Positions 1 to 64,000 of a stretch of DNA of 64,000 nucleotides are shown here, one piece after another (the first letter of the stretch is position 1; every line of letters begins with the position of its first letter). The stretch is from Armatimonadota bacterium (lineage in GTDB: Bacteria > Sysuimicrobiota > Sysuimicrobiia > Sysuimicrobiales > Humicultoraceae), in contig JBBIOB010000006.1 of NCBI GenBank assembly GCA_037443565.1, forward strand, positions 4,300 through 68,299, in the 5' to 3' direction. A program made the translations under genes and the position numbers. Under the pieces are notes generated by a model. The model made no database searches and was not told the DNA's origin. It saw only the letters and a list, made by a program, of their open reading frames with translations.

Positions 1-783
1 GATGGCATCCGCGCAGTGGGTCACCAGGACGGTGTACTCCTCGAAGCGCGGGGACTCGATCTCAGCGCCAACCGTCGCGATGCTCACCGCGGCGACGGCA
101 GCCCCGGTGTGGTCATAGACCGGCGCTGCGGCGCAGCGGATGAGTTCCTCGTGCTCTCCCGAGTCGACGGCATAGCCCCGCTGTCGCACGAGGGCCAGGT
201 GGTCCCGCAGGTCGTCCGCCGAGGTGATCGTTCTGGCCGTATACCGGCGCAGTCCTCGTCGCTGGAGGGCCTGATCCAGCAGGCCGTAGGGCAAGGCCGC
301 CAGCAGCGCCTTGCCGAGCCCGGTGCAGTGGGCGGGCGCGCGCCGGCCCACCTGGGAGTACATGCGGACCCTGCGGGTGCTCTCGATCTTGTCGATGTAG
401 ACGACCTCTCCCTCGTCGAGGATCGCCAGGTGCACCGTCTCCCCGCACGCCCGGTGCATCTCCTCCAGGTGGGGACGCGCGATCTGCCGCAGTTCCGCGC
501 TGTGGACGACAAGGCTCCCCAGCTCAAACAGGTGAAGCCCAAGGCGATATCGGCCGCTGATGGTGTCCTGGGTGACGAACCCCTCCCGCTCCAGCGTCAC
601 CAGCAGGCGGTGCACAGTGCTCTTGTGGAGCCCCAGGGTGCGCGCGAGGTCGGTAACCCCCAACTCGGGGGAGGACGCAGAGAATGCCTTGAGGATTCCG
701 ACGGCCCGCTCCACGGCACGGATACCGTGGGATCCGGCGGCCTGTCTGTCGTTGTCCCGTTGTATGAGACGCCGTCTCCGCAT
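1..783 (-). CDS. IclR-family transcriptional regulator; the C-terminus runs off the window start
   Basis: Minus-strand translation reads MRRRRLIQRDNDRQAAGSHGIRAVERAVGILKAFS...LGVTDLARTLGLHKSTVHRLL (HTH), then an effector-binding domain (VHLAILDEGEVVYIDKIES...). The listed plus-strand ORF 16..789 is its antisense shadow. Divergent from the sugar ABC operon. Confidence 0.7.
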   Translation of the reverse strand, partial: MRRRRLIQRDNDRQAAGSHGIRAVERAVGILKAFSASSPELGVTDLARTLGLHKSTVHRLLVTLEREGFVTQDTISGRYRLGLHLFELGSLVVHSAELRQIARPHLEEMHRACGETVHLAILDEGEVVYIDKIESTRRVRMYSQVGRRAPAHCTGLGKALLAALPYGLLDQALQRRGLRRYTARTITSADDLRDHLALVRQRGYAVDSGEHEELIRCAAAPVYDHTGAAVAAVSIATVGAEIESPRFEEYTVLVTHCADAI

Positions 784-959
784 TCTTGAAAGAGTCTTCT
801 CTGTGCGCCGCGGCGTCTCCTCCTATCCATGCCGCACCGGCGTGATCGCCGGGAAGACTTCGGCAGGGGATGCAGAAGGTCGTCGCGAAAGGTACACCGT
901 GGCGGTCTTCATAACCCTGTTCCACGGTACGAGACAACGAGCAGTGGGAGGGAGGAGGC

Positions 960-2531
960 ATGGGTACCGAGCTGGACGGCGTGAAGTGGACGCGTCGCGA
1001 GGTACTGAGGACAACCGTCGCTTTCAGCGGGGCGGCTCTGGCGTCGTCCGTACTGACGGGCTGCCGACGCGAAGCCGCGCAGGCGCCCACACCGGCACCG
1101 GTGACCGTCGCGAAGGTCGCCGGCGCCACCCCTGAGGAGCGCGCGCTCAACGGTATCAAGGCGCTCAAGGACGCCGGCAAGCTCAAGGCCGGCGAGACGT
1201 TCACCATCATGCACCACTCCGGTCAACGCAACAACATCGTTCCCGCCCTGGAGGAGTGGAACAAGCTCACCGGGCTGAAGTTCGTGAGCGCGGAGATCGG
1301 CGCCGAGCCGGACATCTACACCAAGTCGCTCCACGAGGCCGTGGCTCGCACCGGGAACTTCGACATCTTCTTGACGTTCGTGAACTGGATCGCGGACATG
1401 GCCGAGGCCGGTCTGATCGTGGACCTGACCGACTACTTCGCCAGGTATGACCCCGAAATCGACCATGGGCCGAATGCCTACGTCCCACCGCTGGACCGGT
1501 TCACAACCACCTACAAGGGGCGCCGGTTCGCGGTGGGTGCCGACGACGACGCCTTCAGTTGCTTCTACCGCAAGGACCTGATGGCAGACCCCAACGAGAA
1601 GAAGCGGTTTGAGGACAAGTACGGCCGGCCGCTGGAGGTCCCCAAGACCTGGAAGGAGTTCGACGAGTGGATCGCGTTTTTCGACCGGCCGGACAAAGGC
1701 CTGCGGGGCGCGCACATGTACGCCGAGCGCTACTTCGCCTACACGGCCTGGGCGGCGCGGTTCGTGTCCAGGGGGGGCGCATACTTCAACGACAACATGG
1801 ACCCGATGATCGCCTCGCCCGAAGGCGTCGGCGCGCTGGAGGAGCAGGTGAAGCTGGTTCGCAACCACATGCTCCCCGAAGCCGTCACCGGCGACTGGAC
1901 GGTGGCCTATTCCCGCTTCCCGGCGGGCGCGGTGTTCTTCGCGTGGGCCTGGCCGTCGCTGGGCAAATGGGCCGAGGACCCGAAGACCTCGAAGATCGTC
2001 GGCAAGGTGGGGGCCATGGAGGTCCCGGGCACCATGCACAACGGCGATCTCATCCGGGCGGTTCCCCATGTGGTGGGCTGGAGCTTCAGCGTCTCCCGTT
2101 ACGGCAAGAACCCAGAGGCCGCCTACTGCTTCATCCAGTGGTTCACCGGCCCGAAGACCGGCCTGGAGGCCATAGCCCGCGTGGGCACGCTGGACATCTT
2201 CCGGAAGCCGTGGTTCGAGGCCGAGGAGATGAAGAAGGCCTACGGCGCCGAGCTTCTGCCCATCCTGCTCAAGGGTACCCAGGATGCGTTCCCGGACCTC
2301 TCACTGCGAGGCGCCAACGAGTACCTGGACAAGCTCAACCTGAACCTGCAGCAGGCCTTCGCCGGGACCAAGGCCCCGGAGGCGGCCCTCAAGGACACGG
2401 AGGCCGAGTGGCAGAAGATCACCGACCGCCTCGGCCGCCTGGGACAGATCGAGGCCTGGCGCAGCGAGCGGCAGGGCTACCCGGCGCGGCTCCAGGACCT
2501 GTGGAAGAAGCTCGGGAAGTTCCCGCCCTAG
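960..2531 (+). CDS. Sugar ABC transporter substrate-binding protein (family 1, CUT1-type)
   Basis: 523 aa. RBS ggagggagga lies before the ATG. The N-terminus has a twin-arginine-like RREVLRTTVAFSGAALA signal with a Cys (possible lipoprotein). Overall composition is typical of extracellular solute-binding proteins. Confidence 0.8.
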   Translation: MGTELDGVKWTRREVLRTTVAFSGAALASSVLTGCRREAAQAPTPAPVTVAKVAGATPEERALNGIKALKDAGKLKAGETFTIMHHSGQRNNIVPALEEWNKLTGLKFVSAEIGAEPDIYTKSLHEAVARTGNFDIFLTFVNWIADMAEAGLIVDLTDYFARYDPEIDHGPNAYVPPLDRFTTTYKGRRFAVGADDDAFSCFYRKDLMADPNEKKRFEDKYGRPLEVPKTWKEFDEWIAFFDRPDKGLRGAHMYAERYFAYTAWAARFVSRGGAYFNDNMDPMIASPEGVGALEEQVKLVRNHMLPEAVTGDWTVAYSRFPAGAVFFAWAWPSLGKWAEDPKTSKIVGKVGAMEVPGTMHNGDLIRAVPHVVGWSFSVSRYGKNPEAAYCFIQWFTGPKTGLEAIARVGTLDIFRKPWFEAEEMKKAYGAELLPILLKGTQDAFPDLSLRGANEYLDKLNLNLQQAFAGTKAPEAALKDTEAEWQKITDRLGRLGQIEAWRSERQGYPARLQDLWKKLGKFPP

Positions 2532-2560
2532 GGCGTCGAGGCCGAGGCGAGCAGAACCGT

Positions 2561-3514
2561 ATGGTGTACTGGTGTAGGGAGCGCGTGGAGCGCATGGCGG
2601 GGCTGCTGGGAGGCCGGATCGCCGAAGTCGCCAACAGGGACAGCACTTTCAGGGTCATCCTGGTGGCCCCGCTGCAGCTCCTGCTGTGGTTCCTCCTCAT
2701 CGTTCCCACGCTGATCGTCCTCTACCTCAGCGTGGTGAACTGGCAGCCCATCATGGGTGTGGACTGGTGGCAGGCACCGCTGGCCTGGGTGGGCAACTAC
2801 GCCCGCGTTGTCCGCGATGTCCGGTTCTGGGAGGCCATGGCCCGCACGCTGGGCGTCGTGGTCGCCGCCGTCGGCCTGGAGTTCCTCCTGGGACTGGGAT
2901 TGGCGCTGCTGCTCAGGGGCGAGTTCCTGGGCAAGCGGTTCTTCACCTCGGTGATCCTGTATCCCATGATGCTGCCCTGGGTCGTCGTGGGGCTGGTGTT
3001 CTTCCTGCTCTTCCTTGACCGCGGGCCGGTCAACTACATCATCGGCCTGACCTTCGGCCCGGACGCGCCTTTCGACTGGTACGGGCACCCTCTCTCGGCG
3101 CTCGGGGTAATCGTGCTGGCCGACGTATGGCAGTGGACGCCGTTCATGTTCCTGATCCTGTACTCGGGGCTGGGGGCTCTCCCCAAGGAGCCCCAGGAAG
3201 CCGCCATGACCCTGGGGGCCAGCCCATGGCAGATCTTCCGGTACGTCATGCTTCCGATGCTGCGGCCCATCATCTACGTCGCGGTCGTGATCCGCGCGCT
3301 GGAAGCGTTCAAGATCTTCGATCTGGTGTTCATCATCACGCGCGGCGGCCCAGGAACCTCCACCGAGAGCATCTCGCTGTACATCTACCGGCTCAGCGCG
3401 ATCTACGGGCAGCTCTCCTACGCTGCGGCGATGGCGGTCCTGATCCTGGTCATGGTGGCAGTCCTGACCCGGTACGCCGTCAAGCCCATGGAGCAGCAGC
3501 AGGTGCCGCAGTGA
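2561..3514 (+). CDS. Sugar ABC transporter permease (MalF/UgpA-like)
   Basis: Multi-TM protein with EAA-type loop (EAAMTLGASPWQIFRYVMLPMLRP). The ATG at 2561 is the start in the correct frame; the longer listed ORF 1667..3514 is an upstream read-through. Confidence 0.8.
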   Translation: MVYWCRERVERMAGLLGGRIAEVANRDSTFRVILVAPLQLLLWFLLIVPTLIVLYLSVVNWQPIMGVDWWQAPLAWVGNYARVVRDVRFWEAMARTLGVVVAAVGLEFLLGLGLALLLRGEFLGKRFFTSVILYPMMLPWVVVGLVFFLLFLDRGPVNYIIGLTFGPDAPFDWYGHPLSALGVIVLADVWQWTPFMFLILYSGLGALPKEPQEAAMTLGASPWQIFRYVMLPMLRPIIYVAVVIRALEAFKIFDLVFIITRGGPGTSTESISLYIYRLSAIYGQLSYAAAMAVLILVMVAVLTRYAVKPMEQQQVPQ

Positions 3515-4368
3515 GGGGGCTGCTGCCGCTGGTGCGGTGGGTTGCCGCGGTTGCCGTGGCCGCCGTGGTCCTGATGCCGGTGGTCTGGGCCGTCTCGATC
3601 TCTTTCAAGCCGCCAGCCGAATGGGCCGCGCATCCGCCGCGGCTTGTTCCCGAAGAACCGACTCTGGCCAACTACCAGGTCCTGTTCCAGGTGGGCAACC
3701 CCGTCGGCGTAGTGGCAGAGATGACCCGGACCGCCGAGCCGGTGACCCGGGCGTTTATCACCAGCCTGATCGTGGCCCCCCTGGCTACTGCGGCCTCGGT
3801 GGCCATCGGCTTCTTCGCTGCGTACGCGGTCTCCCGCTACCAGGTGGGAGGGCCCATGCTGCCCTTCCTGGCGCTGACGACCCGCATGTTCCCGCCGGTG
3901 GCATTCGCGGTCCCGCTGCTCGTCTATTACCGCATGCTGGGGCTCATTGACACGCGGCTGGGCCTGGCCCTCATGTACACCGGGTTCACCGTGGCTTTCC
4001 CGCTGTGGATGATCAAGGGGTTCATTGACAGCGTGCCGCGCCACGTAGAGGAGGCGGCGATCCTGGACGGCGCCAGCCGCTGGCGGGTGCTGTTCACCAT
4101 CACCCTGCCGCTAGTCAAGGGCGGGGTGGCGGCCGCGCTGCTATTCGTGTTCATCCTGAACTGGACCGAGTTTTTGTTCGCCCTGATCTTCACCAGCCGC
4201 CACGCCATCACGCTCCCCGTCCAGGTCAGTTACTATGCCGGGGCGGTGGGACGCTTCTATGGGCCCCAGGCGGCCCTGGGCATCGTCGCCTCGCTGCCGG
4301 TCGTGATAGCTGGCTACGTGATTCAGCGGCACCTGGTGCGCGGGTTCACGTTCGGCCTGGTGAAGTAG
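3511..4368 (+). CDS. Sugar ABC transporter permease (MalG/UgpE-like)
   Basis: GTG start overlaps the previous stop (GTGA). Motif DGASRWRVLFTITLPLVKGG. About 285 aa. Confidence 0.8.
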   Translation: MRGLLPLVRWVAAVAVAAVVLMPVVWAVSISFKPPAEWAAHPPRLVPEEPTLANYQVLFQVGNPVGVVAEMTRTAEPVTRAFITSLIVAPLATAASVAIGFFAAYAVSRYQVGGPMLPFLALTTRMFPPVAFAVPLLVYYRMLGLIDTRLGLALMYTGFTVAFPLWMIKGFIDSVPRHVEEAAILDGASRWRVLFTITLPLVKGGVAAALLFVFILNWTEFLFALIFTSRHAITLPVQVSYYAGAVGRFYGPQAALGIVASLPVVIAGYVIQRHLVRGFTFGLVK

Positions 4369-4370
4369 TC

Positions 4371-5441
4371 GTGGCCACCATCGCGTTGCGGCGTCTCGTC
4401 AAGCGGTTCGGCAGCACTGTTGCCGTAGACGACGTATCACTGGACATCCCGCACGGGAAGCTGGTCTGCCTGCTGGGCCCCTCCGGGTGCGGTAAGACGA
4501 CGACGCTGCGGATGATCGCCGGCCTGGAGCAGCCGACCTCCGGGGAGATCCTGTTCGACGGCGCGCCGGTGAGCAACGTCCCCCCACAGCGCCGCGGAAT
4601 CGGGATGGTCTTCCAAAACTACGCCCTGTTCACGCACATGACGACGTACGACAACCTGGCGTTTGGGCTGCGCATCCGGGGCGAGCCTCGAGAGACCGTG
4701 GACGGGGAGGTCCGCCGCATGGCGGAGGTCCTGGAGCTGACGGCGGTGCTCGACCACCCGGCCGCGCGCCTCGACCTCAGCACCATGCAGCGCGTCGCAC
4801 TGGGCCGGACGTTGATCACCAGGCCTCGGGTGCTGCTGCTGGACGAGCCGCTCAACAACATCCGGCCCGGCCTGCGAGAGATGCTCCGAGCCGAGCTGCG
4901 CCGGCTTCAGCTGGACCTCAACCAGACCGCCGTCTACGTGACCCACGATCAGGAGGAGGCGCTCTCGCTGGCCGACCAGGTCATCATCATGGCCCGGGGG
5001 AAGGTGGAGCAGATCGGGTCGCCCGACGGAGTATATCGCCGTCCCCGCAACCGGTTCGTCGCGGCTTTCGTGGGTTCTCCGACCATGAACTTCCTCCCCT
5101 GCGAGGTGACCAGCCGGGACGGGGAGCCGCACCTGGCGGGCCCCGGGTTCGTCATCCCGGCCGGACGGCGCCCGGACCTGGGACCGCGCGGGCGGCTGAT
5201 CGTCCTGGGGATCAGGCCGGAGGGGGTCCGCCTGGGCGAAGGTCCGGTTTCCGCCGTCGTCATGCTCATCCAGCCGGCCGGCGCCGACCAGATCATCGAA
5301 TTGGCCGTGGGCGACCACCGGCTGCGTGCCCTGATCCGGCCCAGCCTCAGGCTAACCATCGGACAGCAGGTGGCACTGGACTTCCCGTCGGACGAACTGC
5401 ACCTCTTCGACGCCGCCACCGGTGAGGCGCTGGATGGCTGA
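4371..5441 (+). CDS. ABC transporter ATP-binding protein (MalK-like), degenerate signature and D-loop
   Basis: Walker A GPSGCGKTT; Q-loop MVFQ; Walker B LLLDEP; H-loop VTHDQ. The signature reads LSTMQ-RVA instead of LSGGQRQRVA, and the D-loop is NNIRP. A MalK-type C-terminal regulatory domain is present. Confidence 0.8.
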   Translation: MATIALRRLVKRFGSTVAVDDVSLDIPHGKLVCLLGPSGCGKTTTLRMIAGLEQPTSGEILFDGAPVSNVPPQRRGIGMVFQNYALFTHMTTYDNLAFGLRIRGEPRETVDGEVRRMAEVLELTAVLDHPAARLDLSTMQRVALGRTLITRPRVLLLDEPLNNIRPGLREMLRAELRRLQLDLNQTAVYVTHDQEEALSLADQVIIMARGKVEQIGSPDGVYRRPRNRFVAAFVGSPTMNFLPCEVTSRDGEPHLAGPGFVIPAGRRPDLGPRGRLIVLGIRPEGVRLGEGPVSAVVMLIQPAGADQIIELAVGDHRLRALIRPSLRLTIGQQVALDFPSDELHLFDAATGEALDG

Positions 5442-6510
5442 GATCGCGCTGCGCGACGTCGCCAAGCGCTACGGTCGGATCGAGGCGGTACGCGGCCTCT
5501 CGTTCGACGTCCGCTCGGGCGAGCTGGTCTGCCTGCTCGGTCCGCCTGGGATGGGCAAGACGACTACGCTGCGGCTGATCGCAGGGCTCGAGCGGCCCGA
5601 TCGCGGCGAGATCCTGATCGACGGGCAGTCCGTCGCCGGGCAGGAACCCGGCCAGCGGGACATCGCCATGGTCTTCGAGGACCTAGCCCTCTACCCGCAC
5701 ATGGAGGGCTTCGACAACATCGCGCACCCGCTGCGCCTGCGCCGTATGCCGATCGAGGAGATCCGGCGAAAGGTCGATCACGTGGCCGACCTCCTGGGAA
5801 TCCCACACCTGCTGGAGCGCCTGCCCCACACCTTCAGCGGCGGGGAGCAGCAGCGGGTCGCCATCGCCCGGGCGATCGTGCGCGAACCCAAGATCCTGCT
5901 GCTGGACCAGCCTCTGTCGAACCTGGACGCCAAGGTGCGCGAGGTCATGATCGGCGAGCTACGGCACCTCCAGCAGCGCACGCGCCAGACTACCATCTAT
6001 GCGACCCACGACTACGAGGAAGCCATGGCGTTGGGCGACCGCATCCTTGTGCTGCGGGAGGGGACGGCCGACCAGATCGGGACGCCGGAGGAGGTCTACG
6101 CCCGGCCGGCGACCACTCTGGCCGCCACCATCACGGGCAGCCCGCCCATGAACCTGATCCCCTGCCGCTTCAGCGGCGGCCTTGCCATGGCCGACGGGTT
6201 CACCATCTCGGCCCCCGGCGCCGAGGGAGAGGGGTTTCTGGGCATCCGCCCGGAGGAGGTGCGCTTGGGCGAGGGGATCCCCGCCGTCGTAGACCTGGTC
6301 CAGCCCCTGGGCCGCAAGAAGATCGTGGAGGTCACCGTCGGGCGCGTGCGGCTCAAGGTCACCGCCGGCCCCGAGTTCGCCGGCCAGCGCGGGGACACGA
6401 CGGCGGTGGCATTCGGCCCCTCCATCGTGCGCATCTACGGTGCGGACGGCCGCCTCTCGGCCACGAGGGCGACCGGACCGCCCTTCCAGCGAGGGGGAAC
6501 GATGGGCTGA
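5422..6510 (+). CDS. ABC transporter ATP-binding protein (MalK-like), Walker-B E-to-Q and Q-loop Q-to-E
   Basis: Walker A GPPGMGKTT; signature FSGGEQQRVAIARA; Walker B ILLLDQP, so the catalytic Glu is replaced by Gln; Q-loop MVFED; D-loop SNLDA; H-loop ATHDY. Overlaps the upstream ATPase gene by 20 nt. Confidence 0.8.
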   Translation: MRRWMAEIALRDVAKRYGRIEAVRGLSFDVRSGELVCLLGPPGMGKTTTLRLIAGLERPDRGEILIDGQSVAGQEPGQRDIAMVFEDLALYPHMEGFDNIAHPLRLRRMPIEEIRRKVDHVADLLGIPHLLERLPHTFSGGEQQRVAIARAIVREPKILLLDQPLSNLDAKVREVMIGELRHLQQRTRQTTIYATHDYEEAMALGDRILVLREGTADQIGTPEEVYARPATTLAATITGSPPMNLIPCRFSGGLAMADGFTISAPGAEGEGFLGIRPEEVRLGEGIPAVVDLVQPLGRKKIVEVTVGRVRLKVTAGPEFAGQRGDTTAVAFGPSIVRIYGADGRLSATRATGPPFQRGGTMG

Positions 6511-6553
6511 AGCCCATGCCCCTCTTCGTTTTCGCTGGGGTGCAGAGCCACCA

Positions 6554-7471
6554 TTACCTGAGCTTTGATACGTCCACCTGGAAGATGATCGGGAACAACG
6601 TCGACCATCGCAGCCAGCGCTTCGATCCGGCTTCAGACACGGACCAGAGGCGGCCTTCGTCGTCGAACGTGACGTCCTCGATGCCGATGACCACCTCATA
6701 GCGCGCGACGACAGCGCCAGACTTGGGGTCAACCTTCTGTAAGACACCACGCCTGCTGTTGCTGAAGGTCAACCAGAGGTTGCCCTGCCGGTCCACCGTC
6801 GCCCCCTGGCCGTTGACGCCGATGGCGAGAACAGACAGGGCCCGATCTTCCCTGACCGTCCCCCTCCCGTTGAACTCGTCAAACAACTTCAGGCTCACGC
6901 GGTGGAGCCTAGCCTTGCTCGCCTCGTCCTCCGACGAGCCGATCCAGAGATCCGTGCCGTCGAAGGCGGCAAAGGAACCCTTGAGATCACCGCCCAGGCG
7001 TATCGTGCTTTGCAGCGCGTTCTGAGTGTGGCCGTCGTGGAAGGCCCTCTGCACGTCGATCTTGTACAGCCGACGCGTGTCCGATACGACGAGTGAACCG
7101 TCCCTGAGGTACGCCAGTCCGCCGGCGTGCCCGCAGTCGGCCGGCATGTCGAACTGCGCGGTGTAGCGCCCGGAAGTTGGGTCCACCCTGAACACCCGGC
7201 ATGGGCCCGTTGACACATTGGGATCCGTGCTCCGGTACGCTGACATGACGATAGCGCCCTCCACGTACGTGAGACCCTGGGGCACGTAGCCCTCGTCGAG
7301 CCCCGGCGCCCAGATCCGCTTCACGATGGCCTGCTCGTTGGGCACTGACCCCGGACCGGATGCCAGGTAACCCGGTCTTGTGCCCAGGACCTCTGCGGCC
7401 AGGGCGACGAACACCGCAACGAACGTGAGCGACAGAGTGCCCGACAGCGGCAGCCGGGTTCTCGCGTTCAT
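6554..7471 (-). CDS. Secreted or membrane-anchored hypothetical protein, possibly a beta-propeller (glutaminyl-cyclase-like?)
   Basis: 305 aa. N-terminal signal/TM segment (LSLTFVAVFVALAA). GC3-rich. The family assignment is weak. Confidence 0.45.
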   Translation of the reverse strand: MNARTRLPLSGTLSLTFVAVFVALAAEVLGTRPGYLASGPGSVPNEQAIVKRIWAPGLDEGYVPQGLTYVEGAIVMSAYRSTDPNVSTGPCRVFRVDPTSGRYTAQFDMPADCGHAGGLAYLRDGSLVVSDTRRLYKIDVQRAFHDGHTQNALQSTIRLGGDLKGSFAAFDGTDLWIGSSEDEASKARLHRVSLKLFDEFNGRGTVREDRALSVLAIGVNGQGATVDRQGNLWLTFSNSRRGVLQKVDPKSGAVVARYEVVIGIEDVTFDDEGRLWSVSEAGSKRWLRWSTLFPIIFQVDVSKLR

Positions 7472-7657
7472 CGGGTCACCTCATCAGGCAGCCGCACCGG
7501 AATTCGCCCGAAGCCTACTGCCGCCCTCTCTCAGACCGCGTGGGCCTTGGGAGAGACTGTGCGAGCACTTCCGGGATTCCTGACCAACGCTCATCTGGGA
7601 GTACGCTCTGACTCTCGGGGTCCGTGTTCGCGATCGCGATCTGGCAGGGGACTGCAC

Positions 7658-7709
7658 TGGAGCGGGCGATGGGATTTGAACCCACGACCCTCGGCTTGGG
7701 AAGCCGATG
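7658..7709 (-). repeat. 52-nt perfect copy of the 3' part of tRNA-Gly(CCC), from the 3' end to the anticodon loop; an att-like direct repeat or pseudo-tRNA
   Basis: 7658-7709 is identical to 7747-7798. Identity stops exactly where the tRNA 5' half begins; the flanking sequence does not fold as a tRNA. Confidence 0.6.
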
Positions 7710-7746
7710 TTCACCCTGGCCGCTAGAACCCAGTCCTGATGCGGCC

Positions 7747-7823
7747 TGGAGCGGGCGATGGGATTTGAACCCACGACCCTCGGCTTGGGAAGCCGATGCT
7801 CTACCGCTGAGCTACACCCGCTC
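7747..7823 (-). tRNA. tRNA-Gly (anticodon CCC)
   Basis: Reverse complement GAGCGGGTGTAGCTCAGCGGTAGAGCATCGGCTTCCCAAGCCGAGGGTCGTGGGTTCAAATCCCATCGCCCGCTCCA has a 7-bp acceptor stem, D- and T-arms and anticodon loop TTCCCAA. Confidence 0.85.
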
Positions 7824-7870
7824 GCTACCCCCGATTATACCACGCCCCCGGGGGACGGCTCCTGCCTGGT

Positions 7871-8689
7871 TTAGCAGATTCCCACAACCTCCACCAGGTC
7901 GCCCTCGGCATCGGCGGCGAACCGGACAACCGACATCAGGCCCCAGCGGTCGGGCTTGCGGCCTTCCACTGAATAGGCGCCGCCCCACGCCGGGTGCACG
8001 CGACGGATGTGGCAAAGGCTGAACGCGACGTCGGCATCCGTGACCTCCGCGCGCTGTAGGGCCGGGCGAGCTCCGTCGGTGATGCGCACGCGACCAGCGG
8101 CTGCCAGCTCGCTGAGACGCTCGGTCGCTGCCGCGAGCGCGGCCGTATCGACGACAACCTCCTCCGCCCTGCCGCGCTCCGGATCAAACGGCGGGCACGC
8201 CGCGCACAGCGCCTGCGCGGTCAGGACGGCCTGGGCGGCCAGCTCGGCGCCCCGCCGGTAGACGGGGCCACAGGAGAAGTCGTCGCTCCACTGCGTGAAG
8301 GCCATCGGCCTGATGACGTTGCACTCCTCGCTGCCGAACTCCCGGACGAACTGCTCGTGGAGCCAGCGCACGAGCTGGCTGACCGCAGCGTTGTCTTCCT
8401 CGGGCTCCGTCCGTCCGTGGACGAACCCGGCGAGCATCGCCCCGGCTTCGAGCGCGCCACATCGATGCCCGTAGCCGCCCCCGCCCCCGCGAAATCCGCT
8501 GGAGACTCGCATCACCGAGGCGTCGAGGGTGATTCCCAGCGCGGCCGCGGCTCCGCGCAGCACGGCTTCGGAACAGTGGAATCCCTGCTTGCGGAGATCT
8601 TCGGCCCAGTCTCCGGCGTCTTTGATCCGTTGCGCCGCGGCCGGCTGCGAGGTGCCATTGGTGTCCATCGCGACACTCCCTGTGCCCAA
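7871..8689 (-). CDS. C_GCAxxG_C_C family (putative redox-active) protein
   Basis: Motifs FHCSEAVLRGAAAALG ... GYGHRCGALEAGAMLAG match the C-GCAxxG-C-C family pattern. Confidence 0.55.
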   Translation of the reverse strand: MGTGSVAMDTNGTSQPAAAQRIKDAGDWAEDLRKQGFHCSEAVLRGAAAALGITLDASVMRVSSGFRGGGGGYGHRCGALEAGAMLAGFVHGRTEPEEDNAAVSQLVRWLHEQFVREFGSEECNVIRPMAFTQWSDDFSCGPVYRRGAELAAQAVLTAQALCAACPPFDPERGRAEEVVVDTAALAAATERLSELAAAGRVRITDGARPALQRAEVTDADVAFSLCHIRRVHPAWGGAYSVEGRKPDRWGLMSVVRFAADAEGDLVEVVGIC

Positions 8690-8881
8690 GGACTCCCCCC
8701 AGATCCGCTTCCGGGCGAGCGGACCAGAGCCCTTCCGGTCCGGCCCGCGCAGCCCCTGAGGGCCGTCTGGCCCTGCGCCCGCATGGCCGGCGCGTGCGCG
8801 GCCAGGTAGCGCGCCGACGCAACCAGGACGTTAACCACCTCAGGCGCAACCGGCGCACGATCCGCACGGACCGGCTGTGGA

Positions 8882-9808
8882 TCACTCTCCGCGCAGGGGT
8901 CGGCCGCAGCGGCTGCAGAAGCGGTCGCCGGGCCGCGCGCGGTAGCCGCAGTGCGCGCAGAACTGTGCCTGGGATGCCGGCCGCCGGCGGTCCCTGCGCG
9001 TCGTCGCATCCGCGCGCGCAGCCGGCCGCAACGCGGGGCCGGCACCTTCGCGCCGCTGCGCCACCCAGAACGCTACCAGGGCTCCAACCCCCAGAACCGC
9101 CAGGACCAGCGCCACCCATCCCCAGGACGAGATCCGTATGGCCGACGATGCCGGCGTGGGTGGACCGGGAGGCGCGGCCGCCCGCGGCAGCGACGGCATC
9201 TCGTCGGCCTTCTCGTAGCTCGCCCTGACCGACCAGACCTGGCCGGCCGGCCAGGATCCCACGGTGTAGAGATGATGGGTGAAGCCCGCCGGGGTGACGG
9301 TCGTGCTCGCGGCCGGAGGATCCAGCACGAGCGCCGACGACCGGAACGGCTGCTCCACGGCGACGCGCATCGCGTTCACCGGGAGCGGGAAGACCAGGTC
9401 CGCGGTGAAGGTGCGCTGCGGGCGGCCCGTGATGAGGTCGGCGTAGTACTCGAACTGGAAGCCCCGCTCCGGCACCGTGAGCGTCACGAGCAGCCGGCCG
9501 CCCTCCTGCCGGTACTGGTAGTCGACCGAGTAGAGCTGCCCGTCGCCGGACCGATAGGCGGCGGCGTTGACCTGGGCGGCTGGGGGAACCGCGAACGTCA
9601 GCGTGTGGGGAACCGGCACCTCGCCGCTCAACTGCCCCCGGTAGATGATCAGCACGCGCGGGTCGTCGTGCTCGGGCCAGACATCGACGTTGAGGACCGC
9701 GATCGACGGGGCCGGTGCCGCCACAACCAGCTGTGCGGGCATCGCCGGATGGCCCACAAGCGCGAGGACCATGGCCGCGATGGGAACGAGCACACGACCG
9801 CTCCGCAT
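8882..9808 (-). CDS. Membrane-anchored protein with a C-terminal double zinc-ribbon
   Basis: N-terminal signal (VLVPIAAMVLALVG), extracytoplasmic domain, a single TM (WGWVALVLAVLGVGALVAFWV), then FCAHCGYRARPGDRFCSRCGRPL (CxxC...CxxC). Confidence 0.55.
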   Translation of the reverse strand: MRSGRVLVPIAAMVLALVGHPAMPAQLVVAAPAPSIAVLNVDVWPEHDDPRVLIIYRGQLSGEVPVPHTLTFAVPPAAQVNAAAYRSGDGQLYSVDYQYRQEGGRLLVTLTVPERGFQFEYYADLITGRPQRTFTADLVFPLPVNAMRVAVEQPFRSSALVLDPPAASTTVTPAGFTHHLYTVGSWPAGQVWSVRASYEKADEMPSLPRAAAPPGPPTPASSAIRISSWGWVALVLAVLGVGALVAFWVAQRREGAGPALRPAARADATTRRDRRRPASQAQFCAHCGYRARPGDRFCSRCGRPLRGE

Positions 9809-10063
9809 AAAGGAGGGATTTCGCGGAAGACCGCCGCATCTCCCACTCGTTGCGCGGGTGTATCCAGACGGGGGTGTGCGATGATGCGCAGGCGTCGTCT
9901 GTCAAACGGCCGGTGCGCCGCGTGGGGGAGGTCAGGGTGGGCACCTTCACGTACTTCTGCAACCGCCATCAGTCCATGCGCGGCGAGGTCGTGGTCAGGG
10001 AGTAGCCCGCCGCTGCTCGGCACCGCGCCGTCAGCGCCGTCTTGCATCGGGCGTGGCGGCGCG

Positions 10064-10090
10064 GTATGATTTTAGTTGAGACTAAATGTT
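10064..10090. promoter_or_regulatory. AT-rich island with an inverted repeat TTAGT-N4-ACTAA; candidate metal-box operator and promoter for the dtxR-like/feoB operon
   Basis: gtatgattttagttgagactaaatg is the only AT-rich stretch within a few hundred bp. It lies about 100 bp upstream of the regulator start and loosely resembles DtxR/IdeR iron boxes. Confidence 0.4.
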
Positions 10091-10177
10091 CGCCGGGGCG
10101 GGGGCCCGACGACGGAGCCTCCGCCTTGAACCATCGAAGACGCCCTCAAGCACGTCCACGATGCCAACCACCGCGGC

Positions 10178-11035
10178 GTGCCCGTGACGCTGGAGTCGCT
10201 CGCCGCACGGCTCGGGCGGCGCACCGGCGCGGTTCTGCGGCTGGTCGAGCGCATGCACGCCGACGGCCTGGTCGAGACCGGTCCTTCGGGCCTGCGGCTC
10301 ACGGCGACCGGCAACGACTGGGCGCTGCAGGTCGTCCGCGCCCACCGCCTGTGGGAGCGCTATCTCTCCGATCAGGCGGGCTGGCCTCTGGCCGACCTTC
10401 ACGCCGAGGCGGACCGCCGCGAGCACTCCCGTCCACCCGGCGAACTGGATGCCCTGGACGCCGGGCTGGGACACCCCCCGCACGACCCGCACGGCGATCC
10501 CATCCCGACGGCATCGGGCGATCTCGAGCGCAAGCCCAGCGTGTCGCTGACACGGTGGCCCGTCGGCGTGCCCGGTGAGATCGCGCACATCGAGGACGAA
10601 CCGGCCGCGGCCTACGAGCAGATCCTGGCGATGGGCCTGCGGCCCGGTGCGCAGATCCGCGTCATCGAATCTACACCCTCGCGGCTGCTGGCCGAGGTGG
10701 ACCTGGCGCAGCACAGCCTGGCGCCGATCGTGGCCGCAGGCGTAGCGGTCAGGCCGGCGGCACACATCCCCACACCCGTAGGCGTGCCCTTGACGGCGCT
10801 CCGCGTCGGCGATCGGGCCACGGTCAGCGCGCTGGACGCCTCCTGCCAGGGTCTGACGCGGCGACGCTTGCTCGACCTTGGGGTCACGCCGGGCGTGACG
10901 ATCGAGGCCGCCCTGCCAAACCCGTTCGGCGACCCGCTCGCCTACCGGGTACGCGGCACGCTGATCGCGCTCCGGAGCGAACAGGCGCAACACGTCATCG
11001 TCGACCCGACCACGATCACGCGCGGAGCGCACTGA
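10178..11035 (+). CDS. DtxR/IdeR-family metal-dependent regulator fused to two FeoA (SH3-like) domains
   Basis: The HTH (VTLESLAARLGRRTGAVLRLVERMHADGLVE) is followed by metal-site residues HAEADRREHS...HGDPIP, then two FeoA-like repeats (VGVPGEIAHIEDEP...IRVIE and LRVGDRATVSALDA...). The same frame is open back to 10130 and encodes helix-1-like IEDALKHVHDANHRG, but with no canonical start there. Confidence 0.7.
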   Translation: MPVTLESLAARLGRRTGAVLRLVERMHADGLVETGPSGLRLTATGNDWALQVVRAHRLWERYLSDQAGWPLADLHAEADRREHSRPPGELDALDAGLGHPPHDPHGDPIPTASGDLERKPSVSLTRWPVGVPGEIAHIEDEPAAAYEQILAMGLRPGAQIRVIESTPSRLLAEVDLAQHSLAPIVAAGVAVRPAAHIPTPVGVPLTALRVGDRATVSALDASCQGLTRRRLLDLGVTPGVTIEAALPNPFGDPLAYRVRGTLIALRSEQAQHVIVDPTTITRGAH

Positions 11036-12879
11036 TGGATCCCGGAGCCCCCCGGACGGCAGCACTGGGGATCCGAACGCCGAACCCGGACTACGTCGTG
11101 GCGCTGGCCGGCAACCCCAACACCGGCAAGAGCACGGTCTTCAACGCGTTGACCGGCCTGCGGCAGCACACCGGCAACTGGCCGGGCAAGACGGTGGCGC
11201 GCGCCGAAGGGGTCCTCGAGCACCGTGGCCGCAAGTACGCGCTGGTCGACCTGCCCGGGACCTACTCCCTGCTCTCGGCGTCGGTCGACGAAGAGATCGC
11301 CCGGGACTTCATCCTGTTCGGCCGGCCCGACTGCACGATCGTCACCCGTCCACGCCGTCTCGAGGTGGGCGCACCGCTGGCCCGGGCCGCGGACGAACTG
11401 GCTGTGATGCTTGACCGGGCGTACCCAGGCCTGCCAAGCGCCAGGTGGATCGGCATGCGGCTGCTCGACGGCGACCAACGCGTGCGTGAGGCGGTGCGCG
11501 GCGGCGCCGACATCCTGGCACGGGCCGACGCCCTGCGCCGCACCCTCGACGGCGCCTTCCGCGATCGGCTCGTCGAGGCAATCTACGCCGAGGCCCAGCG
11601 TATCGCGGCCCGCGCGGTGCGCCAGACTGGACGCGCTCGGGTCGACGCCGACCACTGGGTCGACCGGGTCCTGACCTCGCGCATCTTCGGCCTGCCGATC
11701 ATGCTGGCCACACTCGCGCTGGTCTTCTGGATCACCGTCAGCCTGGCCAACGTCCCCTCCGAGCTGCTGGCGGGGTTCCTCTTCTGGATCGAGGAACAGG
11801 GCGCGGCCGCGTTCGGCCGCCTGGGCGTACCGGCGTGGATTGCCGGCCTGATCTGGCACGGGACGTACCGCGGCCTGGCGTGGGTGGTGTCGGTCATGCT
11901 GCCGCCGATGGCCATCTTCTTCCCGCTGTTCACGATCCTCGAGGACCTGGGCTACCTGCCACGCGTGGCGTTCAACCTGGATCGGCTGTTCCGCCGCGCC
12001 GGCGCGCACGGGAAGCAGGCGCTCACGATGAGCATGGGGTTCGGATGCAACGCCGCGGGCGTGATCGCGACCCGCATCATCGACAGTCCGCGCGAGCGGC
12101 TGATCGCGATCCTCACCAACACGTTCGTGCCGTGCAACGGGCGCTTCCCGACGTTGATCCTGTTGGCCTCGGTCTTCGTCGCCGCCGCCCTGCCGGCACA
12201 CCTCGCCGCCCTCGCCGCCGCCGGGTCGGTCGTACTGGTCGTGCTCATCGGCGTGATCGTCACGCTGGTCGCGTCGTGGGGCATGTCGCGGACGGTCCTG
12301 CGCGGCGAGCCGTCGGCGTTCACGCTCGAGCTGCCGCCGTTCCGCCGGCCCGACGTCATCCGCATCCTCTACACATCGCTGATCGACCGCACGCTGTTCG
12401 TGCTGATGCGGGCGGTCAAGGTGGCCGTCCCGGCCGGGACGATCATCTGGATCCTCGGCAACGTGCCCCTCGGCGGCCGGAGTCTGAGCGCGCTGGCCGC
12501 GGGCCTGCTCGATCCGCTGGGGCGCGCGGTCGGGCTCGACGGCGTGATCATGGCCTTCGTGATCGCGATCCCGGCAAACGAGATCGTCCTGCCGACGGTC
12601 CTGATGGTCTACGCGGGCGCGGGCATGATGATCGGCCCGGAGGGATTCGACAACTTGAGAGATCTGCTCGTCGGCGACCACGGCTGGACGCTGCTGACCG
12701 CGGTGAACCTGATGCTGTTCAGCCTGCTGCACAACCCCTGCGGCACGACGATCTGGACGATCTGGGCCGAGACCCGCAGCCCGCGGTGGACGGCGCTCGG
12801 CGCGCTGGTGCCGCTCGGAGTCGCCTTCGCCGTCACCTTCGCCACGGCGACGCTTGCCCGGATCTTGGGCTGGATCTAG
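11035..12879 (+). CDS. feoB: Ferrous iron transporter FeoB
   Basis: G1 GNPNTGKST and G3 DLPGTYS, then a GDI-like linker and polytopic membrane domain (DRVLTSRIFGLPIMLATL...). The ATG overlaps the regulator's stop (ATGA). Confidence 0.85.
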   Translation: MDPGAPRTAALGIRTPNPDYVVALAGNPNTGKSTVFNALTGLRQHTGNWPGKTVARAEGVLEHRGRKYALVDLPGTYSLLSASVDEEIARDFILFGRPDCTIVTRPRRLEVGAPLARAADELAVMLDRAYPGLPSARWIGMRLLDGDQRVREAVRGGADILARADALRRTLDGAFRDRLVEAIYAEAQRIAARAVRQTGRARVDADHWVDRVLTSRIFGLPIMLATLALVFWITVSLANVPSELLAGFLFWIEEQGAAAFGRLGVPAWIAGLIWHGTYRGLAWVVSVMLPPMAIFFPLFTILEDLGYLPRVAFNLDRLFRRAGAHGKQALTMSMGFGCNAAGVIATRIIDSPRERLIAILTNTFVPCNGRFPTLILLASVFVAAALPAHLAALAAAGSVVLVVLIGVIVTLVASWGMSRTVLRGEPSAFTLELPPFRRPDVIRILYTSLIDRTLFVLMRAVKVAVPAGTIIWILGNVPLGGRSLSALAAGLLDPLGRAVGLDGVIMAFVIAIPANEIVLPTVLMVYAGAGMMIGPEGFDNLRDLLVGDHGWTLLTAVNLMLFSLLHNPCGTTIWTIWAETRSPRWTALGALVPLGVAFAVTFATATLARILGWI

Positions 12880-14013
12880 TCAGCGCGCGGCACGGAGCCG
12901 CGCGCTCCTGATCTCTTCAACCACAAGAGGGTCCCGCTCGGATTCGTATGCCTGGCGCAGCGCGGCCATCGCCGCCGCACCGCCGATCTTCCCCAGCGCC
13001 CAGGCCGCGTGCCCGCGGACCACAGGATCGACAGGATCGTGGAGCGCGACGATCAGCTCGGGGACGGCGCGCGCATCGCCCAAGTTGCCCAGCGCCACGG
13101 CCACGTTGCGGCGCAGGCCGCCGCGCCCGGCGCGCTTGACCGCGCTGCGACGGAACCGGCGGCGGTAGTCGGCCTCCGAGAGGTTCAACAGCGGCAGCAG
13201 GCGCGGCCGCGTCCCGGTCTCGGGCCGCGGATGGAACTCCGCGTGCGCCGTGAGCGTGACGCGGCGGTTGAACGGGCAGGCCTGCTGGCAGAGGTCGCAG
13301 CCGAAGATCATGTCCTCGAGCGTGGGCCGCACCTCGCGCGGGATCCATCCCCGGTGCTCGATGGTCCAGTACGAGATGCACCGGCGCGCGTCGACGACAC
13401 CGGGCTCCACGATCGCGCCGGTGGGACAGGCCTCGGTGCCGTGATAGCAGCTCTCGCACAGGCCGCAGTCGCCCCCCGCCGGCGGATCAGGCGCGAGCGC
13501 CAGGTCGGTCAGGATCTCGCCCAGCACCACCCAGGTGCCGAACGCCCTCGTGATCAGGCAGGTATGGCGGCCACACCAGCCCAGTCCGGCGCGCTGAGCA
13601 ATAGCGCGGTCAAGCAGCGGGCCGGTGTCCACGTAGCAGCGCGCCAGGTGCGCGCCCTGCGCGACCAGGAACGCACCGAGCGCGCGCAGGCGCTCCTCCA
13701 TGACCAGGTGGTAGTCGTCGCCCCACGCGTAGCGGCTGATCCGGCCCCGCAGCTCGCCGTCGGGGGGATCGGGCTCGCCCGCGCAGTAGTTCATGGCCAC
13801 GGCCACGATGGCGCGCGCGCCGGCGCGGACGCGCCGCGGGTCGCCGACGCGGTCACGGTGCGCTTCCATGTACGCCATGCCCGCGTGCATCCCGGCCTCC
13901 AGCCAGCGGTGGTACGCGGCCTCGGCTTCGGGCAACGGCTCGGCGGTGGTGATCCCCACCAAGTCGAAGCCGACCTCGCGCGCCTTCGACTTGACAGCTT
14001 CCTCGAGCGTCAC
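12880..14013 (-). CDS. queG: Epoxyqueuosine reductase
   Basis: 4Fe-4S Cys clusters (CGLCESC, CDLCQQACP), a cobalamin-binding region and C-terminal HEAT-like repeats (AAWALGKIG). GTG start. Confidence 0.8.
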   Translation of the reverse strand: MTLEEAVKSKAREVGFDLVGITTAEPLPEAEAAYHRWLEAGMHAGMAYMEAHRDRVGDPRRVRAGARAIVAVAMNYCAGEPDPPDGELRGRISRYAWGDDYHLVMEERLRALGAFLVAQGAHLARCYVDTGPLLDRAIAQRAGLGWCGRHTCLITRAFGTWVVLGEILTDLALAPDPPAGGDCGLCESCYHGTEACPTGAIVEPGVVDARRCISYWTIEHRGWIPREVRPTLEDMIFGCDLCQQACPFNRRVTLTAHAEFHPRPETGTRPRLLPLLNLSEADYRRRFRRSAVKRAGRGGLRRNVAVALGNLGDARAVPELIVALHDPVDPVVRGHAAWALGKIGGAAAMAALRQAYESERDPLVVEEIRSARLRAAR

Positions 14014-14026
14014 GACATCGCCACAG

Positions 14027-15160
14027 TCACGGTCGCCGGATGGGCCGGACCAACAGCCCCAGGACGATGAGGGCGCCGACGCCGACCGACATCAGCAGCG
14101 GATAGGCGGGATTGATCCTGTAGGCGAACCCGCCCGCAAACGCGCCAGCCGCCGCGAGCACCGCGGAGAGCATCCCGGCCAGCGCAAACGCCCGTCCCAG
14201 GACCGCGGGCGGGGTGGTGGCGCCGACCATCGCCTGGGCGAGCGTGTGCAGCGGTGCCCGGCACCGCAGCGCCGCGGCCGGAAAGAGCAGGCCGTAGGGA
14301 CCGTAGGAGGTCAGCAGGATCCCGGCTGAGTGCACCCCGATCTGCCAGTGCATGGTCTGCGTCAGGCCGACGCGGTCGCCGAGGCGGCCGGCGATCGGCG
14401 TGAGCAGGACCGCGCCGACCGCCTGGAGCGACCCGAGCAGCCCGATCTCGGACAGCGAGACGCCGCGCACCTCGCGCAGGAACGGGGGCACAAACGGCAC
14501 GGTGAGCAGCACCATGAAGTAGACGCCGACGTAGACCGCCAGCGCCGGCGCCGCGGGAACCAGGTCGGCCCACGTCATCCGGCCCGCGCCGTGCGCCGGC
14601 ATCGTGCCCGGGCCGCTCCGCTCGAGCCGGAGTACGAGCAGCGTGGAGGCCAGGAAGAGCGCGAAGGCGATGACGAGCACCGTTCGGATGTCCCAGCGGT
14701 CGGCGATGATGCCGCCCGCGGTGGGCGAGACGAGGAACGCCATGGACGTGATCGTGCCCATCGCACCGAAGGCGGAGGCGAGTTGTCCGGGCGGCACGCG
14801 CTCCGTCACGTAGGCGCTGATCGCCGGCAGCGCGAAGAACGTGAGCTCGTAGAGGAGCAGGCCCGGCAGCAGCCACAGGTAGCTCGGGGCCGCGGCGAGC
14901 ATCAGCGGCACCGGCAGCCCGCAGAACCACGAAGCGAGCATCAGCGTCCGGCGGCTGAACCGGTCGACGAACAGCCACCCGATGAGGAAGCCGCCGGCCA
15001 ACCCCAGGTTCCTCAGGGTGAAGAGCGTCCCAAGCTGGACCGGCGAGGCCCCGAGCTGACGGGCGTAGATAGGGAGCAGCCCCTCGTACAGGCCGACGCC
15101 CAGCAGCCACAGGAAGAGCGAGCCGAAGAGCAGGCGCAGGTTGTGGTCGGCCGTCAGCAT
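14027..15160 (-). CDS. MFS transporter
   Basis: 377 aa with 12 predicted TMs and typical MFS loop motifs. Confidence 0.75.
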   Translation of the reverse strand: MLTADHNLRLLFGSLFLWLLGVGLYEGLLPIYARQLGASPVQLGTLFTLRNLGLAGGFLIGWLFVDRFSRRTLMLASWFCGLPVPLMLAAAPSYLWLLPGLLLYELTFFALPAISAYVTERVPPGQLASAFGAMGTITSMAFLVSPTAGGIIADRWDIRTVLVIAFALFLASTLLVLRLERSGPGTMPAHGAGRMTWADLVPAAPALAVYVGVYFMVLLTVPFVPPFLREVRGVSLSEIGLLGSLQAVGAVLLTPIAGRLGDRVGLTQTMHWQIGVHSAGILLTSYGPYGLLFPAAALRCRAPLHTLAQAMVGATTPPAVLGRAFALAGMLSAVLAAAGAFAGGFAYRINPAYPLLMSVGVGALIVLGLLVRPIRRP

Positions 15161-15169
15161 CGCGCGGGC

Positions 15170-16180
15170 TCAGCGGCCCACCGCGCGCACGACGAGTCCG
15201 CGGCGGGCGACGCGTGCCGGCAGCACGCCGAACCCCGCGGCGCGCAGGGCGTCCTCACAGTAGCGCTTGGCCCCGGCGCGCACAAAGCACAGCACGCTCC
15301 CTCCGCCTCCCGCGCCGCAGACCTTGGCGGCGAGCGCGCCGTGTCGCCTCGCGACCGCCATCGCGCGCTCGACGACGGGCGTCGAGACCCCGGGCGCGAG
15401 CCGGCGCCGGTGCTCCCACTCCTCGGCGAGCAGCGATCCCACCGTGTCGAGGTCGCGGACACGCAGCGCCCGTCGCATCCGGCGGGCCACGTCCGCGATG
15501 CTGCGCAGATGGTTCACCGTCGCGGGCGTACCGTCCAGGTAGGCGCGGACCACGCCCCAGTTCGTCAGGCCTGAGGCGTGCGGCGCGCCGGTGTAGGCGA
15601 TGACCAGGCGCTCCTGAAGGCCCCTGCGCAGCGCCGTACTGCCGCCCAACGGCTCGACGAGGTCGGGCGCGGCGCCGAACCGGATCGCGTTCATGCCTCC
15701 CCACACCGCGGCCAGGTAGTCCTGCCGTCCGGTGAGCGTGCGCAGCGCCTGCGCTTCGAGTCGCCACGCGGTCAGGACCAGGTCGTCGCGCCCGCGCCGG
15801 CGCTTACCCAGCCGGTCGAGCGCGGCCAGCAGGGCGACCAGCAGCGCCGACGACGCGCCGAGTCCCGATCCCGGCGGCGCCGACGACCAGAGCGTCACCT
15901 TCAGGCCCGGCGGAGGCCCGGCGAATCGCAGCGCCCGGCAGGCCGGGCCCAGCGGTTCGTCGAGGGGCATCGCGTCCAGCGAGGGCGCGGTCACCCGCTG
16001 TCGCAGGTCCCTCGAGACAATGGTGTATCCGCCCGGCGCACGCTCCAGCCGGACGCGCACCGGGATGTCGACCGCAACGTTGACGGTCCAGACGTCGTCC
16101 TCGAGCAGATATAGAGGATGGATGTCGAGCGTCCCGCCGGCCAGATCCACACGGGTCGGCGCTCGCGCCTCGACGATCAT
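15170..16180 (-). CDS. GHMP-family kinase (sugar-kinase/HddA-like N-terminus)
   Basis: MIVEARAPTRVDLAGGTLD; GHMP motif SSAPPGSGLGASSALLVALL; C-terminal KVCGAGGGGSV. The ATG overlaps the upstream gene's stop (ATGA). Confidence 0.7.
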   Translation of the reverse strand: MIVEARAPTRVDLAGGTLDIHPLYLLEDDVWTVNVAVDIPVRVRLERAPGGYTIVSRDLRQRVTAPSLDAMPLDEPLGPACRALRFAGPPPGLKVTLWSSAPPGSGLGASSALLVALLAALDRLGKRRRGRDDLVLTAWRLEAQALRTLTGRQDYLAAVWGGMNAIRFGAAPDLVEPLGGSTALRRGLQERLVIAYTGAPHASGLTNWGVVRAYLDGTPATVNHLRSIADVARRMRRALRVRDLDTVGSLLAEEWEHRRRLAPGVSTPVVERAMAVARRHGALAAKVCGAGGGGSVLCFVRAGAKRYCEDALRAAGFGVLPARVARRGLVVRAVGR

Positions 16181-16854
16181 GGGAAGAGCGCGTCCAGCGA
16201 CCGGCGGAACGCCTCGGTGGCGCGCCCCACGCCCCGCGCCGTGCGGCCGGTGACGACCGCGCCGATCATGATCGCCCATACTTGAGGGATGGCGAAGTAG
16301 CGGGCGAGGTCGTCGGGGCAGATGCGGCGCTGGGTGGGCACGATCATGCGCCGCCGCGTCACCGCGCCCAGGTGCGCCAGCGCGACCAGGTCCTCGGCGA
16401 CCGGATCGCGGCCGTAGCCGTCAGGCTCGACGATCGCCGCCTCCAGCCACTCGCCCGGCAGGGCCGCGAGCGCTCCAAGGGCGCCCGGCTGATAGCCGTG
16501 AGGAACCGCCGGGATGACGGGCACGCCCACGTCGTAGAGGAACAGCGGTAGGCGGTGCACGTAGGCGTCGATGAACGCGAACCGCCGGAGCCGGGGAACC
16601 TCGGCGGGCGTGACCATGCGCTCCTCTCCGGGCACGATCCCGGTCGGCAGGCCCACCTCGAGGACCGCCCACAGCGCCGGCTCCTCGTCGTCGAGCGGGC
16701 CGAAGCGCGTGCCCGAAGCCCGGTGGTGGACGTTGATGTGCACCTTCAACAGGTCGGCGCCCGCCGATGCGGCGGCTCTGGCGAGCGCCGCGTCGTTGCG
16801 GGGCAGGCTGACGATCAGCAGGCCTCGGCGGCCCAGCGGGTCGGGTGTCGGCAC
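16177..16854 (-). CDS. TIM-barrel-like hypothetical protein (possibly DUF556/MfnB-like or CutC-like)
   Basis: LLIVSLPRNDAALARAAASAGADLLKVHINVHH matches the N-terminal pattern of DUF556-type aldolase-fold proteins. The assignment is tentative. Confidence 0.4.
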   Translation of the reverse strand: MPTPDPLGRRGLLIVSLPRNDAALARAAASAGADLLKVHINVHHRASGTRFGPLDDEEPALWAVLEVGLPTGIVPGEERMVTPAEVPRLRRFAFIDAYVHRLPLFLYDVGVPVIPAVPHGYQPGALGALAALPGEWLEAAIVEPDGYGRDPVAEDLVALAHLGAVTRRRMIVPTQRRICPDDLARYFAIPQVWAIMIGAVVTGRTARGVGRATEAFRRSLDALFP

Positions 16855-16901
16855 GGTGGATTCCGTGCCGGGGGATTTCGTCGGCGGGGCGCGCCCTCCC
16901 T

Positions 16902-16934
16902 ACGCCGCGCGCGTGTTTCACACGCGCGCGGCGT
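16902..16934. promoter_or_regulatory. Perfect inverted repeat (14-bp GC arms, 5-nt loop) in a divergent intergenic region
   Basis: acgccgcgcgcgtg-tttca-cacgcgcgcggcgt lies about 100 bp upstream of the korD start. No U-tract follows on either strand, so it is not a classic terminator. Confidence 0.5.
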
Positions 16935-17028
16935 CCATAGCGCGAAATACGGTCTCTAGCCGATACGGCGCCTCCTGGAAATTCCCTACAGTAGGCACGG
17001 GAGTCCTCCCTTCGACGGGGGCAGATGC

Positions 17029-17277
17029 ATGGGTAAACGAAGAGCCGGAGAGATCCGGGTCAACGAAGTCTGGTGCAAAGGGTGCGGCATCTGCGTGGCG
17101 TTCTGCGCCCCGCAGGTCTTGGAGACCGGAACCGACGGGGTGCCCCTGGTCGTCAACCTCGAGGCGTGTACGCTCTGCATGCTGTGCGAGCTGCGCTGCC
17201 CCGACTTTGCCATTGTCGTCGCCGCCGAGGAGGAGGTCGTCGAGCGGGATGTCGCAGCCCCGGCTCATGCAGGGTAA
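17029..17277 (+). CDS. 2-oxoacid:ferredoxin oxidoreductase delta subunit (2x[4Fe-4S] ferredoxin)
   Basis: CKGCGICVAFCAP ... CTLCMLCELRCP. Confidence 0.8.
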   Translation: MGKRRAGEIRVNEVWCKGCGICVAFCAPQVLETGTDGVPLVVNLEACTLCMLCELRCPDFAIVVAAEEEVVERDVAAPAHAG

Positions 17278-18343
17278 CGAAGCCTGCGTCGAGGGCGCGC
17301 TGGCCGCCGGGCTGCGCTTCTATGCCGGCTACCCGATCACGCCGTCCACCGAGATCGCTGAGATGCTGGCCGCCCGCCTGCCGCAGACCGGTGGGGTCTT
17401 CATCCAGATGGAGGATGAGATCGCCAGCATGGCGGCGGTGATCGGCGCGTCGCTCGCCGGGATGCGCGCGATGACCGCCACCTCCGGGCCGGGGTTCTCG
17501 CTGAAGCAGGAGAACCTGGGCTACGCGGCGATCACCGAGACCCCGTGTGTGATCGTCAACGTCCAGCGCGTGGGCCCGTCGACGGGCATGCCGACCTCGC
17601 CCGCGCAGGGGGATGTCATGCAGGCCCGGTGGGGTGCGCACGGCGACCATCCGGTTGTCGTCCTGTCGCCCTCGTCGGTGCTCGAGACGTACGTGCTCAC
17701 CGCGAAGGCCTTCGCCATCGCGGATGAGCTGCGCATCCCGGTCGTGGTGCTGACCGACGAGATCACCGGCCACATGCGCGAGCGTGTGGTGCTACCAGAC
17801 CCGGACACCCTGCCGCAGGCGCGGCGGCCGCGGGACGGCGATGCGCCGGACGTGCCGGCGATGGCGCACTTCGGCGAGGGCCGGCGGATGCTGGTCACCG
17901 GCCTCTACCACGACGAGACCGGATTCTGGACCGAGGATCAGGAGGTCGCCGATGGGCTCATCCGACGGCTCGTCGGCAAGGTGGAGCGCCGGCGCGAGCA
18001 GCTGGCCGCCACCGACCGCTGGTACCTCGACGACGCGCGGACCGTCGTCCTGGCTTATGGGTGCGTCGCGCGCTCGGCGCTGCGGGCCGTGCGGATGGCG
18101 CGGGAGCGAGGCCGACGCGTCGGGATGCTGCGGCCGGCGACCCTGTGGCCGTTTCCCGCCCACGAGGTCGAGGCAGTCGCCGGCCGCGTCGAGCGCATCG
18201 TAGTGCCCGAGATGAACCTTGGGCAACTCGTGGGAGAAGTCGAGCGCGCCGCCGCCGGCCGCTGCCGCGTGCTCGGGTATCATCGCGTAGACTCGGAGCT
18301 GATCCGGCCCGACGAGCTGCTGGGGGTCCTGGAGGGGGACTAG
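17267..18343 (+). CDS. 2-oxoacid:ferredoxin oxidoreductase alpha subunit (KorA/PorA-like)
   Basis: MQGNEACVEGALAAGLRFYAGYPITPSTEI is a typical alpha-subunit N-terminus. An alternative ATG lies at 17249. The gene overlaps the delta-subunit gene. Confidence 0.85.
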   Translation: MQGNEACVEGALAAGLRFYAGYPITPSTEIAEMLAARLPQTGGVFIQMEDEIASMAAVIGASLAGMRAMTATSGPGFSLKQENLGYAAITETPCVIVNVQRVGPSTGMPTSPAQGDVMQARWGAHGDHPVVVLSPSSVLETYVLTAKAFAIADELRIPVVVLTDEITGHMRERVVLPDPDTLPQARRPRDGDAPDVPAMAHFGEGRRMLVTGLYHDETGFWTEDQEVADGLIRRLVGKVERRREQLAATDRWYLDDARTVVLAYGCVARSALRAVRMARERGRRVGMLRPATLWPFPAHEVEAVAGRVERIVVPEMNLGQLVGEVERAAAGRCRVLGYHRVDSELIRPDELLGVLEGD

Positions 18344-18346
18344 GGC

Positions 18347-19177
18347 ATGAAGGAGCTGCACTACCTGCGCACCGAGCACCTGCCGCACCTCTGGTGCACC
18401 GGCTGCGGCCACGGGATCGTCCTGGGCGCGGTGGTCCGAGCGATGGAGCGCGCAGGGATCGACCGGGATAAGACCGTGGTGGTGTCGGGCATCGGCTGCT
18501 CCTCGCGCGCGGTGGGATACATGAACATGGACACCCTCCACACCACGCACGGGCGCGCGCTCGCGTTTGCCACGGGCATCAAGCTCGCCCGACCCGACCT
18601 GCGGGTGGTCGTGGTGGCCGGCGACGGCGACCTGGCGGCGATCGGCGGCAATCACCTGATCCACGCCGCCCGGCGCAACATCGGGATCACCACCATCTGC
18701 CTCAACAACGGGATCTACGGCATGACGAGCGGGCAGTACTCCCCGCTCACCCCGGCGGGCTACCGCACCACCACGTCGCCCCACGGCCACCTCGAGCGCG
18801 ACTTCGACCTCTGCCGTCTCGTGCAGGCTGCGGGGGCCACGTACGTGGCGAGGAGCACCGCGTATCACGTGCAGCAGACGATCCTCTACGCAACCCGGGC
18901 GCTGGGCCACGATGGGTTCTCGTTCCTCGAGGTCTTCTCGCCGTGCCCGACCTACTTCGGGCGGTTCAACCGCATGGGCGATCCCGTCAAGATGATGGAG
19001 TGGCTGCGCGACAGCACGGTGATGGCCGGACAGGCCGCGCGGATGACGTCTGAGCAACTGGCCGGCCGCGTGCTCCTGGGCGAGTTCCACAAGACGCAGG
19101 ATGTGCCCGAGTACGCGCGGTCGTACCGCGACCTGGTCGCGCGCCTGCGCGGAGGCGATGCGCGCGATGCCCACTGA
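18347..19177 (+). CDS. 2-oxoacid:ferredoxin oxidoreductase beta subunit (TPP-binding)
   Basis: CTGCGHG...GIGCSSR and the GDGD TPP motif. Confidence 0.85.
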   Translation: MKELHYLRTEHLPHLWCTGCGHGIVLGAVVRAMERAGIDRDKTVVVSGIGCSSRAVGYMNMDTLHTTHGRALAFATGIKLARPDLRVVVVAGDGDLAAIGGNHLIHAARRNIGITTICLNNGIYGMTSGQYSPLTPAGYRTTTSPHGHLERDFDLCRLVQAAGATYVARSTAYHVQQTILYATRALGHDGFSFLEVFSPCPTYFGRFNRMGDPVKMMEWLRDSTVMAGQAARMTSEQLAGRVLLGEFHKTQDVPEYARSYRDLVARLRGGDARDAH

Positions 19178-19766
19178 GCGCTGGGAGGCCACCCTGGCCG
19201 GATCGGGCGGCCAGGGGATCATCACCGCCGGCATCATCCTGGCCGAGGCCGCGGTGCAGGCCGGGCTGAACGCCGCGCAGACGCAGTCCTACGGCCCTGA
19301 GTCGCGCGGCGGCGCCAGCCGGGCCGAGGTCGTGATCGCCGACGGCGAGATCGACTTTCCCAAGGCGACGCGGCCCGACGTGCTGCTGGCCATGACGCGC
19401 GAGGCATACCGGAAGTACGTCGGGAAGCTCAAGGACGACGGGGTGCTGATCGTCGATGCCGACCTCGTCGGCGACGTCGCCCCAGGACCGTACCGCGTGG
19501 TCCGCATTCCCATCAGCCGGATCGCCGCCGAGGAACTGGGACGCGGCATCGTCGCCAACATCGTGGCGCTGGGCGTCGTGGTCGCCCTGACCGATGCCGT
19601 GCCCGCCGACGCGCTAGAACGGGCGGTGCTCGCGCGCGTCCCGAAAGGCACCGAGGACTTGAACCGCCGGGCGCTGCGGCGCGGGATCGAGGCCGGCCGC
19701 GACGCGGTACAGGGCGCCGAGCTGGCCCAGGCCGGTTCGGGCGCCACAGGCGGCGCCGTCGCTTAG
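19167..19766 (+). CDS. 2-oxoacid:ferredoxin oxidoreductase gamma subunit
   Basis: MPTERWEATLAGSGGQGIITAG. Overlaps the beta-subunit stop. An alternative ATG lies at 19158. Confidence 0.8.
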   Translation: MPTERWEATLAGSGGQGIITAGIILAEAAVQAGLNAAQTQSYGPESRGGASRAEVVIADGEIDFPKATRPDVLLAMTREAYRKYVGKLKDDGVLIVDADLVGDVAPGPYRVVRIPISRIAAEELGRGIVANIVALGVVVALTDAVPADALERAVLARVPKGTEDLNRRALRRGIEAGRDAVQGAELAQAGSGATGGAVA

Positions 19767-19825
19767 GAATCGGGTGCTCCGCGTGATTGTGAATCCGAAC
19801 GCCGTGCCAAGACGGGTGCTGGTGC

Positions 19826-21355
19826 TCATCCCCCGGCCCTGCCGCCCTCGAACGTCTGAGCCGCCTCCGGCAGGTGGATGTCCACCTCGAACAATCGGTC
19901 CCACGGGAAAGACAGGCCCACGAATCCCGACGGCCCGAGCGCGCGCTCGACCGGCGGGATCACCTGCTCGCGGAACACCTTGAGGGCCGCGGCCTGCACC
20001 GCCGCGCGCGCCTCACCCAGGTGCGCCCCGTTGACGCCGGGCCGCGGGACCACCTCGCTCGCAAGAACCGGCCGCACGACGGCCTGATAGCCCCAGTCGT
20101 CGAGAAGCCGCCGCGTGAGCATGCGGCGGCGCACCTGCCGCAGGCGCACCTCGCTCAACCGCGCCCGCGCGACATAGGTGAGCACGACCTGGGCCACCAC
20201 CGTACCCAGGCTGTTGCTGCACGTGTTCCATCCCGCGTAGCCCGCGAGACCAGAGAAGTCCTCGCGCGCCAGCAGCGACCGGATCAGGGCATCGTCGGCG
20301 CCGTTGGCGAACCGCACGTCGGCGCAGCCGCAGATGAGGCCCCGGCTTGAGGCCTCGACGAGCGCCGCGGCCACGGTGCGCACCGGGGCCGGCGGCGCGC
20401 CGCGCTGGTCGATGGCCTCGCGCTGCAGCACCCCGGCGAAGTTGTGCACCCACAGCAGGATGTCGCCCCCGTCCTCCACCCTCTCGCATCCCGCCGCCTC
20501 GAGGTGGCCGGCCACCGTCTCCTCCAGCGGGCTCGGCTCGTAGCGGGGCACGGTGCGCCGGGCCTCGGGGTAGGTATAGCGCACCGCGACCCGGGGCGGC
20601 CGGCCGGCCTCGTCGACGGCCAGCCGCGCGAGCAGCCGCGCGCCGAGCTCATCGGCGCCGACGGACACATGCGCGCGGCCGGCGGCGGAGCGCTCTCGAA
20701 ACCTCCGCAGCACCGCCAGGTCGGCGCGCGTCAGCCCGAGCGGCGCCGCGTCGTCCTGGCCGATGAGCAGCGCGGCCAGGCTCCCGCGCGCGGCCAGCGC
20801 GAGGAGCTCGAGGTTGACCAGCAGCTGCCGGTGCCGGCGGCGCAGCAGGTCGTCGACGACCGCGGCCGGCACGTCGCGCAGCGCGTCGAGGGCCCTGCGC
20901 AGGCGGGCATCGTCGCCGCTCTGTTCGCCGGCGTCGAGGTCACTCGAGTAGGCCCGCAGACTGTCGCCGTACGTCTCCCAGTAGCCGGGCTCCTCGCCGG
21001 CATCCCCGATGGGGACCCGCGGGTTCACCGCGCTCAGGTACGTGGGTACCCGCGCGGCCAGCCGGACGAGGCGGTCGAGGCGCCGCCAGAGGACTTCCAT
21101 GGGATCCACGCTGAGCCGCGACGCGACGAGTCCGCCGTGGACGAACACCTCGGCCGAGGCGATCAGCGCGTCGGCCGAGGGCGCCTCGCGCTCGGCCCAG
21201 CGGAACAGCGCGTCGAGGTCGGCCGGCCGGCGCCGGTGCCCGAGCAGGTCCCTGGGCGGCGTGTCCCAGGGGACGCCGAGCAGGGGCAGCAGGTCAAGCA
21301 CCACTTCGCGCGTCGCCGGGCGGTCGTCGAGCGGGATGAACAGGATCCGTCTCAC
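19826..21355 (-). CDS. DUF4127-family protein
   Basis: GTG start; VRRILFIPLDDRP matches the ILxxPLDERP N-terminus of DUF4127; about 510 aa. The first roughly 200 aa of the listed ORF 19826..21946 are an antisense read-through of the permease. Confidence 0.6.
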   Translation of the reverse strand: MRRILFIPLDDRPATREVVLDLLPLLGVPWDTPPRDLLGHRRRPADLDALFRWAEREAPSADALIASAEVFVHGGLVASRLSVDPMEVLWRRLDRLVRLAARVPTYLSAVNPRVPIGDAGEEPGYWETYGDSLRAYSSDLDAGEQSGDDARLRRALDALRDVPAAVVDDLLRRRHRQLLVNLELLALAARGSLAALLIGQDDAAPLGLTRADLAVLRRFRERSAAGRAHVSVGADELGARLLARLAVDEAGRPPRVAVRYTYPEARRTVPRYEPSPLEETVAGHLEAAGCERVEDGGDILLWVHNFAGVLQREAIDQRGAPPAPVRTVAAALVEASSRGLICGCADVRFANGADDALIRSLLAREDFSGLAGYAGWNTCSNSLGTVVAQVVLTYVARARLSEVRLRQVRRRMLTRRLLDDWGYQAVVRPVLASEVVPRPGVNGAHLGEARAAVQAAALKVFREQVIPPVERALGPSGFVGLSFPWDRLFEVDIHLPEAAQTFEGGRAGG

Positions 21356-22179
21356 CGGATGGCCCCCATCGTCAGGCCGCGCATGAAGAACCGCTGGGTG
21401 AACAGGAAGACGGCGATGATCGGCAGCGTCATCAGCACCGCGCCGGCGGCGACCGCCCTGGTGTTGTGCGCGAACAGCCCCGACAGGTAGAGGAGCCCGA
21501 CCGCCAGCGGGTACTTGTCGGGCGACTTGAGCACGATCAGCGGCCAGAGGAACGAGTTCCAGACCGCCACGAACTCGAAGAGCCCGAGCACCGCCAGCGC
21601 CGGCGCGATGACCGGGAGCATCACCCGCCACCAGATCGTCCACTCCGACGCGCCATCGATACGCGCGGCGTCCTCGAGCTCCGCCGGGACCGTCAGGAAC
21701 GCCTGCCGCAGCAGGAAGATACCGAAGACCGTCACCGCACCCGGCAGCAACACCCCGGCATAGGTGTCGACTAGACGCAGCCGCAGCAGCGTGACGAAGT
21801 TCACGATCATCCCCACGTGGCCCGGGAGCATCAGCGTGGACAGCAGCAGGGCGAAGATGATCCGGCGGCCCGGGAACTCCATGCGGGCGAGCGGATAGGC
21901 GGCCATCGAGCAGAAGAGCAGGTTGAGGGCCACGGCGATACTGCACAGCACGACGGTGTTGACGAAGAACCGCGGCAGCGGCATCGTCTCCCAGACGGTC
22001 ACGAAGTTGGCCAGCGATGGTGGCCAGGGGAGGACCTGCGGTGGAAAGCCGAAGACGCCGCCGGTGGTGCGCAGCGCGATCCCGAGCAGCCAGAGTAGCG
22101 GGAACGTGGTGAACAGCGCGAGTGCCAGCAGACCCGCGTAGCGGGCGACGAGCCCGGCGCGGCGGGCGGCGTCAGTAAT
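21352..22179 (-). CDS. Sugar ABC permease (MalG-like); N-terminus lacks a canonical start codon
   Basis: The first GTG/ATG is at 22002, yet the in-frame upstream translation ITDAARRAGLVARYAGLLALALFTTFPLLWLLGIALRTTGG is clearly TM1. The only start candidate is ATT at 22179, overlapping the upstream stop. Confidence 0.65.
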   Translation of the reverse strand: MTDAARRAGLVARYAGLLALALFTTFPLLWLLGIALRTTGGVFGFPPQVLPWPPSLANFVTVWETMPLPRFFVNTVVLCSIAVALNLLFCSMAAYPLARMEFPGRRIIFALLLSTLMLPGHVGMIVNFVTLLRLRLVDTYAGVLLPGAVTVFGIFLLRQAFLTVPAELEDAARIDGASEWTIWWRVMLPVIAPALAVLGLFEFVAVWNSFLWPLIVLKSPDKYPLAVGLLYLSGLFAHNTRAVAAGAVLMTLPIIAVFLFTQRFFMRGLTMGAIR

Positions 22180-23113
22180 AGGTCCACCCTCCCTGCCGGA
22201 AGATGCGGAAGTTCACCGCCGAGAGCACCATGACCGCGGCGGCGAGCACCACCGCCAGCGCCGCGGCATAGCCGAAGTCGAGCTGCTGGAATCCCCTGTC
22301 GAAGATATAGAAGAACATCGTGTACGTGCGGAACATCGGCCCGCCGCCGGTCATGACGTAGACTTCCTCGAACACCTTGAGGGCGGCGATCGCCGAGATC
22401 GTGGACGCGACGAGGATATACGGCCGCAGCAGCGGGAGCGTGACCCACCGGAAAACCTGCCAGCGCGACGCGCCGTCGGTCGTCGCCGCCTCCTCGTACT
22501 CGGGCGAGATCGACTGCAGCCCCGCCAGGTAGATCACCATGTAGTAGCCGAGGCCCTTCCACAGCGTGACGAACATGACGGCATACAGCGCGAGATCGGG
22601 ATGCCCGAGCCACGCGACAGGCCGCTGTAGAAGCCCGAGCCGCAGCAGCAGGTAGTTGAGCACCCCATCCTGCTCGAGCAGCCACCGCCACATCAGGCCC
22701 GCGGCGACCATCGAGGTCACGACCGGGATGTAGTAGGCGGCCCGGAGCCAGCGGATCCCCCGAAGCGGCCGGTTGGTGGCGACCGCCAGGCCGATCGACA
22801 GGATCTGGATCACCGGGACCACGAGCAGGAACTTGAACGAGTTGCCGATCGCCATCCAGAAGAACCGGTCGATCCACAGCGCGCGGAAGTGCTCGAGGCC
22901 CACCCACCGCGGGGGCGAGATGACGTCGTATTCAAAGAGGCTGAGGGCGGTGCCGAAGAGGACCGGGTAGAACGTGAATGCGCCGAGCAGTGTCAGCGCC
23001 GGCAGCAGGAACAGGTAGGCGGTCAGCGTCGTCCGCCTCTGCCGGCGGCCGAGGCCCAGAAGTCCGGCGGAGCGATCGGGCGCGCGGGCGGCGGCGCGGA
23101 AGTCAGCCTCCAT
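22172..23113 (-). CDS. Sugar ABC permease (MalF-like)
   Basis: MEADFRAAARAPDR... with six TMs and EAA loop (EEAATTDGASRWQVFRWVTLPLLRP). Confidence 0.75.
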   Translation of the reverse strand: MEADFRAAARAPDRSAGLLGLGRRQRRTTLTAYLFLLPALTLLGAFTFYPVLFGTALSLFEYDVISPPRWVGLEHFRALWIDRFFWMAIGNSFKFLLVVPVIQILSIGLAVATNRPLRGIRWLRAAYYIPVVTSMVAAGLMWRWLLEQDGVLNYLLLRLGLLQRPVAWLGHPDLALYAVMFVTLWKGLGYYMVIYLAGLQSISPEYEEAATTDGASRWQVFRWVTLPLLRPYILVASTISAIAALKVFEEVYVMTGGGPMFRTYTMFFYIFDRGFQQLDFGYAAALAVVLAAAVMVLSAVNFRIFRQGGWTYY

Positions 23114-24116
23114 CGGGGCCGGCGAGCGCCTCGCAGAGCCGGCGCAGCGATTCGACGTAGCGGTAGTTGATGGACGTGTGGTCGTCGTCGAACTCGGCGT
23201 GCTCGTGCCGGATACCGAGCGCCTCGAGCCGGCGGTGGAGCTGCCGGGCGCCGAGATGCAGGTGGTACTGGTCGCGGCTCCCGCACTCGATGTAGAGGAG
23301 CCGCAACCGACGCAGCGCACCGACATAGCCGGGCGCCATGCGCAGCGGGTCCCACGCCAGCCACCGCGCCCAGACCGCCTCGACGATCTCGCCGGTCTGC
23401 GGGTCGAACGGCAGGTCGAACCGGTAAGGCAGGCGAGAGGGATTCGGCGAGTACGCCATGGCCATCGCGGCGATATTCACCGCGGTGATCGCGTCGCCGC
23501 CCTTCTTGGGCATCTCGAGGAAGGCGCGGAGGAACGCGTCGACCCCGCCGTGCTTGGCGACGATCCCGCAAGACTTCCAGAAGTCGGGCATGTAGCAGGC
23601 TTCGAAGAACATGTCGCCCGAGTGCGACGCCGCGGCGCCAAACACGTCGGGGTGGCGCATGGCCAGGACCAGCGCGCCGTATCCGCCGCTCGACTTGCCG
23701 TCGATCCCCCGGTGGGCCGGCGAGGGCAGCGTCCGATAGCGGCGGTCGATGTGCGTGACGAGCTCGTCTGCCACGAAGTCCTCGTACCGGCCGGTGGCCT
23801 CGGAGTTCAGATACTGGCTGCCGCCGAACCGCGTGAAGCCATCGGCCATGACCAGGATCGCCGGCGGCGCGCCCGCGGCGATGACGCGGTCCATGCATTC
23901 AGGAAGGGACGGCACCCAGGGGTTGGCGTTGACCGCCGAGAGCCCGAACCCGGTGAACCCGTGCAGCCAGTAGATCACCGGATACCGGGTGGCGCCGTGA
24001 TCGTAACCCGCCGGGAGGTAGATGGGGATCCGGCGGACATGCGGGTCGTCGAGCGGATTACCGGCCAGGACCCGGCTCTCGATCTCGTCGATGACGACGC
24101 GGCCGGCCTTGCTCAT
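23103..24116 (-). CDS. Alpha/beta-hydrolase esterase (putative carbohydrate esterase)
   Basis: GKSSGGYGAL (GxSxG) and an esterase-D-like fold signature. Confidence 0.7.
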   Translation of the reverse strand: MSKAGRVVIDEIESRVLAGNPLDDPHVRRIPIYLPAGYDHGATRYPVIYWLHGFTGFGLSAVNANPWVPSLPECMDRVIAAGAPPAILVMADGFTRFGGSQYLNSEATGRYEDFVADELVTHIDRRYRTLPSPAHRGIDGKSSGGYGALVLAMRHPDVFGAAASHSGDMFFEACYMPDFWKSCGIVAKHGGVDAFLRAFLEMPKKGGDAITAVNIAAMAMAYSPNPSRLPYRFDLPFDPQTGEIVEAVWARWLAWDPLRMAPGYVGALRRLRLLYIECGSRDQYHLHLGARQLHRRLEALGIRHEHAEFDDDHTSINYRYVESLRRLCEALAGPDGG

Positions 24117-24595
24117 GGCGCAGGCGGTGTCGGGACGACGACCTCGATCCGGTCGCCTCGGCGGATCCGGCCGCCGCCGGTCGTCCCGACGACGCGGGCC
24201 AGGATGCCTCGCCGGCCCACCAGCGTCTGCCGCAGCGCCTCGGGGTCGGTCACCCTGTTGAGCTGCCCGATGACCTCGCAGGGTTCACAGGGCCCGCTCA
24301 CTTCGAGATCGACATCGCCGACGCGCAGCCTGGTCCCCGCGGGCGCGGCGTCGAGATCTGGCAGGTCCACGGTCAACTGCTCGCGGAGCGCCCCGTGGGC
24401 GAACCCCAGCGCATCTAGGACCCGACGATCCACGAGCAGGACCTGCCGGCTTGTGTTGGGCTTCACCTTGCCGTGGAAGTCCCCCTCGAGGCCGTGCGCG
24501 ATCAGGGCGCGGGCTTCCTCAACGAGCCGCGGGAGTGCGTCGCGCGCCGGCTGCAGGTGGATCGAGAGCACGGTTCCGATCTGTGCCACCGTCAT
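24113..24595 (-). CDS. MOSC domain-containing protein
   Basis: 160 aa; GDFHGKVKPNTSRQVLLVD ... GPCEPC is MOSC-like. Confidence 0.6.
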   Translation of the reverse strand: MTVAQIGTVLSIHLQPARDALPRLVEEARALIAHGLEGDFHGKVKPNTSRQVLLVDRRVLDALGFAHGALREQLTVDLPDLDAAPAGTRLRVGDVDLEVSGPCEPCEVIGQLNRVTDPEALRQTLVGRRGILARVVGTTGGGRIRRGDRIEVVVPTPPAP

Positions 24596-24616
24596 TCCTC
24601 CGACCCGGAGTCTACC

Positions 24617-25930
24617 CTAGAGACGTCCATTCCACTGGCCGACGGCCCAGTCCAGCGCGTCCTTCGGACTCCGCTTGCCGTAGAAGGCGCTCTCTATCGC
24701 CTCGCGGAAGATGCGAAACAGGTCGCCCGAGTGCGGGACCACCACGCTCAGGTCGCGCGCCAGCGGCAGGTCGGCGGCGGCTACCTTGCGCGCCACGTCC
24801 TCGGGCGCGGCCCCTCCGCGACGGAAGAACGGATCGGCGGCCGCCTGCTTCGTCGATGGGAAGACCACGACCAGGCGGCTGAAGGCGAGCTGGTTCTCGT
24901 CGCTAGTCACAAACAGGGCGAAGTCGACCGCGGCCTGTGCGTTTCGGCTGGCCCGCGGCACGGCCACGGTCATGGTGGCCAGGTGGAGCGTGTTGCCCCT
25001 GCCCCTGGGATAGCCGGCGACGAAGGTCTGCGCGTAGACGTCCGGATTGTCCTGCTTGACCCGCAGCAGGAACTGCGGCCCGGTGGTCAGCATCCCGAGC
25101 TGCCCGGCGCTGTAGCGCTCGGTCGCGCCCAGGTAGCCGCGCCTCAGCGTGTCCTCGGGAAAGTAGTCGGCCCGAAACAGGTCGACGTATCGCGCCAGGT
25201 ACTGCACGTGCTCGGGCGAGTTGAAGACCGCCCGCTTTCCGTCGCGGCTGAGAACCGGCAGCCCGTTCTCCTGGAAGCGGTGCAGCAGCCGCAGCCCGTC
25301 CACATTGGGCATGAACCCGTAGATCCCCGTGCGGTCCTTGATGACCCGCGCGTGCCGGATCATCTCGTCCTCGGTCGTGGGTGGCTCGCTCGGGTTCAGA
25401 CCGGCGCGGCGATAGATCGCGACGTTATACGCGACTACGCTGGGCGCGACGTACCACGGCACCGCGTAGGTCCGCCCGCGCACCTGACCGGATCGCCAGA
25501 GCCCGTCGAAGTAGCGCGCGCGGACGTCGGGGGAGACGGCGCCGTCCATGTCCACCAGGGCGTTGCGCTCGGCCAGGCGCACCGTCATCTCGACGTTGAG
25601 GTTGACGACGTCGGGCGCCACCCGACCGGCGATCGCGGCCAGCAGACGCTGCTCGATGGCTTGGGACTGCACATCCACCCAACGGACCTGGACGCCCGCG
25701 TTGGCCCGCTGGTAGGCGGTGATCAGGCCGTTGATGTAGTCGTTGAAGAACGGCTGCAGCGAGATGGTCCAGAATTCGAGGGTGACTGCAGGTGTTGCAG
25801 CGGCTGGCACGACCGCTGCAACCGCGACGGCCAGGGCGAAGATACATACGAGGCCGCCCCATAGCCTCGACGGTGAGGCGACACCCGGGCGGCGCGTGAT
25901 GGGTGGAGCGGCTGACATTACTCGGCGCAT
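24617..25930 (-). CDS. Sugar ABC transporter substrate-binding protein
   Basis: Signal/TM segment (LWGGLVCIFALAVAVAAVV), family-1 SBP length and composition. First gene of the minus-strand operon. Confidence 0.75.
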   Translation of the reverse strand: MRRVMSAAPPITRRPGVASPSRLWGGLVCIFALAVAVAAVVPAAATPAVTLEFWTISLQPFFNDYINGLITAYQRANAGVQVRWVDVQSQAIEQRLLAAIAGRVAPDVVNLNVEMTVRLAERNALVDMDGAVSPDVRARYFDGLWRSGQVRGRTYAVPWYVAPSVVAYNVAIYRRAGLNPSEPPTTEDEMIRHARVIKDRTGIYGFMPNVDGLRLLHRFQENGLPVLSRDGKRAVFNSPEHVQYLARYVDLFRADYFPEDTLRRGYLGATERYSAGQLGMLTTGPQFLLRVKQDNPDVYAQTFVAGYPRGRGNTLHLATMTVAVPRASRNAQAAVDFALFVTSDENQLAFSRLVVVFPSTKQAAADPFFRRGGAAPEDVARKVAAADLPLARDLSVVVPHSGDLFRIFREAIESAFYGKRSPKDALDWAVGQWNGRL

Positions 25931-25971
25931 CGCCTCGCAGGTTCTGGCGGCGGCCGGAAGACTCCTTCCTA

Positions 25972-26946
25972 CTATAGCGGCCGTGCCTCGACGACGTGGA
26001 AGGTGCGCAGCCTCCCGTCCGGGCTCGGCCGCCACTCCACCTCGATCGGATGCGCGAAGTCCGGAGCAAGCCGCCCATGCTCGATCCAGTGGCGGCCGTG
26101 CGGATCCCCGGCGAGTGCCGGCCCCGCCTTGACGACCAGGCGCTGTGGCCGGTCGACCATGCACACCTCCTCAAGGGCGGACAGCGCGCCCAGGGCCTCG
26201 ACGATGGCGGCGCGCAGCGCTGTGGGCGGATCAGGCCGCACATTGACCAACCCGACGTTCTGCCGCAGCGGGCCGATGATCTTGACGTTGGCCAAGTCCG
26301 CCTCGAACCCGGCGTCGGCGAGCACCCGCAGTAGCGTCTCGTTGGCCTCGGCGACCGCTCGACCGTGGTAGTTGGGGTTGATCAGCGGCTTCAGCAGGTG
26401 CTTGAGCTTACACCCCTCGCGGCCGGTGTGCTCGCCGATGCGCGGGACGCGCAGCCCCAGCTCATCGGCCAGTGCACGGATCTGCGGCTTGTCCAAATCG
26501 AGCAGCGGCGAATAGTACCCGCCGTGCAGCTTGAGGCCCATCTGTCCCCAGGTGTCGCTGCGGTTCGAGCCGGTCAGCACCAGCCGACCGCGCGCCGCGG
26601 CCCGGACCATGCCCAGCTTGATTTCCCGGGTACAGCGGTTGCAGGCCGGACCGCCGCGCTGGACGACGTGCTGCATCCCCTGTCCCAGCAGGCAGCGCTG
26701 CTGCAGCCCGAGCTGCTCGGCCATCTCCAGCACGATGGCGTTGCCTCGGCGGTAGGCGTACTGGCCCATGTTGACGGTGACCAGAAGGACGCTGGCCGCA
26801 CCGATGGCGTCGCGCGCGAGCGCGGCCACGGTCGAGGAGTCGAGCCCGCCGCTGAACGCCACCGCGACCGGCGCTCCACCGGTGACCTCGCGGATCTCAT
26901 CGATGAGCGCCTGCGCTCGGACCGGAAGTGTCGCCGCCAAAGCCAT
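25972..26946 (-). CDS. PP-loop ATP pyrophosphatase (LarE/TIGR00268-like) with a C-terminal extension
   Basis: VAVAFSGGLDSSTVAALA (SGGxDS PP-loop). Confidence 0.65.
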   Translation of the reverse strand: MALAATLPVRAQALIDEIREVTGGAPVAVAFSGGLDSSTVAALARDAIGAASVLLVTVNMGQYAYRRGNAIVLEMAEQLGLQQRCLLGQGMQHVVQRGGPACNRCTREIKLGMVRAAARGRLVLTGSNRSDTWGQMGLKLHGGYYSPLLDLDKPQIRALADELGLRVPRIGEHTGREGCKLKHLLKPLINPNYHGRAVAEANETLLRVLADAGFEADLANVKIIGPLRQNVGLVNVRPDPPTALRAAIVEALGALSALEEVCMVDRPQRLVVKAGPALAGDPHGRHWIEHGRLAPDFAHPIEVEWRPSPDGRLRTFHVVEARPL

Positions 26947-27055
26947 GGTGCCTCAATTATACCCGTAGACTGAGCGGTGACACCGATGGAGGAACTTGCC
27001 GGATGCATGAGAACAAATGGCAGGAGTCCATGTGGGCTTTACCAGGAGGTGACAG

Positions 27056-27409
27056 ATGAGCACTCAGCCTGGCTCCGCCGAGCAGTCCAACAAGCTGCTC
27101 GCCGCGCTCGCGTACCCTATCTGGATCATCGCCCTCATCATCGTCCTGACCGACATGAAGAACGATCCGTTCATGCGGCGCCACGGGTGGACTGCGCTGT
27201 TCTGGGGCATCGCGTGGCTTGTCATCTGGGTCGCCGTGATGATCCTCTCCGCCATCCCCTTCCTGGGATTCCTGGTCGCGATCCTGAGCTTCCCAATCAT
27301 CTGGCTGGCCTGGTTCATTCTATCGATCTACTATGCGCTCCAGACGTATAATGGTAGGGAATTTACCATCCCGGTCGTGAGCGACTACGCCAAGCGCTAC
27401 GGAGGGTAG
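27056..27409 (+). CDS. DUF4870-family small membrane protein
   Basis: RBS aggaggtg; KLLAALAYPIWIIALIIVLTD...FMRRHGW; three or four TMs. Confidence 0.6.
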   Translation: MSTQPGSAEQSNKLLAALAYPIWIIALIIVLTDMKNDPFMRRHGWTALFWGIAWLVIWVAVMILSAIPFLGFLVAILSFPIIWLAWFILSIYYALQTYNGREFTIPVVSDYAKRYGG

Positions 27410-27638
27410 AACACCTCCGCCGAGGGAGCAGTTCGGATGTTGCCCCAACCCTTTGGTTGACGCTGACCGCTACGATCTAGCCGGTTCCGCCTCCGGTCCC
27501 CCCGGAGGGTCTGTCGGTCTTTTCCCGCACAACCACGGCACGTCCGCGCGGGAGCCGCCGCGCCTGCGCATTCCCTGCGACCTCGCGCTCCTCCTGACCA
27601 CCCTGCAGTGTCTACCAGCCTGCAGGGAGGTGCGCGAG

Positions 27639-28127
27639 ATGAGCATGGAGCAGGCAGCTGCCATCTGTCTGGTTCGAGGAAGACAGATCGAGGTGGTGCC
27701 CGGAGCAGAATTCACAAAGGATGCCAAACGCCACCGCAGAGTGGTCGTCGATGTGGGCGCCGGTGACGGCCGGTATGCGCGCCGGCTGGCACGAGAGCAT
27801 CCAGACACGATGGTCCTCGCCGTCGACGCCAACGCCGACGGCCTGCGCGAAGCCTCATTCCGTTCAGATCGGAAGCCGTCGCGGGGTGGCCTGGCCAACG
27901 TACGGTTCGTCCAGGCGGCAGTTGAGCACCTCCCCGCGGCTCTTCATGGAGTCGCGGATGAGATCCACGTCATGTACGGGTGGCGGGAGACCGGAGCACC
28001 AACATCATGGGGGCGCAGGTTGGGTCGGGGGCAGGCTGTCCGCGCCCTGGTGATCGTCGGGGAGATCAAGCCGCGCCCTGATGGCGGAGAGGGTGGGATT
28101 CGAACCCACGAGGGCTTGACACCCTAA
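27639..28127 (+). CDS. Class I SAM-dependent methyltransferase (small); its 3' end overlaps tRNA-Ser antisense
   Basis: RBS gggaggtg; motif I VVVDVGAGDGRYARRLA. The C-terminal residues GGEGGIRTHEGLTP are encoded by the tRNA complement. Confidence 0.5.
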   Translation: MSMEQAAAICLVRGRQIEVVPGAEFTKDAKRHRRVVVDVGAGDGRYARRLAREHPDTMVLAVDANADGLREASFRSDRKPSRGGLANVRFVQAAVEHLPAALHGVADEIHVMYGWRETGAPTSWGRRLGRGQAVRALVIVGEIKPRPDGGEGGIRTHEGLTP

Positions 28128-28172
28128 CGGATTTCAAGTCCGCCGCCTTCAGCCGGGCTCAGCCACCTCTCC
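28082..28172 (-). tRNA. tRNA-Ser (anticodon TGA)
   Basis: Reverse complement GGAGAGGTGGCTGAGCCCGGCTGAAGGCGGCGGACTTGAAATCCGTTAGGGTGTCAAGCCCTCGTGGGTTCGAATCCCACCCTCTCCGCCA has a long variable arm, anticodon loop CTTGAAA and an encoded CCA. Confidence 0.85.
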
Positions 28173-28210
28173 GGCGCCCATTATACCAGGAGGCACACGA
28201 CCGCTCGGGC

Positions 28211-29152
28211 TCACCCACGAGGTGTCGGCGTGGGCGACGGTGGAGCGGGGGGTGACGGCGGTGTGCCGGGCGCGGCCGGTTCGCGGGCCGGCGGTGACGG
28301 CTGCACCACTCCCGGCCGGATCTCGACGCGGGGGTCGGCCCACACGACCGTCAGGTCCCGTGTGTGCAATGGGTCTATGCCGCGCACGATCAGCTCGAGC
28401 TGGAGGACTCCGGTGATGTCGACGTCGATGGTGTCGGGCACGTCGCCGACGCGCTTCGGCTGGCTCGAGAACAGGACACCGCCGTCGGCGCGGATCTCGA
28501 AGACCGCCGTGAACTCAGGCGGCGAGCCGTCTTCCACGCCGGCGACCGCCCTGAACCGCGTGTACCGGCGCTGCAGGTTGTAAACCACCCTCCACTCGCG
28601 CTCGGTCTCGGATCGGCCCCGCCACCAGTTCCGCCGCTCCACGATCGCTCGTCGGTACAGCTCACCGAACAACTGCACCTGGCGGACGCGGTTGTCTTGA
28701 GTCACCCCTGCGGCGGCCGGTAGTGTGCTCAGGTACACCGGACCTGCCTGCGGCGTGGGCGAGGGCCCAGGGCTGCCGCGGGGGGAGGGCGGCGCGGCCC
28801 GTTGCAGCCTGCCCAGCCACGAGCGCGCGGTTCGGGCGTCCTCGCTGTTGGGCGCCAGCGCGATGACCCTGCTGAACGCCTCGATCGCCTCGTTCGTCCG
28901 CCCCATCCTCTCGTAGCACACTCCCAGCCATGAGTACGCGCGCACGTATCGCGAATCGATGGCAATGGCTCGCTTGAGGAGTTCGACCGCCCGCGTGCAG
29001 TTGTACTTGTTGTAGGCGTCGATGGCCTGCTCGACCAGGGCCTGGGCCGACGGCCCCGCCAGGGCGACGCCGGGATTGCCGGCCGGGAGCGCCGTCACGA
29101 CGCCGAGCGCCACGACGGCGCAGATCCATGTCGCCCGCGCAGCGATCAGCAT
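28211..29152 (-). CDS. Secreted TPR-repeat protein with a C-terminal NPCBM/NEW2-like carbohydrate-binding domain
   Basis: RBS ggaggtg; signal peptide; TPR repeats (AYSWLGVCYERMGRTNEAIEAF); C-terminal ...VVYNLQRRYTRFRAVAGVEDG...AVFEIRADGGVLFSS...VDITGVLQLELIV; Pro-rich tail. Confidence 0.55.
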   Translation of the reverse strand: MLIAARATWICAVVALGVVTALPAGNPGVALAGPSAQALVEQAIDAYNKYNCTRAVELLKRAIAIDSRYVRAYSWLGVCYERMGRTNEAIEAFSRVIALAPNSEDARTARSWLGRLQRAAPPSPRGSPGPSPTPQAGPVYLSTLPAAAGVTQDNRVRQVQLFGELYRRAIVERRNWWRGRSETEREWRVVYNLQRRYTRFRAVAGVEDGSPPEFTAVFEIRADGGVLFSSQPKRVGDVPDTIDVDITGVLQLELIVRGIDPLHTRDLTVVWADPRVEIRPGVVQPSPPAREPAAPGTPPSPPAPPSPTPTPRG

Positions 29153-29254
29153 GCTGTCGTCACCTCCGCTTGGCAAGTTCGCGCGATGTCGTCGAACTTC
29201 GACTCTCTCCGCCGCATCGACAAGGCACTGCTGCACTCCACATACTGCGCGGCG

Positions 29255-30208
29255 CTAAGGCGGCCGTGGCGGTGGCGGTGGCGGCGGCGGTGGCGGCGTA
29301 CGCCGCGGGGCCGCTGGCGCCGCGGAGAGCGTGAGATCCAGCACGACCGTTTCACCAGCACCGATCTCGATCTGGCGGGTGATCGCCCTGTAGCCAGACC
29401 TGCTCACCCGGATCGTGTGCCGTCCGGGCTGCACCTCGGCGCGGGCAAGAGGCGTGGTCCCGGCAGGTGTCCCGTTCACCTCCACCTGCGCGCCCGGCGG
29501 AACGGTCGTGATCCTCAGGATCCCGACGGTCGGCAGGGGCGGCTGGTCGGTTACCGCCGGAGCAGGGGCGGCGGGGGCCGGCGCACCCGTGGGTGCGGGC
29601 GCGGCCGCACTGTCCCGCGCGACGGCCGGAGACGGTCGAGGCTGCACAGTTGCCTGCTGCCGCCGGCTTCCCACGACGGCTGCGACGACCGCGATGATCA
29701 CCACGGCCAGCACGACCGCCGCGGTGGACGGTCCGCCGCTCGACCTGAGTACGGGACGCGGTTGCACCACTGCGTCATCGCGTTCTTCCATCAAGGGTGG
29801 CACCGCCGGCGAGTCGACAGGCGGCTCAATGACTGGAGGCGCCTCTAGCACCGGGGCCTCCACTGGCGGTTCGGCCTCGACCGCTGCAGTCGCTGATGGC
29901 TCCACCGCAGGCTGCTCGATTTCGGGCGAGGCCTCAGGGGGCAAGTCCGATGGGATCTGCGCCATGAGAGGCTCAACGGCCGGCGGCGCGAGGGGGACTT
30001 CATCTTGGGCCGCCTCACAGGCCGGACTGTCTCGGAGGTCGCCGCCGCAGTGCTCGCAGAACCAGACGCCGGCACGGGTTGACGGCCTTCCGCAGTGCGG
30101 GCACGTCGGCCCGCGGAGCAGGGCCCAACAGCGCGCGCAGAACTTCGCGGTGATCGGGTTCTCTGTCCCGCACCGCGGGCATGGGGTGGAGGCGACGCCC
30201 GTCTCCAA
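29255..30208 (-). CDS. Zinc-ribbon / TM / PEGA-domain protein with a poly-proline tail
   Basis: N-terminal CPRCG...CARC...CPHCG...CEHCG; acidic/Pro-rich linker; one TM (AAVVLAVVIIAVVAAVVG); PEGA-like VTTVPPGAQVEVNG...GRHTIRVSRSGYR; C-terminal PPPPPPPPPPPRPP. TTG start with RBS agagga (alternative upstream starts are possible). Confidence 0.55.
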   Translation of the reverse strand: METGVASTPCPRCGTENPITAKFCARCWALLRGPTCPHCGRPSTRAGVWFCEHCGGDLRDSPACEAAQDEVPLAPPAVEPLMAQIPSDLPPEASPEIEQPAVEPSATAAVEAEPPVEAPVLEAPPVIEPPVDSPAVPPLMEERDDAVVQPRPVLRSSGGPSTAAVVLAVVIIAVVAAVVGSRRQQATVQPRPSPAVARDSAAAPAPTGAPAPAAPAPAVTDQPPLPTVGILRITTVPPGAQVEVNGTPAGTTPLARAEVQPGRHTIRVSRSGYRAITRQIEIGAGETVVLDLTLSAAPAAPRRTPPPPPPPPPPRPP

Positions 30209-30387
30209 GAGCAATCCTCTAGAATCTTCTGGGGAAGTTCCCTCTCTGTTCTTTGCATGCCCTGAGAAGGGTCTCCCAAGACACCTGATACGACCTGCAC
30301 GCCGGGTCTCCCTGGGACGCAGGAGATCATCGGTTCCCGGCCAAGGAGATCGTCGGCTCCGACAGCGTGCTCGGCGAGGAGGCATCC

Positions 30388-31770
30388 ATGCACGACCTAC
30401 ACCTGACCGGCGGGCACGTGCTCGATCCTGCCAACAACCTCGACGGCCCCGCCGACCTGGCGATCCGCGACGGCAGGATCAGCGAGGTCGGCCGCGTCAC
30501 GTCGGGCGCCAGGCACACCATCGACGTATCGGGGCAGTTCGTCCTGCCCGGCGTGATCGACACGCATGCCCACCTCTCCCGCCACTTCGGCGGCGCAGAG
30601 GGCCACCGTATGGTGGCCGCGACCGGCGTGGTGACCGTGCTTGACTTGGCCGGCTCGTTCGATGATCTGACGGGCGCACTCACCGGCGGCGGTGCGGGCT
30701 TGAATGTGGCGTTCCTCCACCCGCTGATCCCCGGCGAGACCGTCGCCTCTTCAGATCCGACCGAGGCTGAGGTCGCCGCCGCGGTTGATCAAGCGCTGGA
30801 GGGTGGGGCGATCGGCGTCAAGCTGCTGGGCGGCCACTACCCGCTCGCGCCCGAGGCCACGGGCCGGGCGATGGACGCGGCCGCGGCGCGGCGCTGCTAT
30901 CTCGCGTTCCACGTGGGAACGACGCGGACCGGCTCCGACATCCGGGGCCTGGCCGAGGCTTTGGAGCTATCCGCGGGCCGGCGCATCCACGTCGCGCACA
31001 TCAACTCGTACTGCCGCGGCCAGGAGACCGGCAATCCGGTCGCCGAGGCGCAGCACGCGCTGCAGCTACTTGCCGCGCATCCGGCGGCGGTCAGCGAATC
31101 GTATCTCTCGGTCTACAACGGGACGTCGGCGCGGTGCCGCGACGGCGAGCCGACCAGCCACGTCACCCGTACTTGCCTGCGCCTGGGCGGATACGAGCAG
31201 ACCGAGGCCGGTCTCGAAGCCGCCATCAAGGGCGGGTACGCGCGCATCCATGCAATCCTCGGTGGTGAGGTGATCCTGGCCTCTCCGGCGGACGGCCTCG
31301 CGGCCTGGCGAGAGCGGAACACCGACGCCGGGGTGTCGTTCCCGGTCAACCACATTCCCTCGGCCATTTTGCTGGCGACCGCCAGGCGAAACGGCAGGTT
31401 TGTGATTGACGGTCTGAGCACCGACGGCGGCGCGATCCCGCGCAACTTCCTCGTGCGCCACGGCCTCATGCTCGTCCAGATGGGCGCCTGGTCGCTGCGC
31501 GACTTCGTGGTGAAGGCCAGCTTGAACCCGGCGCGGATGCTCGGCATCCCGACCAAGGGCCATCTCGCGCTTGGGGCCGATGCCGACGTGACGGTGATCG
31601 ACCCGGCCGCCGGTCGCGCGACCTTGTCTATCGCTGCCGGTGAGGTGGTCCTGTCCAAAGGACAGGTGGTCGGACGAGGCGGCGCATTCCTGACAACGCC
31701 GCGGGGCGCACCGGCCGTGCGCACGAGGATCCAGCGCTACACCGTGGTGCACGAAGACGGGTGGCAGTGA
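30388..31770 (+). CDS. Amidohydrolase-family metal-dependent hydrolase
   Basis: RBS gaggagg; GVIDTHAH (HxH) and downstream metal ligands. Confidence 0.75.
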   Translation: MHDLHLTGGHVLDPANNLDGPADLAIRDGRISEVGRVTSGARHTIDVSGQFVLPGVIDTHAHLSRHFGGAEGHRMVAATGVVTVLDLAGSFDDLTGALTGGGAGLNVAFLHPLIPGETVASSDPTEAEVAAAVDQALEGGAIGVKLLGGHYPLAPEATGRAMDAAAARRCYLAFHVGTTRTGSDIRGLAEALELSAGRRIHVAHINSYCRGQETGNPVAEAQHALQLLAAHPAAVSESYLSVYNGTSARCRDGEPTSHVTRTCLRLGGYEQTEAGLEAAIKGGYARIHAILGGEVILASPADGLAAWRERNTDAGVSFPVNHIPSAILLATARRNGRFVIDGLSTDGGAIPRNFLVRHGLMLVQMGAWSLRDFVVKASLNPARMLGIPTKGHLALGADADVTVIDPAAGRATLSIAAGEVVLSKGQVVGRGGAFLTTPRGAPAVRTRIQRYTVVHEDGWQ

Positions 31771-31788
31771 GGACAGACGAGAGTACAC

Positions 31789-32304
31789 ATGTCCACAACC
31801 CTCAACCGCTTTCCCCTCCTGGGCCTATGGGCGAGAGAAGCGGCGCGCCGCATGGGTTACCGCGAGGACGAGGCCAGCGCCCTGGGCCACGCCTACGCCG
31901 TCCTCTATGCGATCCGCCTGCGCCGGCTGACCCGGCTGGCGGAGGTGGAAGAGAGGGCCGAGCGGGCGCAGCGGAAGGTGCCGCGTGACACCCGCCAGAT
32001 CCGCCTGGGGGGAGACGACCTGACGGTCGTGCAGACCGGCGGGAGGGTGCGCGGGCTGGTCGGGGGCGAGACGCCTCAGACCGCCGAGACGTACCGCAGG
32101 AGCGTGGCCGACAAGTTCCCCGACGGGTACTACGACAGGCTTCAGGAGTGCTTCCGCGTCTACTTCCAGTCCTACACTCCGGAGGAGCTCCGCGAAGGTA
32201 TCGTCTACGATCACTACGATCAGTGGAAGCGCGCGTGCGGCGTCGGCCGGCTCGTCGACCTCGACCGGCTCCTCCGGTGGTGCCAGCGGCGAATCGGGGG
32301 CTAG
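31789..32304 (+). CDS. Hypothetical protein
   Basis: 171 aa, GC3-rich, begins 18 bp after the amidohydrolase gene. No family recognised. Confidence 0.45.
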   Translation: MSTTLNRFPLLGLWAREAARRMGYREDEASALGHAYAVLYAIRLRRLTRLAEVEERAERAQRKVPRDTRQIRLGGDDLTVVQTGGRVRGLVGGETPQTAETYRRSVADKFPDGYYDRLQECFRVYFQSYTPEELREGIVYDHYDQWKRACGVGRLVDLDRLLRWCQRRIGG

Positions 32305-32396
32305 AGACCTCACGGCACACTACGTAGCTCGTCACGTACCACGGGCCCTGTCGCTCCGCCTTGCGGGATAGCAGCACGAAGAGCCTGGGACTCACG

Positions 32397-33575
32397 CTAT
32401 TCGGCACCATCCAGTCGCCGGAGCAGTTCCAGGACGAACTCCTCCGTCCCTTCGATGGGCGCCGGATCGACGCGCTCAAAGGTGTCGGTGGCCTGGTGCC
32501 ACTCGGGGATGATACCGTCGGGCGTCAGGCCGACGAATGAGAGCGACGGCACGCCGTTGACCATCAGGCACGTGGCATCGGTGTGCAGGGTCGTGAAGGG
32601 CTTCGCGTAGGCGTTGAGGTCGGGCCGGTCCATCCTGATGCTCTCAGCGAGGGCGACCAGCTCCGGGGACGGCCGGTACGGGATGACCATGCCCTCGACG
32701 CTGACGTAGCACACGCCGGCACCCCTGCCACCGACGTTGTCGATGTTGATGGCCACCAGCCCGGCCAGCTCCGACCGGTGCCGCTCGACGAACGCCCGCG
32801 CGCCATGCGACCCCACCTCCTCGCAGCCGGTGCACAGGACCCACACCTCGACGTGCTCGAGCGGCGAGCGCGCCAGATGCTCCGCCAGGCTGAGGACAAT
32901 GCCTGCGCCGCTGCCGTTGTCGTTGGCGCCGTGCGTGTATGGCGTGACATCGGGCTGCCACGTCATCGCCAGCGCGACGAGATAGATCGGAGCCAGGACG
33001 ATCACGGGCCAGCGGGCTGCCTCGAGATCGAGGAGGAACACCAGCAGATAGAACAGCGCCCCAAGCAGGAACGCCGCAACGGCCAGCGTTGTCATCAGGC
33101 GGAAGAACGCCAGCCGCCGCGGCGAGCCGAACACCCAGGGCGTCCGGTGGGTGTCGATGTGGCCGACGACGAGCACCCGCCGGGCGACTTCCCCCGCGGC
33201 GGGGATCCGCGCCCAGACGTTCTGGCTGCGGCCTTTCGGCATGACGGCGCGGAGGACGTTGGGCCAGAAGTACATCTCCAGAAAGATCGAGGCGCTGGTG
33301 ATCACCATGACGACGCCCGCGAGCAGTGCGCCGGTCCGCCCTCCGAGCCAGAACAGCAGCACACAGGCGAGCCCGATGATTGCCGCAACAGAGAAGGGGC
33401 GCCAGCCGGTCTTTGGAGCCACGAACTCTTCCCAGTGCGTTTCCAGGTGGAGCGCCTCGAAGTGCTGCCGAACGTATTCGGCGGCCTGCCGCTCCTGTGG
33501 AGTCGTCGATCCGCGCGGGCCGATCGTGACGGCCAGGTGTCTCAGATGAGCCATGGCGGTGCTGAACATCGTCAC
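32397..33575 (-). CDS. M28-family peptidase with a membrane-spanning insert
   Basis: Zn-ligand context HTDATC...GANDNGSGAGIVLSLAEH...CTGCEEVGSHGA, plus several TMs. Confidence 0.7.
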   Translation of the reverse strand: MTMFSTAMAHLRHLAVTIGPRGSTTPQERQAAEYVRQHFEALHLETHWEEFVAPKTGWRPFSVAAIIGLACVLLFWLGGRTGALLAGVVMVITSASIFLEMYFWPNVLRAVMPKGRSQNVWARIPAAGEVARRVLVVGHIDTHRTPWVFGSPRRLAFFRLMTTLAVAAFLLGALFYLLVFLLDLEAARWPVIVLAPIYLVALAMTWQPDVTPYTHGANDNGSGAGIVLSLAEHLARSPLEHVEVWVLCTGCEEVGSHGARAFVERHRSELAGLVAINIDNVGGRGAGVCYVSVEGMVIPYRPSPELVALAESIRMDRPDLNAYAKPFTTLHTDATCLMVNGVPSLSFVGLTPDGIIPEWHQATDTFERVDPAPIEGTEEFVLELLRRLDGAE

Positions 33576-34069
33576 AGATCAGGCCGCGAACACGCGCCCG
33601 CTCTTGGATGGGGCTCCCTGTCATTGAGGAGCGCCAGCGGCACGCGCGCGAGCCGGGCGTAGGGGGGCGGCTCAAGCGGGACCTCATAGATGGTGCAGAG
33701 CAGCGTCCGCGCGGCCACCGCGGCGACGGCCTGGGCCACGGCCTGGTATTGGTGCCCGAAGTCGTCGGCAATAGCCAGCAGCTCTCCCAAGACGTCGGCC
33801 GCTGTTGCAGCCCGCCTGTCCAACAGTTCGATGTGCTCGATGGCGTCGTTGCCACCGATGCTGAGAACGGCAACGCTGGGGCGTTCCCGCAGCTTGGAAA
33901 GCTGCCCGTGGACATCGCTCATCCTGGCACCGTCCTGGGCAAGGCGGCGGACCGCCCACCGTGGTTCCAGCAGGGATTGCAGGTGTGCGGCTGTGTCCGG
34001 CTCTGGTGCCGTGTACGGGGCATTGTCCAGGATTGAGTCGCCGAGCAGGACCACGCTCTGGCCGTTCAT
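33572..34069 (-). CDS. SGNH/GDSL-family hydrolase
   Basis: VVLLGDSILDN ... GGNDA. Confidence 0.6.
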   Translation of the reverse strand: MNGQSVVLLGDSILDNAPYTAPEPDTAAHLQSLLEPRWAVRRLAQDGARMSDVHGQLSKLRERPSVAVLSIGGNDAIEHIELLDRRAATAADVLGELLAIADDFGHQYQAVAQAVAAVAARTLLCTIYEVPLEPPPYARLARVPLALLNDREPHPRAGACSRPDL

Positions 34070-34204
34070 CGCCTTCTCTCCGCAAGGGGTGTCCCTGGCC
34101 CCTTATCCGCACACCGGCAGTGCCCCTGCAATGCCCGGGGCCTTGACCGGATCTCCCTCTCCCGGCACTGTAGGTGATGGCGGTAGTCCTCACCGAGGTG
34201 ACCC

Positions 34205-35755
34205 ATGGCGCTCCCCGAGTTCCGCAACGAGCCCTTTACCGACTTCACGCAGGAGACCAACCGCAAGGCGATCACCGAAGCCCTCGACAGCGTCGGCCGC
34301 GAGCTGGGCAAGGAGTTTCCACTGGTCATTGGTGACGACCGCCTGCGGACCGACGGCAAGTTCACATCGTGGAACCCGTCCCTGAGGACGCAGGCGGTGG
34401 CCCTCTGCCAGAAGGCGACACCGCAGCACGTGCTGCGGGCCGTCGAGGTGGCCGAGCAGGCCTTTCGGGCGTGGAGCCGCGTGCCGGCCGAGGAGCGCGC
34501 GGCCATCCTCCTGCGGGCGGCCGACGCCTTGAGGAAGCGCAAGTTCTGGGCCGCGGCCTGGCAGGTCTACGAGGTCGGCAAGAACTGGACTGAAGCCGAT
34601 GCCGACGTGGCCGAGACCATCGACTTCATGGAGTACTACGCCCGAGAGGCCCTGCGCTGGGGCCGTGGATACGAGACGGCACCGCACCCGCAGGAGTGGA
34701 GCCATCTCACCTACATCCCGATCGGCGTCATCGCGGTGATCCCGCCCTGGAACTTCCCGCTGGCGATCCCGGCGGGCATGGCGACCGCCGCGATCGCCGC
34801 CGGAAACACGGTCGTGATGAAGCCCAGCAGCGACTCGCCGGCCAACGCCTTCGTCCTCCACGAGGCCCTCGAGGCCGCCGGCCTGCCCCAGGGGGTCTTC
34901 AACATCGTCACCGGCTCGGGCGGCGAGGTGGGCGATCCGCTGGTCCTGCACCCGCGGGTCCGCATGATCGCGTTCACCGGCTCGAAGGAGGTCGGCATCC
35001 GGATCTACGAGCAGGCTGCGAAGGTCCAGCACGGGCAGATCTGGCTCAAACGGGCGATCGCCGAGATGGGCGGCAAGAACGCCATCATCGTGGACGAGAG
35101 CGCCGACCTGGACGACGCGGTGGCCGCCGCGGTCTACTCGGGCTACGGGTTCCAGGGACAGAAGTGCTCGGCCGGCTCGCGGCTGGTCGTCCACGAGCGG
35201 CGCTACCGCGAGGTGGTCGAGGCCTTCGGCGGCCGGGTCCGTGAGCTTGCGGTCGGCCCGGCGAAGGACAACTTCCCGGTCGGGCCGGTGATCAACGGGC
35301 GCGCCCAGCAGGGGATCATGGAGTACATCTCGGTCGGCAAGCGGGAGGGCCGCCTCATTGCGGGCGGCGAGCCCGGCGACGGCGAGGGGTTCTTCATCCA
35401 GCCGACCGCCTTCGCCGACGTCGACCCGCGGGCCCGGATCGCGCAGGAGGAGATCTTCGGCCCGGTCGTCGCGGTCATCAAGGCCCGCGACTTCGACCAC
35501 GCGCTGGAGATCGCCAACGGGACCGAGTTCGGCCTCACCGGCTCGGTGTTCTCGAGAAACCCCGAGCACATGGCGCGCGCCCGGGCGGAGTTCCTGTGCG
35601 GCAACCTGTACATCAACCGCAAGTCCACCGGGGCGCTCGTGGGGGTGCATCCCTTCGGCGGGTTCAACATGAGCGGCACCGACGCCAAGGCCGGCGGGCC
35701 GGACTACCTGGGCTACTTCCTGCAGCCGAAGGTGGTGGCGATCAAGCACCGGTAG
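34205..35755 (+). CDS. rocA: L-glutamate gamma-semialdehyde (1-pyrroline-5-carboxylate) dehydrogenase
   Basis: N-terminus EFRNEPFTDFT; aldehyde dehydrogenase catalytic motifs (EMGGKNAIIV, FQGQKCSAGSRL). Confidence 0.85.
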   Translation: MALPEFRNEPFTDFTQETNRKAITEALDSVGRELGKEFPLVIGDDRLRTDGKFTSWNPSLRTQAVALCQKATPQHVLRAVEVAEQAFRAWSRVPAEERAAILLRAADALRKRKFWAAAWQVYEVGKNWTEADADVAETIDFMEYYAREALRWGRGYETAPHPQEWSHLTYIPIGVIAVIPPWNFPLAIPAGMATAAIAAGNTVVMKPSSDSPANAFVLHEALEAAGLPQGVFNIVTGSGGEVGDPLVLHPRVRMIAFTGSKEVGIRIYEQAAKVQHGQIWLKRAIAEMGGKNAIIVDESADLDDAVAAAVYSGYGFQGQKCSAGSRLVVHERRYREVVEAFGGRVRELAVGPAKDNFPVGPVINGRAQQGIMEYISVGKREGRLIAGGEPGDGEGFFIQPTAFADVDPRARIAQEEIFGPVVAVIKARDFDHALEIANGTEFGLTGSVFSRNPEHMARARAEFLCGNLYINRKSTGALVGVHPFGGFNMSGTDAKAGGPDYLGYFLQPKVVAIKHR

Positions 35756-35770
35756 CGGTATACTTTCGAT

Positions 35771-36628
35771 ATGGACCAACCCCTGGGGGCCGCGCAGGAC
35801 GAGCAGGCTCCGACGATTCCTGACGTCGAGGACGACCGGTTTTCCTTCTCGAAATTCGCCTCCCACCCGTTCTTCCGCGAGGTCAACGCCTGGCTCGTCT
35901 CACACGCCGGCATTCGGCCGGGCAGCGAGGTCGTCGATCTGGGCTGCGGCCCCGGCGCCGTCACCGAGCTGATCCTCCAGCGGATGGGGATTCCGCCGCT
36001 GGGCCGCGTCTTCGCCATCGACCCGTCGGCGTCGGCGCTGATGCAGGCCGCGCAGCGCATCCGCTCGGCGATCGTCCAGTTCATCCAGGGGACGGCCGAG
36101 CGCGTCGCCCTGCTCGTGCCTCCGGTGGACGCGGTGGTGTTCTGCAACGCGATCCACCTGGTGCAGGATAAGGCGCAGGTCATCGCGGGCGTCGGCAAGA
36201 TCGTGCGGCCGGGCGGGACCTTCGCCTTCAACACGACGTTCTTCGAGGGCGCCTACGCCCACGACACGCCCCGCTTCTACAAGCTCTGGGTATTGCGGGC
36301 CGTGCGGTGGCTGCGCGAGCGCGGGTACGACGTTGCCAAAGGGGTCAAAGCCACGGCGATGCAGTGGGTCTCGCCCGAGGACTATCACGCCATGCTGCAT
36401 GCGCATGGGTTCGATGAGACGCACGTCGAGTACCAGGAGAAGCTGCTGGACTGCCAGGCGTGGGAGGACATCAGCGAGTTCTCCATGTTCATCGAGGGCG
36501 CGCTGCCCGGCGTGCCCCTGGAGATCGGGATGGAAGCCCTCAAGGCCGGCGTGCGGCAGGCCTTCGACGAGCTGAAGCTCCAGGCCGTGCCGCGCATCTG
36601 GCTGCAGGTCGTCGCCCGCCGCACGTGA
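35771..36628 (+). CDS. Class I SAM-dependent methyltransferase
   Basis: VVDLGCGPGAVTELI. Confidence 0.7.
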   Translation: MDQPLGAAQDEQAPTIPDVEDDRFSFSKFASHPFFREVNAWLVSHAGIRPGSEVVDLGCGPGAVTELILQRMGIPPLGRVFAIDPSASALMQAAQRIRSAIVQFIQGTAERVALLVPPVDAVVFCNAIHLVQDKAQVIAGVGKIVRPGGTFAFNTTFFEGAYAHDTPRFYKLWVLRAVRWLRERGYDVAKGVKATAMQWVSPEDYHAMLHAHGFDETHVEYQEKLLDCQAWEDISEFSMFIEGALPGVPLEIGMEALKAGVRQAFDELKLQAVPRIWLQVVARRT

Positions 36629-37395
36629 CGCCCTCGGGCCGCGTTGCCCTGGTGACCGGCGGATCGTCGGGCCTCGGCCGAGGCATGGTCGCCGCCCTCT
36701 CACGATCCGGTGTCCGGGTCGCCTTCACGTACCGGTCCAACGCCGCGGGCGCGCAGGCCCTCGCCGCCGAACTATCGGGCAGCGCTGAGGTCGTGGCGAT
36801 CCAGGGCGATGTCGGCAGCGAGACCGACGTCGCGCGCATCATCGGCGAGACCGTCGCCCGGTTCGGCGGCCTCGACATCCTGGTCAACAACGCGGGCATC
36901 ACACGCGACACGCTGGTGATGCGCATGTCCCAGGAAGACTGGCACGCGGTCATCGACACCAACCTGACCGGGGCCGTGCGCTGCTGCCGGCATGCGTTGC
37001 CCTACCTGCTGCGGAGCTCGGCCGGCCGCATCATCAACATGGCTTCGATCGCCGGGATTGCCGGCAGCGCCGGACAGGCCAACTACTCCGCGGCCAAGGC
37101 GGCGCTCATCGGACTGACGGGCGTGCTGGCCCGCGAGCTGGCGCCCAAAGGCATCACGGTCAACACCGTGGCGCCCGGCGCCATCGATGCCGGCATCGTC
37201 GCGGGGCTTCCGGAGGACCTGCGCCGGAAGCTGATCGAGGTCATCCCGATGGGCCGGATGGGGACGACCGACGACGTGGCAGCGCTGGTGGTCTTCCTCG
37301 CCGGACCCGACGCCGGCTACATCACCGGCCAGACCATCGCGGTCGACGGCGGCACGACCGCCGGGGGCATCGAGACCGTTCAGTCCACGGGATAG
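36625..37395 (+). CDS. SDR-family oxidoreductase (3-oxoacyl-ACP reductase-like)
   Basis: TGGSSGLGRG; NNAG; Y..AAK. GTG start overlaps the methyltransferase stop (GTGA). Confidence 0.8.
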   Translation: MTPSGRVALVTGGSSGLGRGMVAALSRSGVRVAFTYRSNAAGAQALAAELSGSAEVVAIQGDVGSETDVARIIGETVARFGGLDILVNNAGITRDTLVMRMSQEDWHAVIDTNLTGAVRCCRHALPYLLRSSAGRIINMASIAGIAGSAGQANYSAAKAALIGLTGVLARELAPKGITVNTVAPGAIDAGIVAGLPEDLRRKLIEVIPMGRMGTTDDVAALVVFLAGPDAGYITGQTIAVDGGTTAGGIETVQSTG

Positions 37396-38162
37396 ACCGC
37401 GCCGTCCTCCGGCATGTCCACAGGCCCGGCGAACGTCGCCCGCGCCTCCATGACCCAGTGCTCGGGATCCGCGTAGTCGGCCAGGTGCACGAGCACCAGG
37501 CGCTTCGCGTTCGCCTGCGAGGCCAGCCGGCCGGCCTGCGCGGCGGTGGTGTGCCCGCCCGCCTGCGCGGCGTCGGCTTCGATCTCCGCGTAGGTGGCCT
37601 CGTGCACGTACAGGTCGGCGCCGCGGCCGAACTCCGCCAGCGCGTCCAGCGGCCGGGTGTCGGTCGAGTACAGCACCCGGTGCCCCTGCGGCGTGTCCCA
37701 GCGGATCGCGAACGCCGGTGGCCCGTGGTCCACGGCGTGCGCGTAGAACCGGTGTCCCGTGTGCTCGAAGAACGGCGCCGTCGGATCGGCCGGCAGGACG
37801 CGAAGCTCCACGAACGCGGCCCGTTCGTCGAGGTTGAACAACGTCAGCAGTGTCCGCAGGGTGCCGTGATCGTCCGCCGGCGCATAGACGGGCAGGTGCG
37901 GCGCAGGCACGTCCCGGTCCATCATCCACATGTTGTGAATCAGCGACGGGAAGCCGTACACATGATCCGGGTGTGTGTGCGTGATGACCACAGCGGCCAG
38001 ACGCATGGGATCGATCCCCGCCCGCAGGAGCTTGAGATAGGGGCTGCCGGGACAGTCCACGAGCACCGCCCGGTCGTCCATCTGGCAGGCGAGCGAGGTG
38101 TTGTCGCGGCGCGCCGTCTGCATGGCACCGCCCGTCCCCAGGACCACGAGCGCCGCGCTCAC
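37380..38162 (-). CDS. MBL-fold metallo-hydrolase
   Basis: ITHTHPDH motif. Confidence 0.7.
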   Translation of the reverse strand: MSAALVVLGTGGAMQTARRDNTSLACQMDDRAVLVDCPGSPYLKLLRAGIDPMRLAAVVITHTHPDHVYGFPSLIHNMWMMDRDVPAPHLPVYAPADDHGTLRTLLTLFNLDERAAFVELRVLPADPTAPFFEHTGHRFYAHAVDHGPPAFAIRWDTPQGHRVLYSTDTRPLDALAEFGRGADLYVHEATYAEIEADAAQAGGHTTAAQAGRLASQANAKRLVLVHLADYADPEHWVMEARATFAGPVDMPEDGAVYPVD

Positions 38163-38764
38163 TGGTGTACCACCTCCAGGAGTCTGGCCAGATCGGCATC
38201 CCCGCCCACGCGGTAGAATGGAACACTGTGGGCGGTCGCCACCGACTCGTCGTACGGAGTATCTCCGACAAAGAGGACCACGGCCCGACCCTGACCGCGC
38301 AGACGGCCGAGCGTCCGGTCCTTGTCACCGCCCTCGATCTCGACGAAGAACCCCGCCAAACCCCGGCGCTCGGCATCGGCCAGCAGGCTGTCATGGGGCA
38401 GGCCGCTGGTCAGGACGAGATCGTAGCGGCCGCCGAGACTCTCCAGCACGCGGCGCGTCGAGGGGAACTCCGGCATCACATCCGCGGTCTCGGCACTGTA
38501 CGCTGAGAAGCGCTCGGAGAGCATCTTGCTCTCGGCGTCACCGATAAGTCGGCCGAGGTCTTCCGCAGTCTGGGCAAACTGGACAAACCGGCTGGCACCG
38601 CTCGTGCGCGTGAAGGACGCCTCAACCAGCGCCCGGTGCGCCTCACCCAACCGGAACACGTCGGCCACTGCCCGCCAGTACGCTGTCCGCTTCGCGGCAA
38701 ACGTATCCACTAGTGTGCCGTCATAGTCGAAGACGACGGTGGGCCGGCTCACCGCAGCATCCAC
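38159..38764 (-). CDS. HAD-family hydrolase
   Basis: VVFDYDGTLVDT (HAD motif I); GDTPYD. Confidence 0.7.
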   Translation of the reverse strand: MDAAVSRPTVVFDYDGTLVDTFAAKRTAYWRAVADVFRLGEAHRALVEASFTRTSGASRFVQFAQTAEDLGRLIGDAESKMLSERFSAYSAETADVMPEFPSTRRVLESLGGRYDLVLTSGLPHDSLLADAERRGLAGFFVEIEGGDKDRTLGRLRGQGRAVVLFVGDTPYDESVATAHSVPFYRVGGDADLARLLEVVHQ

Positions 38765-39579
38765 GCGTGCGCGGGATCGTCGTTCCAGGCGCCGTAGTCC
38801 ACCCGGTCGCCCGAGATCGCCCAGAGATACGTAAGCTCGTAGCCGCCGCCGGCCACTACGGGATGATACCCGCGGGGGATGACGACGGTGTCGCCGTCGC
38901 GCACGCGGTAGATGCGCTCGAACGGCTGTGGCGCCTCGGGCGGTGTGTAGACCATCTGCAGCCCGAACCCGCCGGACGGCCGGACGAAGTAGTGGTACAC
39001 CTCTTCCATGGGGACCTCGCGGCCCGGCACCTCGGCGTCGTGTTTGTGCGGCGGGTAGCTCGACCAGTACCCCGGCCGGTTGATCGTCTCGCCGATGAGC
39101 AGCCGGCTGGCGACCGTCTGGTCCACGACGCTGAAGACCCGGCGTGACCAGGCGTCTCTCCCCACGCTGCGCATGCTGACCTCGGCGGCGTCGATGCGCC
39201 GGAGCCGGCGGGCGTCCGCAGGGGGTGCTGCGAAGAGCGCCAGGCGGGAACCCCCGCGGGGGCTCGCCAGCCCCAGCCGCGCTCCCGGCGGCAGATACAG
39301 CGCGGACGGCGGACCGTCGAAGATCGCCGGCCGCGAATCCAGCAGGCCTTCCAGCGTCCCGGCGCCGCCTGCGACCGTGAACTCGCAGACACCGCCGATC
39401 AGATAGAGCACCGCCTCGCGGTCGCGCGACTCCCAGACGAGCGGCGCGCCGCCGGCGTCAAGCGAGACAAGCGCGAACTCGAGGTGCCGGAGCGGGCTTG
39501 CGGGCGCGCGCGCGATGGGCTGGATTCCCGCCGCCCGCGGACCCGCGGGGATGTGCTGGCTCTCGAACAGTCCGGTCAT
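38749..39579 (-). CDS. iolB: 5-deoxy-glucuronate isomerase (IolB family, cupin)
   Basis: GYWSSYPPHKHD and WNDDPAHAWMLR match the IolB hallmark motifs (GNWSSYPPHKHD, HNDPAHEWI). Confidence 0.75.
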   Translation of the reverse strand: MTGLFESQHIPAGPRAAGIQPIARAPASPLRHLEFALVSLDAGGAPLVWESRDREAVLYLIGGVCEFTVAGGAGTLEGLLDSRPAIFDGPPSALYLPPGARLGLASPRGGSRLALFAAPPADARRLRRIDAAEVSMRSVGRDAWSRRVFSVVDQTVASRLLIGETINRPGYWSSYPPHKHDAEVPGREVPMEEVYHYFVRPSGGFGLQMVYTPPEAPQPFERIYRVRDGDTVVIPRGYHPVVAGGGYELTYLWAISGDRVDYGAWNDDPAHAWMLR

Positions 39580-41066
39580 GCTGCCCCTCCGGTGGTGGCC
39601 CTGCGGCGCTGCGCCGCGACCTGCCGGACCAGCGAGATGGCGCCCGCGGCCAGGAGGAGCGCGGCCAGCGGCCGGGTGACAAACACGGTCAGATCGCCTC
39701 CAGTGATGATCATCGCGCGGCGGAACTCCGACTCCATCATACCGCCGAGCACCAAACCCAGAATCAGCGGGATCAGCGGGTAGCCCGCGCGCTTCAGGAC
39801 GAATCCGGCCAGGCCTGCGGCCACCGCGACCACGGCGTCGAACATCCAGCCGTTGAGCGCGTAGGCGCCCAGCACCGACAACATGACAACGATCGGCGTC
39901 ATCATCGCGGGGGGAACACTGAGCGCCTTGATGAACAGCCGAATCCCACCGAGCTGAAAGACGCAGGTCGTGAGGTTGGCCGCGATCATGGCGAATACCA
40001 CCGCGTAGATGAAGTGCGGCTGAAAGGAGAACAGCAGCGGGCCCGGTGTCACACCGTGGATGACCAGTGCGGCCAGGATCGGCACAGCCGCCGATTCGCC
40101 CGGGAGGGCCAGGGTGAGCGTAGGGATCAGCCCGCCGCCGATGCAGGCATTGTTGGCCACCTCGGGCGCGACCACGCCTTCGAGCCGACCGGTCCCGAAC
40201 TCCTCGGGCCGATCCGAAAGCTGCTTGGCGCGCTCATACGCGAGCACCACGGCCACGCTGGCGCCGGCGCCCGGCAGGAGCCCGACCAGTGTCCCGATCC
40301 AGCTCGACTCGAGGATCAGCCGCGCCATGCGCCGCAGGTGCTCCAGGCTCGGGAACAGACGCCCGATCTGCTGGGTCACCATCCGGCCGAACCCGGCGAG
40401 CCGCCCCGCGTCGTCCAGGGCCTGGGTGATTCCGAACATGCCGATGAGCACCGGCACCAGCCCGATACCGTTGGCGAGGAAGGGGTTCTCGAACGTGAAC
40501 CGCCTGGCGCCGGTCATGGTGTCGATACCGACAGTGGACAGCAGGACGCCCGCGGCGCCCATCACCAGGCCTTTCAGCAGCGAAGGGCCAGACACGCTCG
40601 CAATGATGGTGAGGCTGGCCACCGCCAGGGCGAAGTACTCTGCCGGCCCGAACAACAGCGAGAATCGCGCCAGCGCCGGGGACGCTGCTAGCAGCGCGGC
40701 GGTGCTGATGACGCCGCCGATGAACGAGCCGATGACCGCGCCACCCAGCGCGACGCCCGCCTGTCCCCTGCGGGCCAGAGGGAACCCGTCGAACACCGTG
40801 GCGATCGCGTTGGGATTCCCCGGGATGCCGAAGAGGATCGCCGGGATCGACGCGCCCGTCACCGCCCCGAAGTAGAGGCCGAGCATCAAGCTGATGGCGG
40901 TCAGGCTGTCCAGGTGAATGGTAATCGGCAGGAAGAGCGCCAGTCCCATGGTAGCGGTCAGGCCCGGGAGGGCGCCCATGAAGATGCCCACGATGTCGCC
41001 GACGATGATCCACAGCAGCGTGGTCGGCTGCAGGACGAACTCCAAACCCTGGATGAGCGGGGCCAT
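39576..41066 (-). CDS. tctA: Tripartite tricarboxylate transporter permease
   Basis: 496 aa polytopic protein with typical TctA repeats. Confidence 0.85.
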   Translation of the reverse strand: MAPLIQGLEFVLQPTTLLWIIVGDIVGIFMGALPGLTATMGLALFLPITIHLDSLTAISLMLGLYFGAVTGASIPAILFGIPGNPNAIATVFDGFPLARRGQAGVALGGAVIGSFIGGVISTAALLAASPALARFSLLFGPAEYFALAVASLTIIASVSGPSLLKGLVMGAAGVLLSTVGIDTMTGARRFTFENPFLANGIGLVPVLIGMFGITQALDDAGRLAGFGRMVTQQIGRLFPSLEHLRRMARLILESSWIGTLVGLLPGAGASVAVVLAYERAKQLSDRPEEFGTGRLEGVVAPEVANNACIGGGLIPTLTLALPGESAAVPILAALVIHGVTPGPLLFSFQPHFIYAVVFAMIAANLTTCVFQLGGIRLFIKALSVPPAMMTPIVVMLSVLGAYALNGWMFDAVVAVAAGLAGFVLKRAGYPLIPLILGLVLGGMMESEFRRAMIITGGDLTVFVTRPLAALLLAAGAISLVRQVAAQRRRATTGGAA

Positions 41067-41067
41067 C

Positions 41068-41526
41068 TCAGATCCCGAACGGACCGGTTGGCAGCACGAC
41101 GTCGAAGAGGCGGCCGAAGATGTACCAGGCGGCCAGCGCCACGCCCGCCGCCACCAGGATGTGGGTCAGCGTCGCGAGTCTGCGGGGGCGGTCCAGGTAC
41201 CTCGACATGGCGCCGAGGAAGAGCGCCGTGGGCACGACAAATCCCGCGACGGTCAGCAGCGCCAGGTACCCCACCGTCGCCGCTGCAAGGACTCCGGAAG
41301 CTGGTGACGATCCTGCGGGCTCCGCCGCTGCCGCGCGTCCCCTGGCCTCGGCGGCCGCCACCAGGCCCGCGCCAAGCGCCACGACAATCGCGGAGGCCAC
41401 GGGAAACGCCTGCGGCCCCGGGTCGCCGCGGACGTGACGGCTCGCGATCCCCTGCGCCAGAATGATGGCGGCGACCGCCAAGGCGGCTGCCGCCGCGCTC
41501 GTGGCCAGCCGCGCGCGAAGGCTCAC
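41068..41526 (-). CDS. tctB: Tripartite tricarboxylate transporter small membrane subunit
   Basis: About 150 aa with four TMs. GTG overlaps the tctC stop (GTGA). Lies between tctC and tctA. Confidence 0.6.
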   Translation of the reverse strand: MSLRARLATSAAAAALAVAAIILAQGIASRHVRGDPGPQAFPVASAIVVALGAGLVAAAEARGRAAAAEPAGSSPASGVLAAATVGYLALLTVAGFVVPTALFLGAMSRYLDRPRRLATLTHILVAAGVALAAWYIFGRLFDVVLPTGPFGI

Positions 41527-42509
41527 TTCATCAGGCCGACCTGGCGGAGCAGCTTCGAGAGGTCGAGCGTCAGGACCGCCATGTAGCGCTCGAGTTCCTC
41601 GTTCACCATGTAGGTCTTCACCAGGCCGTTCTGGCGGGAGAACGCGATCCAGTCGGGATCGTTCATCGCCCGGCCGACCGCTGCCGCGATGGCGCGCCTG
41701 GCCTCCATCGAAATCCCCTTCGGGCCGCTGATCGCCCGGAAGCTGCCCTGTGGAATGCCCTTGAATCCAAGCTCCTCCATGGTCGGCGTCTGTGGAAAGA
41801 GCGGCGTCCGGCGCGTGCTGGTGACGGCGATCGGCCGGATGCGCCCCGCCTGAGCGGCCACCTCCGACTGCGAGAACACACCCGAGGTCACGACGTTGCC
41901 CAATAGCCCTGCGATCAGACGCGCGCCGCCGTCGAACGGCACTACGGTCCATGGATTGCCTGTGGCCTTGTTGAGCGCCTCCGCGGTCAGGTGGGTCAAG
42001 GCCCCCACGCCGGCGTGGCCGATTGTGATCTTGCCGGGGCTCTGCTTGCCGGCGTCGATCAGGTCCTTGAGCGTCTGATACGGCGACCCGTCGAGCACGC
42101 CGATCACGAAGGCGTCCCAGTTGAGGCTCGCGATGTGATCGAACTGCACGATCGAGCCGGAGGCCAGACCCTGCAGCGTTGCGGTCACGGTGTGCGTGCC
42201 CGACAGCAGCAGCGTGTGGCCGTCGGGGCGGGCGCGCTGCACCTCGTTGGTCCCGATGCCGCTGCCGGCACCCGGCATGTTGCGGATCGTGATGGGAGGC
42301 TCGATGAACCGCTGCATTGCCCGCTGGAGCTGCCGGGCGATGATATCGGTTCCACCGCCGGCACCGAACGGCACCACGAGGGTCACCGGGCGGCCCTCGG
42401 GCCACGCCGCGGGCGCCGCGCCTACGCCCTGCGCGGCGACCGCTGCGGTGAGCGTCCACACCATTAGTGCACACAGCACCCCACGGCTCACTTCAGACAC
42501 CTCCAGCAC
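41523..42509 (-). CDS. tctC: Tripartite tricarboxylate transporter substrate-binding protein (Bug family)
   Basis: Signal peptide; ...PFGAGGGTDIIAR... Confidence 0.8.
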   Translation of the reverse strand: MLEVSEVSRGVLCALMVWTLTAAVAAQGVGAAPAAWPEGRPVTLVVPFGAGGGTDIIARQLQRAMQRFIEPPITIRNMPGAGSGIGTNEVQRARPDGHTLLLSGTHTVTATLQGLASGSIVQFDHIASLNWDAFVIGVLDGSPYQTLKDLIDAGKQSPGKITIGHAGVGALTHLTAEALNKATGNPWTVVPFDGGARLIAGLLGNVVTSGVFSQSEVAAQAGRIRPIAVTSTRRTPLFPQTPTMEELGFKGIPQGSFRAISGPKGISMEARRAIAAAVGRAMNDPDWIAFSRQNGLVKTYMVNEELERYMAVLTLDLSKLLRQVGLMK

Positions 42510-42562
42510 AACGCCCCGTTCGATGACCTACTTCTGGGATCTCCGACGGCCGTCCTGCAGGC

Positions 42563-45500
42563 TCAGCGGCCAAGCGGCACCGGCTCGCCCGCGTGATCGG
42601 ACGCGAACGCCTCGACCAGCGCACGGGCGGAATCGAGTGATGTCACCGCCGGCACGTTGAGCTCGAAGGCGACCCGCCGCAGGGCGAACCCGAGCCGGTC
42701 GGGACTGTGCCCCTGGGTAGGCGTGTTCACCACCACGCCGACAGCGCCGTCGTGCACCAGCGCGACCGCGCTGTCGTTGTCCACCGCCCTGACCTGTAGG
42801 CCCCTCGCCCTCAAAGCTGCCGCGGTACCCGATGTCGCGACCAGCGCGAAGCCTGCGGCGTGCGCGGCAGCCGCCAGGTCGGCCGCCTCCGCCTTGTCGC
42901 GATCGGAAACCGAGAGCAGCAGCGTTCGCCGTGGACGCAGCGGGACGCCTGCCGCGACCAGCGCCTTGCGCAGCGCCGCCGCCGGCGTGGGGCCGATCCC
43001 CATGACCTCGCCGGTGGACCGCATCTCGGGCCCCAGCAGCGGGTCGGCGCCGAACAGCTTCCCGCTGGAGAAGACCGGCGCCTTCGCCGCCCAGCGTGGC
43101 GGCGCCGGGAGCAGCGTCACGCCGGCATAGCCGAACTCGGCCAGCGACCGGCCCAGCATCACCTCTGTGGCCAGCCGCACCAGAGGGACGCCGGTGGCCT
43201 TGCTCACGAAGGGCACCGTTCGGCTCGCCCGCAGGTTGACCTCGAGGACGTAAGGCCGCCCCTGCCAGATCACGCACTGAATGTTGAGGAAGCCCCGCAC
43301 CTGCAGCGCCCAGGAGAGACGCGCCGCGTAGTCCACGATGACGCGGGCCGCGTCGGGATGGACCGAGCGCGCCGGCAGGAGTGTCAGGCTGTCGCCGGAG
43401 TGCACGCCGGCGCGCTCGATCTGCTCCATGAGCGCCGGGATCAGGAGGTTCGTGCCGTCGGCGACCGCGTCGAGCTCGACCTCCAGCCCCTCGAGATACC
43501 GGTCGAGCAGCACCGGCCCGGACTCCGTCGCCAGCGCCAGACGCGCGGCATCTGTGATCTCACCTACCGTCCGCGCGATCACCATGCCGCGGCCGCCGAG
43601 CACGTACGAAGGACGGACCAGCAGCGGCGGCCCCTCGCACTCGGCGACCATCGCCGCCTCGGCCACGGTGGCCGCGGTCCAGCCCGAGGGCTGGGGGATG
43701 CTCAGCTCGCGCAGCAGCGCGGCAAACTTGCGGCGGTCTTCGGAGACGTCGAGGGCCTCGGGCGAGGTGCCCAGGATCCGCACGCCCGCGCGCGCGAGCG
43801 GCACAGCGGCGGCCAGCGGCGTCTGCCCCCCAAACTGCACCAGCACGCCAGGTGCACCCTCGCGCTCCACGACCGACTGGACATCTTCCGGCGAGAGCGG
43901 CTCCATGTAGAGGCGGTTGGAGATGTCGAAGTCGGTGGACAGGGTCTCGGGGTTGTTGTTGATGACCACCGCCTCCCACCCGGCCTGCTTGATCGCCTGG
44001 ATGCCGTGCACGGTACAGTAGTCGAACTCGATCCCCTGGCCGATGCGGATCGGACCGGAGCCCAGGATCACGACCGCGCGCGTTCGCGCCGGCGGCACCT
44101 CGTCCTCGTCTTCGAAGGTGCTGTAGTAGTAAGGAGTCTGCGACGGGAACTCAGCCGCGCACGTGTCCACGCACTTGTAGGTCGGCCGCAGGCCGAGGCG
44201 GATCCGCTGTGCCCGGACGTCGCGGGGAACGCGGCCGGAGAACTGCGCGATCGTCCGGTCGTCGAACCCCATGCGCAGCAACCGAACCATCTGCTCCTGA
44301 TCAGCGTCGGGGCCCAGCCGGCGCGCTTCATCCTCGGCCGCCACGACGCGTCCGATGGCCCCGAGGAAGTAGCGATCGATCCGGCTCGCCGCCTCCAACG
44401 TGTCGACGGACGCTCCGCGCCGCAGGGCCTCGGCCAGCGCAAAGAGGCGGTGCTCGTGAGGGGAGCGGATGCGCTCCCAGAGATCCTCTTCGCTCCACTG
44501 CTCTGTCATACGGTGCCACAGCCCCAGCGCTCCGACATCGAGCGAGCGCACACCTTTCATCAACGCCTCTTCGAAGGTGCGCCCAAGCGCCATCGCCTCG
44601 CCGGTGGACTTCATCTGCGTGCCGAGGACGCGGCTCACACCCGGGAACTTGTCGAACGGCCAGCGCGGGATCTTGATGACGACGTAGTCGAGCGCCGGCT
44701 CGAAGCAGGCGGTGCCGCCGGTGATGGCGTTGGCGATCTCATCCAGCCGCCGGCCCAATGCGAGTTGCGCGGCGACCCGGGCAATTGGATAGCCGGTCGC
44801 CTTGCTGGCCAGGGCGCTGGACCGGCTCACGCGGGGGTTGACCTCGATGACGTAGTAGTCCGGGGCACCCGCGCGGTCCCGCGGCACGCCGTCGGCGTGA
44901 GGCCCGGCGCACGCCGGTGCGAACGCGAACTGCACGTTGCACGCGCCCACGATGTTCAGCGCCCGGACGATCCGCAGGGCCGCGCTGCGCAGCAGATGGT
45001 ACTCGCCGTCGGTCAGCGTCTGGCTCGGCGCCACCACAATGGAGTCGCCCGTATGCACACCCATCGGGTCGATGTTCTCCATGTTGCAGACGACGATGGC
45101 GTTGTCGGCGGCGTCGCGGAGGACCTCATACTCGACCTCCTTCCACCCGGCGATCGACTTCTCCACGAGCACCTGGCCGATGCGGCTCAGCGCCAGACCC
45201 CGGCCTGCGACCGCGCGCACCTCGTCCAGGTCGGCGGCAATCCCGCCGCCGCTGCCGCCCAGGGTGAATGCCGGCCGCACGACCACGGGCAGGCCGAGGC
45301 GCGCGGCGGCCTCGACCGCCTCATCCACCGAGTGCGCCGTGGCCGACGGCGGGAGCGGCTCGCCGAGTGATGCCATCGCGGCCTTGAACAGCGCGCGGTC
45401 TTCGGCCCGGGCAATCGCCTCGAGCGGCGTCCCGAGGACGCGCACGCCGTAGCGGTCGAGCACCCCCCGCTCCGCCAGCGCGGTAGTGAGATTCAAGCCG

Positions 45501-45784
45501 GTCTGACCGCCCATGGTGCCCACGAGCCCATGGGGCCGTTCGACCGCGATGATCTCTTCGACGATCTCGGGCACCAGCGGTTCGATGTAGACGCGGTCGG
45601 CGACCTCTGGGTCGGTCATGATCGTCGCGGGATTGCTATTGATCAGCACCACCTCAAGACCCGCCTCGCGCAGCGCGCGGCACGCCTGCGTGCCCGCGTA
45701 GTCGAACTCGGCGGCCTGGCCGATGATGATCGGCCCGGAGCCGATGATGAGGACCTTGCGCAGACCAGTCCCCGACTCAGGCAT
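42563..45784 (-). CDS. carB: Carbamoyl-phosphate synthase large subunit
   Basis: 1073 aa; KVLIIGSGPIIIGQAAEFDYAGTQA; duplicated ATP-grasp halves; MGS-like C-terminus. Confidence 0.95.
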   Translation of the reverse strand: MPESGTGLRKVLIIGSGPIIIGQAAEFDYAGTQACRALREAGLEVVLINSNPATIMTDPEVADRVYIEPLVPEIVEEIIAVERPHGLVGTMGGQTGLNLTTALAERGVLDRYGVRVLGTPLEAIARAEDRALFKAAMASLGEPLPPSATAHSVDEAVEAAARLGLPVVVRPAFTLGGSGGGIAADLDEVRAVAGRGLALSRIGQVLVEKSIAGWKEVEYEVLRDAADNAIVVCNMENIDPMGVHTGDSIVVAPSQTLTDGEYHLLRSAALRIVRALNIVGACNVQFAFAPACAGPHADGVPRDRAGAPDYYVIEVNPRVSRSSALASKATGYPIARVAAQLALGRRLDEIANAITGGTACFEPALDYVVIKIPRWPFDKFPGVSRVLGTQMKSTGEAMALGRTFEEALMKGVRSLDVGALGLWHRMTEQWSEEDLWERIRSPHEHRLFALAEALRRGASVDTLEAASRIDRYFLGAIGRVVAAEDEARRLGPDADQEQMVRLLRMGFDDRTIAQFSGRVPRDVRAQRIRLGLRPTYKCVDTCAAEFPSQTPYYYSTFEDEDEVPPARTRAVVILGSGPIRIGQGIEFDYCTVHGIQAIKQAGWEAVVINNNPETLSTDFDISNRLYMEPLSPEDVQSVVEREGAPGVLVQFGGQTPLAAAVPLARAGVRILGTSPEALDVSEDRRKFAALLRELSIPQPSGWTAATVAEAAMVAECEGPPLLVRPSYVLGGRGMVIARTVGEITDAARLALATESGPVLLDRYLEGLEVELDAVADGTNLLIPALMEQIERAGVHSGDSLTLLPARSVHPDAARVIVDYAARLSWALQVRGFLNIQCVIWQGRPYVLEVNLRASRTVPFVSKATGVPLVRLATEVMLGRSLAEFGYAGVTLLPAPPRWAAKAPVFSSGKLFGADPLLGPEMRSTGEVMGIGPTPAAALRKALVAAGVPLRPRRTLLLSVSDRDKAEAADLAAAAHAAGFALVATSGTAAALRARGLQVRAVDNDSAVALVHDGAVGVVVNTPTQGHSPDRLGFALRRVAFELNVPAVTSLDSARALVEAFASDHAGEPVPLGR

Positions 45785-46853
45785 GCATCCTCACCATCTG
45801 GAGGAAGCGGTCGAACAGCCCGGCTGAGTCCCGGGGCCCCGGCCGGCCCTCGGGGTGATACTGCACCGACATGATGGGCAGACGTCGGTGGCGCATCCCC
45901 TCGACGGTGCCGTCGTGGAGGTTGCGGTGCGTCACGCGAAACCCGGTCCCCGCAAGCGACGCCTCGTCGACCGCGTAGCCGTGGTTCTGCGTGGTGATCG
46001 CGACCCGACCGGTCGTCTCGTCGCGCACAGGATGGTTGGAGCCGCGGTGGCCGAACGGCATCTTGTACGTCTTCGCGCCCGCGGCGATCGCCAGGATCTG
46101 GTGGCCCAGGCAGATCCCCATCACCGGCATCTCGTCCCACAGCGCGCGCACTTCGGCCGCGACCCCGCGCAGCCGCGCGGGGTCGCCTGGCCCGTTGGTG
46201 ATGATGAGGCCTGCCGGCCGCGCGTCACGGATCGCGGGCGCTGGCGTGGTGTGCGGAACCAGCACCACCTCGCAGTCGCGCGCGCGGAGCTGCCTGATGA
46301 TGCCCTGTTTGGCGCCGCAGTCGAGCACCGCGATGCACAGACCGCCTCCCGGCCAGTGTACGACCTCCCGGGTGGACACCTGCTCAACGAGGTCGAGCTC
46401 ACCCAGATCGGGGAGCGCACGGGCGCGAGCGACCAGGCTTCCCGGCGGACCCTCGTCGGTGGTGATCAGGCCCCGCCGCACACCGCCGGTTCGCAGGTGG
46501 CGGACCAGCCGCCGGGTGTCGACACCCGCGATGCCAACCACCCCCCACGCCCGGAGGTACGCGTCGAGACCGCGGTCGTCACCGTCCCGTCCCGCCCCCG
46601 GCGCCGCCCAGCGCACGACGAACCCCGCGGCCTGGGGCCGGTGCGACTCCAGGTGCGCCTCGTCGAAGCCGTAGTTGCCGATCAGGGGATAGGCCATGAC
46701 GACGATCTGCCCGCGGTACGACGGATCGCTGAGGACTTCCTGGTAGCCGGTCGGACCGGTCGTGAATACGGCCTCGCCGCCGGCGGAGCCGGCGGCGCCG
46801 ATCGCCTCCCCGGCCAGGACCAGGCCGTCATCGAGTGCCAGCGTTGCGCGCAC
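45777..46853 (-). CDS. carA: Carbamoyl-phosphate synthase small subunit (glutamine amidotransferase)
   Basis: TGYQEVLSDPSYRGQIV; GICLGHQ catalytic triad region. Confidence 0.9.
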   Translation of the reverse strand: MRATLALDDGLVLAGEAIGAAGSAGGEAVFTTGPTGYQEVLSDPSYRGQIVVMAYPLIGNYGFDEAHLESHRPQAAGFVVRWAAPGAGRDGDDRGLDAYLRAWGVVGIAGVDTRRLVRHLRTGGVRRGLITTDEGPPGSLVARARALPDLGELDLVEQVSTREVVHWPGGGLCIAVLDCGAKQGIIRQLRARDCEVVLVPHTTPAPAIRDARPAGLIITNGPGDPARLRGVAAEVRALWDEMPVMGICLGHQILAIAAGAKTYKMPFGHRGSNHPVRDETTGRVAITTQNHGYAVDEASLAGTGFRVTHRNLHDGTVEGMRHRRLPIMSVQYHPEGRPGPRDSAGLFDRFLQMVRMHA

Positions 46854-46875
46854 GGGAAACCTCCAGACTGCAGTT

Positions 46876-46910
46876 GTGCATGATCATACGCCTCTGTGCA
46901 TGAACATGCA
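46876..46910. promoter_or_regulatory. Two tandem imperfect palindromes upstream of carA (TGTGCATGATCAT and TGTGCATGAACATGCA); ARG-box-like operator candidate
   Basis: ATGATCAT and TGCATG-AA-CATGCA are inverted repeats 6 nt apart in the only AT-rich part of the carA/ABC divergent region. Confidence 0.4.
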
Positions 46911-46985
46911 AGCCCGTGCTGTTCGATCCGCACCCCGAGGGATACCGAGGACTCCCATCCGGCGGCGCAGAAGTTTACTTGACCG

Positions 46986-47780
46986 GTGTCGGCGATGACA
47001 TCAACCAGGATCATCCTGAGCGCGGTCACCAAGGTTTTCCAGACGCGCGCCCGACCGGTCGTCGCCCTCGAGAACGTCTCGCTGGAGGTGGCCGGGGGTG
47101 AGTTCGTCTGCGTGGTCGGTCCGTCGGGTTGCGGCAAGTCCACGCTACTGCGGATCCTCGCGGGGCTCGTGCCGCCGACCTCGGGACAGGTCGCCTTCAA
47201 TGGAGGCACCCGCGACAAGCCGCTGCACAGCCTGGTCTTTCAGGAGTACGCGATCTTCCCCTGGAAGACCGTCTTCGAGAACGTCGCTTTCGGCCTCGAG
47301 ATGCGCGGAGTCCCGCGGCCGGACTGCGCGGCCGTCGCGCGCGCCTGGATCGAGCGGGTCGGGCTGCGCGACTTCGCCGACGCCTATCCGCGACAACTCT
47401 CGGGCGGCATGCGCCAGCGCGTGGGGATCGCCCGTGCGTTTGCCAACGACCCCGAGGTCCTCCTCATGGACGAACCGATGGGGGCGCTCGACGCGCAGAC
47501 GCGCCTGCTCCTGATGGACGAACTGCTGCGCCTGTGGGAAACCGACCGCAAGACCGTGGTCTACATCACACATGATATCGACGAAGCGCTGCTGCTCGGC
47601 GACCGCGTGGTCCTGATGACCGCGCGGCCGGGCCGGCCCAAAGCGACCTACAAGGTCCCATTTCCGCGGCCGCGGGGCATCGAGGTCATGGCCGCCCCCG
47701 AGTTCGCCAGGCTGTCGTACGCGATCTGGGAAGCGCTGAGGGATGAGGCGATCGCCGCGATGGGGACGCGGGCGTCATGA
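46986..47780 (+). CDS. ABC transporter ATP-binding protein (NitT/TauT family)
   Basis: VVGPSGCGKSTLLRILAGL; LSGGMRQRVGIARA; LLMDEP. Confidence 0.8.
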   Translation: MSAMTSTRIILSAVTKVFQTRARPVVALENVSLEVAGGEFVCVVGPSGCGKSTLLRILAGLVPPTSGQVAFNGGTRDKPLHSLVFQEYAIFPWKTVFENVAFGLEMRGVPRPDCAAVARAWIERVGLRDFADAYPRQLSGGMRQRVGIARAFANDPEVLLMDEPMGALDAQTRLLLMDELLRLWETDRKTVVYITHDIDEALLLGDRVVLMTARPGRPKATYKVPFPRPRGIEVMAAPEFARLSYAIWEALRDEAIAAMGTRAS

Positions 47781-48574
47781 CGGCGAACGCCGACCGCCGC
47801 GATGCCTGGCTGGCCGTCGGCGCGCCGCTCCTGCTCGTCGCGCTGTGGGAAAGCGCGGTGCACGTGGGGATTCTGGACGCCCGGTTCTTCCCGCCCCCGT
47901 CACTCGTGCTGGTCACGCTCACCCGTCTGGTTGCCGATGGCACGATCGCTCATCACGTGCTCGTGACCATCGCGCGCGTGATCGCCGGATTCGCAATCGG
48001 CGCCGGAGTTGGGCTGGCCGCCGGCCTGCTCCTGGGCACGATCCCGACGCTGCGGGCGGCGCTCGAGCCGACGATCTCGGCGCTCTACGTCATCCCGAAG
48101 GTCGCGATCCTCCCCCTGGTGATGCTGATCTTCGGCCTGGGCGAGGCGTCGAAGGTGGCGATCGTCGCCATCAGCACCTTCTTCATTGCGGTGATCAACA
48201 CGACCGCGGCCGTGGTGGGCATCGAGCCCACGTACCTCGAGGCGGGCCGGGCGTTCGGGGCCCGCCGGCTGCGGATGTTCAGACACGTCATCCTGCCCGG
48301 CGCGCTTCCGGTCATCGTCACCGGCCTGCGGCTGGCGCTGGGGACGGCGCTCATCGTCGTCATCGCCGCGGAATTCGTGGCGACGCAGGAGGGCATCGGC
48401 TTCTTCATCTGGCACGCCTGGAACACGCTGCGGCCCGAGGAGATGTTTGCCGGCTTCATTGTGATCGCGCTGTTAGGTATGCTGTCGTATGCGGCCATTC
48501 GGTGGGCCGGCCGCCGGATGATGCCGTGGCTCGAGGACGACCGTCCGCGCGGGGGGAGAATCGACCATGGGTAG
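47777..48574 (+). CDS. ABC transporter permease (NitT/TauT family)
   Basis: Six TMs and an EAA-like loop; overlaps neighbours. Confidence 0.8.
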   Translation: MTANADRRDAWLAVGAPLLLVALWESAVHVGILDARFFPPPSLVLVTLTRLVADGTIAHHVLVTIARVIAGFAIGAGVGLAAGLLLGTIPTLRAALEPTISALYVIPKVAILPLVMLIFGLGEASKVAIVAISTFFIAVINTTAAVVGIEPTYLEAGRAFGARRLRMFRHVILPGALPVIVTGLRLALGTALIVVIAAEFVATQEGIGFFIWHAWNTLRPEEMFAGFIVIALLGMLSYAAIRWAGRRMMPWLEDDRPRGGRIDHG

Positions 48575-49583
48575 ACGCGTTCGCCTCTGGACTCTGCTGC
48601 CGATCGCCGCCGTGGCGCTCGCATCGCTGGTGGTCTCGACGCCGGCTGAGGGGCAGCGCGCCGAGCGCGTCGTGGTCGCGCATGTCCCGCTCATCAACTT
48701 CGCCACGCTCTATGTGGCGATGGAGCGCGGGTACTTCCGCGAACAGGGCATCGACATCGAGCTCCAGCGGGTGGCCTCGGGCACCGAGGCCCTGGTCTTC
48801 CTGGCCCAGGACCGGTTGGATGTGGGCGCGGTCGGCATCTCGGCGTCGACCTTTAACGCGTTCAACCGGAAGCTCGACCTGCGCATCGTCGCGTCGACCT
48901 CGGTCTGGGGCCAGCGCCACGGCACCCGCATCCTCACCCGGCTCGACCTGTTCGACTCCGGCGAAGTCCGCTCGGTCCGGGACCTGCGCGGCCGCCGGGT
49001 CGCGGTCGCCGGCGGAGCCGGATCCACCGGCCACTACCTGTTCTTGATTGGGGCCAGACGCGGGGGCATCGGCCCGCGCGACTTCGAGCTGGTCAGCCTG
49101 CCGAACCCCGACCACGGACCGGCGCTGCGGGCCGGCCGGGTGGATGCCTCCCTCACGGGGTCGCCGTTCTCGTCCGCGGCGCTGGCGCAGTTCATGGCGC
49201 GGCCGCTGCTCGAGAACTTCGCGCCGGGCAACGCCTCCACGGTATTTGCGTACTCCGGCGGCTTCATGCGTACGCGGCCCGAGGTCGCCACGCGGTTTCT
49301 CATGGCGCTCATGCAGGCCGCCCGGGCGATGCAGGGGCCACAGTTCCTCGCGCCGGACAACGTCGCGGCCTACAAGAAGTACACTGGCGTACGCGACGAG
49401 GTGCTGCTCAACGAGCCGCCGCTGCTCTACGACCGTGACATGCGGATCGTCACAGGCACGATCGTCGACATGGAGAAGACCTTCCGCGAGGCCGGGCTGG
49501 CGGACTACGCGACGCCCGTTCCGCTGGAGGCGATGGTCAACCGACGGTTCCAGCAGGAGGCACTGAAGCGGTTGGGACCGTAA
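48567..49583 (+). CDS. ABC transporter substrate-binding protein (NMT1/SsuA-like)
   Basis: Signal peptide; NMT1/THI5-like composition. Confidence 0.65.
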   Translation: MGRRVRLWTLLPIAAVALASLVVSTPAEGQRAERVVVAHVPLINFATLYVAMERGYFREQGIDIELQRVASGTEALVFLAQDRLDVGAVGISASTFNAFNRKLDLRIVASTSVWGQRHGTRILTRLDLFDSGEVRSVRDLRGRRVAVAGGAGSTGHYLFLIGARRGGIGPRDFELVSLPNPDHGPALRAGRVDASLTGSPFSSAALAQFMARPLLENFAPGNASTVFAYSGGFMRTRPEVATRFLMALMQAARAMQGPQFLAPDNVAAYKKYTGVRDEVLLNEPPLLYDRDMRIVTGTIVDMEKTFREAGLADYATPVPLEAMVNRRFQQEALKRLGP

Positions 49584-49606
49584 GACTGAGTCGAGGAGGG
49601 AGATTT

Positions 49607-50914
49607 ATGCAGCACCTTCGGATCGCCGCCGCAGTCCTGATCTGCGTGCTGTCCGTGAGTGTCCCGGCGGGCCTCTCTGCTCCCGCCCAGGAGATGGTGT
49701 TCACCTCCAACCAGTTCACGCCCATCGAAGAGCAGGAATGGGCCAGGAGCACCCTGCTGGCCGGATTCACCCGGGAGTCCGGGGTGACCGTCCGGTTCAT
49801 CACCGAAGCCGAGGGGCCGTACGTCGACCGCCTGCTGGCCGAGGCCCGCGCCGGTCGCGGCACCATTGATGTCACGGGCACGCTGCACGGAATTTTCCCC
49901 GTGTTCATCGCCAACAACGCCATCCGCGACGTGAGCGATGTGCAGCGGCAACTCGACGCCAGGAGAGACCGCACCTTCTACAGAGACCTGCTGGCGGTCT
50001 CCAGGATGGAAGGGATTCAGGCCTTCATTCCCTGGATGCAGGCCACCTACCTGATCGCCGCCCGGAGGGAGGCCCTGCAGCACTTCCCGAGAGACCGGAA
50101 CCCGATGCGAATGACCTACGACGACCTCCTGCAGTGGGGTGAGAACATCCGGCAGGCCACCGGCCAGCGCCGGCTCGGCTTCCCCGCAGGACCGCTCGGG
50201 CTGTACGGCCGGTTTCTGCACGGATACATCTACCCCTCGTATACCGGAGCACAGGTGAAGGCGTTCAAGTCCGCAGAAGCCGTGGAGATGTGGCGGTACC
50301 TCCGGCGGCTGTGGGGCGTCACCCATCCCTCCTCGTTCACCTACGCGTTCATGCATGAGCCGCTCCTGCTGGGCGAGGTCTGGGTGGCCTGGGACCACAC
50401 CGCCCGGTTGATTCCCGCCCTGCGACAGCGACCCGGAGACTTCGTCGTCCTCCCCTCTCCTGCCGGGCCGAAGGGGCGGTCGTTCCTCTCGGTGGCCGTA
50501 GGGCTGAGCATTCCGCGCACCGCGCCGAACCCCGAGTTGGGCGTGCGCTTGATCGAGTACCTGACCCGCCCGACCACGCAGGTGGCGACCCTGCAGGGCG
50601 TGGCGTTCTTCCCCGTCTCGCCCGAGGCGGCCAGGGAGGTTCCCTCTGGGGGATTGAAGGTGGTCGCCGACGGCGTATCGGCACAGGCAGGGGCGCCTGA
50701 TGCGCGCACCGCGCTGCTGCCCGTGGGCCTGGGCGCGCGCACCGGCGAGTTCGTGCCGCTCTACGTGGACACGTTCCGGCTGATCGCCATCGAGGGCCGC
50801 AACATCGAGGATGTGCTGGCGGCGCAAGCGCGCAGGCTGGAAGAGCTCTACCGGGCCACCAACGCGCCGTGTCCGCCGCCGGATCCGGCAATCAGGCCGT
50901 GCAGGCCGGATTGA
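49607..50914 (+). CDS. Sugar ABC transporter substrate-binding protein
   Basis: Signal peptide (AAVLICVLSVSVPAGLSA); family-1 SBP. Confidence 0.7.
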   Translation: MQHLRIAAAVLICVLSVSVPAGLSAPAQEMVFTSNQFTPIEEQEWARSTLLAGFTRESGVTVRFITEAEGPYVDRLLAEARAGRGTIDVTGTLHGIFPVFIANNAIRDVSDVQRQLDARRDRTFYRDLLAVSRMEGIQAFIPWMQATYLIAARREALQHFPRDRNPMRMTYDDLLQWGENIRQATGQRRLGFPAGPLGLYGRFLHGYIYPSYTGAQVKAFKSAEAVEMWRYLRRLWGVTHPSSFTYAFMHEPLLLGEVWVAWDHTARLIPALRQRPGDFVVLPSPAGPKGRSFLSVAVGLSIPRTAPNPELGVRLIEYLTRPTTQVATLQGVAFFPVSPEAAREVPSGGLKVVADGVSAQAGAPDARTALLPVGLGARTGEFVPLYVDTFRLIAIEGRNIEDVLAAQARRLEELYRATNAPCPPPDPAIRPCRPD

Positions 50915-51807
50915 CGCCGAAAGCGGAACTGCCAGGAACCGCCCGGGGGGTCCGAATCGAGTGGACCCCCTACCTGCTCGTGTTGCCCACGCTGGTGTTC
51001 CTCGGCGTGTTCTTCGTCTACCCCATGGCGCAGGCGCTCTGGCTCGCCGTCACGGTACCGGAAACCGGCGGGCTGACGCTGGGGCACTTCCAGCGGATGA
51101 GCGACGACCTGTACTTCAGGTCGGCGATCCGCTACACGATCATCATCACGGCCATTGCGGTTCCGCTCCAGGTGGCCCTGGGGCTGGCGATCGCGCTGCT
51201 GGTCAACTCTCGGTTTTCGGGCCACTCGTACTTCCTGTACCTGTGCGCTGTCCCGCTGGGGATCTCGGACCTCGCCGCTGGGCTCATCTGGCTGTCCATC
51301 TTCACCGAGCGGGGCTACCTCAATGCGTTTCTCCAGGCGGCGGGGCTGGTGGCGCAGCCCATCACCTTTCTGACCTTCGAGCGTCCCGAGTGGCTGGTGG
51401 GCGCGATCATCCTGACCGAGGTCTGGCGCGCCACGGCCATCGTGATGATCATCCTCCTGGCCGGATTGCAGTTGATCCCCAGGGACTACCTGGAAACCGC
51501 CAGCGTGTTCGGCGCCAACCGGTGGCAGACGCTCCGGCACGTGCTCCTGCCGCTCCTGCGGCCGAGCCTCCAGACCGCGCTCATTATCCGCACGATCCTG
51601 GCGTTTCAGGTCTTCGCCACGGTCATCACGCTCGCGGGACGCCAGGTGCCTGTCCTGGCTGGAGAGGCCTACTTCTGGTACTCGCTCTACCGCAGCCCGA
51701 ACGTCGCCAGCGCATACGCGGTGCTGATCCTATTCCTCTCCGGTGCCATCACGTGGATCTACCTGCGGGTGCTCCGCCAGCGGGAGGCCGAGGTGGCGCC
51801 CACATGA
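50869..51807 (+). CDS. Sugar ABC permease (MalF/UgpA-like)
   Basis: Six TMs; EAA-type loop (ETASVFGANRWQTLRHVLLPLLRP). Confidence 0.8.
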   Translation: MSAAGSGNQAVQAGLTPKAELPGTARGVRIEWTPYLLVLPTLVFLGVFFVYPMAQALWLAVTVPETGGLTLGHFQRMSDDLYFRSAIRYTIIITAIAVPLQVALGLAIALLVNSRFSGHSYFLYLCAVPLGISDLAAGLIWLSIFTERGYLNAFLQAAGLVAQPITFLTFERPEWLVGAIILTEVWRATAIVMIILLAGLQLIPRDYLETASVFGANRWQTLRHVLLPLLRPSLQTALIIRTILAFQVFATVITLAGRQVPVLAGEAYFWYSLYRSPNVASAYAVLILFLSGAITWIYLRVLRQREAEVAPT

Positions 51808-51831
51808 GAAAGCCGTGCGGGGGACGCTGAC

Positions 51832-52641
51832 ATGACGCTGCGGCGCCTCGGCCTCTACAGCGCAGCGCTCGTTGTTGGCGCGTGGGTGGCGCTGCCGCTG
51901 GTGCTGATCACGCTAGCGGCCTTCACGCCGCGCGACCTGCTCTACCAGTGGCCCAGGCGTCTGTGGCCGGAGGCGTTCACGCTGGACACGCTGCTGTTCT
52001 TCACCCGGTCCGCGGGCGTGCTGCGGGCCACCTGGAACAGCGTGTTCGTCGCCTCGATGACCATCGGCCTGTCGTTCCTGATCGCGGCGCCCACGGGCTA
52101 CGCGCTGGCCCGATATCGCTTCCGCGGTCGGGACGCGCTGCAGCTGGCGATCCTGGCCACCAAGATGTTTCCCGCAACCGTGTTGTCCATTCCCCTTGCC
52201 GTCGCGTTCATCCGGTGGGGCCTGTATGACACGCTCGTCGGCGTCGCGATCGTGCACACCGCGCTGTCGATCCCGTTTGTGACCGTGATCGTCGTGAGCG
52301 TGTTCCTCGGCATCTCCTTCGAGCTCGAGGAGGCCGCCATGACCCTGGGGAGCAGCCGGGCGCAGGCCTTCCTACGGGTCACGCTGCCGATGGCGCTGCC
52401 CGGACTGGCCGCGGCGGGCATCTTTACGTTCGTCCTGTCGTGGAACGAGGTGTTCGCCGCCACCATCCTGACCCTGGACAACCGCACGCTGCCCGCGCTC
52501 ATCATCAACTCGGTGGTTGCCGCGGGAGCGCCGCTGCACTACCGCTTCGCGGGGGGCTTCTTCATGGTGGTGCCGGCGCTGGTGATCATCTTCCTGATCC
52601 GCCGCTACCTCCTCACGCTGTGGGGCGTGACGGTGCGGTAG
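51832..52641 (+). CDS. Sugar ABC permease (MalG/UgpE-like)
   Basis: EEAAMTLGSSRAQAFLRVTLPMALPG. Confidence 0.8.
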   Translation: MTLRRLGLYSAALVVGAWVALPLVLITLAAFTPRDLLYQWPRRLWPEAFTLDTLLFFTRSAGVLRATWNSVFVASMTIGLSFLIAAPTGYALARYRFRGRDALQLAILATKMFPATVLSIPLAVAFIRWGLYDTLVGVAIVHTALSIPFVTVIVVSVFLGISFELEEAAMTLGSSRAQAFLRVTLPMALPGLAAAGIFTFVLSWNEVFAATILTLDNRTLPALIINSVVAAGAPLHYRFAGGFFMVVPALVIIFLIRRYLLTLWGVTVR

Positions 52642-52657
52642 GCCTTCGGAGGCGCGA

Positions 52658-53755
52658 ATGGCCGAAATCGATCTGCAGGGGTTGCGCAAGACCTACGGCC
52701 GCGTCGTGGCCATCCGGGAGCTGTCGCTGCAGATCCGCGACGGCGAGTTCCTGGTGCTGCTCGGCCCGTCGGGCTGCGGGAAGACCACCACCCTGCGCGC
52801 GATCGCCGGTCTGGAGGCCCTCGACCGCGGGCGTATCATGATCGGCGGGCGCGACGTGACGGCCCTACCGCCGGGCAAGCGCGGCATCGCCATGGTGTTC
52901 CAGTCCTACGCCGTGTTCCCGCACATGCGGGTCTATGACAACGTCGTGTTCGGGCTCCGCATGCGCGGGGTGCCGGAGGCCGAACAGCGGCGACGGGCGG
53001 CGGAGACCGCGGACCTGCTCGGGATCGCCGACCTGCTCGACCGGTACCCGGCGCAGCTCTCCGGCGGGCAGCGCCAGCGCGTGGCGGTGGCGAGGGCGAT
53101 CGTCATGCGGCCCGATGTCCTGCTGATGGACGAGCCGCTCTCCAACCTGGATGCTCTGCTGCGACTGCACATGCGGGCGGAGCTCAAGCGGCTCCACCGC
53201 GAGGTCGGCTCCACCACCGTCTACGTGACACACGACCAGCTCGAAGCCCTCAGCCTGGGCGACCGGATCGCGGTGATGAAGGACGGCGCGATCGTGCAGT
53301 GCGGGACCGCGACCGAGATCTACGACACGCCCGCCAATCGGTTCGTCGGTAGCTTCATCGGGGCTCCGCCCATGAACTTCGTCAGCGGGACCCTCCGCGC
53401 CGCCGACGGCCGCCTCGTGGTGGACACCGCGGGGGGCAGCGTCGCGCTGCCCGACGCGCTCCGCACATCCCTCGGCGAGCGGGCCGGCCGCGAGATCGTG
53501 GTCGGCATTCGCCCTGAGCACATCGAGGTGGCGGCGGCGCAGGCGACCGAGGCGATCGCGGCCGAGGTCATCGTCGTGGAGCCGGTGGGCGCGTACCAGC
53601 TGATGACGGTGCGCGCCGGCAGGGAGCTTCTCAAAGTGACGGTCCCCACCGATCTCGACGTACAGCCGGCGCAGCGGGTCTGGTTGCGCATGAATCCGGG
53701 CCGCATCAGGCTCATGGACGCCCAGACCGGCCAGGCCGTTGGCGCCGCGCCATGA
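52658..53755 (+). CDS. Sugar ABC ATP-binding protein (MalK/UgpC-like, canonical motifs)
   Basis: GPSGCGKTT; LSGGQRQRVAVARA; LLMDEPLSNLDA; THDQ. Confidence 0.85.
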   Translation: MAEIDLQGLRKTYGRVVAIRELSLQIRDGEFLVLLGPSGCGKTTTLRAIAGLEALDRGRIMIGGRDVTALPPGKRGIAMVFQSYAVFPHMRVYDNVVFGLRMRGVPEAEQRRRAAETADLLGIADLLDRYPAQLSGGQRQRVAVARAIVMRPDVLLMDEPLSNLDALLRLHMRAELKRLHREVGSTTVYVTHDQLEALSLGDRIAVMKDGAIVQCGTATEIYDTPANRFVGSFIGAPPMNFVSGTLRAADGRLVVDTAGGSVALPDALRTSLGERAGREIVVGIRPEHIEVAAAQATEAIAAEVIVVEPVGAYQLMTVRAGRELLKVTVPTDLDVQPAQRVWLRMNPGRIRLMDAQTGQAVGAAP

Positions 53756-55032
53756 CGGAGGCGGAGCTGCTCGCGCAGGCCGAAGCGGTTCTGCGCGGCA
53801 ACGACCTCGGCGACTACACCAAGCCCAGCCCGCGACTCTATCCGCACCAGTGGCTGTGGGACAGCGCGTTCGTGGCCATCGGGTGGGCCCACATCGACTG
53901 GCCGCGTGCCGTGCGCGAGGTCGACGCGCTGCTGGCCGGCCAGTGGCAGGACGGCATGCTCCCGCACATCATCTACACCCCCACGGTCACGGACTATCAC
54001 CCGGGGCCGGAGTGGTGGCCCCAGACGCCGACCCGGCGTCCCGAGATGCGCACGAGCGGCATCTCCCAGCCGCCGGTCTTGCCCACGGCGGTCCACGTCG
54101 TCGGGATGATCCAACCGGACGAGCGCGTCCGGATCGAGTGGTGGGGACGTATCTATGAGCCGCTGCTCGATTCGATGCGCTACTTCTCGCGGCACCGCGT
54201 GTTCACTGACTCGCCGCTTATCGCTATCATCCACCCGTGGGAGGCGGGGCTCGACAACAGCCCCCGATGGGATTTCGCCGTGCGCCTGGGGCTCCGCCCG
54301 TCGCAGGCCTACCGGCGCGTCGACAACACCGTGGTGTCTCCGGCCCTGCGGCCCGTGCAGGCCGACTACGACCTCTACATGCACCTGGTCGAGCGGATCG
54401 CGGCGAGCGGATACGATATGGCCGCCTACCTGCCCGCGGCGCCGTTTGCCATCTACGACGCCCTTTTCAACGCGGTGTGGTACCGCGGCATGCGCGATCT
54501 CAACCGGATCGCCTCGGCCCTCGGCAGGCCTCCGGCGGCGGGCACCGGCGAGCTCGACGCCTTTCGGGAAGCCTACCAGACCACGCTCTGGAACGAATCA
54601 GCGGCACTGTTCCGTGACGTCGACGTGAGAACCGGCGCGCAGATCCCCGTGGACACCGCGGCCGGGCTTGCGGCCATCTACGGCGGCCTGGTGGATGGTG
54701 CGCGGGCCGCGACGATGCTGGCGCGCTATCAGGACCGGGCCCCCAGCTGCCGGATGATTCCCTCGGTCCCGCCCGATGAGGCGACGTTCGATCCCATGCG
54801 CTACTGGCGCGGGCCGGTCTGGATCAACATCAACTGGTTGATCATCCGGGGGTTGGAGGACCTGGGTCTTGGCGCCGAGGCGCGCGCGCTCGCCGACAGT
54901 ACGATCAACCTGGTCGGCGCCTCGGGCCTGCACGAGTACTACCAGCCGCTCACAGCGGAGGGCATCGGCGGACCGGCGTTCTCGTGGACGGCCGCGCTGG
55001 CAATCGACCTCCTGCGCCGCCCTGTGGCGTAG
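53752..55032 (+). CDS. (alpha/alpha)6-barrel glycoside hydrolase, GH63-like (mannosylglycerate/glucosylglycerate hydrolase-like)
   Basis: 426 aa; LWDSAF, HPWEAGLDNSPRWD and WRGPVWININWLI resemble GH63/GH37 clan motifs. The start overlaps the ATPase stop. Confidence 0.55.
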   Translation: MTEAELLAQAEAVLRGNDLGDYTKPSPRLYPHQWLWDSAFVAIGWAHIDWPRAVREVDALLAGQWQDGMLPHIIYTPTVTDYHPGPEWWPQTPTRRPEMRTSGISQPPVLPTAVHVVGMIQPDERVRIEWWGRIYEPLLDSMRYFSRHRVFTDSPLIAIIHPWEAGLDNSPRWDFAVRLGLRPSQAYRRVDNTVVSPALRPVQADYDLYMHLVERIAASGYDMAAYLPAAPFAIYDALFNAVWYRGMRDLNRIASALGRPPAAGTGELDAFREAYQTTLWNESAALFRDVDVRTGAQIPVDTAAGLAAIYGGLVDGARAATMLARYQDRAPSCRMIPSVPPDEATFDPMRYWRGPVWININWLIIRGLEDLGLGAEARALADSTINLVGASGLHEYYQPLTAEGIGGPAFSWTAALAIDLLRRPVA

Positions 55033-55046
55033 TCGGCCTTGAGCCG

Positions 55047-55427
55047 CTACCGGCCCGATCCTCCCGGCTGCTCGTGGAGCGTCAGGAACAGGTGGATGAT
55101 GTCGGTGGCGCTGATGATGCCGACGACGCGCCCGGCCCGCACGATGGGAATCCTGCGCACCATCTGATCGAGCATCATCCGCGCGACCTCCTCGACGGGC
55201 GTGTCCTCCTGCGCGACGACCGGGTCGGCGGTCATGACCTCGGCCACGGTATCGCCGACGCGGCCGACCAGGTCGACGAGGCTCACCATCCCGATCAGCG
55301 TCTGTGTGCCGTCCACGACCGGGGCCCCGTGAATGCGATACCGCAGCAGCACGTCAGACGCTTCGGCCACGTTCATATCCGGCATGAGGGTCACAACGTC
55401 CTTGACCATGATCTCCCTGGCTTCCAC
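55047..55427 (-). CDS. CBS domain pair protein
   Basis: Two CBS motifs (VAEASDVLLRYRIHGAPVVD; RIPIVRAGRVVGIISATDI). Confidence 0.7.
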   Translation of the reverse strand: MEAREIMVKDVVTLMPDMNVAEASDVLLRYRIHGAPVVDGTQTLIGMVSLVDLVGRVGDTVAEVMTADPVVAQEDTPVEEVARMMLDQMVRRIPIVRAGRVVGIISATDIIHLFLTLHEQPGGSGR

Positions 55428-55492
55428 AGATTGACACCTCCCATGGACGGCCGGGCAAGACCCCGGCCGCTCGCCCAGCGTGCCACCGCCCG

Positions 55493-56043
55493 CTATCGCG
55501 CCTTCCGAGACCCGGCCGCCCTCCGGGCCGCCGTCCGCCTACCCCGCCGCCGCGGCGTGGCCGGCCGGGACTCCGCACCCCTGACTGTGAACACCGGGAT
55601 CGGGCTCATCCGGACCACGTGCTCGGCGACGCTCCCGAAGAGCACCCGCGCCAGGCCGGTTCGGCCGTGCGTGCCCATCACGATGAGGTCGGCCCCTTCG
55701 GCCTCGGCCACATCCAGGATGGCCGCGCGCGGCGAGCCTTCGCGGATAAGGGTCCGAACGTGCGGGTGCGCCGCCTTCACCCGTGCCATCTGCGCTTTGG
55801 CTTCGTCGCGCATGTGCGTGAACATCTCGCTGGTGGCCGGGGATAGCGTCATCTCCGGAGAGTACCCCGCCAGCGACAGCGTCGCCAGATCGACGACGTG
55901 GAGCACGAGGATCTCGGCCCCAACGCCTCGCCCATCATGGTGGCCCACCGGAGCGCGGCATCGGCGCCGGGTGAAAAATCTGTGGGCACGAGAATGCGGT
56001 TGACGGTCTGTCCGCGGCGCGCCGGGGTCGTCTGCCGTGTCAT
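55493..56043 (-). pseudogene. Universal stress protein (UspA family) with a 1-nt frameshift in a G-run
   Basis: The N-terminus MTRQTTP...ILVPTDFSPGADAALRWATMMGEALG is in one frame, and AEILVLHVVDLATLS...LIVMGTHGRTGLARVLFGSVAEHVVRMSPIPVFTV in the adjacent frame. The junction is ttggggccgag, which would be ttgggggccgag if intact. Confidence 0.6.
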
Positions 56044-56328
56044 CCTCCATCACCTCGCTGTCGACATGCCGATGCTGATGCTATCATCAAGGGCGTTGAT
56101 CGGGCAGCCCGACTGGCCGCGTGATCCCCGAAGCGCTACATGCCGATGACCGACCCGCGCCCACCCGACCCCCCCTCCTCCCGCGACCGCGGCGAGCGCA
56201 TCCAGTGGGCCGGGAGATTCATCGGTCCTCTGCTGGCGTTCGTCGCGTACCTGCTGTTGTCCCTCTCGGCAATTGAGCCCGCGGCGCGCGCCACCCGGCG
56301 ATCGGCATCCTGATGGGCCATCCTGTGG

Positions 56329-57681
56329 ATGACCCAGGCGCTGCCGCTACTGGCGACGTCGCTCTTGCCGGTCGTGCTGTTTCCGGCCGCGGGCATCATG
56401 CCCATCCACGACGCCGCGGCGCCGTACGCCCACGAGTTCATCTTCCTGTTCATGGGCGGCTTCATGGTCGCCCAGGCGATGGAGCGCTGGAACCTGCACC
56501 GGCGGGTGGCGCTGCGCGTGATGCTGGTCGTTGGCACCTCGCCCGTCCGGCTGGTCGGCGGCGCGATGCTGGCGTCGGCGTTGCTGAGCATGTGGATCAG
56601 CAACACGGCCACGGCCGTGATGATGCTGCCCGTGGCGGTCAGCATCATCCGGCTGGTCGAGCAGCGCGTCGAGGGCGCCGGCGGTCACCATCGGGACGTG
56701 GAGCATTTCAGCGCCGGCCTGCTGCTCGGCGTCGCCTACGGGTGCAGCATCGGCGGCCTTGCCACCCTGATCGGCACGCCGCCGAACCTCTTCCTGGCCG
56801 GGTTCCTGAAGACATCGTACGGTGTCGACCTGGGCTTCGGCCGGTGGATGCTGATCGGCCTGCCGCTGACGATGCTCCTCTTGCCGATCACCTGGCTCAC
56901 GCTCACCGGGGTGACCTTTCCGGTGCGTCTTCGCGAGGTCCCGGGCGGACAAGAGTTGGTCCGGAACGAAGCGGGAGGGCTCGGCCCGCTCTCGCGCGGC
57001 GAACGCATCGTGCTCGCGGTGTTCCTGGCCATGGCTCTGGCGTGGATGGCACGTGAGCCTCTGGCGGGGTGGGCCTGGCTCGTGATCCGCCTCCCCCTGG
57101 TCACACGGGTGAGCGATGCCAGCATCGCGATCGCCGCGGCGCTGCTGCTCTTTGCGACGCCCGTGGATCGCAGGCAGGGCATCTTCGCGCTGCACTGGGA
57201 GACGGCGGTCCGCCTGCCCTGGGGCGTCCTGCTCCTCTTCGGTGGCGGATTGAGCCTGGCGGCGGCCGTGCGCGGCACCGGGCTCGACACCTGGATCAGC
57301 GGCCAGGTGACCGCGGCGGCCGGGCTGCCGATTGCGGGACTGGTCGCGGTCGTGGTGGCGATGATCGTGTTCCTCACCGAACTCACCAGCAACACGGCCA
57401 CGGCAGCGACGTTCCTGCCCGTACTCTCCGGCGTAGCCTCGGGCGTCAGCGTGGATCCCGTCGTGCTCGTCGTGCCGGCGGCGATCGCGGCGAGCTGCGC
57501 CTTCATGATGCCGGTGGCCACGCCGCCCAACGCGATCGTCTTCGGCTCGGGCCGCGTGACGATCGGCCAGATGGTGCGGGCGGGGATCCTGCTCAACCTG
57601 ATCAGCATTGCCCTGATCAGCCTCTTTGCCTTTGCGGTGGTCGTGCCCGTCATGGCGCCGATCTGGCCCGGGGGAAGGTAA
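56329..57681 (+). CDS. DASS/SLC13-family anion:Na+ symporter; upstream in-frame N-terminal segment interrupted by TGA
   Basis: Typical DASS TMs. The ORF 56140..56313 in the same frame encodes a hydrophobic N-terminal-like segment and ends at TGA 56311-56313, 15 nt before the ATG. Confidence 0.7.
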   Translation: MTQALPLLATSLLPVVLFPAAGIMPIHDAAAPYAHEFIFLFMGGFMVAQAMERWNLHRRVALRVMLVVGTSPVRLVGGAMLASALLSMWISNTATAVMMLPVAVSIIRLVEQRVEGAGGHHRDVEHFSAGLLLGVAYGCSIGGLATLIGTPPNLFLAGFLKTSYGVDLGFGRWMLIGLPLTMLLLPITWLTLTGVTFPVRLREVPGGQELVRNEAGGLGPLSRGERIVLAVFLAMALAWMAREPLAGWAWLVIRLPLVTRVSDASIAIAAALLLFATPVDRRQGIFALHWETAVRLPWGVLLLFGGGLSLAAAVRGTGLDTWISGQVTAAAGLPIAGLVAVVVAMIVFLTELTSNTATAATFLPVLSGVASGVSVDPVVLVVPAAIAASCAFMMPVATPPNAIVFGSGRVTIGQMVRAGILLNLISIALISLFAFAVVVPVMAPIWPGGR

Positions 57682-57685
57682 CATG

Positions 57686-57712
57686 TTCGCAGCCGTGTGG
57701 GCGTGGTAGAAT
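57686..57712 (+). promoter_or_regulatory. Sigma-70-like promoter candidate (TTCGCA-N15-TGgTAGAAT)
   Basis: This is the AT-rich patch in a 267-bp intergenic region. An extended -10 TGnTAGAAT is present, about 235 nt upstream of the SBP start. Confidence 0.35.
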
Positions 57713-57947
57713 GAAGAAAAACGCATACTCACGCCGCCAAATCCCCGCAACCGCGGGGAACGGGGGAACCAGGATAGAGGGGGCGCATCTCGCGATCGCG
57801 CGAGTAGGGTATCTCTCGACCCGAGCCCGTCAGCTAACTCCGTAGGCGCCGAGAGAGGGTGTCGGGATGATCTGCGGCCCGGAGGCCTTCTCCGGGCCGA
57901 TCTGTTTGACAGCGGGACCGAGGCGATCCGAAAAGGAGGGAGTCGGC

Positions 57948-59300
57948 ATGAAGCGTGACGGCGACACGCTCAGAGAGATCGGCCGTGGGATCATCACCTG
58001 GCTGGTGATCGCGGCGCTGGTCGTGGTGGCCGCAGGCGGCGCGCTCTACCTCACGCGCCGGCCGGCGGCGGTGCAGCCTGAACCGGCGCCGCAGCAGATC
58101 GGCGGTGCGGTCTCGGTTCTCGGCGTCTGGGGCGGCGGCGAGCTCGAGAGCTTCAACGCCATGGTCCAGCCATTCGAGGAACGGACCGGGACTCAGGTGC
58201 AATTCGAAGGCACACGAGACCTGAACGCCGTCCTCACCGCGCGCGTCGAAGGCGGCAACCCGCCCGACGTCGCGATCCTCCCGGGCCCCGGCCAGATGGC
58301 CGAGCTCGCGCGCGCGGGCCGGCTGGTCCCACTCGACGACGTGCTCGACCTGACCGCGATGCATGAGCAGTACGCCCAGAGCTGGATCGAGCTCGCTACG
58401 GTCGACGGTAGGGTCTACGGGGTCTTCGTGAAGGCGGCGCTCAAGGGCCTGATCTGGTACAATCCCAGGGCGTTCCAGGCCGCCGGATACACCGTCCCGG
58501 CCACCTGGGATGAGCTGATGGCCCTGACCGAGCGGATTGCCGCCGCCGGCAAGACGCCGTGGTGCATCGGGCTGGAGAGCGGCGCGGCCAGCGGCTGGCC
58601 GGCCACGGACTGGATCGAGAACATCCTGCTGCGCGATGCCGGCGCAGAAGTCTACGACCGGTGGTACCGGCACGAAATCCCCTGGACTGATCCTGCAGTC
58701 CGTAGAGCCTGGGGGCTGTTCGGAAGCATCGCGACCAACCCCAGGTTCGTCTACGGCGGCGTGCAGGGCGTGCTCGCGACGAACTTCGGCGAGTCGCCGT
58801 TCCCGCTCTTCACGGACCCGCCGGGATGCTACCTGCACCACCAGGCGACGTTCATCCAGGACTTCATCCAGCGCCAGTACCCCACCGTGAGGCCGGGCGA
58901 GGACTTCGACTTCTTCGCGTTTCCGCCGATCAATCCGGCACTACCCCCGTCTGTCGAAATCGCGGGCGACCTGATCGGGATGTTCCGTGATACCCCGCAG
59001 GCGCGGGCACTGATGGCGTACCTGACGACGCCCGAGGCGCAGGCGATCTGGGTACGCCGCGGTGGGGCGCTGTCGCCAAACCGGCGCGTGAGCCTGGACG
59101 AGTATCCCGATCCGCTGAGCCGGCGGGGCGCCGAGATCCTCACGATGGCCGAGATCGCGCGGTTCGACGCCTCGGACCTCATGCCCGAGGCGGCCAACGC
59201 GGCCTTCTGGAGAGGCACGCTAGACTACGTCCAGAACCCGGCGCGACTCGACGCCATTCTCGAAAACATCGAGCGCGTCGCACGAGAGACCCGGAGGTAG
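57948..59300 (+). CDS. Sugar ABC transporter substrate-binding protein
   Basis: RBS aaaggaggg; signal-anchor (ITWLVIAALVVVAAGG); family-1 SBP. Confidence 0.75.
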   Translation: MKRDGDTLREIGRGIITWLVIAALVVVAAGGALYLTRRPAAVQPEPAPQQIGGAVSVLGVWGGGELESFNAMVQPFEERTGTQVQFEGTRDLNAVLTARVEGGNPPDVAILPGPGQMAELARAGRLVPLDDVLDLTAMHEQYAQSWIELATVDGRVYGVFVKAALKGLIWYNPRAFQAAGYTVPATWDELMALTERIAAAGKTPWCIGLESGAASGWPATDWIENILLRDAGAEVYDRWYRHEIPWTDPAVRRAWGLFGSIATNPRFVYGGVQGVLATNFGESPFPLFTDPPGCYLHHQATFIQDFIQRQYPTVRPGEDFDFFAFPPINPALPPSVEIAGDLIGMFRDTPQARALMAYLTTPEAQAIWVRRGGALSPNRRVSLDEYPDPLSRRGAEILTMAEIARFDASDLMPEAANAAFWRGTLDYVQNPARLDAILENIERVARETRR

Positions 59301-59307
59301 CTCAGCC

Positions 59308-59481
59308 ATGAGAGACCCGAAGATCTTCATCGTCAACCTCAGCCTGACGCAGACGCCGCCCGTGCTTCCTGACGACGACTGCTCCGAAGAAGCGATCCGA
59401 AGACTCATCGAGTCGCGGCTCGCGGGTTCGGACGTGCAGGTGGGCCGCATCAGCGTGTTTCGTGGTGTGGACGCCGAGTAG
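59308..59481 (+). CDS. Small hypothetical protein (57 aa)
   Basis: RBS ggagg 10 nt upstream; MRDPKIFIVNLSLTQTPPVLPDDDCSEEAIRRLIESRLAGSDVQVGRISVFRGVDAE; GC3-rich. Not in the ORF track, presumably because it is under 60 aa. Confidence 0.3.
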   Translation: MRDPKIFIVNLSLTQTPPVLPDDDCSEEAIRRLIESRLAGSDVQVGRISVFRGVDAE

Positions 59482-59488
59482 GACGGGG

Positions 59489-60379
59489 TCAGCCTTTGAC
59501 CGCCCCGGCCAGGATCCCGCGGACGAAGTACTGCTGCAGCGCCACGAAGACCGCCAGCGGCAGCAGCATCGAGACGAGCGCGGCCGCGGTGAGCAACTGC
59601 CAGTTGCCGCCCAGCGAGTTCACCAGGTTGCTCACCGTGACGGTCAGCGGTGCCACGCTGGGCGTCCCGCCGACGAAGACGAGCGCGACCAGCAAGTCGT
59701 TCCACACCCACAGGAACTGGAAGATCGCCAGCGACGCCACGGCCGGAATCGAGAGTGGCAGGATCAGCCGGAAGAACACGGTGAGCGGGCCCGCGCCGTC
59801 CAGGTGGGCGGATTCGAGGAGATCCCGCGGCAGCGATCCGATGAAGTTGCGCAGCAGGTAGATGGCCAGCGGCAGCCCGTACGCGGTGTGCGCGAGCCAG
59901 GCGGCGGGAAACGTGCCGACCAGGCCTGCCGATGCAAAGAGCCGCAGCACTGGGATCAGGGTCATCTGCAGCGGGATCACCAGCGCGCCTACCACCAGGG
60001 CAAACAGCGCGTCCCGGCCGGGAAACCGCATCCACGCGAACGCGTACGCGGCATACGCGCCGAGGAGCACCGGGATGACCGTGGCCGGGACGGTGATGGC
60101 CAAGCTGTTGAGGAAGCTGCGGCCCAGGTTGTAGGTGGTCAATACTTGATGGAAGTTCTCGAGGGTGAGCGCGAACGGTGGCATCGCCGCATTCCACCAC
60201 CCGGAGATCGTCACGAGACGCGACGGCCGGAAGGCGCTGACGATCAGGCCCAGCGCGGGCGTCAGCCAGAGCGCGGTGACCGCGAGCACCACCGCATGCA
60301 GTGGGATCCGGCCTGCCGTCGTGATCAGGCGGTCCCAGGCGGTCCAGGACCGCGCGGCCGCGGGGCGCGACGTGCTCAT
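59489..60379 (-). CDS. Sugar ABC permease (MalG-like)
   Basis: MSTSRPAAARSWTAWDR...; EAA loop (ESAHLDGAGPLTVFFRLILPL). Confidence 0.8.
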   Translation of the reverse strand: MSTSRPAAARSWTAWDRLITTAGRIPLHAVVLAVTALWLTPALGLIVSAFRPSRLVTISGWWNAAMPPFALTLENFHQVLTTYNLGRSFLNSLAITVPATVIPVLLGAYAAYAFAWMRFPGRDALFALVVGALVIPLQMTLIPVLRLFASAGLVGTFPAAWLAHTAYGLPLAIYLLRNFIGSLPRDLLESAHLDGAGPLTVFFRLILPLSIPAVASLAIFQFLWVWNDLLVALVFVGGTPSVAPLTVTVSNLVNSLGGNWQLLTAAALVSMLLPLAVFVALQQYFVRGILAGAVKG

Positions 60380-61269
60380 CGGAGCGCCTCCTGCCGCCGG
60401 AACCATCGGATGTTCGCCGCCATGACCGGGATCGTCGCGGCGAACAGGATCACCGCGATGGCGCCCGCGCGGCCGAAGTCACGGAAGGTGAACATCTCCT
60501 TGTACATGCGGTTGGCGATGACCTCGGTGTTGAAGTTGCCGTTGGTCATCACGTACACGATGTCGAACGCCTTGAGGGAGAAGATGACCATGGTCGTGGC
60601 GACGACGGTGATGGTCGGCCCCAGCATCGGCACGATGACCGTCCAGAAGAGACGCCACTCGCTTGCGCCGTCTACCCGGGCCGCCTCCAGGATCTCGGAG
60701 GGGATGGCCTTGAGCGCCGCGGACAGGATGACCAGGCAGAACCCCACCCACACCCAAACGGCGACCATGATGAGCGCCAGGTTGTTGGCCACCGGATGAA
60801 CAAGCCACGCGACGGGTTCGAAGCCCGGAATCACCCGTACCAGCAGCGCGTTGGCGAGGCCGATCTGCGGCGCGCCCGCCGGCCGGAACTCATAGACGAA
60901 CTTCCAGATGACACCGGCCGCCACGAACGAGACTGCCATCGGCAGGAACATGACGGTCTTGACCACCGACTCGTAGCGGACGCGGTCGGCCAGGACGGCC
61001 ATCGCCAGGCCGAGGCCGACGGTGACGGTCGTGAACGCGGTCAGCCAGAGCAGGTTGTTGCGGAAGGCGATCCGCATGTCGGTGTTGGTCAGCGCGAACA
61101 GATAGTTCTCCAGCCCGACGAATCTGTCGGAGCGCGGCCCCAGGACGCTCAACCAGATCGTGCCCGCCGCGGGATAGATCAAGAAGGCGCCCAGGAAAAG
61201 CAGCGCGGGCGCCAGCCAGAGCCACGGCCGGAGGACCCGCTGCGGCACCGGGCCCAGGCGTCCGAGCAT
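60376..61269 (-). CDS. Sugar ABC permease (MalF-like)
   Basis: EAARVDGASEWRLFWTVIVPMLGP; ATG at 61269. An upstream GTG at 61350 would add an extra N-terminal TM. Confidence 0.7.
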   Translation of the reverse strand: MLGRLGPVPQRVLRPWLWLAPALLFLGAFLIYPAAGTIWLSVLGPRSDRFVGLENYLFALTNTDMRIAFRNNLLWLTAFTTVTVGLGLAMAVLADRVRYESVVKTVMFLPMAVSFVAAGVIWKFVYEFRPAGAPQIGLANALLVRVIPGFEPVAWLVHPVANNLALIMVAVWVWVGFCLVILSAALKAIPSEILEAARVDGASEWRLFWTVIVPMLGPTITVVATTMVIFSLKAFDIVYVMTNGNFNTEVIANRMYKEMFTFRDFGRAGAIAVILFAATIPVMAANIRWFRRQEALR

Positions 61270-61357
61270 CGCCTCAACAAGCACCACGTAGCCGACCTGA
61301 ACCGCCGGCACGCCGACGACCGCGACCAGCAGCAGCGCGAACGCGCCCACGGGCTGC

Positions 61358-61867
61358 CTACCGCACGCGCCAGTAGACGATGAACGCGGCCAGGCCCGCA
61401 AAGAAGATGAAGAACGGACGCCGCTCCAGCAGCACCAGCAGCTCCCGCCAGTCCAGAGGGACGCCGGCAAACGCCGCCGCGAGCACCTGCGGGGCCAGCA
61501 GGATGGCGCCGATGCCGAACGACGCGGCGGCGGCGAGGGCCAGCGTCTGGCCTCGCTTCCCGCCCGCGGCGCGGCTCGCGGCCTCGGCGGCGAGCGCGCC
61601 GGCCACCGGCGCCAGGAGGACGAGCAGCAGGCCGAAGCGGATCGCCAGCGCGAGGGCGCCGGTGGCGGCGCCCGCGACCACGCTGACCGTCATCGCCAGC
61701 GCCAGCCGCTCCGGGGACACCCGGAAGACCGCGGGAACCGGCGAGCGGGCACAGTCCGGGCACTTCATCCCCACCGGTGTCTCGACCATGCAGTCAGGAC
61801 AGATGGGCGTGCCGCATGTGACGCAGGTGAGGAGCGTGTCGACTCTGGGATGGCGCGCGCACTTCAT
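61358..61867 (-). CDS. Zinc-ribbon membrane protein
   Basis: MKCARHPRVDTLLTCVTCGTPICPDCMVETPVGMKCPDCARSP followed by three or four TMs. Sits immediately upstream of the permease genes on the same strand. Confidence 0.5.
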   Translation of the reverse strand: MKCARHPRVDTLLTCVTCGTPICPDCMVETPVGMKCPDCARSPVPAVFRVSPERLALAMTVSVVAGAATGALALAIRFGLLLVLLAPVAGALAAEAASRAAGGKRGQTLALAAAASFGIGAILLAPQVLAAAFAGVPLDWRELLVLLERRPFFIFFAGLAAFIVYWRVR

Positions 61868-61995
61868 CCTCTCCCTCCCCGCACGGCGTGGTAGCTCCAG
61901 AATGACAACCGGCGGCGCGTGGCGCAAGCGATCACGCCGTAGGAGAAATTCGACTGGCGTGCGAAGATACAACCTCCGGTCCAGCGGGGACATCC

Positions 61996-64000
61996 ATGAA
62001 TACAGGTGATGCGGTGATCCGGGAAGAGCGCGAGACGAGACCCAAGACCGACCTGCTGACGCCCGGGCGACGGCGCGTCGTCATCGAGCAGATGACGCCC
62101 CAGGTGGATTGCGGACGGTTCCCCATCAAGCGCACCGCCGGAGAGACGGTCGTCGTGGAGGCGGACGTCTTCGCCGACGGGCACGACATGCTGTCGGCCG
62201 TGCTCCTCTACCGCCGGGAGGACGCCGACGGCTGGATGGAAACCGACATGGCGCAACTCGCCAACGACCGATGGCGCGGGGCGTTCACGGTGCCGGAGGC
62301 CGGTCGGTACGCGTACACGGTGCGGGCGTGGGTCGATCCATTCAAGACATGGGCCCGAGATCTGGGCCGGCGCGTGGAGGCCGGTCAGGAGGTGTCGGTG
62401 GATCTGCAGATCGGCGCCGACCTGGTGCAGGCGGCGGCAGAACGCGCGGCATCGGCCGCCGACCCGGCGGATGCCGACGAGACGCAGGACCCCCGGGTGT
62501 CCCGTGACGCCGGATCGGATGCCGCCGCGCTGCGCGCGGCGGCGACACGCATCCGTCAGGGCGGCCCGGATGGCATTGCACAGGCCAGGTCGCCACACCT
62601 GGCGGCGCTGATGCACCGCTACGCCGAGCGCGGGCACGCCTCCACACACCGGCCCGACCTGTGGGTGGTGGTCGACCGGGAACGGGCGCGCTTTGGCGCC
62701 TGGTACGAGCTGTTTCCGAGGTCGTGCGCGCCCGAACCCGGACGGTACGGCACCCTGCGCGACTGCGCGGCCCGGCTGTCCTATATCGCTTCGATGGGCT
62801 TCGACGTCGTGTATCTGCCGCCGATCCACCCGATCGGCCGCGTCCACCGCAAGGGCCGCAACAACAACCCGGCCGGCGGATCCGAGGACCCGGGAAGCCC
62901 CTGGGGCATCGGCGCCGAGGAGGGCGGACACAAGGCGATCCATCCGGCGCTGGGCACACTCGACGACTTCCGACAGCTCGTGTCCTCCACCCGCGAGCAC
63001 GGCATGGAGATCGCGCTCGATCTCGCCTATCAGTGCGCTCCTGACCACCCCTACGTGCGGGAGCACCCTGAGTGGTTTCGACGGCGGCCCGATGGCCGCG
63101 TCCAGTACGCCGAGAACCCGCCGAAGAAATACGAGGACATCTACCCCTTCGACTTCGAAACTGAGCGGTGGCAGGAGCTCTGGCGAGAACTGAAGAGTGT
63201 GGTCGACTTCTGGGTCGAGCAGGGGGTCCGGATCTTCAGGGTAGACAACCCGCACACGAAGCCATTTGCCTTCTGGGAGTGGCTCATCGCTGAGGTCAAG
63301 CGCGAACATCCCGATGTGCTGTTCCTGTCGGAGGCGTTCACGCGTCCGAAGGTCATGTACCGGCTGGCCAAGCTCGGCTTCACCCAGTCGTACACGTACT
63401 TCGCCTGGCGCAACACGAAGTGGGAGCTTACCCAGTATCTCACCGAGATCACCCGGCCCCCGATCTCCGACTTCTTCCGACCAAACCTGTGGCCGAACAC
63501 GCCCGACATTTTGACGGAGTACCTGCAGACAGGCGGGCGGCCCGCGTTTGCGGCGCGCCTGGTCCTGGCCGCCACGCTGGGAGCCAGCTACGGGATCTAC
63601 GGGCCGGCGTTCGAACTGTGCGAGCGCATGCCACGCGAGCCCGGCAGCGAGGAGTACCTGGACTCCGAGAAATACGAAGTCCGGCACTGGGACCTCGAAC
63701 GGCCCGACAGCCTGCGGCCGCTCATCACGCTGGTCAACCGGATCCGCCGCGAGCACCCGGCGCTCCAGAGCGACCGCAATCTGCTGTTCCACCCCACCGA
63801 CAACGAGTACCTCATCGCCTACAGCAAACACACCGACGATCTCTCCAGCGTCGTGTTGGTCGTGGTGAACCTCGACCCCCACCACACGCAGTTCGGGTGG
63901 GTGGACGTGCAGCTCGAGCCGCTGAGCCTGGACGCCCAGGAGCCGTACCAGGTCCATGACCTGCTCGGCGACGCGCGCTATCTCTGGCATGGATCGCGCA
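61996..64000 (+). CDS. glgE: Alpha-1,4-glucan:maltose-1-phosphate maltosyltransferase, 5' portion (runs off the window)
   Basis: MNTGDAVIREERETRPKTDLLTPGRRRVVIEQMTPQVDCGRFPIKRTAGE is the characteristic GlgE N-terminus. GH13 catalytic region (FRVDNPHTKP; LFLSEAFT). The frame has no stop inside the window. Confidence 0.85.
   Translation, partial: MNTGDAVIREERETRPKTDLLTPGRRRVVIEQMTPQVDCGRFPIKRTAGETVVVEADVFADGHDMLSAVLLYRREDADGWMETDMAQLANDRWRGAFTVPEAGRYAYTVRAWVDPFKTWARDLGRRVEAGQEVSVDLQIGADLVQAAAERAASAADPADADETQDPRVSRDAGSDAAALRAAATRIRQGGPDGIAQARSPHLAALMHRYAERGHASTHRPDLWVVVDRERARFGAWYELFPRSCAPEPGRYGTLRDCAARLSYIASMGFDVVYLPPIHPIGRVHRKGRNNNPAGGSEDPGSPWGIGAEEGGHKAIHPALGTLDDFRQLVSSTREHGMEIALDLAYQCAPDHPYVREHPEWFRRRPDGRVQYAENPPKKYEDIYPFDFETERWQELWRELKSVVDFWVEQGVRIFRVDNPHTKPFAFWEWLIAEVKREHPDVLFLSEAFTRPKVMYRLAKLGFTQSYTYFAWRNTKWELTQYLTEITRPPISDFFRPNLWPNTPDILTEYLQTGGRPAFAARLVLAATLGASYGIYGPAFELCERMPREPGSEEYLDSEKYEVRHWDLERPDSLRPLITLVNRIRREHPALQSDRNLLFHPTDNEYLIAYSKHTDDLSSVVLVVVNLDPHHTQFGWVDVQLEPLSLDAQEPYQVHDLLGDARYLWHGSR

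Follow-up and report, generated by a model that had tools for sequence, protein, structure and literature searches.

The classical nan operons encode the sialate lyase NanA, the kinase NanK (ROK family), the epimerase NanE, and a SAT2/SAT3-type CUT1 importer without an ATPase of its own, with the esterase NanS and the oxidoreductase NanOx as accessories. CUT1 systems often share a MalK/MsiK-type ATPase encoded elsewhere. Two former DUFs act in MurNAc recovery: MupG (DUF871) is a 6-phospho-N-acetylmuramidase and NamZ (DUF1343) is an exo-N-acetylmuramidase. In two-step oxidative glycoside cleavage, a glycoside 3-dehydrogenase is followed by a lyase or hydratase (compare the NAD-dependent GH4/GH109 mechanism), and the systems concerned use GMC or Gfo/Idh/MocA oxidoreductases together with xylose-isomerase-like TIM-barrel lyases. 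ChiEFG (KEGG K17244-6) is a putative chitobiose ABC transporter of Thermotoga, the substrate of ChiE itself never having been validated. MsBP of Synechococcus MITS9220 (6wpm/6wpn) is a member of K17244 (ChiE) encoded beside mreBCD; its positively charged cleft prefers anionic (modified) sugars, and it does not bind GlcNAc but prefers phosphorylated sugars with zinc (PMC8938411).

The DNA analyzed here, a window of 64,000 nucleotides from a hot-spring, Fervidifonticultor-like member of the Armatimonadota, contains a sugar-import operon on its minus strand, as the original prediction had recognized. Seven co-directional genes run from 25972–26946 down to 19826–21355, and their products are, in this order, a PP-loop ATPase, the CUT1 binding protein, a protein with a MOSC domain, a PF00756 esterase, two permeases, and a DUF4127 protein of full length; the six from the binding protein through DUF4127, whose identities, order and positions had been called correctly, all match Pfam families above gathering scores. 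Successive junctions measure +41, +21, −4, −11, −8, and −4 nt. The LarE-like PP-loop gene is placed as predicted on the same strand, although the gap before the binding-protein gene is 41 nt rather than 42 bp. The overlaps of 4–11 nt that had been claimed are found at four junctions—MOSC/esterase (−4, ATGA), esterase/MalF-like permease (−11, the permease start ATG at 23113 lying inside the end of the esterase gene), MalF-like/MalG-like permease (−8), and MalG-like permease/DUF4127 (−4, the expected GTGA, with GTG as the DUF4127 start)—whereas the binding-protein and MOSC genes are separated by a 21-nt gap. Coding potential is strong in all operon genes (GC3 0.86–0.93 vs. GC2 0.45–0.51), and the DUF4127 frame differs from a 92%-identical orthologue by 113 synonymous and 41 non-synonymous codon changes, with 122 of the 168 nucleotide differences at third positions. 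A promoter-like site (GTGTCA, 16-nt spacer, TATAAT; 26956–26983, minus strand) located 10 nt 5′ of the PP-loop start codon is probably the operon promoter, with a very short leader; sigma-70-like matches between 19500 and 27500 number one against 0.6 expected from shuffles, a count that is not significant alone, and it is the location before the PP-loop gene that is suggestive.

The binding protein (437 aa; 24617–25930, minus strand; Pfam SBP_bac_1, E 3e-27) carries a signal or anchor sequence at its N-terminus and is ChiE/MsBP-like, its nearest solved structure being MsBP (6wpm, E 1e-55) over the full length. The first permease (313 aa; 22172–23113, minus strand; BPD_transp_1, E 3e-17) is MalF/UgpA-like, with UgpA and GlcT as its top NCBIfam matches, and the second (275 aa; 21352–22179, minus strand; BPD_transp_1, E 4e-14) is MalG/UgpE-like. 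The first 70 codons of the open frame of the MalG-like permease include no ATG, GTG, or TTG; translation probably starts at the sole plausible codon, an ATT at 22179 that lies 8 nt 3′ of a GGGAGGG Shine-Dalgarno sequence, and the aligned codon is ATG in two relatives (L013, L015) and ATT, ATC, or ATA in eight others. The operon has no ABC ATPase gene, as had been pointed out, but with three genes for MalK-like ATPases elsewhere in the window (4371–5441, 5422–6510, and 52658–53755) the absence is nothing unusual. The binding protein and two permeases would form a CUT1 importer powered in trans by one MalK-like ATPase. Two CUT1 permeases are likewise a feature of ChiEFG, and relatives of this locus carry genes for GH3/GH20 β-N-acetylhexosaminidases and SIS deaminase-like proteins; unlike the present operon, neither ChiEFG nor MsBP is associated in the literature searched with an esterase, with MOSC, or with DUF4127. 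The predicted cargo is an N-acetylhexosamine-containing oligosaccharide that probably carries negative charge and O-acetyl groups and most likely comes, as a fragment, from a glycan of the bacterial cell envelope; the cationic cleft of MsBP and its preference for anionic modified sugars are in keeping with this proposal.

The alpha/beta-hydrolase esterase (337 aa, CE1/esterase-D-like; 23103–24116, minus strand; Pfam Esterase PF00756, E 2e-23) has a GKSSG nucleophile motif and, lacking a signal peptide, is assigned to the cytoplasm, where it would strip O-acyl groups before DUF4127 acts. The predicted association of esterases with DUF4127 recurs: PF00756 esterases are found in 10 related loci and in 8 of the 17 well-flanked close-clade loci, and directly upstream of DUF4127 on a Priestia megaterium plasmid lies a CE7/AXE1 esterase, unrelated to PF00756. 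An O-acylated substrate is therefore plausible. The original prediction went further, to a role of DUF4127 in processing an acylated or otherwise modified imported glycan, with acetylated xylo- or manno-oligosaccharides as candidate substrates. Spelled out, such a reading would have the operon import acylated plant-type oligosaccharides (those named or feruloylated sugars), with DUF4127 as an accessory glycosidase. The esterase is nearest, after its best PDB match (8z91 "Esterase," E 6e-41), to CE1 feruloyl and acetyl-xylan esterases, the Priestia DUF4127 is accompanied by GH38 and ManA as well as AXE1, and some loci carry GH2, GH125, and GH38 mannosidases; yet the annotated loci contain no xylanase, β-mannanase, or xylose/arabinose catabolic gene, the recurrent partners are amino-sugar enzymes (NanE, ROK, GH20, GH3, and SIS, with GntR/UTRA and RpiR regulators and α-mannosidases), and the binding protein is ChiE/MsBP-like, its nearest solved counterpart being a ChiE-type "modified sugar" binder with a positive cleft, all of which makes a plant-type substrate highly improbable.

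The stand-alone MOSC-domain protein (160 aa; 24113–24595, minus strand; Pfam MOSC, E 2.4e-11) keeps the conserved cysteine motif GPCEPC and has no sequence match in the PDB. MOSC in a sugar operon had been regarded as unexpected, but a MOSC gene fills the identical slot in relatives L001, L006/L007, L013, and L034. The PP-loop ATP pyrophosphatase (324 aa; 25972–26946, minus strand) has an SGGLDS motif, an NAD-synthase/LarE-like N-terminal domain (Pfam NAD_synthase, E 3.5e-7; QueC, E 7e-6), and a C-terminal half with no assigned function; it scores 46 bits with NCBIfam LarE (TIGR00268) against a cut-off of 150, and its PDB matches (GMP synthase, NAD synthetase, LarE) are weak. The PP-loop gene occupies an equivalent position in 11 related loci. 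The proposal developed below leaves both the PP-loop ATPase and MOSC without a role, which counts against it.

The DUF4127 protein (509 aa; 19826–21355, minus strand) begins VRRILFIPLDDRP and matches positions 1–488 of the 489 in Pfam PF13552 (E 1.9e-113). It had been described as uncharacterized, and the literature searched contains no mention of DUF4127 or PF13552. An AlphaFold (AF2) model (pLDDT 92.9, pTM 0.92) shows a multi-domain alpha/beta architecture for which the PDB offers no counterpart over the whole protein; the fold comparison that had been proposed originally, with glycoside hydrolases and deacetylases, likewise gave no match, and Foldseek matches to xylose isomerases (TM about 0.2) are noise. 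Residues invariant across the family are D10, R12, R80, R113, Y125, R174, D201, D202, D235, D346, Y373, W376, N377, T378, N381, R416, Y423, R428, and R487, with no invariant His or Cys. Such Asp/Arg/Trp/Tyr/Asn-rich sets typify the active sites of carbohydrate enzymes with anionic sugar ligands. The protein in this window lacks a signal peptide and is assigned to the cytoplasm, but about a quarter of the family (36 of 142 representatives) have signal-peptide-like N-termini, including members from Negativicutes and lipoprotein forms adjoining LCP and CsaB genes. Since part of the family is exported, the chemistry that all members share cannot depend on ATP, on NTPs, or on sugar phosphates. Fusions join DUF4127 to PF12831 in five proteins, to ROK in two, and to GrpB in many, the last at the C-terminus and common in the Armatimonadota clade.

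Distant homologues of DUF4127 occur in Chloroflexota, Limnochordia, Bacilli, Clostridia, Capsulimonas, Betaproteobacteria, and Actinomycetota; the survey covered 97 loci in all, and for about half of them the screen was limited to a fixed panel of query proteins. Across these phyla DUF4127 adjoins NanE, ROK kinases, the PF12831 flavoprotein, glycosidases (GH38, GH20, GH3, GH125), and GntR/RpiR regulators. Within 5 kb on either side of 20 distant loci, the counts were NanE 10, ROK 8, PF12831 8, GH38 6, GntR/UTRA 4, and permease genes 16, and half of the distant loci have no informative neighbors. Illustrative operons include ROK, a DUF4127-PF12831 fusion, NanE, GntR, binding protein, and two permeases (L096); SIS, ROK, DUF4127, and NanE (L036); NanE, RpiR, ABC transporter, ROK, PF12831, GHL10, DUF4127, binding protein, and GH20 (Carboxydochorda); NanE, HAD, DUF4127, PTS EIIC, and RpiR (a Carnobacterium plasmid); and ABC transporter, PF12831, GH38, ROK, AXE1 esterase, DUF4127, ROK, and ManA, with NanE further on (the Priestia plasmid). 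Biosynthetic neighbors related to ManNAc are found elsewhere, namely a TagO-TagA(WecG) fusion and a set of LCP, DUF5693, and the pyruvyl-transferase CsaB.

These relatives resemble nan operons in combining an ATPase-less CUT1 importer, ROK, NanE, GntR/RpiR, an esterase, and an oxidoreductase. They differ in that NanA, a DHDPS-type aldolase of unrelated architecture, does not appear in the top 25 of the 89 families near the 20 distant loci, with DUF4127 in its place, and in that the oxidoreductase is an FAD protein (PF12831) rather than a Gfo/Idh/MocA NAD enzyme. DUF4127 may therefore take the slot of NanA upstream of ROK and NanE, catalyzing a cofactor-independent cleavage or unmasking of the hydrolase or lyase type that would set free an N-acetylhexosamine, with ManNAc the likeliest product; the released sugar would then, in other lineages, be phosphorylated by ROK kinase and epimerized by NanE to GlcNAc-6-P. 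In most lineages DUF4127 appears to partner with PF12831, a redox enzyme coupled and sometimes fused to it in glycan-utilization operons, as in oxidative glycoside cleavage; in contrast, DUF4127 of this window has no neighboring PF12831. That DUF4127 acts on N-acetylhexosamine glycans in the breakdown or recycling of cell-envelope amino sugars is, as a general statement, evenly balanced between right and wrong; that it is specifically a β-N-acetylmannosaminidase-like glycosidase or lyase is a tentative and rather doubtful refinement. Which substrate is imported, which way the pathway runs, and what reaction DUF4127 catalyzes are all inferred. Because the window contains no NanE, ROK, PF12831, GH20, GH3, or SIS gene, the pathway is extrapolated from relatives 27–50% identical.

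Across the clade the full cluster comprises binding protein, GH20-like protein, MOSC and esterase (both optional), two permeases, DUF4127, and PF12831 flavoprotein; the present locus is a trimmed form of it that lacks the GH20-like and PF12831 genes. The predicted coupling to CUT1 permeases is conserved in all 17 well-flanked close-clade loci and in ~18% of distant loci; 16 of the 17 have the binding protein and 11 each the GH20-like and PF12831 genes. Here an inserted 2-oxoacid:ferredoxin oxidoreductase cluster separates DUF4127 from the partners that normally lie downstream of it. One of these, a 225-aa protein with a phosphate-binding TIM-barrel fold and no Pfam family (16177–16854, minus strand), is displaced 3 kb downstream and is a probable functional partner of DUF4127; this barrel, the PF12831 flavoprotein, and NanE/ROK are the most informative partners and had been missed originally. 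The other is a GHMP-family sugar kinase (15170–16279, minus strand, true start uncertain; Pfam GHMP_kinases_N and _C), whose nearest NCBIfam models, HddA (heptose-7-P 1-kinase, E 5e-26) and fucokinase, are both far below cut-offs. Its gene comes after that for the 225-aa protein in 13 loci, and from this shared synteny the kinase may act in the same pathway.

The GrpB fusions, GHMP kinase, and phosphosugar barrel hint at sugar activation over catabolism. DUF4127 could, with a nucleotidyltransferase-fold GrpB domain, an anomeric kinase, and the barrel, convert a recovered amino sugar to a nucleotide sugar for envelope polymers, and the frequency of GrpB fusions in the Armatimonadota clade, the kinship of the kinase with anomeric kinases, the phosphate-binding fold of the barrel, and the TagO-TagA, LCP, and CsaB genes adjoining DUF4127 are consistent with such salvage. 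It is nevertheless very unlikely: neither ATP nor NTPs can serve the exported members, DUF4127 shows no nucleotide-binding motif and no match to kinase folds, no nucleotidyltransferase activity has been demonstrated for GrpB (the sole experimental paper found concerns CoaE folding), and the 225-aa and kinase genes may be syntenic passengers of one clade.

Some relatives adjoin genes of peptidoglycan recycling (AnmK, GH3, PF00144, SIS) and not ManNAc genes, an observation that runs against the ManNAc proposal. The imported cargo could instead be GlcNAc-MurNAc(-peptide) or anhydro-muropeptides, with the esterase clearing the MurNAc 6-O-acetyl group and DUF4127 (with PF12831 in relatives) processing MurNAc, for example by stem-peptide removal or oxidative cleavage of the lactyl ether. 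AnmK, NagZ-like GH3, SIS, and trypsin-like genes adjoin cluster L004; L008 pairs a PF00144 "beta-lactamase" with GH3, resembling AmiE-NagZ of B. subtilis; a DAO-type FAD enzyme that could oxidize D-amino acids lies between DUF4127 and PF12831 in L019, L021, and L022; MsBP is encoded beside mreBCD; and the periplasmic DUF4127 of Negativicutes suits a cell-wall substrate. Outside the close clade, however, NanE, ROK, and α-mannosidases dominate, whereas MurQ, AnmK, and amidases are not among the dominant partners; NanE has, to our knowledge, no part in known MurNAc routes; and the SIS proteins are two-domain and NagB-II/GlmS-like (345–377 aa), not MurQ-sized. Muropeptide recycling is accordingly judged unlikely.

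Deacetylation, which had been raised originally through the proposed search against deacetylase folds, would make DUF4127 a replacement for the GlcNAc-6-P deacetylase NagA, or an analog of archaeal diacetylchitobiose deacetylase, and would complete the route ManNAc → ManNAc-6-P → GlcNAc-6-P → GlcN-6-P → Fru-6-P. The L036 operon would then encode the full pathway, and NagA (Amidohydro_1) is, like NanA, outside the 25 most frequent families of the distant loci. GlcNAc-6-P is confined to the cytoplasm, though, whereas roughly one family member in four is exported; the invariant residues include neither His nor Cys to hold a catalytic metal; and DUF4127 is fused directly to ROK and PF12831 but not to NanE or SIS. 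A de-N-acetylase is for these reasons quite improbable.

The preferred reading, release of an N-acetylhexosamine from an envelope glycan, has precedents in MupG and NamZ. Like them, DUF4127 is found in amino-sugar uptake operons with an ABC or PTS transporter, an RpiR/MurR regulator, and an enzyme converting the sugar phosphate that arises, and, like NagZ and NamZ, its family has both exported and cytoplasmic members; unlike MupG and NamZ, with which it shares no sequence or fold kinship, its downstream enzyme is NanE rather than MurQ. If this reading is true, DUF4127 would represent an undescribed step in the breakdown or recycling of envelope amino-sugar glycans.

Seven co-directional genes lie on the minus strand between positions 26946 and 19826 of the window (G+C about 70%), and each product scores far above the threshold of a curated family: a PP-loop ATPase (25972–26946), an SBP_bac_1 binding protein (24617–25930), a MOSC protein (24113–24595), a PF00756 esterase (23103–24116), two BPD_transp_1 permeases (22172–23113 and 21352–22179), and a DUF4127 protein (19826–21355; E = 1.9e-113, end-to-end). 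Junctions, in operon order, are +41, +21, −4, −11, −8, and −4 nt; the original prediction of 4- to 11-nt overlaps among the last six genes is thus correct for four of the five junctions, the binding protein-to-MOSC junction being a 21-nt gap. GC3 is 0.86–0.93 against a GC2 of 0.45–0.51 in every gene of the operon, which is the signature of real genes in this genome, and comparison of DUF4127 with a 92%-identical orthologue gave 113 synonymous and 41 non-synonymous codon changes; on both counts (GC3 above GC2, synonymous excess) the ORF, originally put at 510 aa, is coding. Plus-strand ORFs shadowing the operon, e.g., 23178–24620, 20444–21490, and 19874–20350, were excluded by GC3 and cross-locus clustering; such antisense ORFs, up to 480 aa in length, cluster across loci in naive comparisons and are artefacts of the 70% G+C. 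Only one sigma-70-like site falls in 19500–27500; placed 10 nt ahead of the PP-loop start codon, it suggests that this gene heads the transcript. The seven genes form a real operon.

The MalG-like permease has an apparent ATT start (22179, minus strand), 8 nt after GGGAGGG and overlapping the stop of the MalF-like permease; gene callers place this start 40–70 nt late, cutting into the first transmembrane helix. Among relatives in which the codon was aligned (L001, L002, L010–L013, L015–L017, and L020), it is ATG in L013 and L015 and ATT, ATC, or ATA in the eight others, so that an AUU-type non-canonical start seems, from the alignment, to have been kept in the clade.

The operon encodes a CUT1 importer of the ChiE/MsBP type, with a cluster-B/D-type SBP_bac_1 binding protein and MalF- and MalG-type BPD_transp_1 permeases, whose best NCBIfam neighbors are UgpA/GlcT and UgpE/GlcU/MalG. 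It is normal for CUT1 operons to lack an ATPase gene of their own. As originally predicted, no MalK/MsiK-type ATPase is found within the operon; this is unremarkable, and the "missing ATPase" was dropped as a special feature because the window holds three MalK-like genes with OB_MalK/TOBE domains (4371–5441, 5422–6510, and 52658–53755). The first two, in tandem, end a plus-strand CUT1 system at 960–6510, and the third belongs to another plus-strand system (49607–55032), in which it is followed by an MGH1-like (GH63-type) glycoside hydrolase gene (53752–55032, plus strand). The extra ATPase of the system at 960–6510 is a candidate energizer of the ATPase-less DUF4127 operon. Among solved structures, that of MsBP from Synechococcus (6wpm; E = 1e-55) is nearest to the binding protein. 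MsBP is a ChiE-type protein (K17244) whose positively charged cleft is unusual; it favors anionic modified sugars, and GlcNAc is not bound (PMC8938411).

In all, 97 loci with DUF4127 homologues were compared in three ways: ORFs were clustered all against all, representatives of the clusters were scanned with Pfam, and reference proteins served as tblastn queries. The close clade is defined by a DUF4127 at least 40% identical to that of the window; in its 17 non-redundant loci with at least 4 kb on both sides, genes were counted within ±6 kb. Coupling of DUF4127 to the CUT1 permeases is conserved, as proposed, in 17/17 of these loci, and the binding protein is present in 16. Next in frequency come the 225-aa protein without a Pfam family (12/17), a GH20-like 730-aa protein and, immediately after DUF4127, a PF12831 FAD-dependent oxidoreductase (11/17 each), a GHMP kinase (10/17), the PF00756 esterase (8/17), and MOSC (3/17). 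The proposed association of DUF4127 with an esterase is thus recurrent, and the esterases near DUF4127 come from two unrelated families. The esterase of the window (PF00756, 84 bits; cut-off 22) has a GKSSG nucleophile elbow (GxSxG) and no signal peptide, and its best PDB relatives are 8z91, for which a literature search found no paper, followed by CE1 feruloyl esterases. The MOSC protein (PF03473, 44 bits; cut-off 22.7), which carries a GPCEPC cysteine motif in translation, had been called unexpected in a sugar-uptake operon; its presence in 3/17 loci makes it a recurrent but optional member rather than a one-off intrusion. In 11 loci the first gene of the cluster is the PP-loop gene. Its product in the window has the SGGLDS motif and matches the LarE model TIGR00268 with 46 bits (cut-off 150) in the N-terminal domain only, so that "LarE-like" says no more than "PP-loop ATPase." Two distant loci, L090 (17033–18370) and L091 (2118–3377), have a LarA-family (Lar_N) gene less than 8 kb away from DUF4127; this proximity, together with LarE being the nearest named PP-loop relative, may be coincidence rather than a link to a nickel-pincer-cofactor epimerase.

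The locus of the window is a trimmed copy of this clade-wide cluster. Neither the window nor L001, its relative at 92% identity, has the GH20-like and PF12831 genes; no remnant of either was detected in the window by tblastn, and the relevant intergenic gaps are just 21 and 59 nt. Between DUF4127 and the 225-aa gene (16177–16854, minus strand) lies a plus-strand, four-gene 2-oxoacid:ferredoxin oxidoreductase cluster (ferredoxin, alpha, beta, gamma; 17029–19766), placed identically in L001, at the position where most relatives have PF12831 with or without DAO and SHMT, as if the cluster had been inserted there or had replaced them. In three related loci (L019, L021, and L022) an FAD oxidoreductase of the DAO type (PF01266) stands between DUF4127 and PF12831, and SHMT follows PF12831 in nine, which hints at amino-acid handling (possibly of D-amino acids or glycine) alongside the sugar pathway. 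The best DUF4127 homologues come from Armatimonadota MAGs, the nearest named being "Candidatus Fervidifonticultor" from hot springs.

The 225-aa protein, with about 690 homologues, is covered by neither a Pfam nor an NCBIfam model. A confident prediction makes it a phosphate-binding TIM barrel, with K37, H39, H44, E57, D96, E138, Q175, and R176 invariant in the family; as modeled, these proteins are an unannotated phosphosugar enzyme family. Its gene comes after DUF4127 in the clade, behind PF12831 and SHMT, and in the distant L091 the two genes share 4 nt at the start of DUF4127; this synteny and overlap make a functional link between the two proteins likely. An identity as a divergent NanE, considered from GLLIVS and IGAVVTG motifs picked out by eye, has no support beyond fold class: hhalign against 15 NanE sequences gave a probability of 48% over the C-terminal 71 columns only, and PF04131 was not matched. 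The next gene encodes the GHMP kinase, whose nearest relatives are the anomeric kinases HddA and fucokinase.

The DUF4127 protein matches PF13552 with 380 bits (cut-off 27) over positions 1–488 of the 489-position profile, and it carries the conserved residue in each of the 24 columns that are invariant across 39 aligned sequences from several phyla. Motifs are PxDxRP after strand 1, DD(T), GADE, ADVxxANGxD, and YxGWNTxxNxxG; the residues invariant family-wide are five Asp, seven Arg, a Trp, three Tyr, two Asn, and a Thr, with no invariant His or Cys, a pattern that would be expected of a carbohydrate-active site binding an anionic sugar. The family is of modest size, with 2,687 representatives (clustered at 50% identity; E up to 1e-3) in a set of 1.84 billion proteins, but spans at least seven phyla, including Armatimonadota, Chloroflexota, Cyanobacteria (with Melainabacteria), Wallbacteria, a few Betaproteobacteria and Actinomycetota, and, within Bacillota, Negativicutes, Desulfotomaculum-type bacteria, Limnochordia, Symbiobacteriaceae, Heliobacteria, and plasmids of Bacilli. 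A confident AlphaFold2 model built from a 33-sequence alignment (pLDDT 92.9, pTM 0.92) has several alpha/beta domains. Foldseek of this model against the PDB returned nothing above TM 0.22, and a profile search of PDB sequences gave no match, so no fold-based function follows; the structure search against glycoside hydrolase and deacetylase folds that had been proposed, run against the PDB, assigned DUF4127 to neither. Literature searches found nothing on DUF4127, PF13552, DUF5693, or "N-acetylmannosaminidase," nothing relevant on PF12831, and only a CoaE-folding paper on GrpB/UPF0157.

The commonest families within ±5 kb in 20 distant loci, by gene count, were BPD_transp_1 16, NanE 10, PF12831 8, ROK 8, SBP_bac_1 7, GH38 6, GntR/UTRA 4, and SIS 3; NanA-type (DHDPS) aldolase and NagA were not among the 25 most frequent of the 89 families detected there, and no DHDPS/NanA family was seen in the Pfam-annotated loci. 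NanE, present only once per genome, is nevertheless found a few kb or less from DUF4127 in at least 18/97 loci from six phyla, for which we estimate a chance co-location well below 1%. The most informative are compact operons, with gene orders that include ROK, a DUF4127-PF12831 fusion, NanE, GntR, binding protein, and two permeases (L096); SIS, ROK, DUF4127, and NanE (L036); NanE, RpiR, binding protein, two permeases, ROK, PF12831, GHL10, DUF4127, binding protein, GH20, and two permeases (Carboxydochorda subterranea); NanE, HAD phosphatase, DUF4127, PTS EIIC, and RpiR (Carnobacterium pCAR50); binding protein, two permeases, PF12831, GH38, ROK/RpiR, AXE1 esterase, DUF4127, ROK, ManA, PTS EIICB, NanE, and RpiR (Priestia megaterium plasmids); and GH2, GH20, GH3, GH125, and DUF4127 (one metagenomic locus). 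Among the 150 best representatives, DUF4127 is fused to PF12831 in five and to ROK in two. DUF4127 is thus coupled or fused to PF12831, ROK, and NanE across phyla. NanE and ROK are present in many relatives' DUF4127 loci; tblastn with queries from related loci found neither in the whole window, which in this differs from a nan-type ManNAc/sialate operon, with its NanE (PF04131) and NanK/ROK.

Many DUF4127-GrpB proteins occur in Armatimonadota, and a C-terminal GrpB domain (PF04229, UPF0157) was seen at loci L004 and L005 and in homologues P0053, P0055, P0067, P0069, P0070, P0082, and others. GrpB is a predicted nucleotidyltransferase-fold domain, and a reading of DUF4127 as a hydrolase leaves this fusion unexplained.

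Limits on the chemistry come from export. Predicted Sec- or lipoprotein-type signal peptides stand just before the conserved first strand in 36/142 representatives (about 25%), and the putatively exported forms include those of Negativicutes (Pelosinus, Phascolarctobacterium, Selenomonadaceae) and Wallbacteria. Since part of the family is exported, the reaction cannot depend on ATP, NTPs, or sugar phosphates, which argues against kinase, nucleotidyltransferase, and GlcNAc-6-P deacetylase as the family function; these were down-weighted, and what is favored is a hydrolase, a lyase, or a deacylase with an envelope glycan as its substrate. Readings of DUF4127 as a deacetylase or as a salvage enzyme are weaker. 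The protein of the window starts at the conserved strand, so it is cytoplasmic and would act on an imported fragment. In three Desulforadius/Desulfotomaculum loci (L040, L055, and L083) an exported, lipoprotein-type DUF4127 has an LCP ligase gene on one side and, on the other, two genes for PF12831 proteins, DUF5693, and a gene for a polysaccharide pyruvyl transferase of the CsaB type. In L091 its neighbor is a fused TagO-TagA(WecG) gene. Genes of both settings serve the biosynthesis of wall polymers that contain ManNAc. That CsaB ties DUF4127 to pyruvylated ManNAc draws on these three related loci and on the taxon distribution of SLH/CsaB, and this idea was kept only for the wider proposal on secondary cell-wall polymers given below.

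In the pathway proposed here, the operon would import an N-acetylhexosamine oligosaccharide, probably anionic, O-acetylated, and envelope-derived; the esterase would remove its O-acetyl groups, and DUF4127 would then, by cofactor-independent cleavage or unmasking, release an N-acetylhexosamine in free form, most likely ManNAc, to be used by ROK and NanE, standing in place of NanA. We give even chances to this general scheme of import, de-O-acetylation, and release of HexNAc by DUF4127. That the activity is specifically of the beta-N-acetylmannosaminidase type is a tentative suggestion, on the unlikely side. The original reading, taken as one in which the operon serves plant oligosaccharides, is among the weaker ones. 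The main rival, muropeptide recycling, draws on AnmK, GH3, PF00144, and DAO neighbors in some relatives and on the mreBCD context of MsBP but leaves NanE unexplained; the peptidoglycan-recycling set (NagZ/GH3 with MurQ or AnmK by a transporter) is partly present in L004 (AnmK, GH3, SIS) and L008 (PF00144, GH3), and neither a GH3 nor an SIS gene is found in the window. We consider this rival unlikely. Wider still, and improbable as a whole, is the proposal that DUF4127 founds a new carbohydrate-active enzyme family, usually acting with PF12831, that cleaves or unmasks beta-linked (possibly pyruvylated or O-acetylated) ManNAc of secondary cell-wall polymers or linkage units. In this proposal its users would be Terrabacteria (Negativicutes, Cyanobacteria, Chloroflexota, Armatimonadota, and clostridial lineages); in the periplasm it would serve envelope remodeling, and in the cytoplasm, following import by ABC or PTS systems, it would serve recycling via ROK and NanE. 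No enzyme that cleaves or unmasks such units was described in the literature searched.

The operon is of a familiar type, but the enzyme at its end is not: nothing has been published on its family, and the PDB holds no structural relative. The place of DUF4127 in a pathway is now sharply defined, and L096, Carnobacterium pCAR50, and the Priestia megaterium plasmids offer model operons that can be tested directly. Neighborhoods and fusions place DUF4127 in one gap, the delivery of ManNAc to ROK and NanE in operons without a sialate lyase. Filling this gap would establish a new activity and perhaps, with it, a new CAZy family, would give a function to the PF12831 flavoproteins common in glycan-utilization loci, and could show how diderm Terrabacteria recycle envelope polymers other than peptidoglycan.
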